Source: Azolla caroliniana
Taxonomy: Eukaryota; Plantae; Polypodiophyta
Direction: 5' to 3'
DNA length: 64,000 nt
Assembly: GCA_043228905.1 (NCBI GenBank)
Contig: JBHGNT010000009.1
Coordinates: 19,964,001 to 20,028,000 of the forward strand
The stretch's first letter is position 1. Every line of letters starts with the position of its first letter. Below are positions 1-64,000 of this stretch, piece after piece. The position numbers and the translations under genes are program-made. The notes below the pieces were generated by a model, which saw only the letters and a list, made by a program, of their open reading frames with translations, was not told the DNA's origin and searched no databases.

Positions 1-453
1 TGAAGTTTTTATGTCAATATAATGAAGCACAGTGGGCTACTTTTGGAAGTAGGGAATTTAAAATTTTAAAAACTCAAAAGGATGGAACTTTTCATGATTT
101 GGGAATTAGATCACACGATCATCCATGGCGAAACTAACAATCCTATCGATTCATACAATTTGCATTTCAAATTGTAAAAACGCGACTCGAAAAGTTCATG
201 TGAAAACTCTCAAAAGATAACTTTTCAAGATTTGGAAATTAGATTAGAACTCATAGAGCTAGAACAATCCTACCATTAAGGAAGTCATCTCACATTTGAA
301 TAATATACAATTTAGAGTCAATACCAACATTTGAGAACTTAGGATGAACCAATGAATAACACAAAACATATGAAACATTAAAAACTCGAATTTTTTATTT
401 ATTCACAAGTACAAAGCTCAAAATGTAGGCCGTTCCACAATTATTTCCTTAAG

Positions 454-2661
454 CTACATCACAAAGGAAAGTGCTTGTTCCCACCAATAACGCTCGTCCT
501 TTGTAGAGTAGGATTGTGGATATCGACGACGACGATGCTCTTCATATTTATCATGCTTTCCTCGAGAAGTATGTTGTCGAGATCTTGACGATGATGTAGA
601 TTGTTCTTTTGTAGGAGGAAAGATGATCTCTTCGTCTCTACCCAATTCTTGTATGGTGGATCGATCCACATTGAAGGCTTCTGCTAGAACTTGTATTGGG
701 ATGCCATGATATACTGAGTTGCGACCCGCAAGGAATGAAATCGAAGGCCTATGAAGATTGCAATAATATCAAGTTATAACAATTAAGGGAAAAAACAATG
801 TATTGCTTGTGTGAAATATCTAAATGTAAGTATAAACTTTGGAAACAACCAAGAAATCATATAGCCAAGGAAAATTGCAATAATATCAATAACTAAAAAA
901 AAGAACAATGTATTGCTTGTGTGAAATATCTAATAAAAAAGAACAATGTATTGCTTGTGTGAAATATCTAATATCTAATATCTAAATTTCTGTAGTATTT
1001 TTAAGTATAAACTTTGGAAACAAACAAGAAATCATAGCCTACGAAGATTGCAATAATATCAATAACAATTAAGAAAAAAAAACGGATTGCTTGTGTGAAG
1101 AGTCTATCTAAATCACTAGAGCTTTGGAAACAAACAAACAAGAAATCATACAAGTTCTACATACCTATGTGATGTTACAAAGCCAACCATCTCCAGCCCT
1201 TTGTTGCCGGCCACCTTCATCGAGGGGAAGAATTGGGGGATGAGTATGAATGAGCCTCGGCTCACCTCCTCATCGAACACCCTCCGTCCATCACCGTTGG
1301 ATACTTGAATCCGTCCACTTCCACGAGTTATGTAGATAAGCTGGTGAGCATTACTAGAGAATCCCGGAGCCACCATAGCATTCTAGCAAAATACAAGAAA
1401 CCCAAGGATAAACATGCAAAAAGACACTTGTCACAAGCCTAAATGAGTATAGATGCTCTTGGCCCTTAAAAAACACTTTTTACCTCTTGAAGAGAGACTC
1501 TTCCCACACTAAATCCAACATGGTGAAGTGCAGGCAACTTCTGGGAGGTAGTGATGCTCATGAAGCCGCCATTCTCAACGAAGATGTCCGGTTGAGATAT
1601 TGGAGTGTATTGAAGCTCCTCGAAGATGTTTGAGGTCGAACGAGAAGTTGTCTCAGGGAAGCGTATAGGGCGTCGCACACGAATGATGCCAACCTCCTTT
1701 TGGCTATCAAGAAGAGACTCGATTGTGCCTTCATCAACCCCCCAAGCAATGGCTAGGGCCTTGTGACTGAAACCATGAAGGAAGGATCCGAAGCGACGTT
1801 GTTGACCACCGGCGAGTAAAAATTGCTACAAGCACATCGGAACAACAACATAGTATGTTTAGACATCTATGTAGAGAAGATATATAAAGAAATGGAGCCC
1901 TTCTTTTACACTTACATTGTAGTGACTATGATGAGATCCAAGGCTAGACATGTCACCGGCACACAAGACGCGAAGCACCTCATTCCCACCATTATACCAC
2001 CAATAGATGGTACCCTTCGGAAGAGCAACTACATCTCCCTTCTCCACTCGTCGAACATATGGTCGAGGGCCACTAATGCCACTACCACTATCACTAGGCA
2101 GAACAGCACCCATATATCCACAACCTAGCCATTATGTAATTCATGTACATTAATTAATGATACACTCCAAATACATCATTATTTCTTGATTATTTGTTGT
2201 CGGTTCAACAAACCACCCATATAATATGATATACCTTGGATCACATAAGCAACCTTGGGGACATTAACATAGTTAGGCAACAGCAAGCCATCTTCCTCTA
2301 GCTCTAGCTCTGCGACACCGACCGCAACATTTCGAATAGCGCGATCAACATTGTCATGCATCCAAACACGCACGACCCCACCTTCGGTCCGTAGCACCTC
2401 ACAAGGCTCCCCAAGATCCAGATTAAGCCACTCCTCCTCCTCCTCCTCCTCTTCCTCTCTATCATGATGATTATCAAGTGTGGAACTTAATGTGTTGTAG
2501 AGTTTCGACCGAGCTGCCGATGACGAATATTCGGAGGGAACATCATGAGCTTCCGACGACGAAGAAGAATATGATTCGCAGCAAACCACAGATGCTAGAA
2601 GCAGCAAGGACCCCAATAGCATCCATTGACAGTTGTAGTAGTAGTAGTAACCCAGCATCAT
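454..2661 (-). CDS. Legumin/11S globulin-like bicupin storage protein with signal peptide, ~496 aa, 5 exons
   Basis: Exons 2661-2235, 2124-1916, 1825-1484, 1382-1165, 748-454, all GT-AG and frame-consistent. Motifs GLLLPNYVNVPKVAYVIQG, KGDVVALPKGTIYWWYNGG, QFLLAGG, NAMVAPGFSSNAHQLIYITRGSGRIQV, SFLAGRNSV; hydrophobic N-terminus and poly-Glu tract. Confidence 0.9.
759..1150. repeat. About 3 degenerate tandem copies (~115-160 bp) forming legumin intron 4
   Basis: Recurring ttgcaataatatcaa / attgcttgtgtgaa / ctttggaaacaa..caagaaatcata blocks near 759, 875 and 1048. Confidence 0.8.
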
Positions 2662-2745
2662 ATTGAAGGGATATAATTGTGCAAACAGAGAGGATCACAC
2701 AACACAACCTGAGATTGAGGAGGACATATATCTTTTAGAGGTGTG

Positions 2746-2804
2746 TATATATGATCTATTCTAATGGCATGCAAGTGATTGTGCATGGATGTGTCCACTT
2801 GGCA
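2746..2804 (-). promoter_or_regulatory. Legumin proximal promoter: TATA-like box, two RY motifs, ABRE-like element
   Basis: TATATAT 2746-2752; CATGCA 2768-2773; TGCATG 2782-2787; TGCCAAGTGG on - strand 2795-2804 (one mismatch to TGCCACGTGG). Confidence 0.55.
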
Positions 2805-3434
2805 CCACAGCTCAAGGGTGTTGGTCATCATGAATGTATTAGTAAAGTTTGGTTTGACCTCGTCTTTTGCAAATATAAATCAACAATCATTGTACACAAG
2901 GTTTTCACTTCTTTAGTTCTTCACGTTTTGTTGGGTGGATCGTGACCTTCTAACCCTTCATGTTTCCATAGTTTTGAAGGCCATTTTCAAACAATACACA
3001 TTACATTTCCCACTAGTAAAAATGTAGTTAGGTGCTCTTTTTTTATTAATGACACGAAAAAAAAAACTCTAGCATAGCTTTGGTTGCACGCCGATATAAC
3101 CGAAGAGACAAAAAATATACGTTATTGCTTAGAATATACCCCTCCCCATCTTGGATTCATGCAAATGATTCCTAGTTTCAATGCAAGCACACATCCATTA
3201 GCAACACATGTAGAATTTTCTACCCCAACTTTGCCACACTAGAAGGCCATTAATGTATATCACATCACTTCCATTATTTGTGAGCCTCGTGCTATGTATG
3301 GATTTGTATTTGGTCATAATTTGACAACCATTACCATCACATTGTCAATTGAAAATAAATGAAGTCATGTTGAACCATTGCAATGTGGTGTTTTGCCTTG
3401 AGTAGTTATTTTCAAAGTTGTGGTGTCCATTGTC

Positions 3435-3625
3435 TAGGAGTTGGCAACTCAGCTCTCTTCAGGCTTGGGTTCCTTAATGAGTATGAGCTCAATTTGGGAT
3501 GGCTCAAGCCAAGCCGAACCGTTTAAGGATAATCGGTTTGTCTAAATTGGTTTAGGAACCGATTCGGCTCAAGTTTGAAAATTCCTAAATAGGTTAAGCC
3601 AAAACCAAACTGTTGATGACTCCTA
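3435..3625. mobile_element. hAT-type MITE with AACCG-rich interior
   Basis: Imperfect TIRs TAGGAGTTGGCAAC / GTTGATGACTCCTA; internal AACCG/CGGTT motifs; decayed TSD-like flanks ccattgtc / gccatttc. Confidence 0.6.
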
Positions 3626-5104
3626 GCCATTTCCAAGATAGTTCAAGCTCACAATTAATATTTCAATAGTATACACAATAACTATCTGGGAGCATCACAT
3701 GAAATGTTTTCTTACCTTTCATATTGGCTACAGAATCAAGTAGTGACATCCATCATGTCTTTTATTCTCATCAACTTACATATTTAGGAGAGAATATGAG
3801 CACAATTACATGTCAAGATTCCAATGCATGTTACATGTTGTGCAAGCTTGCAATCATAATTTCATACCATGTGACAAACCTTTGGAAGTCACGAGGCTCC
3901 TAATTTTATATCTTGTTTAAAGCTTGAAAGTAATACAAATATCACTAATGCCTTTGTTTACTTATAGACTATAGTGAAAGGTTTTCATGCTTGGTAAGGA
4001 GATAAAACAAAGAACATTTGACCTTCCTATTTGTAGCATTTAATCAAAGAGCATGTGCTATGTTAACCATCAAGATGCATCTACCAACAACAATTTGGCC
4101 CAAGGTTTGATAGATCGCTTATCAAACATACTTGGAATTATGTCTTGTTTCGCATGGTGATGTACTTATCGAAAATGGATTGGAGCCCATCAAAATAGTC
4201 CATTGGATTGCCTGATCTACTTGTACCTCTATATCTTCAGTTGTGCATACACTTTTGAGAGAGGTCTGAGGAAGAGACAAAAGCACCAAAAAACAAATCT
4301 CAAAGTGGCTGAGACAAAAACCAGGATATTATGTGAATATTGCAATCCAAAGTATGCTTCACATTTAGGAACATACTAATGAACTATCATGTAAGTTTAA
4401 CAATGTACTGAGAGGAAGGAGATGATCTAATGGTGAACTTAGGACTAATATCTATATGGCACCAGTCTTGGAAGAAGAGTACTTCAATTAGCAGACATTT
4501 ATTTCAGCAAAACATCTAGTTGATGTTTTATACCTATCAACATTTATTACAAAAGAGAAAAGGCAATTGTATAGCCCAAATTGCAATACTTTAGTATGAA
4601 TGATACTTTCATGAGTCCCAACGGTGATACACCTAACAATAGGAGTCGGTGGGACTGGGGTCCATAAATGTTCCACAACTTAGTAAACAATGTAGACCCA
4701 TCACAACCATGTCATGTTCCTCAAACCCTCAGATTATTAATAGAAATGGAGTATACATGGCTGATTTATCCTATTTTAATGGGTAAATATGCAATGAGCA
4801 AGAAGTACAAGCCTCAAATTCCAGCTATGGCTATGCAATATAAAATTGCAATTGTTAGGGTGTGATAAGAATAAATAAAGTAGCTAATTAGACCAATATT
4901 AATTAAACAATGCCCAAATAGAAGGCTTAGAGATTAACTCTCCACCAGATCATAATCTTCCTAGGCCAGACCAATAAGTCAGCTACTTGCCTATTTGAGA
5001 CTAAAGCCATTTTCATGCTGATTTCCCTACCACTATCCTTACAGTGGCTCGTAATGATCACTACATGTGTGCAAATTGCACTAATTCCATGGACGATTTT
5101 GTTA

Positions 5105-8391
<3,287 letters not shown>

Positions 8392-8467
8392 CCAGGATAC
8401 TACTGCATATTCTGAGAAAATCGTGATTGGGGTGGGGAGGTGCCCATGGATCAAGCAAAAGCAATGG

Positions 8468-8475
8468 GCGGGAAG
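8468..8475 (-). promoter_or_regulatory. E2F-like site upstream of DHFR-TS
   Basis: CTTCCCGC on - strand, one mismatch to TTTCCCGC, ~80 bp upstream of the first ATG; DHFR and TS are classic E2F targets. Confidence 0.35.
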
Positions 8476-8582
8476 AAAAGGTAAATATTATTGAATAGAA
8501 TCAAGATTCGAACTTGAGACCTGAGTGAAGGGCTCATCGCGATCTTCCTCCTAGCGATCTTTGCAGCTTCTTGGATCATCCC

Positions 8583-9346
8583 TTCGATTCGATTCGAATT
8601 CGACACGATCCATTTTGTTTCGACTCGATCCGACCCAATTCGTTCCGTTTCGATTCCATTCGATTCGTTCTGTTTTTGTTTCGATTGGACTCAATTCATT
8701 TCGTTTCATTCCAATTCCATTCAATTCGTTTCGATTCGATTCATTTTGTTTTGTTTCGTTTCATTCCAATTCCATCCAATTCGTTTCGTTTCGTTTCCAT
8801 TCGATTCATTTTGTTTCGTTTGAGTAAGTTCTAGTAGGCTCTAGTGGCCATTGGAACTGCATAGGACTCCGATGTTAGGCAATGAAATACTTTTAGATGT
8901 GAAAACAAACTCTTTTTCGAGTGTGTTCCCTTCATGCCTAATGAATGTAAAGGCTTGAATATATTGTATTTAGGGCATGTATGTTCTATGAAAACATATA
9001 TTTTCATTTGTTTTGTTTCAATTTGACTCGATTCGTTTCGTTTCATTCAGATTCCATTCGATTCGTTTTGTTTCGTTTCCATTCCATTCGTTTTGATTTG
9101 ATTCATTTTGTTTCGTTTCCATTTGATTTGTTTTGTTTTGTTTTGTTTTGTTTGAGTAAGTTTTAGCTGGCTCTAGGGGCATATGGAACTACATAGGGCT
9201 CCGATCTTAGGCAATGAAATACTTTAGATGTGAAAACAAACTCTTTTTCGAGCATGTTGCCTTCATGCCTAATGAATGTAAAGGCTTGAATATATTCTAT
9301 TTAGGGCATGTATGTTCTAATATCTATGACAACATATATTTTCATG
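8583..9346. repeat. Two-unit tandem duplication: degenerate pentanucleotide (TTCGA/TTCGT/TTCCA)n tract plus ~190-bp unique block
   Basis: Pentamer tracts at ~8583-8820 and ~9005-9150, each followed by a near-identical block tgagtaagtt..aggcaatgaaatac..catatattttcat (8821-9007 and 9153-9346). Confidence 0.85.
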
Positions 9347-12341
9347 TGGAAAGATTTCCTCCTAGGAGAAGCCAATGATATCTCTCCGCATACTTGGTGA
9401 ATACTTGGATTGAACTATTTGCTAGTGATGGTAATAAATAAAAACAACAAAGCTTTTTATAATCTCAAGGGAGATCCAACCCATGGGTTGGGATGTTTAA
9501 TAAAAATAGCAAAGTGTTAATTATTTGTCGAACACTTGGTTAAGTACCTAGCATACGTACCACGACCCATGCTTTGGCACTAAACCAACTGCAAAACCAG
9601 GAAAAAGAGGGATAAAAAAGAATTGCCCCTAGAGCTTTATGCCAACTGGCCACCATAATATGAAAGGGGATGACCTTTTTGTAAGTGAGTTATAAAAGTT
9701 ACCTTTGTGAATTTTTAGTTCTTCTTCTTGATTCTTTAGTTTTTCCCTCCACCTTGTAGTGATTTGAGTGATTAAGGTTGAATGCTACTTAGCCAAACCC
9801 TAATCACTCCACCTTTCATATGTGTTGTGTGGACATCTCTATTTAAATGAAGTATGATTAGTATCATCATGTGTAAAACCTTTACTTTTATGTTTATATG
9901 CTTAACACATAAAAGCCTTCGTAAAGCATTATTTAGCTTCTTGATTAGACTTGTCTTAGGGAAGTGTGAGTGAGAGTTCGAAAGATTAGGGTTTGCAAGG
10001 CCAGCGGCTTGAAAGTGATTAACAATTTCTCTTGCTTTTGCTGGGTTCGTCGCTAATTAGTTAGTTTTTTCGTCTTCTTCACTTCCATTTGATAGAGCTA
10101 AGTCTTTCTTATTCTATTCCCTCTCTCAATCCCAAAACGAAACATGCATATGAGTCAAAGAGCCTAAGACCAAAGCATCTATCTTACGTACTTAGGCTTA
10201 ACTTGTATTTAGCACAATTGTTCGGTAATATATACTAAGTGTATTGTTGCTTATTTGTCGCATTCATTATGAGCTAAGTGATTTATTAAGTGAAATGCTA
10301 AGTATTACGTATGAAGTCCCTTAGCTTTATTAAAGAAAGAGTGTTAGAGAGTATAATAAGTAGAGAGTTCCATAACCTCGTACCCCACATTGAGTTCATA
10401 GGTTTTGGGACCAAATACAACCAATTACCACCTTCGGCAATAAGCTTGTGATAGAAATGAATTTGGCGAGATTCTAATGCACATGTAGCTATTTGATCTC
10501 CCTAATTCACAAAAAGAATAGTAGCTAACATGCACAAATAGTTACAATACATAAGACTGGGTTAGGTTTACATTACGTGTGGGGGTTTCTACTCTTGATG
10601 TTGCTCGAAAGGAGAACATGGCACTTTCAACAACCTTCTACTCTGAAGGCATTTGCTCTTGTCTCTTATCTACAACTTCATTTGCATGATTTGCACGAAC
10701 TCGAGGAGGCCGGTGGAGAGAATAGTTGGGAATTGACAATAATATAACGCCACCACAAATTATAACATTGAGATACAAATCGACAAAGAATAAACAAGAG
10801 AAATATAATTATATTACAATAAATTATGGGCTATCAACTCGCAAAGGATCAATAATCACATTCTCACAAATGTGCCATTTCAAATGCTACATTTTGGCCT
10901 TTCATGCATTTCATACCCACCAGATGACCAACAATGCAACAATCTTTAAGTGAAATTTCAATTGTTTCATTAAATACCATATTAGTTCCAAACAATCAAC
11001 TATTTTTTGAGAAAGTTATTATCTAATGCAACCAATAATAGTAAATTGTAATGAAGATCTAGTTAAATATGTAAAGTTTAAAATAAAAGGGAATTTTGTG
11101 GTTGGTTTTGAAGGCACGACAAAACTTTTTTTCATTTCAATTTTCTTTCGTAGCTTAACAATTTACCTATGGAAGTTATATGACTTTTAAACATACACAA
11201 ATTGAAGATCATAAAATTAAAGAGTTGGTGTCCAATATGAAGTTCTAATGTTGAAACAAGCATTTGAAGTTTTCGAATTAGGTTAACTAAAGAACCAAGA
11301 TTCCTTTTGAAAATATTAGATGGGATATTGCAAACATCATATTTTATACGTTTGAGTTCTTTTGCAATACATTTGAGCATGTTGGACAACGAGCATCCCT
11401 AATTTCTACAAGTATTATTGCTTGTACATCATCAAATCTCCATCAATGGACACAACAACTTTTCCCAAACAGTTATGTCATTTAAAAGTAATCAAGGTGG
11501 TATGTAATACTTTTCAAATTGAATAACATTTAGAAATTTTGATTACATTCAAGAACCTTAAAGAGCTTTGCGAGATGTTTTCATATTGGATAGGTTGGCG
11601 AAAGAAGAGTCAAACTTTCTTACCTAATAACGCAACTAAAGATTCCTTTACCCCATCCCATGGGAGGGTTGATTTGGTAGGTTATTTCTACCATTTTAAA
11701 ACACAAAAATTAGTTTAGGTGGTTGATTGTAGGTATTATATCCTTCGTTCCATATCGACATCATGCTAACAAAAAAGAAGACGATATTTGTTCATTAGAA
11801 TGTGCTGACATTGGAATGATTAACAATGCTTCATAGAAAGCAAAACAAAATAATATAAAAGAGTGGGTTAAAGAAGGCACATCTAGTAAGCTTCTTAGTC
11901 ATTGGAATGATGGAGGGCACTTTGAAAGAAAGCAAAATGAAAGAAAGAATATGGTGAGAGATGTGAGAGGAAAAGTAATTGTCTAGCTAATGTTCGAGTT
12001 TTGAGCACCAAGGCACACCTAGAACAAAGATACCAAGGGGAATTGGAATGGTCAAAAGGCACAAACATAGAAAGGAAATACAAGATTCGACGATTACACA
12101 TGAAGGATCAAAAGCACACCAGTTAAAATCGTTGTATCTTAAAATGCGAGGGAGAGTGATGAGGGAGATTTCACGAGTTACGTGTAGATTCCAAGCAAGG
12201 AGAGTTCGATTCAATTCACGGGTGAAAGGAGACGAGGCAAGCTAATGTGTGCATGTGTACTTATGGGATCCAAATTGGGCAATAGGTAAAAAAGGAGAGT
12301 GACGAATCAAATTTTTATTGATTGATTGGGAAGCAAGCTTT

Positions 12342-12657
12342 CGATCAATCGATCGATTGATCGAGAGAGGCACATAGAAGGATCAATCGGAGGGCGAGCC
12401 TTTCGATGAAATCAATCGATAGAGACCAAGTATAGAGAAGGATCGATAGGAGAGCGAGCTTATGATGGATGGATGGATTGATCAATGGATGGATTGATGG
12501 ATTGATGGATTGATCGATAGAGAGCGATTGAACGACACACGGGCTTTCGATCGATCGATCGATCGGAAGAGAGGCACAAAGAGAGACACTAGTGTGAAAA
12601 GAAGCCATGTAACACTTAAAGGTGTGAAGAAGAAGAAGAAGAAGAAGAAGAAGAAGA
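12342..12657. repeat. Low-complexity ATCG/GATG/GATT tracts and (GAA)n microsatellite
   Basis: Repeated gatcgat/gatggat/gattgat at 12342-12565; (GAA)~10 at 12625-12657. Confidence 0.8.
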
Positions 12658-13055
12658 AAAACCAGAGCTCCTAATCCTTCATCTTCTTGTTCAGAAAAAT
12701 GGATGATGATGCCCTCTGCTATCCCTGTTTGATCCAGATGAAGCCCCCATATCCTCATGGAGCTCTCCTCGTGGGTGGAAACCATACCTCCTCAAGATTT
12801 TGCACTCGCTAAGTCCTCTTCTCTCTTGTTTGATGCATATCTATACTATCTTCATCAGAGAAACAGAGCACCATTACAGAGAAGGAACAGATCTCCATCC
12901 CTGAGAAACGGAGCAACCTCAGAGAAGAAACAGGGCCAACATTTCAGAAAACAGAGGAAGAGGGTCCTTTTTTTCCCCCTTTGTTTGTGTGCGTGCCATC
13001 GATTTATACCTTCAATCTTCACAAAGAGGGCTTCTCTTTTCCACCTCTCAAGGCA

Positions 13056-14744
13056 ATGTCAGCCCTGTACCCTCACGATGATCTCGAATCTGAACCTCTC
13101 GAAACTAGGATCAGCTTGCTTAAGATCTTCCATGAAGTTCAAATCCGTGAACATCGGCTTCTCCTCCTCCTAATGATCGAGGTAATCCTCTGCTTCCTGT
13201 TCTCCTTGGTTCTTGCTTTCTCTCTGTTTTTCTATTGTATACCATGCCATCATCAATATGTGGGGTATTCCGGAAGCATGAGCAAGAGTGACCCTTTAGA
13301 TGGGAGCATGTATTCTATGATGAATCATGATGTACATGGAGATTTCCATGTCACTGATCTGCAAACAGATAGAGATGGTATAAGCAAACCACATATAGAG
13401 ATGGTTAACCAAGATCCATCCGTCGACCTATATCGATTTAAGCATCAGTGGGCCTATCTGCTTCATGGTGGTGAGAATACTCAGGATGCAACAAATGACA
13501 TTTTTTTCAATACACCAAATGTGGTTTTGGATGGGTATCAGAGAAAAAACCTGAATAGGCTCAGTACTCAGGCTGAGTTAGAAGAAATGCAGCTCATGCC
13601 AAGTGTTTATGAGAAGATCTTCCAAGATTTAATGGATGAAGGTTTGCTCCATCTCCATGATAAGGCTCTTTGCCTAGGTACAAAAACAGGTGAAGAGTTC
13701 ACTGCATTGAAAAAGAAGGAATTGAAGGATGTGGTAAGCATAGATGATTTAAACTCCAGACATCATTCAGTATCTAAAGAAAGCAATAGCATATTCACAC
13801 AAATGCTTGTGGATGAAAGCTTTGATTTTGTGTTCACAACACTATTTGATGAGGTTCCATATTCAGATTTCTTTGTCGCAGAGATCGAACGTGTACTAAA
13901 ATCAGGGGGAATTGCTGTCATGCATGTATCTTTGGATGTATGGCATACTAAGTTCCTGTCAAGTAAAGGTGGACATAGCATAAAGCCTGTCACTTTATTA
14001 TTTCATCACTCTAACATCGTCTACGTGACCAAAGCAGAGGCATCTGGATTGGATACCATAATCGTCTTCAAGAAAAATACTGCAGGTTTTCATGAAGATG
14101 CGAAACCTAAGCAACTAACCTCTAAAGTAATATGGGCAGGTCTGAGTGTAGAAAATGATAAACATGATTCTTACCTTGAATTTGGTAAATTTGAAGGTGA
14201 GCGTAAACCACAATCGGAAAAAGAATGGTTTAAGGTTAGTCGATTCAACACAACGAATGGTAAACTACAACAGTTTAAAGAGATTTTGAGAGATAAGGAC
14301 ATGATCTATGTATGGTCAGGTGGTGCTGATAATGATCATACAGAGGCACATCATGATCTGAAGAATGGCCATCATTTTGGTGGAGATCTATTCCAAGCAA
14401 CTGCTAGTTCATCCAGTTGGATTCAAACTCGGATCAACTTGATGATTGGGAAAGCATTATCGGGAGGGCAGTCGGACTATTATGACCGGAAACATCCAAT
14501 GAGCTCAGGTTTTTCGGTTTGGCGAGAAAGAAGTCTGGTGCCTGATGATGTTCTTGTGGTCTTTATAGATTTGCAATATGCATTGGAGTTCGACCTCGTC
14601 TCGAAAATGGCAGAGAGTGGGAGTATCCATCTAATCGATAAGCTCTTTCTTGTGTGTGATCACTCTAGTCATGAGCTTGGGCAATGTATGGAATATTCCG
14701 AAACCTTTAGTAGCACTGAAGTTTTTGTTTGCTGTGGACAGTAA
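13056..14744 (+). CDS. SAM-dependent methyltransferase-like protein (Methyltransf_11, At5g01710/At5g03190/At3g53400-like); start uncertain (ATG 13056 or 13173)
   Basis: Intronless ORF with IFQDLMDEGLL..KALCLG, DESFDFVFT..FD..FVAEIERVLKSGGIAVMHV and C-terminal EFDLVSKMAESGSIHLIDKLFLVC; hydrophobic anchor VILCFLFSLVLAFSLFFYCI. Confidence 0.8.
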   Translation: MSALYPHDDLESEPLETRISLLKIFHEVQIREHRLLLLLMIEVILCFLFSLVLAFSLFFYCIPCHHQYVGYSGSMSKSDPLDGSMYSMMNHDVHGDFHVTDLQTDRDGISKPHIEMVNQDPSVDLYRFKHQWAYLLHGGENTQDATNDIFFNTPNVVLDGYQRKNLNRLSTQAELEEMQLMPSVYEKIFQDLMDEGLLHLHDKALCLGTKTGEEFTALKKKELKDVVSIDDLNSRHHSVSKESNSIFTQMLVDESFDFVFTTLFDEVPYSDFFVAEIERVLKSGGIAVMHVSLDVWHTKFLSSKGGHSIKPVTLLFHHSNIVYVTKAEASGLDTIIVFKKNTAGFHEDAKPKQLTSKVIWAGLSVENDKHDSYLEFGKFEGERKPQSEKEWFKVSRFNTTNGKLQQFKEILRDKDMIYVWSGGADNDHTEAHHDLKNGHHFGGDLFQATASSSSWIQTRINLMIGKALSGGQSDYYDRKHPMSSGFSVWRERSLVPDDVLVVFIDLQYALEFDLVSKMAESGSIHLIDKLFLVCDHSSHELGQCMEYSETFSSTEVFVCCGQ

Positions 14745-16300
14745 GATAATTCTACATGACATTGTAGCTAAGTGTAGGGATTATGTTTGCAGGCGTTTTT
14801 ATCTATCTTTTTATGAGCAGGCTGCTTTGACTCCACCTTACTAGGACATGAAGTTTATTATTTGATGCGAGAATATGTATGGTTTTAGAAAATCTTGCAT
14901 TCTGACTTATCAAAATTTCGAGTTTTGACATTTTCTTGTGTATTGGGATACCAGAATATCTATTTACTTTATAAAGTAGTGGGCAAGAAAAAATTAAAAG
15001 AGGAATTCTATGGTGGAGAAAAAAGAAGTGTGCATGAAGGAAGAAGTAAATTTTTGGACAAACTTGCTTTCGAATCATCAGAACTTTTATGTAGTTTTAT
15101 GTTTTCGTGTGTATTGATGCCAAAATATGTATGTTTTGGAAAATCTTGCTTTCTGACTATCAACATTTCAAGTCTAAAATGTTTACATTTCTTGTCTATC
15201 AGAAGTAAATTATACTTTGATGATTTACTCATTTGAATCATGAGATGGGTAGAATGAGTAGTTTGGAAATTTCATTGTCAATATATACATGCGTATTTAT
15301 AATTTGTGGTTTAGAGTCCTGCTAGGGTTAAAAGGTAACAATATATCTCTCCTGGCAATAGATAATTCATTTGTTTTAGCTAATCAGATTTTGTAATGTA
15401 CATGGTGAAATACTAAAGCTTTTTAAGAAAGGTTTTTTAACGGTTTTCGACCCATGCGTGTGTTAGAATGGTCACTATGCAGATATCTATATTGGAGATG
15501 GCATTGGATTGAATAAACGTGAATCATTCAGTACATGTTATTGCCAATGAGCTCACTATATCGCCAACCATATTGGAGATGGCATCTGATCTGATTGAAT
15601 GAATGTCAATCAATCATTCAATGCATATAATGTTTGATGAGCTAGGGTTTGCAAGCAAATGTAGGAAGAAAAAAGTTTATGAAGGACAGTGGATGCTGCT
15701 CCACAATCTCAATGGAGGTGTTGATGAAGTTTCCGTAAATCTGATTGAACGTATGCACGAACCCCTGATTGCCTTTTGTATCATTATCGATTATAAAATG
15801 ATGATAATTAGATGGCCCTGAAAGTATTGCAAAACACCCAATGAAGTTTATGTAGGTCTTTCCTTGGAAAAATGATGTTAGGTTAATTGATGAGTAATGT
15901 AAGGAGGGAGAGCAGAATCATGAACGATCAACTCGATATTCATCTTTGCATCAACGCATCTTAGAAGGAACAATGGAGGTGTAATCACATAATTGAATGT
16001 TGACTCAATTACTCGCCCTAGTTTCTGTCTAATTTGCCACCTCAATTGTCATATAGTAATGACATGACATGACATGAGAGGTTTGCGGGTAAAATATCAA
16101 ATATTGTACTTGCGAATGGTCTCACTATTTGAGTTGTCCAAACGATGACGGCACGACCGTGGGAAAGGTAATTTTTTTTAGAAGTAGATTCCTAATTATG
16201 TTTATACCTTCAAGTGGGAGCTGTAAAATCCTGCCCACGGGAGTCACATCTTTTTGGAGAAACATGCGATCGTGCAATTATGCTTGCGTACCATGGGAAT

Positions 16301-16545
16301 TAGGAATCGCCAATGGCTCGGCTCAAGCTTGAACCGAGTAGTTAAACCATTTATAAACGGTTTGTCGGTTCGGTTCATGCTTGAGCCTCCTTAACCTGTT
16401 TATGCTCGGTTTGTCAAGGCTCAAGCCGAACCGAACCATTTATGGCTAAATCAGTTACTAAACGTTTAGCGTTAACCGGCTTGGCCAAACCAGTTAAGCC
16501 TTAACCAGTTCGGTTCAAGTTTGAAAACTGTCAAACCGGTTAGGG
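16301..16545. mobile_element. hAT-type MITE remnant related to 3435-3625, right end missing
   Basis: Left end TAGGAATCGCCAAT resembles the 3435 TIR; shared ggctcaagcc..gaaccg and ttcgg(c/t)tcaagtttgaaaa blocks. Confidence 0.55.
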
Positions 16546-16594
16546 GGCGGATGAAGCTTTTTGTGGCCTGAGTGTGGCAGAGGCTGCAGGTCTC

Positions 16595-17063
16595 ATGGCG
16601 ATCTCTTCTCCTCTCGGATTTCAAGGAGTTCTTTCCATCTCTCATTTACCTCTGTCTCCTTCATCCTCGTCTCCCAGATTAATTAGGGTTTCTTCATTGC
16701 CCTGCAATACAGCCAGATTTCCAGGCATCAGAGTCTTCTCCTCTCCTCAAGATCAAGAAGACACGCCATCATCCATAGCATCAGAGACGATCATTCCTTT
16801 CATCGACTTGGTATTCCTCAGTGTATGTTTCTTCGCGTCCTTTCTTCTCCCTCACTTTTTCTTGTCTGTAACTTTATTTAAGGAATTGCTCTTTTCTCAG
16901 AGGGGAAATGAGTCTTTCTGCGATGATAATTCATCAGTATATACGCATTCATATAATGTGTTTCTCTGAGATGCTAAACCTCAGAAACTTTTATGTTCTT
17001 TAAGAGTTAGCGAGTCCTTTTTCGAGATGCTAAATCTTGGAAAGTTGTATACTGTATAAGAGT

Positions 17064-17104
<41 letters not shown>

Positions 17105-20100
17105 GGGATACTAGAAACTTGCATATTGTTTAAACAGTTAATCAATCCATTTCTGAGATACTAAATCTTCGAAGGTACAGTCTTTTCTTCCATGGAAGAT
17201 AATCACTCTTCTTAGGCTGCGGAAGTATATATGTGCGTGTATATCTGTATACACACATACTTCTGCAGCCTAAGAAGAGGGAATTACAACTTATATGTAT
17301 GATCATATTCCCGGGGCATCAAAACTGGGTTGTTTTTACTAGCCATGCCACATTTGGTGATATTCTTGTTGTACCATCACCAGGTAAGATATCAACTGGG
17401 GGGGTAAAAAGATTCTGGTATTCTATATTTGATGTGACTCAATCTATCAATAACTCTTCAAATAGAGGTGGTGGTGGTAATCCTCTTGTCACCAGATTTA
17501 GTCCCCCACAAAATATTAAAAATGGCGAGTTGAGAAAGAAAGATATATTAATGTCTTCTAAGACCAAATTTGGCCCATGAGATAATTGATTACAATAATG
17601 GGTATGTGTACCTAATCATTGAAAATAAAAAATAAAAAAAACATAAAGAAGAGAGTTTGAGCGTGGTACAAGAAATGTTATGGGGTGTAGCATGGTCTAT
17701 AAAGGACATGGCTATGTGTTGAGAGACTAGTTTCATTTCCATCCAAGTCTCTCGAAAAGGAGTGGGGGGTTGAAGGGTTTTGATGCAGGTGTGGCCCGAG
17801 GTCTCAATGCAAATGGTATCCCATCCATAGCTTCTAGGCGGGGTAACTGACGTTCCCTTATCTTGTTAATTGCTTCTTGACGATGACTGACTTTGAAGCC
17901 TGTATCCAAGGGCATTTGGTTGTTCTTTGGTTTTTTGCTTTAGTGAGGCAGAGGCCGAGTGCTGCAGGTGTGTCCACGTTCATCCTCCACCCTTGTCCTT
18001 GAAAAATTTCAATGGTGATGTGTTGGTGAATATTAGAAAGGTTATGGTTAACATTTTGTAGCTTATTCTCTTTATGCTGTTTTAACTCTAAGATATACCT
18101 ACCTAGTGTCTTTGTATCTGAGGTATCCAATAGTTGGGAGAGGGTCCAAGTATGCCTTGGTATTTTTCTCTTATATGAGCAAGTCTCACGGTGTGTACGA
18201 TGCTCTGATGGCCTATCCAATTGCTTCACCAACACCATTGGTGTAAAACAAGGTTATTAATGCCTAGGCTGTTTGCGAAACACCAACTTACCACAGTACT
18301 ATATCAAGAGCTAGTATCTCTGGACTCATAGAGTGATCGAGATGCTGCGAAAGCTTCAAGGGATATCCTATCTTCTGATTGGCTATGCATCCCATTAATA
18401 AAAATTATTACTTGAAAAAGTGCTTCTACTAGCATAGGGGGTCAACTGAATTCTGCTCTAATGATTTCATGTGGCACCGTTGATTTGCTTTGGATTTGTC
18501 GTGATAGCATCGTGGCCAATGGTCTCTCCAATTGCAACCACATGAATGCTGTCAGCCCCGGAGCCCAAACCTCTGCCTCATACACGAGGGAAGGGGTTAC
18601 TAATGAGCGAAGAGCCACCCCTTTGTTCGTGGCTCTTGGAAGTCTGCCAGGTGGTATTAACTAACCCCTTCATGAAACTAGGAAAGATTTGAGCTAAAAT
18701 TCACGAATTAGAAAAAGTTCACAAGGAATGGGCATCTCTTTGGTATTTTTATATTCCAGGTGATAAAAAATGGTTCTCTTTGATTGAATGAGCAAACAAT
18801 AGGGATTGAACCTGCATATGATGGATTTGCAGTCCATTGCCTTAACTACTTGGCCTCATCTGCCCTCTGCTATTCACTCGGGCCCTCCAAGTTGGGGAAC
18901 AGGATCTGCCCATTAAGCCATTGATAGCTTGACCCATCTTTTATATATTTTGGCATTTTGCATGATCCATCCTAGGAAATCACACTAAACATATCCACTG
19001 CTCACCCTATAATTTTAAATCAGACCAGATGTAGTTTTATGTCATAAATCAACAGTTTTTTAATGTAGATTGAATGTTTCAAAATTAATTTGATTGAGTT
19101 TTGTTTCTTTCATATGGCATTCTGTTTGACTCAATGTTAGGACATTTGATCACAATTGCCAAAACGTTAGAAACTTTAGCTTTATACCTGATATTTCTCT
19201 TGTTTATGAATGTTAATTTGTCTCTTCTTTCTGCAGCCAGAAAATGGTGCTGCCAATGTAGACACTGTGTCAGTTAGTAGTGGTGAGAAGCTACTTCGTA
19301 CTGTGATGAATGATGAGAAACTAGAGCTGTACAATCTCTATGTAAGCAAAATAATTGTTTTCGTTTTCAATCTTTTTCATTTATCCTCGTAGTTGTATCT
19401 TTGGGTAGATAAACAACTGAAGTGGTCACCTTTTTGACAGGGAAAAGTTATGAATTGTGGTGGAGGTGGCAGCTGTGGAACATGCATTGTGGAGGTCTAA
19501 ATACATAATTGTTTTTCTATACCCTGATTAAATATGCATGCAAATGATATTGAGTACATGTAGAACTTTCCAACATTGATCACATTTACTTTGTTATATA
19601 CAATCCTGCTGATGCTGATTATTGTATTTTTAATTGTTATCTTGCAGATTGTAGAAGGAAGTGATCTTCTGAATGAAAGAACAGATGCTGAATATCGGTT
19701 CTTAAAAAAGGTGAACAGATTTTGGAAAGTTTTTTGAGTTGACGTATTTTCTGTTAAGAGAAGCAGGTCCAAGCAGTGGTTAAGTATTTTTTAGCAAAAA
19801 GTTTAAAACGTTCATTGAAAAATCCGATAGTTCTTGAAGGGAAAATGATCAGAATTTGAAAGCTCCATAATTTCTTAAAAGTTTAAGGATTCTTACCTTA
19901 AGTTTACAACTCAAAAGTTTTTATTTTCAAAAAGTTTACCTTACATTAACCTTGGTATTGTTTTTGTGAGTCCTGAATCTAAGCATCCTGGAATATCCAC
20001 GATTTCTTCACGTCATGCATCATTTTAATCTGCTGTTACACCACATTTATATCCCAGGAATGAGGAGTCTAATGCAGAAGAAGTTAGGTTCTAGAGCCAT

Positions 20101-20844
20101 CTAGAAAGTCAAAGGAGGGTACAAGTACATTAATCTTCCGAACAGTCAAAACATGTCAAGCTTACACCAGAAGAATAACAATGCTATGTCTAGATTCTAG
20201 AAGAAAGGAGGGTACAAGTACATTAATCTTCCGAACAGTCAACATGTAAAGAGGTCAGGATCTTCTAGAATCTAGACATAGCATTGTTATTCTTCTGGTG
20301 TAAGCTTGGCATGAAAATGCATACGACATCAAATGTGAAATTGATAGGGGTGACATTGTTAACTTCTAGTAATGGATGCTTTTACCCTTTCCCACTTGCG
20401 GTGAAGGATTCAGGATGAACGTGGAAAAGCCCTTCCTGACATGAAAGACAGTATGCTTGAATGAAGTTTTGCCTCGCTGTGTGATGCAATGGTGAAGAGA
20501 TTTGGAATCAAAGCACAAACACAACTAAGCAAAGTTCCTGTAGTCTGCTTTACATTTAAGTGCTAGTTATGACTCTCAAAAGCCTTGAGACATTTCAATT
20601 AGGAGTGTTTTTTTTATCTTTTAAGCTTCCTCATTCAGCTGATTACTCCCACAATGCAGAAACCAGAGAACTGGAGACTTGCCTGCCAGACTATTGTTGG
20701 GAACAAGTCGAACTCTGGCAAGGTATTATTTTCATTAGAAGTTTGTGAGTAATGAATATGCTGTCCAATTTTGATCAAATTTAGTTATGACACAATCAAT
20801 GGTTTCAGGTGGTGGTGCAAAGGTTGCCTCAAAAGAAAAAATAG
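16595..20844 (+). CDS. Plastid 2Fe-2S ferredoxin-like protein (PnsB3/NDF4 family, At4g32590-like), ~182 aa, 6 exons
   Basis: Exons 16595-16822, 19237-19341, 19441-19494, 19648-19710, 20660-20722, 20809-20844, GT-AG, all phase 0. Ser-rich transit peptide; SGEKLLRTVM, GKVMNCGGGGSCGTCIVEI, LLNERTDAE, KKKPENWRLACQTIVGNK, VVVQRLPQKKK. Confidence 0.93.
17067..17100. repeat. (TC)n microsatellite in intron 1
   Basis: Uninterrupted TC run. Confidence 0.9.
18791..18863 (-). pseudogene. Decayed tRNA-Cys(GCA) of bacterial/organellar type
   Basis: 73-nt cloverleaf GCAGATG AG GCCA AGTAGTTA AGGC A ATGGA CTGCAAA TCCAT CATAT GCAGG TTCAATC CCTAT TGTTTGC T: perfect anticodon stem, U73 discriminator, acceptor and T stems eroded by transitions. 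Confidence 0.75.
20152..20313. repeat. 53-bp inverted repeat (hairpin) in intron 4
   Basis: Arms 20152-20204 and 20261-20313, complementary except one T-G pair; 56-nt loop. Confidence 0.9.
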
Positions 20845-23578
20845 GACAAATCTCACTTGAAAACTCCAGTGAAACAACATTACTGTACTCATGAAATGAA
20901 GGTCGGGGAATTTATTGTCGTACTAGATCCAAATTGTTTGCCATATGATACAACCCTCTACTCATCTGTTATTTTCCTCTCAAGCTTTGGTGATGATAAT
21001 CCTCCCTTCTTGAGCAGATAATAGCATTAGGCGCTGTGTTATACTTTTTTTATTCTATGGGAAAAGCTGTCATTGGCATGTTGAAACTAAATAAAGAGTA
21101 ACTTTTAAACATTTGCAAGATTGTATTTTTGAGTGGTTTCATTGTATTTGTGGGGTCAAACTCCACAACTTGCTGAAGGAAAGAAATGATGATGACATTT
21201 ACTGTAGTTTTTCTAATCGTTGCATGAAATGGCATTGCATTTCAATAGGGCCAAATTTAGAGACAAATAATTGGATGGGTCTTATCTGTGTTGTGTTGGT
21301 TTAAGGCACTTATGACTCTCTAAATATAATTGTTGTACATTTTAGAATACAACACTAGTTCAAATCTTGATGAACAGTCTTGGATGAATTACTCCTAGTT
21401 TAATGCTTTATGAGCATGACACTTTGATTGATTTGGTTAACGAAGTTTTTCTCATATCTAACATAAAGCAATTTTCTCACAATTGTATTCAAGTTATTGA
21501 TTTATGAGATATGCAAGTAAAGGTAGACATGAATCGATCTAGTATATCTTGACAATCTACCTCAGACTTTGTTGAACACAAAACTATGATGAGTTGTGAA
21601 TGATCGGAATTGTAAAAACTTCTCTAAATTATCATATAAAATTAGCATATAAAATTCAACTTTTCTATAGACTTCTCAATATTCGTGTCAAATACCATTG
21701 AACTTATATATCTTGTTAAATTTTGAGATCATTGGGCATTTGTCGTTGCCTAAATTTTGCTATTACAATGCTAGAGTGGCCTTGGGAGTAGGTGAATGTA
21801 AGAATGGTAAACATTTTCCTTGTGTCTTTATTGCTAGGCTTAAAGGATGTTCTTCCATCCTGCACATTGGGCGAGTCTTTGTGCTTCTATGCTTGATTTT
21901 GACGTGCAACAATCAAAGCAAGAAACACCTTATAACACTTCTCTCATGATTCTTAGGCCATAAAGTATGTTGTGGTAATTGAAAGGAGAATAAAAATTAT
22001 AAAGGTAAATTGTTTTATTATTTTATGTACGCCTAGGAACATGAAGACTTGTTTTGGAACCTTTATTGAAATAAAACATTCTAGAAGCCAATTTCATCAT
22101 CTTTTCAATGGAACATTCTAGAATCTTATTGGGAGACAAATCTCCAATGTCTTTGATACTAATTTCCTTGAATATATTGTATTATGAATGCCACAATCAA
22201 CCACATCATTTCCAAAATAAATTAATCAATTTAAAAAGTTTTTTGTTATACTAATATCAAAAGTTTGATAGTTCCATTAGAGTGATGAAGTTCAACATCC
22301 AAAAGAACGCTCTTAAATGGCCGACGAGCTCATTGTTTTGTGCTATTGTAATTAGTGTCCATGCATTTAACAATATCATAACACTTTCAAGCACATCATT
22401 AATATGAAGCATGTTGGTTTCTAGAAGAGTAACAATGGTGGATTTTATAACTATGCTAGGGAATAAAATACACCATCTCAATTGGATCATAGTTTGTTAT
22501 CGTGGCTAATAACAATGGTGTATGTTAGATTTAATAGATTATCACTCACATATAATCACAAGCACCTAAAATCAAAAGGTCAAGTGTGTTTGCACGTGCA
22601 AGCCCCCTATGGCTAGGGTAAGGAACTTTGTAAATATGCTATTCTTTGGTTCATTTCCTTGTTCAACTAGTCAAATAGTTTCCCATTCTCATTAATGATA
22701 TTATGCCGCATCAACAATAGTTTTCATTTGGATTATAGGTTTGAGCCTAGGTTTATTACTTTCCCCAACAATATGTTATGCAACATCATTGATTATTTTC
22801 ATTTCGGCGGTAGGTCTAAATCCATATTTATGGTTCACATGTTTTGGCAAAAGGATATTATGTTATTTTTACTTTCTAGGTGATATATCTTTTTCTTCTT
22901 GGTCCATGAATGTAAGCACCTTCTTTTATTTTGCATGAAATGACATGTCACAAAGTGCAAGAGTTGTATTGAATCCATTAGGTGAAGGGAGTGCCACTTA
23001 TGAACAATTATGAAAACATGGCATGGACACAATCCTATATCAAGATCAATTTGTAGTTGCTCAAATAGGTGAATATTTGTTGGTTAGAATGCTTTCCTTC
23101 ATAGTTTAGGTTACCACACAAAAGACACTACCTTGCAACATTGCATGATTCTTACATTCATAATTGACCACCTAGTGTACTAGCTTTATGTCATCAACAG
23201 TTAGGTAGATCATCTTGAGCTAACATGGAAGGGCTACCCTAGAAAATAAAATTACATTCATCATCATAGAAGTGTAATCTTATTGATATTGAAAGTTTTG
23301 AACATTGGGAAAAAAAGCACTTAATCCTAGTGTGTGAAAATGTACTATGTATCAGGAATTCAATGTGGTGGGACTATAGGGGCCCTAGAAAACAAGACTA
23401 TACCTAATGGCAATGCAATATATTGGTCCATAACTTAGGAGGGATTCAAAATCTTGAACAACGAATATAAATAATTATCATAGTGGTTGAAGACGTCACA
23501 TTTTGTTTGAAGTTTGAGACCAAACTTGCCTAATGGTTAATAATAGGACTAATTATAAACTCTTCAACTTTACAACAA

Positions 23579-23650
23579 GGGCATTTGGTCTAGTGGCATG
23601 ATTCTTGCTTAGGGTGCAAGAGGTCCCGAGTTCAATTCTCGGAATGCCCC
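23579..23650 (+). tRNA. tRNA-Pro-AGG: tRNA-Pro(AGG), cytosolic type
   Basis: GGGCATT..CTTGC TTAGGGT GCAAG..CCGAG TTCAATT CTCGG AATGCCC C; upstream TATA-like (~23554) and CAA motifs; TTTT terminator 23654-23657. Confidence 0.95.
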
Positions 23651-26600
23651 TAATTTTGCTAAATTCAATAACAAATTTAGGAACTTGAACAATAATAGAG
23701 CATAATATTTATTTATTCACATGTGTATCACGTGAAATGTAATATTTTTGGTCTCATAGGTCATATTTCACCTTCAAAGACGATAATAGAATCTATCTAT
23801 CTATATATCTTGTGGGCATTCGTCTATCATCATAATTTCTCTCTCTAGTTGGAACAACATGAGAGGGCACACAAGATAATCCTATGAGGCCAACTTGGGT
23901 CAATACAACCATGTCTTGCTCATCCTAAACCCTCCTCAAGATGAGGGTGAGTGCTTGCAAGTATGAAGTAAAGAATAGAACAGATTTTTTATTGTCCGCA
24001 AAGAGGCCAACTTTGATCTATTGATTCTTGAGCCAAATAAACATATCGTCTTGTATGTGAGTCCTTCCTAGGAAGGGGCATTATTGATTCACAGTAAAAA
24101 CTTGTGCACATCACCAACATAATGTAGAAGACAACGTAAAACAAAATTCTCTCTTCTAATTGGGCAAATAGCACCTATAAATGGTTTAAGAGATGGTGTT
24201 GCCAAAATTGCTCAAACAACACAACCTTAATGCTCACAAAAGACATCAAACAAATCATGCCATATTGATGCTTCAATAACCAAAAGGAACAAGGATACCA
24301 AGAATAGCAAATTGCAATAGTATTGCGTTGGTGAAACTCAATATTTGAGCAATAGTTGTCCTTGAAATTGGGCCATAGAGGGCCATAGAGGGCACTAGGA
24401 AAATTAGACTCAACTTAAACGAAATGAAATGTATGGTCCATAATCCATGAAAGATTCAACATTTTGAACAAGGAATCATAGTGGTCCAAGAAGTCACATT
24501 TTGCTCCAATTTTGAGACCAAACTTACAAAAGGGTTCATATAAACTTCAACTTTACGACCATGGAAGCAAATAGTCTATCTTTTGTATAAATCTCTCTCT
24601 CTCTCTCTCTCTCTCAATGTATTCAAGTGACACAATATAAATTCCTTCAATAAAATTCTTAAAATGTCCAACTTAAATATAGGTAAAGTAGTCATAAAAG
24701 TCAATTTTTAGTAAATATGGAGGTTCATGTGGCAATTGTTACTAAAAATTATTATAAGAAAATTTTCTTATAATAATTGTTACATATTTTTTTGCAAGTC
24801 ATGTCTAGAAATATCTCCATAATTTGGAACTTTTTATGTAGCATGGAAAAGGTTCCTTGATCTTGCATTCTAAATTATATCGATTTTATCTTTTCTTTTT
24901 AAGGTAGGGCTTTGCATCACGAGTCAATGATTTTTTTTGCCAATTATTATAAGAAAATTTCATTGACCTCAACCCATGAATGGATTCTTTTTTAAAACAA
25001 GACATTATGTGTGATGTACCACTGTCTCCCGTTTGCGAATGTGTTGATGAATTATGAATTAACATAGGACATAGAGAGAAAAAGAGAGAGGAATAGCTAG
25101 TTTATGACAACTTTATGTAATGGTGAAATATGTGGGCATATTTCATTTTATAGGGAGCATGCCATGATAAAAATGTTTCATTACCCTTTTATGAAACGTC
25201 TCAAAATATAGGCTTTATGAAGTCCACTTTTAATTTTTGCCAGGCTTCTTAAAATAGGAGATTGCAATACTAAAGAATATTGTTAGGCCAAATAATATGT
25301 ATGACCGAGCTAACTAGAAAACTCACCATGGCATAATCCAGGAAATAAAGCTACAAGACCTTGATGTATTTCAAGAGGGGGATGGGGGATATAATTTCAA
25401 ACTATGCCACACAATTAATCTAAATCCAGTAGAATAAAAATTGTTCTTTTGTTACATATATCCTTGCGTTGGGTTTGGTCTCGACTATCTACACGATTGA
25501 ATATTATGTGATGTAGGATTTTCTTGGTTCATGTGGTTATTGTGCTAAATTAATTTGTCATTGTCTATTTACATTTAATCCATCAATTCTTATTATTTTC
25601 TTGGTACACGTTGTTATTGTGTTAGATCAATTCAATTTAGTTGTCTATCCATGTTTAATTGATTGATTAATAAATTAGATGGAACAAGGAGCTTCAACTT
25701 TGACATAGCACATACAAGTAATCTTCAAAATCATTGTGCATACTTTTTTTTGAATTTCTAATACATAATAAGCATTGTTTTTTATCGTTTTGCCATCCTT
25801 GAGCGCATGTTGTGCATAGGACCAAGTATTTCGAGTCAAAGCTAACTTTTATTGCTCTTGTCAAAAAGATCAAACACATTTTTGAGATATTTAATGTGTT
25901 GTATGCACTAGAATGTTTTAAATACATATGAATTATCAAGCAAAAGCAAGTGATGAGATGGAACCACGTAATTTGCATATCAGAGTGTGTAGTTGAGATA
26001 AGGCTTGATCTCTAAGGTCACAATAAATGTTGAAAGATGCTATAACAGTCAAAGTTCTTATGATATTGTTGAAAATTAGGCAACGGGCCCTTAAAAACCT
26101 TGAATATTATGACCAAAATAATTAACTTTTAAGCATAAGGAATCGAATTCACAATAATAAATATGTCTTATCTATCCTTAAAAAAGTTGTCCCACTTGGA
26201 ACACTTGAGTCTCACGTCACTATGAGTATGATATATCCTTAAAGGACCCGAAAATAGTAGTCCAATTCCGTAAGTTAGAGTTATTGTAGGCTTACAACCT
26301 ATGGGCGAAATGGATGATAATACATGCTCGTAATCTATAATGAGAACTTAACTCCAATTCTATGTTATCAAGTGGCATTTTTTCCAAAGTATTTATTTTT
26401 CTTTGAAGCATCCTTGAAAATCCTTTCTTTTTTCCAAAACAAAAAAACTCCTTGCATTAGTTATAAAATTTCATAGTTGTGAATGTTATATACAAACCAC
26501 AGAAGGGGCTTGATAGTTCCACCTTATGTGGAGGCCCACTGATTCAAGAAAGGAAGAGGACGACCATTGCTGGATGAAGGCTAAACGTTGTCTTTCGGCT

Positions 26601-27099
26601 CCTTTTCATCTGCCCATGATGCCATCGTATTGGCTATTTAGTGTGGCCACAACTTCACTCAATAACATCGCCTAGTGAATGGTTTGATCGGAGAAGACTT
26701 GCCTACAATCTTGTTTCCAAATAGTCCATAGTGTTATTGGGCTGACCAATTCCATATATCACCTTGAACATTTTTTTTTCCCCAGAAATACCTTGAATAT
26801 TGTCACAACTTATTGTAAGTCGTAACAATAAAATTATAGTGCCACTAGGTGGGTTATTATATAAGGTTTTGACAAATTTAAACTAGTAGCTATACATTTT
26901 CAATGCATTTTTTGCTATTCTTTGGAACATGCTTGCCATTGTTTTTATGAAAGAACTACATACAAATATAGAAACAAGAGCTTTATCTTTTTCCAAATAA
27001 GAATATACTCCATTAGTTAAAATGACCTACAATACACAACTTTAGTCCCTTTAACGGGTAATCATTACCTACTTCCATATGGGCTACATCACTTATTTA

Positions 27100-29290
27100 T
27101 CTTACACTCAATAGCCCACATGTTTGTTCTCTATGTTTCTCATGTCATTCACGCCCCTCTATCATCTAATGGGAGGGGGAACAACCATCTCGGTACTACG
27201 TACTGTCACCGTATATCCACTCCAATTTCTACAGCCATCGGTGTAGTATACCATCGTTTTTTGAAATTCAGCCTCATTAATCCTAAAGCATCATCTGTTC
27301 CATCAATCCACTCATATTGTGCCATATTAGCTTAATATATTTTGCTGGAGGTCGTTTGTTTGCTGAAAATACCCTAGTACATCTTGTTGTGCAGATGTTC
27401 CATATGATAATGGGTGCAAGCAACATCCATAGATCTCCAATTTTCTGCTTCTGGGCATTACTTGTAGGTGCAATGTTATCAATGATCAATCGAATAGTTC
27501 CATTCTCCCCTCTGTACATTGCTTTGCATGTGCTATCAATTTCTCCACATCATCATCAAGACAGTTCCAACAAGCATGTCCCCGTTTGAGGGTAAATGAG
27601 CTAGAGGCATGGCATAGCAATCGTAATGCCCTTCTCCATACAGCCGTTGCCTCATGACATTCCCATAGACAATGGGAAATGTTTTCTAGCTGTCCACATG
27701 CACTACATCTAGGGTCTACATTGGGGCCTTTAGCCCACACCCCTACCGGCAAGCTCTATGCACAATAAGCCATAAGCACATCATTATCTTGCGGTCACCA
27801 CTGTCATGCCATATCATTTTCCAGAATTTAGCTAATCTCCTTTCATTGATGCCCTCTTGTATCCAAAATTTACGAGCTGCAATATCTTTGTGTTCTTGTT
27901 TTAGTATAATTTGCCTCCCGATTTTTGTGTTGTACCTAAAAAATTGAACCAACTTGGCACCATCCATTTGTCCTTGAGTTCTCCAGAAATACATCGCTGG
28001 ATCCCATGATAACTGATTTGAATGCCCTTCTATTGGCCAATACATTGTTGTTGGTTTGATCTCACTCGGCTTGGGGTCAACTATCATATCCTTTCCATTT
28101 TTTGCAAGCAACCTAATTAGCCTTTCAATTTGATAGGCTGGTTGCTCACATATTACCATTCTATGCTCTATTTTGTAGTAGCATGCCTCGTTAGATCCTG
28201 CTTTCATTCCCTTAAAATTCCAATTAGATAATTTTCAGCATCGATAAGCGATGTTCATTCAATTTCAGAGGGACTTATGGCTTCATCTTCCAAGGTTTGC
28301 CTGTTGCGTGCAATGACATCTATAATCCTCATTAGCACGCATTTACCCTAGTTTATCCTCCATATTCTAGCCTTTTGAGTGCCCACATCATTACACTGAA
28401 ATCTCTTCCAATCTGCCAATGTATTCCCTTGGGCATTGATTAAATTGGCCCATTTGAAGCCTGCTTTTTGTCCTATCATCGGCCCATCCACATCTCTAAT
28501 TAGTGGGTTCCAAACAATAGGCATGTACATTTGGGCATATTCGTCATTTCTCCACCTACAAACGATTCCCTTTCTTATTCCTTGCCATGGCTTCATAATT
28601 CCAACAACACATATACTTTGTGTACATCCCCGGTATTTGGATCACATTTCTGGCACAAACCCCCAAAAGGCGCTACTTGGCCAACTTCCACCTTGTCTGG
28701 GCAACCACATCTTCCCTCTGCATCGGCAAAGAATTTTCCAAGGTGCCTGAGGTGGTTGCAAGCTCTTGACCACCAATTTGCCTAACAAGGCCTTCGTTTG
28801 CACCACAGGATTTATTAGTCCCATTCCACCTTCACTTTTATCTTTTATGAGTGTGGTCCATGCAACCTTTGCACAAGCATTTTGGAAAGTTGTCAGTAGT
28901 CGAATGAAAACAGTCCTAGGGGACATAATACATACAACGCAAACTGGCTTCCTAGAAAACCGGAGCATTGTTGACAATGTGTATTCAACACAATGCGTTG
29001 TATGTATTATGTCCCCTAGGACCGTTTTCATTCGACCCTAAACCCTAAACCCTAAACCCTAGCCATGATCTTATAGGCATTAGTGAGAATCGTCAATGGT
29101 CGCCAATTATCAAGCATTGTTAGATCTTTTCCATCCTTGGGAATCAAATAAATCATTCCTCTACACATTGTTGGAGGCATTAAATCTTCTACCATAATGT
29201 ATTGCATCCCTTCCAAAATGTCATCCTTAATTAGATCCCAATATTTGATGTAAAAATATATAGGAAGTCCATCAATGCCTACGCAACTTT
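27100..29290 (-). mobile_element. L1-type LINE remnant (RT N-terminal part, post-RT region, zf-RVT), rearranged
   Basis: Fragments GIDGLP..FY..YWDLIK, IYLIPK..NWRPLTILTNAYKIMARV, KVAWTTL..EGGMGL, CSACGQLENISHCLWEC; stops and frameshifts; ends approximate. Confidence 0.85.
29036..29061. repeat. Interstitial plant telomere repeat (CCCTAAA)3+CCCTA
   Basis: ccctaaaccctaaaccctaaacccta read directly. Confidence 0.9.
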
Positions 29291-29484
29291 GTTTGTTGAA
29301 ACAAAAGCTTTATACCCAAGACGACAGTAATCTTACATATTAAGTAATGCTAGAACAATAATAGTTGCCACATGATAAAAGACTAAAAAGCAACATTATT
29401 GCATTACCCAAATTCATTACCAATGTAAAAAAGAATACATTATGAACATGCTAAAGTTTCATAAGAACTTATATACATTCTTAG

Positions 29485-29942
29485 TGTTGAGAATGAAGCT
29501 CAACCTAGTCTAGTGTGAACACACCCTTTGAGAATCTATGAGAACCCAAAGGTCAAAAGTCACCACTACTCTCTACACATGAACAATACTATGTGTCATA
29601 GAATCATATTCTATGACACATAAATAATGAGTTCCATATTCCCCATGACTAATGAGTCTCAACATTCCCTAAGGTTCTTGAGAGAGAGTGGGCGTTATAG
29701 TGAGTTAATGAAGAGAGAGGGTGACCTTATATAAAGCCCCCTCCTACTTTATAAAGAGTCGGTTATCCTCCCTTGTAATGCTACATTTTTGTACTTGATA
29801 TTCTCTTTGTTAATATACATCTTCTTGAGTACTTCATTTCTCTTATTTATATTGTGTTTTCTCTCCTCTCCTCTTTACACGCACACACATAACACACATA
29901 TCTTCCGCTGTAGAGAATCACATATGATTCTTTACAGTTACA
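29485..29942 (+). mobile_element. Probable solo Copia LTR, distant relative of the 49441/56002 LTRs
   Basis: Starts TGTTGAGAATGAAGCTCAACCTAG (cf. TGTTGAGAGATCAAGCTCAACTTAG); TATA boxes; CA-rich U5-like end; no PBS; right end and TSD uncertain. Confidence 0.5.
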
Positions 29943-30177
29943 TTAGACATAAAGTATTACCAAAATTGAGCAACTATGTAGCTAAAATTTGAGGATAGTG
30001 TTGGATTTTGACACATTCACTCCAAGAACAAAGATAACATATTTAGAATAGTTGGTAGGTGATTTGCACATGGTTGTGTGTGCAACAAGCAAAGAGTAGT
30101 ATGCACACATGTGATAGATTGCCCTATATTGATTCATCCATGGGCACTACATTTGAAACCCACATATTACAATATTC

Positions 30178-31815
30178 TTTTTTTCTTTCCAAAATGAAGC
30201 TACTTTCCCATTAGTTAGGAAGGATTATTACAAAGAGAATGTACAAGGAGGCTTATACACAAATCGGGGAATCTCCCTCCGATCAAGTTCAAGAAAATGA
30301 GACTACTTACATAGCCTTTAGATAAGTATATATCTATAGCTAAAAACGATGCCCTTCAGTGTTGGCTAGTACGAGCCAACGCCTGGGGCCTACGACGAAG
30401 GGAGGATGGTAGGTGAGTCGGAAATAGCCAGGGTGGGGGCTGGTAGTTCCACCTCGGGCCACTTCCTCCTTGTGTCACCATATGCGTGTTTTGCCATTTC
30501 TGCCAAAAGCGCAAACGGGCAGTGACCACGTCATTGGAATGGCTGCAAACCTCGTCCAATTGCTCTCGTAGGCAGCTGATAAGCGCAAACCATATGTCCA
30601 TGACCACTTCCTCTGGGGGCCGTACCAGATCTTGGAAGACCTTTAGGCAAACACGCTTTCCATACATACCACAGGGTGAAGCTTGTGATCAACATCCAAA
30701 TTTCCTGGAACCTAGGGGATGTAGACTGCAAGCCTCTCTCAAAACAAATATTAACGATTTTGCCTCTTGTGCATACGTAGCACCAACTATCCGCATTGAA
30801 GGTGTCAGTCCACCTATCAACGGAGTGATCAATCCATGTCGCAACACTCCACGATGCTGTTCCTTTTGCTTCACATGCCACAAGGAGGCGAGTCACTCTA
30901 TCCCATACCTTTTGAGCTTGATGGCAATCCCATAGACAATGTCTCAGAGTCTCAATAGGTGAAGGGCAAAGTGGGCAACCTAACGGGCCGCCACGTTTAC
31001 CTAGCCATTCACCAGCGGGAACCACATTATGACCGATCTGCCACCAAAAGAGCTTGATCTTTTTAGGCATGTGGAGACGCCATAGACCCTTCCAAAAGGT
31101 AATGAGCACCTCATCAAGGATGCCCAATGTTCACCAACCATTGCATAAGGGGCCGTCTTAGATGCAGTTGTAAAGTCCGACCCAATTTAGTGCTGTACTT
31201 GAAGAAATGGTGGAATTTGCTGTCATGTTTTCACCTGAAATCCCATGGGTCCCATTCTAGTTTGACGAGGGGACGACAAGCGTATACCCATAACTTCCAA
31301 TGGGGTTCCACCTTAGCAACATCCGGGTCTGTCTTCCAAATGTTATCAACGTGTGCCACCACTCGGATTGGGTGCCAAGAGCCCCTACTTTGACTCTCCC
31401 CAAAAATTGTATCTCTTCACGATCCGCTCATGCCCTTCAACAACTTAACCATTCCAACCTCATCAAAGAGACCGAACCATGCATCTTCTCTCACTTGCCC
31501 CATTGGAACCCTATCAACTGCCTTATCTATCAATCTCCGCATTTTCATGGCTCCCTCGAGGGGAGGGAACGAGGCCTCCTAGGCTCTTCCTGAAGCCACT
31601 ATGCATCTCCAATCATCTATAGAGTGGAGCTCTAACTGCACCAGCTTTCCCCATGCTAGGCCCTTAAGTTGCCCTAACATCATGTCATCACTTATTCGCA
31701 CTTGAGGGTTCCAAAATAATGGTTGTCTAGACCACATGATTAGTGTCTCTGGGGTGTGCTTGACCAAATGATGTTGTACGTGACACCATGCTCGCAAGAC
31801 GGGGTTTGTGACCGA
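30178..31815 (-). mobile_element. L1-type LINE 3' part with zf-RVT and A-rich tail
   Basis: FWKGLW..PKKIKLFWW..CPLCPSPIETLRHCLWDC, LWYVWK; T-rich tract at 30178-30188 on + strand. Confidence 0.85.
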
Positions 31816-32028
31816 TGTTGCGGAAATCTGCGGGTACGTGTTAGATCCGGGGTAGGACCACCAAGGTCTTGGACGTGAGAGAGACGGAGCATAAAAGGTC
31901 GAGCTTCACCGTCTCCGGAGCATTTCCGGATACGTACTGGAAGCAACAAAATGAGAGAGGGAAAAGGACATGCACACAACATCGACTAGACACACTCTTC
32001 CTATGTACAGAAACTAGAAAGAAAGAAC

Positions 32029-32063
<35 letters not shown>

Positions 32064-32503
32064 GTATATATATATATACATATATATATATGCAAGGGCA
32101 AGATACAACTCTGGCTTCGAGCCAGACTAAGGTAGATTAGGTTACAACAACGGTTTGCTGCCAAGCTGCCGATCAGGGAGCTCACGGGCTCGTCGCACCG
32201 TGCGGGGTCTTGCACAAGAGACAGAGCGGAAGCGAAACCCCCTAGGATACAAGCTCTCAACTGAACTAAACCCTTAATAGACATGAAGACTCAACCCACA
32301 CGACGACGAAGAAGAAGACCTAAAACGAAACCCTAAAATGAAATAGGGTAAGGAAGACCGAAGTAGAAGCCCTAAGAAAATAACAATAAGAAAACTATCA
32401 AACCCTAGATCTAAGTGGTATACCCCACTAACCCTTCATAAGAGCCCCTTCCTCTCCTTTTATAGTCCAAGGAGGGAAGGATGTTATAGTGTGGGATAAA
32501 TAT

Positions 32504-35500
32504 TGTTGGAGACAAGGTCGTCTATGCGGAAGATCAAGAAGCATTCGATTCTGTTCTGTACCTGCGTATGACAGTCTCTAGTTCGTTGCACAGAGAGAGA
32601 GAAAGAGAGAGAGAGGGAGAGAGAGACACAAAAGACTTTCTATTTAATAGAAACAATAATACAACACCCAACCTCACAAAAAGGTTACAAGGTCACTATA
32701 TATAGTGACCGACTTAGGGCAACTACCCTTTATGCTAATTACACAAATGGCCCAAACTTGAGCTATACAAAGGGATAGTGTGAATACGTCCATTATACAC
32801 TTGTATTCGACACTCCCCCGTAATGGGCGTATACATGGGTTATCTAAGATTACAGGTATAAACCTAGGTTCTCGGACATATCAGTTTTTGTTCGAGTCGG
32901 CAGGGTCCGAAGGCAGAAGACCGAACTGGTCGGGTCGGAAGAGTTGAAGCCGATCATTAAGGAACTGATGTCGGTTGTCGGAGACCATCCTGCGCTGTGT
33001 CCGGCTCTAACCGGACTGGTTTGTCGTTACGCCCATCTGATGCCGAAGAGACCGAAAACGGTCTGCCGAAAGACACTTGGTCATTCCATCTGCGACATTG
33101 TCAGTTGTGGATATTTTCTCTAGACCGATTTTCCCTGAAATGACGCAGTCCCGAACGAAGTGATATCGAACGTCGATATGTTTGGAGGCGTTGTGGTGAA
33201 CCGGATTTTTCGACAAGGCAACAGCACCTTGACTGTCGCTGTAGACAACTGGAGCCGAGTCATGGTCGACTTGTCGAAACGTGTGCGCCAGCCGACCGAG
33301 CCACAAAGCTTCTTTTGCTGCGTCGGACGCAGCTACATATTCTGCTTCGGTCGTTGAGGTCGCTGTGCACTCCTGAAGTTTCGACTTCCACGAGATTGCT
33401 CCATTGCCGAATTTGAAGCAGTATCCGGTTGTTGATTTCCGACTGTCTATACAGCCGGCGAAATCCGAGTCGGTGTAACCGACTACGCCTGAGGTTCGGT
33501 TCGGACCGAAAAGAATGCCGCGGTCTTTTGTGCCAGCCAGATATCTGAACACATGCTTGACTGCGTTCCAATGCGATCGGCCAGGGTTATGCATAAATCT
33601 GCTAACGACTCCTACGGCATGAGAGATATCAGGCCGTGTCGCGACCATCAGGTACATAAGGGAGCCGACTGCCGGTGCATACGGTACCGACTTCATATCT
33701 TCCCCCTCCGGACCGGATGTCGGGCAGTCTCGCTGAGAGAGCCGAAGATTCATGGGGAGCGGGGTTGAAGCAGACTTGGCTGATTGCATGTTGAAGCGTT
33801 CCAAGACACGTCCGATGTAGTCGGTCTGAGACAAAAAAAGATGTCGTTTATCGCGATGCCGACTAATCTTCATGCCAAGGATGTGTCGTGCCGGACCGAG
33901 GTCCTTCATGGCAAACTTCAACCGCAGTTGCCGAATGAGATCGGCAAGGTCGCCCGCGTGGCGTCCAGAAATTAGCATGTCGTCCACGTAGATGATGAGG
34001 AAGATGGGTGATCCATCTTGAGCTGTGTTGGTGAAGAGACAATGGTCCTCATCGCTTTTTGAGAAGCCGATCGATTGGATGAAGTCGTCGAACTTCTTGT
34101 ACCATTGTCGCGGTGCCTGTTTGAGGCCGTATAGACTCTTCCTGAGTCGGCAGACTAGATGTTCTTGGCCAGTTGCCACGAAGCCTTTTGGCTGCTCCAT
34201 ATAAATTTCCTCGTCAAGATCACCATGGAGGAAGGCTGTTTTGACATCTAGCTGAATCAGCTCCAAGTTGTCGGCTGCCACTACGCCGAGTAGGAAACGA
34301 AGGGTTGTCATTTTCACCACTGGTGAAAAAATCTCGTCGAAGTCGACGCCATATTCTTGTCGGAAGCCCTTCGCAACTAATCTGGCCTTGTACTTTGGGG
34401 TGGTCGAATCAGACGTCTCTTTTAGTCGATAAACCCACTTGCAAGGAAGAGCACGTCGGTTCCTAGGTAATTCAACCAGATCCCAAGTCTTGTTTGCTCG
34501 GATGGAGTGCATTTCCGACTCCATCGCCAGATGCCAGGTGGCTGAATCGACAGATGTCGATGCTTCTTCGTAAGACGTCGGTTCGCCGGCGTCGGTGAAG
34601 AAAATTCCAGGAGAATACCTCTCCGGAGGTTGCGACAGTCTCTCGGATCGTCGAGGTATGATTGGACTGGTCGCATCGGGTATCGAGGTCGGATGGTCCG
34701 AAAGCGAATCATTCGGCTGTGCCGAGTCGGAGCTGTCCGAGTCGGGAATGTAAGGTTCAGCTACCCGTGAAGCTGACCGTGTGTTAAGAGCGGGGCCTTC
34801 TTGAAGGGTCGGCACATCGGAAAATGTTACCCTTCGGACTTCGGTCGGTGTTTCGACTGATGGAGTCATAGCCGACTCGTTGAACACAACGTCCGAACTT
34901 CGAACGATTTGTCTGCGTTCGGGGTCCCAGAGTCGGTATCCCATTTCGCCGTCTGATCCATATCCAAGGAAAATGCATTTCCTGGACCGAGGTGCAAGTT
35001 TTCGGCGAACATCTTTCGGAATAAGGGCGTACGCCTCGCATCCGAAGATCCTCAGCTTGTCGTAATTCGGCTTACTGCCGATCCATAGTTCCTGAGGAAT
35101 TTGAAGTCCTAGAGGTCTACTTGGCGACATATTGATTATGTGTACTGCCGTGAGTAGAGCCTCTGCCCAGAAGCCATCCGACAGTCCGGAGTGTTGGAGC
35201 ATGGAAACTATCCGTTCTTGGATTGTCCGATTCATTCGTTCTGCAATCCCGTTTTGCTCCGGACTGTGTGGTGCCGTAAATTCACGTCGGATGCCGCGTT
35301 GTCGGCAGAATTTGACGAATTCTTTGGATTTGAACTCTCCCCCATTATCGGTCCGAAAGCATTTCAGTTTTCGGCCGGTTTGATTTTCTACCATAGCGAG
35401 CCAATCGGAGAAGATCGAGAAGACACGATCTTTGGTGCGAATTGGATAAGCCCACACCTTTCGAGTCGAATCGTCAATAAAACTGACGAAGTAAGAGGCA

Positions 35501-38045
35501 CCGCCAAGAGACTGATGCGGCATTGGGCCACAGACGTCCGAGTGGACTAAGTCGAGAGGTCTCGTTTCTCTTGGTGCTGATGTCGGGTGTGATGCGGCTG
35601 CTTGTTTGCCATACTGGCAATGCTCGCAGAATTGATGGTCCGAGAAGGAGAGTTTGGGGATGTACCCGGCTCTAGATAGGTGCGTGATGCCGGCCTTGCT
35701 GAGGTGTCCTAATCTTCTGTGCCATAGTGATGACACAGGAATATCCACCAAAAACAGGTTACCCTCTCTGAGCGTAACATGTAACGGATACAGTGAGTGT
35801 ATCTTGGGTCCTCTAGCAAGCAGGAGGTTCCCCTTGTGGAGTGTCCACCCTCCCGAAGAAAAACCGGCACGAATGCCGTCTTCATCTAGTTGTCCGACTG
35901 AGATCAATGGCCTTGAGAGCTCGGGTACATGTCGGACATTGTGAAGTACAAGTGTAGAGCCACCTGCAAGGTTGAGCTCTACTGTGCCGATTCCGATGAT
36001 GTCACAGTGTTGCGAGTTACCGACTCGAACTGAGTCGGAGTGACGGATCGTATATTGCCGAAATTGGGATCGATGAGGAGTCACGTGAAATGACGCGCCC
36101 GAATCTAAGAGCCATGTGCTCGATTCTTCAGTCGTGAGCAGAACTTCTGATCCGACTGGATTTTCGATTGATAGTATATTCGGGTCGTTTGGTAGCACAT
36201 CAGCTGAGAAGCTGACGTAATTGATCTCCTCATGCCGGCCACTCTTCTTGTCTGATTTCTGAGACTTGTCGTTCTTGTTCTTGAGTGCGCGGCAGTCGGC
36301 TTTGATGTGTCCGGGTTTCTTGCAGTAGTTGCAGATTCGGTTATCCCGTGACTGGCTCCGTCTTCGCTGATTGTTCGGCGGTCGTGAGGAATCTCTTCCT
36401 CGTATGTTCGATCGGTCTGTCGAACCTTGTACTACATAAGCGTCGTCTGTTGAGTCTTTGGCGAAAGACTTTCTCCGAGCTGCTTCGGTCAGGATTGCGC
36501 TCGTGACTTCGGAGTATTTAACAGCCGTGGTTGACGCGTTGCACACGGTTGTGACGAAAGTCTCCCATGATGAGGGAAGGCTGCTCATGAGTATCATGGC
36601 TCTGAGTTCATCCTCGATTGCCGTCCCCTGAGATGAGATTTGGGAGCTTATGCTTTCGTACTCATTGAGATGTGCTTGAACCGAATCGGATTCTTTCATC
36701 CGCAAGTTGTAGAGGCGCCGGATCAGAAACATCTTCGTTGCAGCGACCTTCTTTTCGTAGGTGTCCGACAGTGTTTTCCACAGTTCGAATGCTGTCGTAC
36801 ACGATTGCACCGTAAAGTATACCGATTCCGATAGGTGCATCCGAATCGTGGCACGGACGATTCTGTCCAGCTTCTGCCACTCAATTGGTTTGTATCCTTC
36901 TGGAGGTTCTTCATTTTCGATGGGATCGATTTGCCCCTTGACTATGAGATAGTCCTGCATTTGCTCCTTCCAGAAGTTGAAGTTCGATCCATCGAACTTT
37001 CGTAGACTCATTTCTGACGAGCCGGATGTTGATGCCATCAAATTTGGTTTCGGTTGGCGAAGCTCGGTTCGGAGTTGACTACGAACCTTGAAGGAGTGCA
37101 GCCGGTTGGCTCACCCGATATCGTTCAAGTCGGATTTGAACCCGAGTCGGTTCGGCTTCGGATATATGTATTTGTTGAACTTGCTCGAATTGACTCCGGT
37201 AACTTGAGGGACAGAACCGACTGGTCTTCCCGAATGTTGCCGAGTCGGAGTGAGCCCGGTTCGCTTCCGAATATATATGCCAAATACCGATTATTGAAAC
37301 CGATTATCTGGACCGATTCTGCTTCGGTTGACTGCAGCGACGAGAGAGACGGATCCAACTGATCCTCTCGAATGTCGATCAGCCGGATGAAGCACGAATT
37401 GGGGTTGTTGTCTTGAGACCGATCTGCACCGAGTGGTTACAATGAGCGGCGAGCAGCGTTTGATGACCTCTTCGGATGCCGTTTAACCGAGTGGAGCACG
37501 ATCGTGTCAATGTTGCACAAGGGGATTTCACCTCGAGTGGTTACGATCACAAGGAACGGAGTACAGCCGGCTGGCTTACTCCAGGCGAAGATGATCTAAC
37601 GCGATGAGGTGCAATCCTCGTTTTTCTTCTTCTTCTCTCTTCTTCGAATGACGCAGGAAACCGAATACTGTGCAGGCTGAGACGACGGCCGACAGCGGAT
37701 TGAAGGACCGAATACTGTGCAGGCTCTGATACCAGATGTTGGAGACAAGGTCGTCTATGCGGAAGATCAAGAAGCATTCGATTCTGTTCTGTACCTGCGT
37801 ATGACAGTCTCTAGTTCGTTGCACAGAGAGAGAGAAAGAGAGAGAGAGGGAGAGAGAGACACAAAAGACTTTCTATTTAATAGAAACAATAATACAACAC
37901 CCAACCTCACAAAAAGGTTACAAGGTCACTATATATAGTGACCGACTTAGGGCAACTACCCTTTATGCTAATTACACAAATGGCCCAAACTTGAGCTATA
38001 CAAAGGGATAGTGTGAATATGTCCATTATACACTTGTATTCGACA
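32504..38045 (-). mobile_element. Intact, very young Ty1/Copia LTR retrotransposon (Tnt1/Tork-like)
   Basis: 309-bp LTRs 32504-32812 and 37737-38045 (TG..CA) with one visible mismatch (32787 C / 38020 T); TSD AATAT; tRNA-iMet PBS TGGTATCAGAGC 37734-37723; PPT next to 32813. Confidence 0.97.
33007..37038 (-). CDS. Copia gag-pol polyprotein (gag, CCHC, PR, IN, RT, RNase H), uninterrupted
   Basis: 1343 aa from ATG 37038: CNYCKKPGHIKADC, WLLDSGAS, WHRRLGH..CEHC, HSDVCGP, RTDNGGEF, LDVKTAFLHG, YVDDML, YTDSDFAG, KHIDVRYH. Confidence 0.97.
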   Translation of the reverse strand: MASTSGSSEMSLRKFDGSNFNFWKEQMQDYLIVKGQIDPIENEEPPEGYKPIEWQKLDRIVRATIRMHLSESVYFTVQSCTTAFELWKTLSDTYEKKVAATKMFLIRRLYNLRMKESDSVQAHLNEYESISSQISSQGTAIEDELRAMILMSSLPSSWETFVTTVCNASTTAVKYSEVTSAILTEAARRKSFAKDSTDDAYVVQGSTDRSNIRGRDSSRPPNNQRRRSQSRDNRICNYCKKPGHIKADCRALKNKNDKSQKSDKKSGRHEEINYVSFSADVLPNDPNILSIENPVGSEVLLTTEESSTWLLDSGASFHVTPHRSQFRQYTIRHSDSVRVGNSQHCDIIGIGTVELNLAGGSTLVLHNVRHVPELSRPLISVGQLDEDGIRAGFSSGGWTLHKGNLLLARGPKIHSLYPLHVTLREGNLFLVDIPVSSLWHRRLGHLSKAGITHLSRAGYIPKLSFSDHQFCEHCQYGKQAAASHPTSAPRETRPLDLVHSDVCGPMPHQSLGGASYFVSFIDDSTRKVWAYPIRTKDRVFSIFSDWLAMVENQTGRKLKCFRTDNGGEFKSKEFVKFCRQRGIRREFTAPHSPEQNGIAERMNRTIQERIVSMLQHSGLSDGFWAEALLTAVHIINMSPSRPLGLQIPQELWIGSKPNYDKLRIFGCEAYALIPKDVRRKLAPRSRKCIFLGYGSDGEMGYRLWDPERRQIVRSSDVVFNESAMTPSVETPTEVRRVTFSDVPTLQEGPALNTRSASRVAEPYIPDSDSSDSAQPNDSLSDHPTSIPDATSPIIPRRSERLSQPPERYSPGIFFTDAGEPTSYEEASTSVDSATWHLAMESEMHSIRANKTWDLVELPRNRRALPCKWVYRLKETSDSTTPKYKARLVAKGFRQEYGVDFDEIFSPVVKMTTLRFLLGVVAADNLELIQLDVKTAFLHGDLDEEIYMEQPKGFVATGQEHLVCRLRKSLYGLKQAPRQWYKKFDDFIQSIGFSKSDEDHCLFTNTAQDGSPIFLIIYVDDMLISGRHAGDLADLIRQLRLKFAMKDLGPARHILGMKISRHRDKRHLFLSQTDYIGRVLERFNMQSAKSASTPLPMNLRLSQRDCPTSGPEGEDMKSVPYAPAVGSLMYLMVATRPDISHAVGVVSRFMHNPGRSHWNAVKHVFRYLAGTKDRGILFGPNRTSGVVGYTDSDFAGCIDSRKSTTGYCFKFGNGAISWKSKLQECTATSTTEAEYVAASDAAKEALWLGRLAHTFRQVDHDSAPVVYSDSQGAVALSKNPVHHNASKHIDVRYHFVRDCVISGKIGLEKISTTDNVADGMTKCLSADRFRSLRHQMGVTTNQSG

Positions 38046-38188
38046 AATATCCCCTTGTTATTTTATACACATTTTCGAATGTACATGTGCACACGGCACA
38101 CATTGCCGACTTTGCCCATTCCACTCGGTTTTCTCATTGTGGCCGGAAATCTTTACGACAACGGTTGACAAGCCAGCTTGGGTGGGAC

Positions 38189-38660
38189 TGTTGTCCATCA
38201 GAAGTGGACTAGTGGGAAAAGGGTAAGGAAAAGAACAAGAAGCGTATTATTATAGTAGAAGCGTTAAAAGAACGCATGTAACGGATCATGCAGGAAGCTA
38301 TACCCTGTGTATATAAAGGGCATAGGAACATTGTACGAGCTAGCGCAATTTTGAGCATAGTCATTTAATACAGTTTCTGTCTTCTCTGATTTCAGTTTGA
38401 AGAGTTTCATGTGTCGCTATTTCTGTGTCAATACGCAACGTCATTGTTTAAGGTGAGTAAGCATCGTTGTGCATTTACGCACGGTAGGAGCTCGGTTGTA
38501 GCCGTCACCAAGTTCACGTCTTACCTCACGGATAGTCACTACGCTTTGTCGTTAGACTACGTTGTAGCTACGCAGAGTACTCGTGGCCATTCCTTGGACC
38601 ATGATCTCCTTGAGCCTACCCCAAAGGATTGAGGGTAGGCCGTGTTCCTAACCGGTAACA
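38189..38660 (+). mobile_element. Probable Gypsy LTR (related to 61121-61716)
   Basis: TGTTGTCCAT..GGTAACA termini, TATATAAAG box, purine-rich left flank; followed by TTTTGGC. Confidence 0.5.
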
Positions 38661-38899
38661 CTTTTGGCAGGCCTGGTGGTTTGTGAATCTTCGCAGCGGA
38701 GCAGTAGGGGATGGATGTCTGCCTCCGAAACAAGTCGAGATTACAAATATGGGGGATGTCAGTTTATCGACATTTTTCAAAAATAAAAGCTGTTAATGTA
38801 TGAGATGGCTCTACACTTTACAATGTGAAATATTTGACATGGTTTTTTACAAGCATAAACTGCAGGATTGCCCTTTAGAATTATTACAAGTATGTCCTA

Positions 38900-40357
38900 A
38901 ACCTAGTTTGTCTAAATGGGAACAATGTGAATACGACCATTATACACCTGTATTCGGCACTCTGTAATGGGTGCATACAACAAAAATCTGTAATAGAAAG
39001 AACAAACAAAATACATATTCATACAAAGAGATGTTGGACTAATTGGTTGTACTACTAAATTGGCAAGGACCGAATAATAGAAGCTGACTCGACTAGTCCG
39101 ATTCAAAGCGGATTGTCCGAACTCATCTCTATGTTCGACTCAACTGGATAGATTTCTCCTTAAGCCCATTTGGTGCCTTAGTGATCGTAATTGGTCATCC
39201 AAAAGACACTTGGTTGTCCCATCTACAACGTTGGTGGCCATAGAGATCTTCTCGAGGCCAAGCTTACTTGTAGTTACACAGTCCTGATCGACGTGATACT
39301 GAACGTCAATATGATTCGAGCCATTATGGTGAACCGGGTTCTTTGACAAGGTGACAACACCCTAACTGTCATTGTAGACAATTGGAGCTGAATTGCAGTC
39401 GGTTTATCAAAATGTGCATGTTAACCGACCAAGCCATAAAGCCTCCGTCGTTGCGTCGGATGCAATTGCATATTCAGCCTCCATTGTCAAAGTGCTCGTG
39501 CACTCCTGAAGTTTCGACTTCCACTATATTGCTCTAGCGCCGAATCGGAAGAAATAACCGGTCGTTAACTTTCGATTGTCCAGGCAGCCGATAAAGTCCG
39601 AGTCGGTGTTGTCGACAATGGCAAAGGTTTTGTTCGGGACGAAGAGGATGCCGAGGTCTTTTGTGGCCACTAGGTATTTGAATACATGCTTAGCTGCATT
39701 CCAATGCGATCGGTTGGGGTTGTGCATAAATTTGCTGACAACTCCTACGGCGTGAGCTATGTCAGGTTGTGTCACGACCATCGCATACATCAAGGAGCTG
39801 ATTGTTGGTGCATACTATATTGACTTCATATCTACCATATAGATCTCCTCCTCTAGATCACCATGGAGGAAGGTCTTCTTAACGTCTAACTAAATCAACT
39901 CTAGATCTTCAGCTACCAAAAAGCCGAGCAAAAATCAAAGGGTAGTCATTTTCACGACCGGGAAAATATTTCCTCGAAATCGATGCCATATTCCTGCTAG
40001 AAACCCTTCGCTACTAATATGCCTTTGAATTTGGGACTTGTCGAGTTAGGCGTCTCTTCTAACTTATGGACCCATTTGCATGGGAGAGCATGTCGATTTG
40101 TCAGCAGTTCAACTAAGTCCCAGGTCATGTTGTGCTTAATGGAGTTCATTTCAGACTCCATAGCTAGATGCCAGGTGGTCTTTATATGATGTCGGCTCGT
40201 CAACATCTGTGAAGAAGAGTCTAGGAGAATATCTTTCTAGAGGGTGCGATAGTCTCTCAAATTTTTGGGGAATGATTGGGCTAGCCAAATCAAATAAGCT
40301 AGTCGGATGGTTGGAAGTTGAACTGTTCGTTTGAGTCGAGTCGACACGATCCAAATC
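38900..40357 (-). mobile_element. Decayed relative of the intact Copia (RT-RNase H part and 3' LTR edge)
   Basis: Collinear peptides WHLAMESEM..LPCKWV, DIAHAVGVVSKFMHNP, NPVHH..HIDVQYH; internal RT deletion near 39838; LTR edge GTATTCGGCA ending 38960. Confidence 0.9.
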
Positions 40358-40429
40358 TGTGTTAGGAATAGTACTAGAGAAGGAAAATACTATGATGATT
40401 AGTACTAAGAGGAAGAGAGTGTGTAAGAC

Positions 40430-40491
<62 letters not shown>

Positions 40492-40956
40492 TGATAGTCG
40501 GTGATATATTATATGAAGAGTAAGTACAAGAATAGCTAGGAGGCTTAAGACTAGCGTTGAACCGAATTGGTTCGAAATAATGCCTTGTGCCTCTTTTTAT
40601 AGTGTTGTCAGGAGTACTCTTGAAGTTTCTAGAATGTTCAAGAGAAATCTAGAATATACATCAATTTTCTATAGTGAAATAATAAATAAAAACAATATTT
40701 TTTGTATTACAATGTATAGCTTAATGGTAAGGCTTCAACCCACGTGACACAAGGTCATGGGCTCAAATCCTTTTAATGCCATACCATGCTATATCATGGC
40801 ACTATCCCCCCCTTTAAACAATGAGTATTACGAGTCGTCTTTGATTGAGGACCTGGTTTGTTCGGATATTGACGATGGAAGTCTTCAAGAAGAGCTCGAG
40901 CATTCGCCAAATTCGTCATTGGTTCCCAAGTACACTCGCTTGGACTATATCCAAAC

Positions 40957-41495
40957 CATAGTTCTAGCCATACGTCCCATTCGTGTCATACTCAAACGCC
41001 AATATTCGTATCATACTCATACGTGAAAAGTCTCCAAGTATGATTGAAATCCATACGCGATACATAGATATATACATATGGTGTATATGGTGTACATAAC
41101 GTGTGTGGTCTAGAGAGAGAAACCCTGTTTTGCATGTGTGAGGAGACAGTGATTGAGTGTATATCTAGACTCTAGAGAGAGAGAGAGAGAGGAGCTATGG
41201 GTTTTGTGTGTGAGCGAGTGTGTAATATGTATATTAGATATCTAGATTTTGTAGAGAGAGAAGATCTATCAGTTCTCGTGAGAGAGAGAGAGAGAGTGTG
41301 TGTGTGTGTCAGACGTCACTTCTATTCACAAAGAATTATGAATATCAAAAATTAAAAATACCCACCCCCCCCCCCCAAAAAAAAAACCAAATGAATATCG
41401 CGTATCATACGCGTACGTTTGCAAACGTTCGCGTACGTTTGCAAACGTTCGCGTACGTCCAGTAAATTGGACGTATGAGAATATTAGGAACTATG
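40957..41495. mobile_element. hAT MITE inserted in the chromodomain region
   Basis: TIRs CATAGTTC / GAACTATG; perfect 8-bp TSD ATCCAAAC (40949-40956, 41496-41503). Confidence 0.9.
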
Positions 41496-44400
41496 ATCCA
41501 AACCAATCGACCAAATATTAGAGCTTGTTGCGAACAATCTTGGAGTCGAGGATGGCAGCAACCTGGAACTCAGGTCCATCTTCAAGTTCGATCGGGGGTG
41601 GAGGTGGTGTAATACGATCTGGGATAACGTTGTCTTGATAGGGTTCTAGGAGGGAACTATGAAATACTAGATGTATACATAGTTGCAGAGGAAGATCAAG
41701 GCGAAAAGTAACATCATTAATTTTTCCATTAATACGGAAAGGGCCTAGCCGTTGATAATCGAGTTTGTCACACAGTTGAGTAGTCTTGATGTGCCGTCGT
41801 AATAGCCATACTAGATCTCCAATATTAAAAGGGGATGGAAGCCGATGACGATCCGCATAGTCCTTCTGTGTTTGCCGGGTGTGATGTAGGTGGGTAGATA
41901 GTTCTACCTGAATTCGTCATAACCGCTCCAAATGATCCTCTGCACTAGGATTTGTGGGTAACTCAAGAGTTTCTAACATACACTAGTGAGGATGATAGTC
42001 GATATAAGCGTAGAATGGTGAAAACCTAGTAGAGGAGTGGGTAGAATTATTATAAGCAAATTTAGCAAAATGTAGAATGTCCGCCCAATCATCCTGTTGA
42101 TAGGTTAGGAAACACCGAAGATATTGTGGTACGTTCAGCTTGTCCATCTGTTTGGGGATGATAGCCGAAGGAGAGGTTGCAAGTGACCTTCAGCATTTTA
42201 AAGAGATGCTTCCAAAATTTAGAGACAAATTGCGGTCCACGATCACTGATGATATTGTCGGGAAGACCATGGTGTCGAAATACTTCACGCATAACAATTC
42301 CAGTGGTTTCTTCACTAGTAATTTCTTTAGTACAGGGCATGAAATGTGTCATCTTAGTAAATTGATCTACCATTGTTAGGATTGCATTGAAACCCCTCGA
42401 ATCCGGAAGATCTGTGGTAAAATCAAGAGAAATAGATTGTGATGGTTTGCTTGGGATCACCAATGGCTCCAACAAATCATATGGATTATGTCTCGGCATT
42501 GTCGCTCTACAACATGTATCACATGTCCGAACATACTCTTCGACAAATTTTCGAATACGGGGCCACCAAAATGATAATTGTACTAAATCCAATGTTCTTC
42601 TGTATACGTGTCATGAAAATTTTGTACTATTCAAAGGTGGCAAGAACCATTGGGAACATACAAAAGTTTCTTAAAGAAGAGTAATCCATTATGACATTCG
42701 AATTGCTGATAATCTTTACCTGGTTGTTGTGATCGTGAACAAGATGCCCGAGAAGAATCGACTTGATCTAGAATAGCTTGAGTGAAAACATCTGTCTTCA
42801 AATCTTCACGTATGGTGTCGATAATGCAGGAATCGAATGGAGTGTCAAAGACCCACGTCGTGTCGGTCCCATTGATTGTCGAAGGCAGGATCACTAGGAC
42901 GAGGAGCTAGATACGAGCATCGTGATAATGCATCCACCTTCCCTTGTTGCTTGCCCGGTCGATATGTAATCTTAAAATCAAAATGAGTGAGGAACTGGGC
43001 CCACCGAGCTTGTTGTCTATTTAACACGGGAGTATTTTGAAAGTAGGCAAGATTCTTGTGATCACGGAATGAAATGACTTGATGAGGAGATCCTTCTAAA
43101 AAATGCCTCCATTGTGCAAAAGAGTCCATGATTGCTAATAGCTCCTTGTCATGTATCTCGTAGTTGATTTCGGCGGCGTCAAATTTGCGTGAGTGAAATG
43201 CCAAGGGATGTAGCTTCTCATCGTCGCCTTGTTGTGATAAAATACTACCTAGGGCGAAATTTGGCGCGTCTACCTCCATGATAAATGGTTTTTGCGGATC
43301 AACATGAGCTAAAACAGGAGCCGATGTATAAATGCTTTCTTGAGACCCTCAAAAGTTGTGTTCGCTTCCTTAGACCAAACAAACGATTGACCCTTCTTTG
43401 TAAGCTGTGTGAGCGGGAAAATAAGCTTTCAGTAGTCTTGTGTAAACTTGCGATAGAAGTTTGTGAATCCTAGAAAGCATTGCACATCTCGCAACGAACG
43501 TGGAGTCTACCACTCTAGCACAGTTTGGACTTTAACCGGATCCATCGAGATGCCTTCCGAGGAAATGACATAGCCGAGAAATTTCACCTGGCTACAGTCA
43601 AAACTACACTTCTCCAGCTTTGCATAAAGACCATGTTATCGTAGTTGTCCTAGTACTAATAGTACATGAAAATCATGCTCCTCTTGTGTCTTTGAATAAA
43701 CTAGCAAATTATTCAAGTAGATGATTAAACAGATGTCCAAAAGATCTCGGAATATATCATTTGCCATGTGTTGGAAGACTGTTGGCGTATTGGTGAGGCC
43801 AAATGGCATAACCGTATACTCGAAGTGCCCATATTGGGTGCAGAAAGTTGTCTTCCATTCGTCTCTGGGTCGAATCCGTACGAGGTTATATGCTCCTTGT
43901 AAGTCGATTTTTGTGAAAAACTTGGCGCCATTAATCCTTTCTAAAAGACTCGAGATCAAGGGAGTGCATACCTATTCCTGATGGTGGCCTTATTCAAGCC
44001 ACGACACAACTAGATGAAGTGAGCCATCTTTTTTCTTGACGAAGAAAATGGGTGCACCGGATGGAGATTTCAAATGTCGAATGAACTCGTTTGCCAAATT
44101 TTCCTCTATGTAAGCTCGAAGAACTTCAAGCTCTGTTGGTGACAAGTTGTAGATTGGTCCCCACAGTGGCTCTTTTCCTGGTTGTAAATAAATGGGACAA
44201 TCATACGGTCGATGATGAGGAAGAGTACTAGCTTTTACCTTATCAAAAACGTTGGCGTAATGATGATACTTTTTTGGAGGTTGAATTGTTGACTCCTCCT
44301 TAGCAGTGTTGGAAGGTTTCACTGATACTGCAAATACAAACATTGATTCAGTGCGTCCTTCCTCACGCATTTGATTTAGCGAAATGGTTGAAACCTTATG

Positions 44401-45151
44401 AGTAGGTTCTTGGGGTTGTCGATACCTGATTTCTCTTGTTCTCCAATCTATGTCCGGATTGTGTAATTCGAACCACGATAACCCCAAAACAATGGGATGT
44501 TCTGGACTACTAATTATATTAAACGATACTACACAGGCCAAACTATCTAGGACAATACTAATTGGCTCTAACTCTTCTATGATATTTCCAAAACCAATGG
44601 GACGACCATCAATGACTACTACAGATGTTGGCTAGGGAAGTTTTCTTAGGGATATTTGATGAGCTTGCGCAAAATTCCTACCCATGAAGCAAGAATTAGC
44701 TCCGGAATCTAAGAGTGCTAAGATATGTATTGGAGGGGTACTTTTAGTACCAATTGTTACTTGAGCTAAGAACATATTGCTAACTTGCTTAGAGGGAATG
44801 GAACCACAAATGGGTTGCACAGGTCTAGGGTTGTCCAACCAAACGATTCCTATTTTGGTTGGACTTAGTCGTTTAACTCTTCTTCTAACTGACTAAGGAC
44901 ATCAAATTTGTTTGATAGACTTTGGTTATTAGTACTATTAGGACTATCAGATATTCATATTGAAATAGACTCGGGTTTAGTACAATTAGTACTAGCGACT
45001 ATTTGGTTTACCTCTCTTCTTGGCCTATGGGGACAATTCACTACAATATGCCCTGATCCACCACAATAAAGACATAGTCGATTTTCACGGCGTCGCTACT
45101 TTTCCTCTTCCGATAATGGTCCGCGATGACGTGTGGTGTCAAATTCCATCG

Positions 45152-45909
45152 TGTTGGTAGACAGGTCCCTCCGGATGGGAAGTGAGAAGACCAGTGCCGA
45201 CGAACAAACTCGGCCGAAACGGTATGAACCGGATGAGGAGTACCCGACTGCGGAGAGTCGGATGGTGTAGGCCCGGTATGAACTGGATGAGGAGTACCCT
45301 ACTGCGGAGAGTCGGATGGTGTAGGCCCGGTATGAACCGGATGAGGAGTACCCGACTGCGGAGAGTCGGATGGTGTAGGCCCGGTATGAACCGGATGAGG
45401 AGTACCCGACTGCGGAGAGCCGGATGGAGAGTACCCGACTGCGGAGAGCCGGATGGAGCCCATCGAGGCTACATTTGTAAATAGCCGAAAAGTCATATTA
45501 GTATAAATATGACTTAGGGCAAACTTTTAGTGGAAAAGTTGTTGTCGTTTTATGTTGTTATTATTCCTTCTTGTTGGTGCAAGAAGAAATTAGAGCGCGT
45601 AACTGTACAGAGAGAGAGAGAGAGAGAGACGAGGTCGCTGCCTCTGTTGTAACCGCCGCCTGTGGCGAAGATCTGTGAGCACGAGGTCGTTGCCTCAGTG
45701 ATCTCACTGTTGTATATCTCTACATAGTGACAGTTTGCAGCTTGTGGGCTGCCGTGGTTTTTCCCCTATCTTGGGGTTTTCCACGTATACCTCCTGTGTA
45801 CCATTCCTCCTCTTTTGTGTCGCGTTCCATTACCTGTTTTTTTTCTGTGTATGTAAAGAATCTCGGTTGTGGCCGAGCGTCGAACATAAGGAACGTCAAG
45901 TTCCCAACA
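45152..45909 (+). mobile_element. Solo LTR inserted in chromovirus gag
   Basis: TGTTGG..CCAACA termini; TSD CATCG; TATAAATA near 45503; splits the gag PTPM|EFD motif. Confidence 0.92.
45219..45455. repeat. 54-bp tandem repeat (~4 copies) in LTR U3
   Basis: Unit ccggtatgaaccggatgaggagtacccgactgcggagagtcggatggtgtaggc, head to tail with no spacers. Confidence 0.92.
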
Positions 45910-46824
45910 CATCGGAGTTGGAGTATTTGCTGGAGACGCATTATATGACTCCCTTGGAAAAGGTTTTCGTACAACTAAGGCGTAGGTGGGCTCTGATCTT
46001 GTCCTTGGCATCTGGAACTGACGTTCCAAACGTCGTTAAAAAAGGTGGTTATCGCATCGTACCGCGCAACTGATTTATTCTATCAATGACTTTGGCTCTT
46101 CAGGGAAAGTCAAGAGTAAATCCTTGACATCATTACGTAGGCCATAACAAAATTGCTCCATTAATGTCTAGTCATCCCAGGGAATATTAGTGGAGAGAAG
46201 ATGGAAATCTTTAACATAAGTTGAGGTTGGCCGATCATCTTGGCGAAATCTTCAGATTTTATTGATTGCCGTCCTAACACTGTCGGTATCTCCAAAACAA
46301 GCTTTAAAATCGCGAATAAACTTTTCAAAATTATTTAACAAGGGAGAGCTTTTTTCTAAAAGGGGGGCGAACCATGCCAAAGCCATGCCACTAAGTAGCG
46401 TACCTATTAGTTCCACTCATGATGCATCGGTGGGATATCGAGAAGGATGCATTTGAATCACTAAACATACCTCATTAAGAAAACCTCTAAATTGTGATCG
46501 GGTCCCATCAAATTTCATAGGAAAACTGATCTTGGGTTCTTTGTGAGTCCCTTGAGCGCTTGATCCTTGTTGTTGTAATAATACAATAGTCGCTTCAAGT
46601 TGTTGCACACGTAATGTCAGCTCCCCTTGTTGTTGTTGTTTTTCTAGAGCTATTTGTTGAAGATCCCCCAACAGACGGTGATTTTCTTGTTCTAGTGCTA
46701 CAAACTTCTCTGTTAAGCACTGGAGCTCCGAGAAAACAGATTGGTATGCTTGAGCGCTAACAATTGCCATTTACTAGGGAGGATAAGAGGATTAGTATGA
46801 AGGGAAGGAGGGATAAGAGGATGA

Positions 46825-47505
46825 CTGAATTCGGTTCAAATGTGTTTACGAACGAACATTTTGTCCATAAAACACGTAGTTGCCCTAGAATCGAGAAGTG
46901 CTAAGGACCTAATTGAAATAGACTTGAAATGGATGCTTACCGGGAAGGATAAATCTTCTATCGATGTAGCCGAACTATGGGAGCAACACAAATGTAGATT
47001 GCCCAACCACATGGCCCCTACTGTAATTGGATACCGTTAGTTTTTGGTTGTTGGGGCCGTCTAGTCGTATTGTTTGTAGATAATTGTCATTGATTATTCT
47101 TGATTGGGCAAAAACGAATTAGATGGGTGGATGCACCACAATATAAACATAGTCCGTTGGATCGGCGATACCTCCGTTCAGGCTCGGTGAGTGGCGGGAC
47201 GCGAGCTCGATCAATTTCCATCGGCACAGGGTCATCGTATGATGATGATAGAGGAGATCTCGAAGAGGGTTACCACCTTGAAGTTGCTCGTTCCTCTTGA
47301 CGAAGCTCAAACAACTGATTGTCACAACTAACTACTTGTGTGATGGTTTGCCACAATGATGTAGGCTTCGGAAAGTTGAGTAGTAAATTTTTAATCTCGC
47401 TTCGAAGGCCCCAACAAAAATGGTCGCAAAGCGGTTGGCCATCCCACTAAACATCAGGTCATGGGTTCAACCCCCTACATTCCATGTGGCATCCCATCTA
47501 TGATA
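46825..47505 (-). mobile_element. Deleted chromovirus fragment: first ~49 bp of LTR fused to gag C-terminus and start of pol
   Basis: 47505-47457 matches the start of the 54708 LTR; gag PVPMEID..CLYCGASTHLIRFC similar to 58600-59030. Confidence 0.75.
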
Positions 47506-49440
47506 GGAACCTAGAACTCAATTGGCATGACGACTTCTAAACCAAATACCAACCGAAAAGGTGTGGACTTTATACTCGTTTTAAAGGTGGTACGATATGC
47601 CCAGAGTGCACTATGCAGCTTGTCATCCCGATCAGTGCGATTTTCGTTTACGATTTTCTTTAGGATGGTCTGCAACGTCTTGGTTTTCAACTCAGTCATG
47701 CCATTTGCTTGCGGATAATACAATGTGCTTTTCTTATGGACCACCGCGTAGTGCATTGTGAGCCCCCGAATAGTTTTGTTAATGAAATGTCCCCCTTGGT
47801 TGATGACGAGCTCGATCGGGCAGCCAAAACGGCACCATAAGTATTCTTAAATAAATTTAGTTGTAGTAGCCGCTATGTTGTCTCGAAGCGCTTTTGCTTC
47901 GACCCACTCGGTACAATAATCGGTCGCAACGATAATATATTTATTGCCTGTGCGGGCTGCGATCAGCTTGAATGGGTCGACAAAATCCAAACCCCGCTTC
48001 TGGAATGGTTCAAGCAGAAGAATCAGTTGGTGGGGCATTTGTGCTTGCTCGATAGGTTGCCCCATGCGTTGGCATAGGTCACATTGACAACAGAATTCGT
48101 GACCATCCTTCTACGTAGTCGGCCACCATAAACCGCTTTGCCAAACTTTCCGAGCCGTTGCATCTCCAACATAATGTCCGCCAACTACCCCATAATGGGC
48201 CTCTTGGAAGATGGCATCTTTTTTGAACTTTCGAAAAGCTCAGCGCTAGATACCGTCCGAGCCCTTGTGGTAGAGTGTGTCGGCCAACAAGCAAAATGTT
48301 TGACTTCGGACTGCCAACCGCTTCTTTGCATCCAAGGGTAGGTGCTCGGGTGGAAGCCTAGTGCTAAGGAAATATATTATTTAGTCTATCAACTTGTCCT
48401 TGGACTCGAGATTCGATATGGCGGGGTTGATTCCGAAAATGTCAGCATCAAGGAGATCGTCATACACAGTTTCGGCTAACTCCCCCGATTCAAGTCAACT
48501 GAGATAGTTGGCTACCACGTGTTGTACCCCAGGGCGATGGTGTATGTCGAATTTGAATTCTTGCAAGAGAAACATCCATCTTGCCAATCTTCCCATTAGG
48601 GACTGCTTGGTGACCAAGTATAACAGGGCTGAGTGATCAATGTGGAACGTAAATTTTCGGCCGAGTAGATAGTGTTGAAACTTTGTTATGTTGTATATCA
48701 TTCCAAGCGCTTCGTGTTCCATGGTTGAATAATTCTTTTCGGCCTCCGAGAGACGTCAGCTCGCATAGTAAACTGGCTGGCACCAATTTGGGGGCGTCAT
48801 TTGCATTAGAGAACTCCCGATAGCCACGTCAGAGGCGTCGACGAATACGTGGAATGGTTGTGACTAATCGGGGGATTGCACAACCGGCACATGGGTCAGC
48901 ATAACCTTGAGAGCCTTGTATGCTTCATCTTCTGTTTTTGTCCATTTAAAGGGTGTTCTATGTACTGTTGCATGTAGAGTGTTGCGAACTCGGCCACTAA
49001 TGCAACGTTCAATTATGCCATTGAATCTGCCCCAAAAATCGGCTCAAGGCCTTCACGGTAGTTGGGGCTGGAGCAGGCTGGATGACATTCACTTTATTGG
49101 GGTCCATTGCGATCCCCTCTCGGCTGACGATATGTCCCAGTAGGGCACCGCTAGAGACGTTAAACGCGTATTTCGTGGGGTTAAGGTTGAGCCGAGCTTG
49201 TTAGCAACGATCTAAACAGAGCCGTAACTAGTCGAGATGCTCAACTTGCCGTCCATAAACCACAAAATCTTCAAGGAAGACTTGCATGAATGTCGGAATA
49301 TATTCGTCGAAAATTTCGGCGTTGATTTGTTGGAATGTCAACCCGAACATAATTACAACCACCACGAAAACACCCCACTCGGTTACGAAGGTCGTGTTTT
49401 CCTGGTCGTCAGGGTGCATGCGGATCTAATTGTATCTGTT
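47506..49440 (-). mobile_element. Non-chromovirus Gypsy (Athila/Tat-like) RT-RNase H-IN remnant
   Basis: [80 protein letters not shown]. Confidence 0.85.
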
Positions 49441-50465
49441 TGTTGAGAGATCAAGCTCAACTTAGTTTAGTTAATTAGTCAACAATGTAATTTCGTAGTT
49501 ACCTAGATAGAATCTAGTTAGAAGTGTTGACTATAACGCCTTAAATAGGACCTTGTACTTAAGTGGGATATTCTAGATCCTCCACTCCTAAGTACATTTA
49601 ATATAGAACTTACACATTAGTATCTATATTCTACTCACACATGTGCACCTTTGCACATGAGATGTATATATACCTCATTGTGGGTATTTTTGTATTTGAT
49701 GATGATGATAATGCTAATTTAATATACTTACTCATCCCCCATCTTGTGTTGTATCTCTCTCTCTCTCTCTCTCTTTCTGTCACACACATACACACACATA
49801 TCACATAATCTTCCACTTATCAACTAATCACATAATTAGGTACTATTTAACCGTTAATTACTTACCTAATTATTAACATGGTATCAGAGCGTGTGGTTTA
49901 GCACATCCACTAAGCCCATCCGCCTCTTCATAATTGTGTGTTCGAAATGCCAATGACAAATTTCGACTATCCGCTACCGTAGTGCCGCTACATAGCACGT
50001 GTACGTGATCGAAGGAAGAAAAGCAAAAGAAGAGAAGACACAATCAACATGAACACACAAATGGGTAGCTCCCTCCCTAGTGAAAAGCTAGACCGGAGCA
50101 ATTATTCATCTTGGGAGTACAAGATGACCCAATACCTCGTCGGACAAGGGTATTGGAGCTACATCAACGGTGCTCAAGAAAATTGACCCGACTCAAAGAA
50201 CGCCGGCTACGCAACATGGGAGCAAGCGGCGAGTCGAGTCATGTATTGCTTGGCAACATGTGTCCACCACCACATGCTTAGCCACATTCGAGACGCCAAG
50301 ACGCCTAAAGAAGCGTGGGCGAACTTAAAGAAAATGTTCGCCGCCAACACGACCGCCCGAAAGCTTTAACTTCGACAAGAGTTGAACAACATTCGGCAAA
50401 AAGACATGTCTGTGTCGGAATACACCGCCAAGATCAAGAGCATTTGCAACTTGCTTGGCTCCGTC
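49441..50465 (+). mobile_element. 5' part of a Copia element: LTR 49441-49878, PBS, truncated gag
   Basis: TGTTGA..TTAACA followed by TGGTATCAGAGC; gag EKLDRSNYSSWEYKM..GQGYWSYI, ELNNIRQKDMSVSEY. Confidence 0.9.
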
Positions 50466-53400
50466 AAATTTCCAGTTGTCCAATTGTCCAAGCCAACCCC
50501 AGTGGAAGTTGTTGATGGATGCATGCTTTCCTCTAGAGCAGTCACCGAAGGCACTATCCCACTATCTTATAGCTCAGGAACCACCAAGAGGTCTTAACAT
50601 TTTATGTTATCACTTCACCGTGACATCCAGACATACTTGGTTTGTCCTGGCTGAAGGCACAAAATCCAATTGTCGATTGCCGCAACCACTCTATTACTTT
50701 CTTGCAAACCAGCTTGGAGGTGCCAACAGTATCTCATGTTGTAGCAGCAATATGGCACAAATCGGGTTCAGGTGCTCACCCTTCCATTAAGTCAAGAATT
50801 AGCTCCAAGGTGGATTTTCATGTCCTAGTCACAACGAGGAAAATAGTGCATAGTGCCTCTATGTTGAGTAGTCCAATGAAGACAACTATCAACTCACTAT
50901 CGTCCAAGTATGAAGACTTGGGGAACGTTGTCGTGAAGATCCATCACTACGTGCGGATCGTGAGGCGGAACCGCTGGGGTTCTGGACCGGAAGGACTCGA
51001 AGTTTGCACTAGCTTTAGCGAGAAAGGAATTAAGATAGATTGAAAGAGAGAGAGATTGAGATAAGATAGAACACTTGACTTTAGATTGAGAGAGATTAAG
51101 ATTGAACTCTTGACTTTAGATTTGAAGAACAAGATTGATACATCAATTGGATAACGAATTTCTTACTTTTAAATTCTTGATTAATACATCACTCTCGTTT
51201 TTCTTCTTCATCCACTCTTTTATAGACGCCCCCATGCATATGATGCATGTGAGGGTACAAGACATGCATACAATGCATGGAATGCATGTGATGCATGTTT
51301 GCCATTTGGCGCTCATGCATTAATGTGATGCATGATAACCATGTCACTCGATCAAGCTCTAATATGATAATTTGGTCTGTCCATTCCGAATCCGGTTCTG
51401 TTGCCGGTGTTGGTTCCGTCACCGTCCGGTGCCGGTGTCGGTTCTGGCTCCGTCGTCGTCCGATTTCGGTTCCGCCAAAACCATTACAAGTAGTTAAGCC
51501 ATAGTTCAACCCAAGAACATTTTGTGCTCCACTCATAGACAAAAAGTAATAAGTTCTAGCTCTGCTTATATATTGTGGGATCCGGATTTGTCCTATCTAT
51601 GTGGGATATCTCACAGTTTTTGTTTTTCTCTTCTTCTTCTCAAACTTCACACTCACATAACTTGACACTAAGTTGTCCATTTCACATGTAGTAAAATGGA
51701 TTCGGAAGCTCTTGAAGACATCCATCTTTTCATACCAAGATATAAAATAATATCTTCATTATTATTGTTTCATATTGTGTGTGAAGAACCACACTCGATT
51801 TTGTACATTCCATGCAATTTTCACACCGTTGCCAAAAATCTTCACGATAACGTGTTTGAGCCCAAGCATCGACCCTACGACTGTCTTATCGATTTGCAAG
51901 AAGGTGTCAATTCTACCTTCAGCCCAATTTATGGATTGTCGGAACCAGAACTCTAGGCACTCCAAACTTATCTCAATGAAAACCTTGGAAAGGTTTTTAA
52001 TCAACCCTCAAAATCACCAACAAGAGCTCCTATTTTGTTTGTGAAAAACGAAAGATGGTTCCTTACGCCTCTGCGTTGACTATCGGGGTCTAAAAAAGAT
52101 TATTGTTCACAGTAGCTACCCGTTGTGTCTCATCCTAGAATTGTTGGATCGACTCCGAACTGGGAGGATCTTCTCTAATATCGACCTACGGGGAGGAGCA
52201 TACAACCTGGTACAAATCAAACCTGGAAATGAATGGAAAACCTCCTTTAGAACGTGCTACAGTCATTTCAAGTATAAGGTAATGCCTTTCGGCCTCACTA
52301 ATGCCCCTACAATATTTTAGCATATGATGAATGACATCTTCCAAGAATATCTAGATCACTTTGTTGTGACCCATCTGGATGATATCTTGGTCTTCTCTTC
52401 GAACATCAAGGAGCATACTCAACATGTCAGGTTAGTCCTCACCAAACTTTGAGAGCATGGACTCTATGCTAAAAGTTCAAAATGTGAATTTCATCGTACT
52501 TCTATAGAGTTTCTTGGGTATGTCATCTCGACACAGGGAATCACAATGGACACACAGAAAGTCAAGACTATTCAAGAGTGATTTGTCCCAACTCGGGTAC
52601 GAGATGTGCAATCATTTCTTGGTTTTGCCAATTTTTATCATCGTTCAATCAAACGATTTTCAGTGGTTGCACAAACTCTCATTGCTCTTACCTGCAAGGA
52701 TGCTACTTTCTAATGGACAATAGCTGCACAAAAGGCGTTCGACTTGTTGAAACAAGCGTTTACTACGGCACCTGTCCTTTTACATCCTGACCCCACTAAG
52801 CCTTTCCAAGTCGAAACGGATGCTTCCGATTTCGCCATTGAGCGATCCTCTCCTAGCCAGATGAGGTCAGTGTGCTTCACCCGGTGGCTTACTACTCCCG
52901 CAAATTAATGGCCCAGAAATCAACTACCCTGTATATGACAAGGAGCTTCTCGCTATTATTGTTGCTTTCGAATAATGGAGACCCTATTTGGCCGGAGCGC
53001 AACACCGTATCCAAGTGGTTACTGATCACAAAAACCTAATATACTTTTCTACCACACAAACTTTAAATCGTAGACATGCGCGTTGGTCAACCTTCTTGGC
53101 AAACTATGATTTTGAGATAATCTTCCAACCTGGCGCTCAACACACGAAGACCGATGTCTTATCCCATCGATTTGAGTTTGAGCTCACTCCGAAGCATGAA
53201 GCCTATGTCCAGCAGTTCCAAATTTTGTTAAAGGCCTGATCAATTCTACAACTTCACGACTTGCTTGCTCCAGGATGACTCTTTGCTCAAGAAAATAGCA
53301 AAAGTCACTACGAATAACAAGTTCACCACAGAGATCAAGGCACGTATCACAAACCCCTCCCATGAACCCAAAAGGCCCAATTTAGTTCGTTTTACAATTC

Positions 53401-55116
53401 AAGGTAATCTTTTGTATGTCCCAGAAGGTCCGTGTTGGACTACAGTGCTCCAAGAGTGTCATGATGATCCACTTGTTGGTCATTTTGGCATTGCGAAAAC
53501 CTTGGAGTTGATATCTCGAGGGTATTGGTGGTCGCAACCATGGAAATTGGTCAAAGAGTTTGTTAAGTCATGCGACACTTGTGCTCACTCTAAAGCATCT
53601 CATTATCGATCATATGGTCTCCTTCAACCTCTCCCAATCCCCAAACGGCCTTGGGTCTCTCTTTCCATGGATTTCATCACTTACCTTCCCTTTGTTGTTG
53701 TCTATGACTCAGTGTTTGTCGTGGTTGATCGCTTCACCACGATGGCCTATTTAGCTCCATGTGCCAAAACCATTATCGGAGAGGAGATAGCCAATTTGTT
53801 TTTCAAAAATGTTGTATGGACTCCTGGATGATATTACTTCTAATCAAGGACCACAATTTGTTTCCAATTTCTGGTGGTGCCTTCTGCAAACCTTTGGCTA
53901 TACTATGAATCTATCTTTAGTCTATCATCTGCAAGCCGATGGACAAACAGAGCGGGTTAACCAAATCCTCGAACAATACTTGCGGTTCTCTCTGAGTTAC
54001 CAACAAGATGACCGGGTTGACCTTCTCCCACTTGCTGCGTTCGCCTACAACAACTCTCCGCATGCATCTAAGGGAGTTACTCCATTTTTTGCAAACTACG
54101 GTCTTCACCCTCGCTTCAACATTTCTCTTCCCTCTGACTCTGGAAATCTTCTACGGAGGACCATGCACATCTCTTGGAGGATTTACATCGCAACCTTTCC
54201 TTGGAGCTCACCTTCATTGGAGAATGCTACAAGGAGCAAGCTGATTGTCTTTGCTCAGATGCCCCTTGGTTCAAGGTAGGTGACTTTTTTTGGCTTCTCC
54301 GTCGCAATATTGCCACCAGTCGTCCTTGTCCAAAGCTCAATTACAAGAAGTTAGGCCCTTTCCCAATCATCGAGAAAATTGGTTCCATGGTTGTCCGCTT
54401 AGAGCTACCATTTCACTTCCTTATTCATAATATATTCCATGTCTCCCTTCTTGAACCTTACCATATATCTGAAATCCCAGTCGACACCCTTCTCCTCCAC
54501 CACCAATACAGCTCTCGACCGGAGAAAAATATAAGGTGGTTGGCGACTTCAATAGCTTGTCCTCTGGAAAGGGTATCCGCTCTCCAAAGCAACATGGGAG
54601 CCGGCACACCATCTCAAGCATGCCCCGGACGTAGTTCGAGCATTTCATGAACGGTATCCACAGAAACCGGCCGTGGGTCTTGGGAAGCGGCCTTAGAGGG
54701 AGGATAATGTCATAAACAGGATGCCACATGGAATGTAGAGGGTTGAACCCATGACCTTCTGGTCTTATTGAGCAACCTTACCAATTAAGATACATCCATT
54801 TATATAAAATTCAACTTATTATATTGTAGATTAATCACTAGAACTTTCAAGAAACTTCTAGAGAATGCATCTTCATGCACTCTCTAGAAGTTTCCTAACT
54901 TACAATCAAGGTGAACAACACCAGTTACGGAAACATAATTCAATTATTGTTCTCTTTTCTATTTTCTCTCTCTCGTTCTTGTTCTCTTGTCTATGCTCTC
55001 TCTCTCTCTCTCGTAGTACCGAGCCTCATCTACTCGTCCATAACAGTCTCTATCCCTTCTCTTGCTTATTTTCTCTTTCTCTTTTAGTATTTAGCCTCGT
55101 CTACTCGTCCATGACA
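50466..55116 (+). mobile_element. Ty3/Gypsy chromovirus pol and 3' LTR (54708-55116), decayed
   Basis: [57 protein letters not shown], chromodomain WKGYPLSKATWEP; PPT AGAGGGAGGATAA; LTR TGTCAT..ATGACA with duplicated U5 end (55045/55116). Confidence 0.92.
50929..51849 (-). mobile_element. 921-bp LTR-like insertion with 12-bp terminal inverted repeat and 4-bp TSD
   Basis: TGTCGTGAAGAT..ATCTTCACGATA; flanks ACGT/ACGT; interrupts host pol KYEDLGNV|FE; CTATAAAAG on - strand near 51220. Confidence 0.75.
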
Positions 55117-56001
55117 GTTTCGAGCCTACGGGTGAAAATTTCAGAATGACTCCCCGAAACCGACTCCGAACTAAAATTACTCAAACAATTACTCAAACTC
55201 GGGGAGGATCGGTTGATCAGTCTAAGCCAATTGGAGCACGGTCAATGGAGACGAAAAGCATTCGTCAACCGCCATCGCAAAGGGACCAAAACATTATTCG
55301 AAATTGGCAAGGTAGTCCTCATTTTTCAAATTCGGCCGTAATCGATGCAAGGGAAACTCCGTTTCCGTTGGACAGAACCTTTTTGGATCATCAACAAGTT
55401 CAACCGGACGTTCCAACTCAGTACACTAGCCAGAGACATCATGCCAAAATGGGTTAATGGATTCTGATTAAAGCCATATCTCGGGCCTACACCACTCAAC
55501 CCATTTGCCGACAAACGCCACGGTCACAAGTACCCCACAGTAGGTGAAATGGAGGATCATGGGGGCACATCGCCCAATTTACGGTAACTACCCCACCTAC
55601 CTGAAAATGTATATTATGTGTATACATGTATATTAAGTGAAGAAAAAAAAAACAGGGACCCACTAAGTTAAATATTTAAGCAGCATGCACGCCACGCGAG
55701 AAAAGCAAGTACAAACCATTTCCAACGCGTGGCCTTAAAACCTCATTATGGTAGGTTAGATTCGAAATCTATGGCACAAGGCCACGACTCGAGAACCGAG
55801 GTGTATAAAAAAAGAAGGGCACCACAGGCCAAGAGCTCCCTTACACACAAAAGCTCATAGCCCTTGAGCTCTCTCGCCTCCTGCACAGAAGCTCTCCCGC
55901 TCCCAGCACAGAAACCACCCTCGCCCCCTTTGTTATTCTTCATCTTCCGCGTCAGACATAACGCTCGAAGTTTCCATGGATCTCCGCACCTGGATGAATA
56001 G

Positions 56002-57175
56002 TGTTGAGAGATCAAGCTCAACTTAGTTTAGTTAGTTAGCCAACCATGTAACTTCGTAGTTACCTAGATAGAATCTAGTTAGAAGTGTTGACTATAACGT
56101 CTTAAATAGGACCTTGTATTTAAGTGGGATACTCTAGATCCTCCACTCCTAAGTACATTTAATATAGGACTTACACTTTTGTACCTATATTCTCCTCACA
56201 CATGTGCACCCTTGCACATGAGATCTATATATATCTCATTGTAGGTATTTTTGTATTTGATGATGATAATGCTAATTTAATATACTTACTCATCCCCCAT
56301 CTTGTGTTGATCATAAGTGTACTTCTCTCTCTCTAACTCTCACACACATACACACACATCACTTAATCTTCCGCTTAACTTAATCATATAATTAGGTACT
56401 AATTAACCCTTGCTTAATTACCTAATTATTAACATGGTATCAGAGTGTGTGGTTTAGCACATCCACTAAGCCCATCCGCCTCTTCATAATTGTGTGTTCG
56501 AAATGCCAATGACAAATTCCGACTATCCGCTACCGTAGTGCCGCTACGTAGCACGAGTACGTGATCGAAGGAAGAAATGCCAAATGGAAGACACTACATC
56601 AAAGTGAACACACAAATGGGTAGCTCGCTCCCTAGTGAAAAGCTAGACTGGAGCAATTATTCATCTTGGGAGTACAAGATGACCCAATACCTTGTCGGCC
56701 AAGGGTATTGGAGCTACATCAACGACGCACAGAAAATCAACCCGACTCAAAGAATGCCGACTACGCAACATGGGAGTAAGCAACAAGTCGAGTCATGTAT
56801 TTCTTGGCAACATGTGTCCACGACCACATGCTTAGCCACTTCCAAGATGCCAAGACGCCTAAAGAAGCGTGGGCGAACTTAAAGAAAATGTTGGCCACCA
56901 ACACAACCGCCCAACACAACTGCCCGAAAGCTTCAACTTTGACAAGAATTGAACAACATTCAGCAAAAAGACATGTCCGTATCAGACTACACCGCCAAGA
57001 TCAAGAGCATTTGCAACTCACTTGGCTCCATCAAAATAAACGTCAACGAAGACAAGATTGTTCAAGTATGCTTCGGCAGCCTCACACAACGATTCGACTC
57101 GTTGAGGACGGGAAATCCTCCTTCGTTCTTCGACCTTCAATCAATGTTAATGGTTGAAGAGAACCACGTCCAAAC
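56002..57175 (+). mobile_element. Second 5' Copia fragment of the 49441 family: LTR 56002-56434, PBS, truncated gag
   Basis: Collinear with 49441-50465; PBS TGGTATCAGAG 56435-56445; gag ends at LQSMLMVEENH. Confidence 0.9.
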
Positions 57176-57385
57176 CACAGGGAAAGGTGGGGATTGAACC
57201 CAAGACCTCATGGTTTCTACTAGGCAACCCTACCAATTGAGCTACATATGTAGCCTTATACCAACCTCCTATAGTGAATATTGGAAGTTCCTAGCTTACA
57301 TGCATCCTCACTTCTAGCTTGCACACATTCTCATGCATTCTCTATTGCATGCATCCTCATGCATACTCTATTTCGAGTTGGCTTA

Positions 57386-57821
57386 TGTTAGATCTTATGT
57401 CTAATGTAAGCATATATGAAATAAGAAAGGAGAGAGAGAAAGAAGGGTGTCGATCCACCCGACCACCCCCGAGCGAAGGGATCGAGACGGACTCGAGCCT
57501 CGATCGGCATCCCATACCACCATCGTGGCGTCGAGTCATACCTGGTGTTGGCACGCTCACTACAAGAGTTGACCCACCACAAGAACAGAGCCTCTACGTA
57601 GTCAAGAGATGATGAAATGAGGGTAGCTAGGCGTCATATTTATAGCGAGACCAAAGGCCCCAGGCAAGTTCACACTTGGCCTAATGGGTTGTCTCAATCC
57701 CGAGGATTTAAAGTAATCCTCCCCTTCTTTACACTCTTGTTTAACCCTCACACTTATCCACGTGTATAGAATACTATGGTAAATTCTCACCACGGGATAT
57801 TATATGGTCATGCCCGTAACA
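57386..57821. mobile_element. Solo LTR nested in the chromovirus 5' LTR
   Basis: TGTTA..TAACA termini; TSD GCTTA/GTTTA; absent from the partner LTR, which reads ggcttacatagccc near 59871. Confidence 0.85.
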
Positions 57822-59030
57822 GTTTACATAGCCCTACCTTCTTGTATAAATACTCAGGTGCACCTTGATTCTAATCAAGGTGAACAACACCAGTTACGGA
57901 TTCTATAAGTTGAGTTCTTGTTCTTTTCCTCTCTCTTGTTTTCTAGTCTTGTCTTCTCTCCACTCTATTATACTTGTCCTTGACAGTTTGTTCACCTTCC
58001 CCTCTTCTTGCTACCATGTCCGGCTCCATCGACAACCTAAACCAAGTCATGGCAGCCTTGCAACAACTTCAGGTAGAGAATAAAATCCTTCGGAAGTCAT
58101 TACGAGAGTTGCAATCTGGCACTTCAAGAAATCCACCACCTGCTAAGTCACAACCACTGTCGGCACTTAGCCCAACCACGTCCTCTTCCCATCCATATGT
58201 CAACGAACCAACCATCAGCCTACCAGACAAATTCAACGGCACGAGGGCGTATCTTCGTGGCTTCATCAACCAAATTCAGCTTATCATCCGGTTACAGCCC
58301 CAACGGTATGCTAATGACTTTTCTCTGGTTGGGCTTGTCGGCATGCTTCTCTCCGGGCCGGCATAAGTGTTCTTTGTACCCTTGATCGAGATCTCATCCC
58401 CTCTCTTAGAAAACTTCACCGCTTTCATTGAGGAGCTTGAAGCAACATTTGGCGAGACAGACCGCAACGAATGTCACTCACAAAGCTTTATTCTTTCCAA
58501 CAAGGCTCACATCCACCCTCAGTCTACGCCTCAGAGTTTCGTCAGATTGCCTGCAATGTCAGTTGGGATGACCAAGCCCTATGCAACCATTTCCGTCACA
58601 ATCTCTAAAACTATGTCAAGACTCTTCTCTTAAACTTCTCGAAGCCCACATCATTGTCTCAAGTAATCTCCCAAGCTGTCCAGTGTGACAACCGTCTCTT
58701 CAAACTTCGTCAAGAATAACGGGGGTCTCAGGCTTCTTCCCGAAACGCATCAATCACCAGGCCCTACTTGTCTCCCATGCCAACCTTACCAGCACCTAGT
58801 GATACCCATACCACAACGGAGGTCGATTTCCATACCCCGATGGAGATCTACCACGTTCGGTTCCAACCACTAACTGAAGCACAACACCAACATCACCTGG
58901 ACAATGGACTCTGTCTCTATTGTGGCAACCCCGGCCATGCCATCCGCCACTGCCCGGTGCGGGGCTCGTGGCACCAATTCCATCGTGCTCATCTTGCGGA
59001 GGCTACTCGACAACAAGAAAACGACCAAGT

Positions 59031-59635
59031 TGCCGAGAACTACACGTCCCCTATGCGCAACGCTCGGCCACAACCGAGCTTAGAATCATACACAAAAAAA
59101 CAGGAATGAATGCACGACACAGTGAAGAGAAGAGTACACAAGATGTTTACATGGAAAACCCAAACTAGGGAAAAAACCACGGCAGCCCACAGGCTGCAAA
59201 CTATCACTATGTTACAGTGTACAACAGTAAAGCACCGAGGCAACAACCTCGAGCTTTCTATCTTCACCATAGGCGGCAGTTACAACAGAGGCAACGACCT
59301 CTTCCTCTCTCTGTACACACTTACGCGCTCTAATCTCTTGTGCCAACAAGAATGACAACAACACTCTACTTCACAATAAGTTTGCCCTAAGTCATATTTA
59401 TACTAATATGACTTTTTGGCTATTTACAAATATAGTCTCGATGGACTCTCAGAAACATATTTACAAATATGTCTCTTCATCCGGTGAGCACTCCTCACCG
59501 GGTCTGCACCATCCGGCTCTTCGTAGTCGGGGCTCTCCGAAGCCAGGTACTCCTCATCCGGTTTCGGCCTCGGCCGAGTTTGCTCATCAGCACTGTTCTT
59601 CTCCCTTCCCATCCGGAGGGACCTGTCTCCCAACA
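59031..59635 (-). mobile_element. Solo LTR of the 45152 family inserted at the end of gag
   Basis: Reverse-complement similarity to 45152-45909; TSD CAAGT (59026-59030, 59636-59640). Confidence 0.9.
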
Positions 59636-60034
59636 CAAGTTTGGTTGTAGTAGGAGCCATGTCGTTGGACGTTGAACCCAAGACCTCATGGTCTCTATTG
59701 GGCAACCCTACCAATTGAGCTACATATGCATCCTTGTACCAAATCCAACTTCATGTAGTGTAGGTTGAACATTGGAAGTTCCTAGCTTGCATGCATCCTC
59801 ATTTCTAGCTTGCACACATTCTCATGCATTCTTTATTGCATGCATCCTCATGCATACTCTATTCCTAGCTGGCTTACATAGCCCTACCTTCTTGTATAAA
59901 TACTCAGGTGCACCTTGATTCTAATCAAGGTGAACAACACCGGTTACGGATTTTATAAGTTGAGTTCTTGTTCTTTTCCTCTCTCTTGTTTTCTAGTCTT
60001 GTCTTTGCTCTACTCTATTATACTTGTCCGTGAC

Positions 60035-61716
60035 TGGCAGCATCAAATGTTTCGGGAGTTGGAGGATGAAAAATATACATTGTGTGAGTTCCTCCACGAG
60101 CTGCAGACCACAATGCAAAGAGATCGGGAGAGATACCAGCAGGAGATGGATGGGGAAAAGATTCGACTCCTCCGAAGGTACAAACAACACGCAAAGCTGA
60201 TGGAGTCAAGGTTGCAGGACTAAGCACCTCGTACCAACTCCGAACAGCTCAGCTTGAACTCAACACTATGACTGCCAAAGAGGCAATGAACACTCTTCGT
60301 GTCAAGTATGAAATGGGCGAAGAGTGAATCAAGGCGTTGATTGCGAAAAACCGGCAGAAGCTGAACCAGAAGTCGAAGAGGCACTCGCTCGAGGTTGGAA
60401 AGAGTAGTCGGCTCAAGCAGCCGAGTTACAAATATTCTGACCAGATGCCAAGAATAAAAAAAGGAGAGCCGCGGATTCTATAAAATGGATGAGAGTAGTA
60501 TTCATGTGCTCCGAGAGGACCTCACTAAGGAGTTCCACGTTGTGGCTCAGACACATACCATAGCGATCGGAACCCTCCTTGAGGAATTCAATGACGATCA
60601 ACTCCTCGCCATTGAAGCGGATAGGTACGAATGCGAGCGCCTCCGGGACGAGAAGGAAGCACTAGCCTCGGCACAAGCATCGGCAGAAGTCTTGCCCGAA
60701 AATGCAACATCAACGCTAAAAGAGGAAGATGTGATGCGCCCAGAACAAGAGCAGGAGTCGGTTCCCGATCAGGACAAGAAACTGAAGCAGGAGGAGGAGA
60801 CCGAGCACGTCCAGGAGCTGAAGCAAGAAGAGGTGACTCGACATCCAGATGAACAAGACGTCTCCGAGGGAACCATTCCAAAGAATGTGGAGCAAGAACA
60901 AAGGGTTGATCTTGTGACCAATCTTCAACCCAAGGAGTCGGCGCCAGTGGAGGGCATCACGACGATTTTGGAGGAAGACTAATGTACCATAGAATTTTTT
61001 AATTCTTTTGATTTTTTTGGATGGCCATATGTACTCAGTTTTTCGATTTTTTCGAACTGCGCCTTTTTGGAATAATTTTCGGGTTCCACATGCAAGGCAT
61101 TGTCCCACGGGCGAGCCATGTGTTATCCATAGGACAAAAGGAACAAGATGTGAAAAGGATCATTAAGGATAAATGCATAGGACAAGTGTGAAAAGGTGAA
61201 AAGAGCCGAGCACTAGCAGCCGAGGGAGAAAGTAACTGAAATACAAGCAGTTGAGAACAAAGGCCGAGGATTAGGCGGAAGTAGTTTGAGCATGCCAAGA
61301 GGAGGGGAAGTTATATAAATCGTGAAGTGGTGAAAGCACAAGGGGGGGGCAGAGGCAGATATACCTATTCGGAGTCAAAGTGACTAAGCCTAATCCTAGA
61401 ATTGTATTGAGTGAGTGAGCAATATCGATTATACTCGGTTTTGTACTATCATTATATTATCTGTTAAGTAATCAAATACCTATACCTTTTGGGTCAATCT
61501 CTATGCATGTCTCGTTTCAAATCTATTTCTACTTGTGTTGTCTGTTCTGTGAGTCGTGATTACAAATCGGTTGTAGCAAATTCTCGGAGTATCTCTAGCA
61601 GTAGGGTGTAACGCTTCGGCCCTACTTGGCCCTACCTTAGTCTCTTACGCAACCACAATTCCTTGACCCGATTACTCAAGAGGACTAATCGAAGGTGTTA
61701 TCCAGGAGGGGTAACA
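60035..61716 (+). mobile_element. Probable 3' end of an LTR retrotransposon: decayed coiled-coil/acidic extra ORF plus LTR 61121-61716
   Basis: Interrupted E/Q/K/R-rich reading frames 60047-60982; TGTTATCCAT..GGTAACA termini and TATATAAAT box. Confidence 0.55.
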
Positions 61717-63400
61717 AAACAGAAGAAAGATTGCTAGTGGAATGTGTTTCTTTTGTTCCTTGGAATTGGAAAATTCTCAGCATCAATTTTGTTCATGCCC
61801 AATGGATAGAATGGTTTGGAGGTGTATTGACTTAGTGTGGATGTCCTTGATTAGAGGAAGACTATCTTCATTCAATTGGGTTTTTGCATACATATGTGGA
61901 GAACAATGAAGTGATGCCCCATTTCCAAAATAATTTTGAGTTCTTGAGGTATTGGGGGCTATAGTTCAATTGGAATATGCGGAATGCCCTCACTTTTGAT
62001 TCACAAGTTGGGGAGAGGAAATATGTTGCAAAGTTAAAAGGGCTTCTTTTGTAGCAATTAACAATGTTAGAAAAGTCACAATATCTCTACCATGAAGAAA
62101 TCCAAGTCTACAAGTTGATTGCCATCATATTTGTCATCGGAATTTGTGTGTAGGATGAGATCGAGTTCATAGTATTTAGATCCCCAAAGCTCTAAAGGTG
62201 GTTGTAATGAAAGGCATTATTTGAAATATGTAAAAACTAATAAAGAGGTGTGGAAGAAGGGTCCCAAACCCAAGGCCGAAGACTAGAAGTTTAACAATTT
62301 ACCACTATGGTTAGCTAATTACATTAAAGAGAGAGAGAGAGAGAGAGAAGGTTTTGGCAACATCAAGGTTGTTGAGGTGGGAAGGTAAACAAATTCTTAA
62401 CCTTTAATTTAATCGGATGGCTAGATTGGGTTTGGTAAGAGTTAAGGATGCTATGTTGGTTTCACAAAGAAGATTAATGGCTTTCGAACAATAAGATCAA
62501 CATTTCGTATTCCAAAAGGTTATAACTTTATTTGGGATAAGTTGCAACAAATACTATCTTCGCATGAGCCAATTCCTGATTTAGATGGGCAATCTCAAGA
62601 GCTTGATTGGAGGTTTGTTGGAAATAAGAGATTGACTATGATCTCAACGAATGTTGCTTATCACAAGTTGATTGACAAACATAAATGGTTGGAAGAAAGG
62701 GTTATAAAGATATGGGGTTTTCATAAGCCCATTACTTGGTGGTTTCATGTGATCAAGGCAGGTTGGTGTTCTCAATTGATGCTACGAGCCAATGTATTTA
62801 TTTGGAGAGTTATGGTTGGAGCTTTACCATTAGGGGATGCATTAAAAAGAAGAAACATTACTAAAGGATTGTGTTTCTTTTGTTCGGTGGAATTGGAACA
62901 TAATAGGCATCGATTTATTTCATGCCCGATGGCAAGGATGGTTTGGAGGTGTATCAGTTTAGTGTGGATGTCTCTAACTGGAGTAAGTCTATCTTCCTTC
63001 AGTTGGGTTTTTGCACATATGGAGAACAATGAACCGATGCCTCATTTTCAAATTATTTTTGAGTTCTTGAGGTATTGGGGGCTATGGTTCAATTGGAATA
63101 TGCGGAATGCCTTCATTTTTTATTCACAAGTTGGGGTGAGAAAATATGTTCTTAAGTTAAAAGGACTTCTTTTGTGGCAATTGACAGTGCTAGAGAAGTC
63201 ACAAAATCTCAACCAAGAAGAGAGAACTCTACAAGGTCACATATCATCATATTCGCCATATGAATTGGTGTGTAGGGTGGCATTGAGTTTGGTGTCGTAG
63301 TTTTCTTTAGATCCCTAGATAGAAGGGGTTCTATAGTTTGTTGTAAGTTAGTCATGGTGGTGTTTTTTCTTTCGTAATGAAAGCCATTATTTACGAAAAG
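61717..63400 (+). mobile_element. Two tandem LINE 3' fragments (zf-RVT)
   Basis: ORF 62542-63300 VFIWRVMVGALP..CFFCSVELEHNRHRFISC..LWFNWNMRN; 61720-62230 is a diverged copy of ~62860-63390. Confidence 0.85.
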
Positions 63401-63671
63401 AGAGAGAGAGAGAGAGAAGAGTAGAGAGTAGAAATATAGATAGATAGATATATAGATTCTATTATCGTCTTTGGACGTCAAATATGACCTATGAGACCAA
63501 AAATATTACATTTCACATAACATGTGAAAGTGACTAGCGACTCCCGATGTTCAAGAACTTTACCAATGAATGTTACAATCAAGAGTGCACATTGTGATTG
63601 TGAGAGAAATTTTTGCAACGATTGAGTTTGGTTGAAGATGTATGGAAAGCATAGTCAAATGTGATCAACGG

Positions 63672-63900
63672 TGTCGTGAAGATTTTCGGCAACGGTATGA
63701 AAATTGTGTGCAACGAACGAAATCGAGAAGGTGCAATGTGCACGTGTGAAAGGGGTGAAGGCCACATACATATGCTAGCACGTTGTAAATAGGATTGAAA
63801 TGAGAATCGTAAAAGAAAAGCTAGTCTATGTGAAGTTAAACATGTGCACGTGTGATGTGCGCTCAATTGTAAATATAAAAATAAGACTAAAGCCTAGTAA
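63672..63900 (+). mobile_element. End of another TGTCGTGAAGAT-family element
   Basis: TGTCGTGAAGATTTTCGGCAACGGT is the reverse complement of the 51820-51849 terminus; extent uncertain. Confidence 0.6.
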
Positions 63901-64000
63901 CATCTAAGTGCATACATAGGGGTGGAATCAAGGCTCAAACCTTGCACCTCCAAGATAGGAGACAAATTAACTTACCACTAAAGCCATTATTGAGTGTTTT

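Follow-up and report, generated by a model that had tools for sequence, protein, structure and literature searches.

It is known that non-coding TRIMs, for example Helenus, Ajax and Cassandra, carry promoter boxes in the sense orientation (PMC10886601). The closest published case to the sequence considered here is Helenus (TRIMp3; Kojima 2024, PMC10886601), a group of TRIMs with tRNA-like LTRs: there, as here, the tRNA-derived sequence is kept at boxes A and B without a working tRNA, and one Helenus family likewise comes from a non-seed plant, Selaginella. However, Helenus elements are non-coding TRIMs of 311-1263 bp, whereas the carriers of our module encode a gag of ~350-380 aa and a pol of ~1200 aa. 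Moreover, in Helenus-1_SMo the tRNA part is in sense and the PBS starts with TGG, while here it is antisense, lies ahead of a separate TATA promoter, and the elements are self-priming. A sense Pol III promoter able to make the genomic RNA, as in Helenus, is absent here: 38 of the 40 matches within LTRs are antisense, and the sense TATA box and R lie inward. Cassandra also has Pol III promoter elements in a plant LTR, but these are 5S-derived, in sense, and make the RNA of the element itself, which is non-autonomous (PMC10886601). Many Repbase LTRs hold tRNA-like sequence, and as the analysis in that study was confined to TRIMs below 1000 bp, undescribed autonomous cases may exist in Repbase (PMC10886601). 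In the literature that we searched (most subscription journals and the Repbase reports lay outside it) we found no report that autonomous plant chromoviruses, Tcn1 or others, have antisense tRNA boxes in their LTRs.

The coding part of the elements is to be compared with Tcn1 chromoviruses (Novikova 2010, PMC2864245; Neumann 2019, PMC6317226), with which they share gag followed by PR-RT-RH-INT-chromodomain, an aromatic cage, self-priming, a length of ~5-5.5 kb and a non-seed plant as a host. Judging by the range of Tcn1, this host is likely a moss. The accessible parts of these two papers make no mention of a tRNA-like or Pol III element, and no motif was seen by eye in Selaginella SM-Tcn1 (PMC2864245) or in the first 400 nt of the Physcomitrium RLG1 assembly (PMC7466625). 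In SM-Tcn1, again by eye, the bases following the 5' LTR are complementary to a stretch of the LTR, which looks like self-priming, although the authors detected no PBS (PMC2864245).

The window (the whole 64-kb stretch of DNA that was analysed) contains a broken Tcn1-like chromovirus with an LTR (TG...CA) at 54708..55116 on the plus strand. This is the 3' LTR, because the region upstream of it (53232..54693, plus strand) holds this element's broken frames for integrase, SH3 and chromodomain; a polypurine tract (54695..54707, plus strand) ends directly before the LTR, and the same tract precedes the LTR in relatives. The earlier note had pointed to an A box, a D-arm, an AGGTC loop and a B box, antisense to the element and close to the LTR start, and this sequence is indeed present as described, at 54719-54797 on the minus strand within the LTR. 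In the tRNA register it makes a decayed unit of positions 1-72 (54729..54799, minus strand), delimited by the register pairing, by ARAGORN at a relaxed threshold of 80, which marks the same span, and by the alignment of an intact relative, L013. Its B box (G53-C61; 54740..54748, minus strand) is a perfect match to GWTCRANNC, the AGGT block at 54754..54757 (minus strand) corresponds to the tRNA variable-loop positions 44-47, and the A-box remnant at 54781..54792 (minus strand) is two letters off the family majority, its sense strand reading CCAAT. The distance from T8 to G53 is 44 nt, matching the spacing in tRNA genes. Further inward lie an array of nGAAn/nTTCn units in the inner U3 (54841..54858, plus strand), which we take to be heat-shock-element-like, and the self-primer core at the start of R (54908..54919, plus strand), complementary to the PBS; the TATA region has been deleted in this copy.

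The antisense tRNA-like module at the outer U3 edge of self-priming Tcn1-like chromoviruses is real, and the copy in the LTR at 54708 has decayed. Four DNA runs, coded as four organisms, differ from it at 54787 and 54790 in 94-99% of their contig depth, and these majority letters restore the consensus A box. As ~500-1100 contigs per run map onto the stretch, the family is abundant; the summed contig depth is not equivalent to the copy number and was not used as such. One further run (X21), guessed to be RNA, yielded three contigs of less than 90% likeness and with no strand, and was counted neither for nor against expression.

The pattern combining the variable loop and the B box has exactly five matches in the 64 kb, all antisense to Tcn1-type LTRs or LTR fragments. 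Hence, the common orientation claimed for five places in the window holds in all five cases, but the places are not all independent, as only the module at 40717 belongs to an independent LTR type. This module (40717..40769, plus strand) has a perfect A box and a B box with one mismatch and lies in a 3' LTR starting at 40801 on the minus strand; the integrase of this element groups with that of L078, outside the main clade. The module at 47457 belongs to a fragment of the 54708 LTR type fused to gag (47456..47512, plus strand) and retains just two parts, the B box and AGGT; the candidate A box at 47405-47425 was rejected, being gag coding sequence. The modules at 57191 and 59671 come from the two LTRs of one deleted element, of the same LTR type as at 54708. 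In the 5' LTR, which has lost its outer end and terminates at 57985, the module (57191..57244, minus strand) has a consensus A box and is followed by a sense TATA box (57845..57852, plus strand) and, directly after the LTR, by a self-priming PBS (57986..57998, plus strand) complementary to 57877-57888. In the 3' LTR, whose outer end is also lost and which ends near 60034, the module occupies 59669..59722 (minus strand).

An inverted repeat surrounds the start site in both these LTRs (57857-57888 and 59907-59938) and in the LTRs of L003, L007, L008, L019 and L020. One arm is an additional copy of the PBS core placed between TATA and R; in L007/L008 and L019/L020 the two arms have changed in step. 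At the 3' end of the RNA the repeat would fold into a U3-R hairpin, which may bear on self-priming. Solo LTRs with 5-bp target duplications reside inside Tcn1-like elements at ~45148-45912, 59031-59635 and 57388-57825, and two solo LTRs of one family lie near the gag end in two different elements. The idea that the module serves as a landing pad found no support in this small sample, where the only insertion in a window LTR (~57388-57825) is ~144 nt inward of the A box and the breaks in L009 and L018 are unlike element ends.

Relatives were collected by alignment with the integrase-chromodomain protein, blind to the motif. A relative was encoded in 387 stretches, of which the best 80 were kept, giving 79 loci, to which L080 was added (L001-L080 denote the relative loci fetched by integrase). 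They fall into two sets, one of 36 loci that resemble the window element closely, with up to 98% identity, and one from a second host group with different LTRs; the LTR start could be placed in 70 loci. The genome contigs searched gave no match, and neither did the viral contigs searched with the window protein or the DNA pattern, while the search of the latter with the alignment retrieved one distant element, L080.

Many contigs of the close set have open gag and pol of the above lengths, with PR, RT, RH, INT and chromodomain; because the coverage suggests collapsed copies, these frames describe families rather than single loci. The order of gag and PR-RT-RH-INT with a C-terminal chromodomain was established by Pfam on seven frames from six relatives, and broken remains of it are seen in the window. 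Residues at the positions that we take to form the aromatic cage (Y/F, W, Y) were found by eye in 12/12 printed chromodomain tails. Among named, single-copy-like homologues, those from fungi and vertebrates are the closer ones (52-62%) and those from seed plants the more distant (40-43%), the SM-Tcn1 proteins look very alike as judged by eye only, and we filed the elements as Tcn1-like, the tree containing no reference Tcn1. In the relatives the PBS can pair with the start of R, and in L008 and in L019/L020 changes on one side are matched on the other. The elements are self-priming and have no tRNA PBS; self-priming has been reported for 83% of Tcn1. The motif is present in both LTRs of L003, L006, L009, L012 and L015. 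The sense TATA box and the start of R are situated inward of the module, 218-284 nt from the B box in undeleted copies; since these autonomous elements are equipped with a sense TATA promoter of their own and an inward R start, the module cannot make the genomic RNA. The nGAAn/nTTCn arrays of the inner U3 occur in 5/12 LTR types (L001, L002, L005, L008 and the window type), and these families are possibly heat-inducible.

In 235 kb comprising the close-set loci and the window, the LTR-derived motif has 43 matches: 38 antisense in LTRs or their fragments, two in sense at an LTR start, and three outside LTRs, namely a tRNA-Pro gene and two lone motifs. The fixed place and the antisense orientation proposed in the earlier note are hence borne out (38/40), and there was no sign of a free SINE in these 235 kb, which are mostly element DNA. 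In 379 kb of the other set the same motif has nine matches, none of them at an LTR start, and even a looser core is absent from all 38 second-set loci (approximately two LTR types) and also from L079 and L080. In the close set, the module has been lost or damaged in L018, L019/L020, L022 and L025/L026, and the L025/L026 type, with no module, has an open pol frame. Since the second host group, SM-Tcn1 and RLG1 do without it, Tcn1 elements do not need the module. In the integrase tree, the module is found on two deep branches (the main clade, and L078 with the element at 40801), while the second-set clade lacks it, the tree leaving the order of these branches open. One U3 type sits on two integrase clades (L001/L004/L029 vs. 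L012/L013/L016/L044), which points to exchange of U3, or of LTRs, between families; conversely, sister integrases (L001 and L002) are accompanied by different U3 types.

To compare the boxes with their surroundings, U3 sequences were grouped by identity, tree and eye into 12 types, each represented by one sequence, the grouping threshold being a choice, and 2000 dinucleotide shuffles served as the null; being related and swapping LTRs, the types do not constitute 12 independent trials. In the first 140 nt the identity between types is 0.46-0.71 vs. 0.52 in shuffles. Perfect GWTCRANNC on the minus strand within LTR nt 1-100 is present in 7/12 types (shuffle mean 0.2, maximum 3), and is found in none of the types on the plus strand (0/12) or at nt 101-200 (0/12), nor in the LTRs of the other set (0/7). 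With at most one mismatch it is present in 12/12 types (null mean 3.5, maximum 9), although the match in L026, at nt 96, looks like chance. AGGT stands 8-10 nt before the B-box anchor in 8/12 types (null 0.22, maximum 3), YGG is found at the A-box distance in 6/12 (null 1.55; 0.3% of shuffles reach 6), and the A-box mismatches sum to 15, compared to the null mean of 27.9 and minimum of 18; these three tests are independent of the anchor letters. The A box is perfect in 2/12 types.

In the nine types left after setting aside L019, L022 and L026, 35 of the 36 AGGT letters are kept, while the spacer columns average ~4/9. The C needed by TFIIIC (C56) is kept in all nine anchored types, as CpG in seven of them, whereas CpG in U3 beyond nt 100 is at 0.23 of the expected. 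Vice versa, the letters vary at the positions left free by the consensus (49, 50, 59, 60 and the inner A box), also within one family, and among the differences listed (40 of 54) none of the common run-contig variants falls in the B box, AGGT or the A box. Thus, the boxes are more conserved than the neighbouring U3, which itself is near the shuffle level of identity, and from these patterns the module looks selected.

A check with tRNA-gene and covariance models gave no call of the module in the window, either by ARAGORN or by Rfam. The intact relative L013 aligns with the whole Rfam tRNA model (positions 1-71) at 19.4 bits (cut-off 29; E 0.067), and a second LTR type yielded no tRNA match with Rfam. 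The origin from tRNA suggested in the earlier note is supported. The parent tRNA was not named, as the isotypes given by relaxed ARAGORN change and it also marks a locus without the module. The GGATG/CATCC closing stem proposed earlier is out of the tRNA register and confined to one subfamily, and was rejected as the acceptor stem. The stem in register is ATGGATG/CATTCCA, with 5/7 pairs in the window copy, 7/7 in L016 and 5/7 in L008; Watson-Crick pairs are few in the other types. The anticodon arm, the cloverleaf and the terminator are not kept across types, in agreement with the earlier remark that this arm is not conserved, and the module has neither the cloverleaf with an anticodon arm nor the above-cut-off ARAGORN or Rfam score of a functional tRNA gene. 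No fold is shared by the LTR types, the cloverleaf is never the best one, and a conserved RNA structure was rejected (z-scores from -5.4 to +1.1, with folds differing between types). A T4 terminator lies inside the LTR in 2/9 types, and, counted from the B box, the first T4 follows after 1 to 294 nt or is absent within the stretch examined. The distance from the B box to the LTR edge varies from 6 to 62 nt, and hence the tRNA 3' arm is dispensable. Given the coding capacity of the carriers, LTRs with boxes of the tRNA type are not confined to non-coding TRIMs, and in annotation such LTRs can pass for tRNA pseudogenes.

At the LTR starts of L005, L007 and L078, and in L009-L011 and L015, short duplications of the LTR terminus push the module inward, and in the L010 type the B box is in the loop of a perfect 8-bp hairpin starting at the first base of the LTR. 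The only tRNA found in the window by ARAGORN is the tRNA-Pro gene at 23579-23650 (plus strand), with an upstream CAA and a T4 terminator; its upstream region is repeated, without the tRNA, at 24385-24540. A second tRNA-like gene, at 18791-18863 (minus strand), scores 48.9 bits with Rfam and was missed by ARAGORN.

There are several possible variants of what the module does. We give an even chance to the following one: the module would be kept as a binding site of host TFIIIC acting on DNA, a barrier or roadblock between the flanking chromatin and the sense Pol II promoter. Between the two options raised in the earlier note, an outward Pol III promoter or an insulator, we lean to the DNA-level site, because the terminator is not kept (2/9 types) and there is no shared fold. 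The module most likely works like the ETC sites and tDNA barriers of yeast: these too are TFIIIC sites in which the B box leads, and they can serve as barriers, insulators or roadblocks towards Pol II units; TFIIIC sites without Pol III are described in yeast as well (PMC4228148). The kept letters fit the TFIIIC consensus GWTCRANNC, including the invariant C (PMC4228148), perfectly in 7/12 types. On the other hand, ETC sites are host loci of yeast demonstrated by ChIP and mutation (PMC4228148), whereas ours are putative sites, mobile and in a plant.

In this variant, a tRNA gene or a SINE head would have been captured in one host lineage and would then have spread between co-resident families by U3 exchange. 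Selection would act on the element, since the 5' LTR of every new copy would bear the site at its outer end; binding would be led by the B box, with Pol III output weak or nil in most types, and the promoter would be protected in the silent regions thought to be targeted by chromodomain integrases. The motive for a barrier comes from this chromodomain targeting of silent chromatin, suggested for RLG1. Several observations speak against TFIIIC. Five of the 12 types have no perfect B box, and L025/L026 have no module; AGGT, although no part of the cited B-box consensus, is no less well kept than the B-box core; the pattern of C56 kept and G57 changed to A fits G-U pairing equally well; and the A-box remnant overlaps a sense CCAAT in 6/12 types.

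The retention of AGGT is explained more directly if the module has its role in the genomic RNA, where the sense strand would pair with the T arm, variable loop and D arm of a packaged host tRNA and aid packaging, dimer formation or strand transfer, similarly to the half of the primer site in the U3 of Ty3. We consider this unlikely, even though pairing would account both for AGGT (35/36 letters in nine types) and for positions 51-52, which are always purines, and although the gag has a Cys/His motif, presumably a nucleocapsid knuckle. In Ty3, U3 is complementary to the TpsiC and D arms of the primer tRNA near the RNA 3' end, i.e. at the same place, in the same polarity and with the same arms (PMC5371799). 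But Ty3 uses that tRNA as its primer and matches one tRNA (PMC5371799), whereas our elements are self-priming, so that no tRNA primer bridges their ends, and the consensus-free positions vary: within one family, subfamilies have different letters at positions 48-50, at 59-60 and in the inner A box, and the four A-box letters at which L030 departs all still fit the A-box consensus. If such pairing nevertheless took place, a self-priming element would use a host tRNA for a non-priming purpose.

The module could also act through an RNA of its own, as an outward-facing Pol III promoter that is active: antisense transcription starting in the 3' LTR would enter the PPT and the integrase end and damp the element, and from the 5' LTR it would enter the flank. 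Both boxes stand at tRNA spacing in most types, and the two types with perfect A boxes are consistent with such activity. Foamy viruses, which likewise are autonomous retroelements with A and B boxes in U3, do transcribe these units as miRNA cassettes, but their products are defined hairpin RNAs with terminators (PMC7104284), while no defined small RNA can be predicted from our module. The lack of a kept terminator and of a shared structure argues against any defined product, and makes this variant rather improbable. Besides, tRNA genes have CAA just upstream, as seen in the tRNA-Pro gene of the window, and by eye this is found in only 1/9 types.

Another variant is that the tRNA sequence is kept for sense Pol II factors, as a CCAAT box in the D arm and an unknown site in the T arm, with no role of TFIIIC. 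Every CCAAT in the U3 of the 12 types (six types) is on or beside the A-box remnant, and the inner U3 has other Pol II features, namely the heat-shock-element-like arrays (5/12) and the TATA box. However, L030, L043, L003/L017 and the copy at 40717 keep the A box without CCAAT, and the best-kept block is a motif of 18 nt, loop plus B box, which is matched by the tRNA-Pro gene of the window as well and for which we know of no plant Pol II factor; we thus regard this variant as quite improbable.

Finally, we hold it very improbable that the module is a neutral leftover, either from an old insertion or from tRNA captured afresh again and again during reverse transcription, conserved only by ancestry or recency: the types do share ancestry, several have lost or damaged the module (L018, L019/L020, L022, L025/L026), a plus-strand template switch onto a tRNA would presumably leave an antisense tRNA just after the PPT, and the register acceptor pairs of L016 and L008 differ on both sides, as separate captures could explain, but neutrality does not agree with AGGT kept at 35/36 against ~4/9 in the spacer or with the CpG surviving in the box of a CpG-poor U3, and fresh captures should retain anticodon arms and folds, both of which are gone.

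To return to the TFIIIC site at the DNA level: most of what is known of TFIIIC barriers comes from yeast and animals, and in the accessible text of the literature covered we found no description of their activity in plants. Such a site bears on how chromoviruses stay active while inserting into silent chromatin, and the B box at a fixed place, the families with and without the module, and the single base C56 make both questions testable in a plant. A wider proposal is tentative, and we find it possible but doubtful: a captured tRNA gene would have become a portable TFIIIC insulator at the outer edge of every new copy, traded between families by U3 exchange, keeping the elements active in silent chromatin and scattering TFIIIC sites by the thousand through the host genome.

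Other features of the window include a host gene at 12834-14744, whose best named match is from a fern (49% over 24%), a young Copia element at 32504-38045, with LTRs 99.7% alike and one open frame of 1367 aa, and long inverted repeats, MITE-like or hairpin-like, at 17203-17282, 20152-20313 and 28899-29036.
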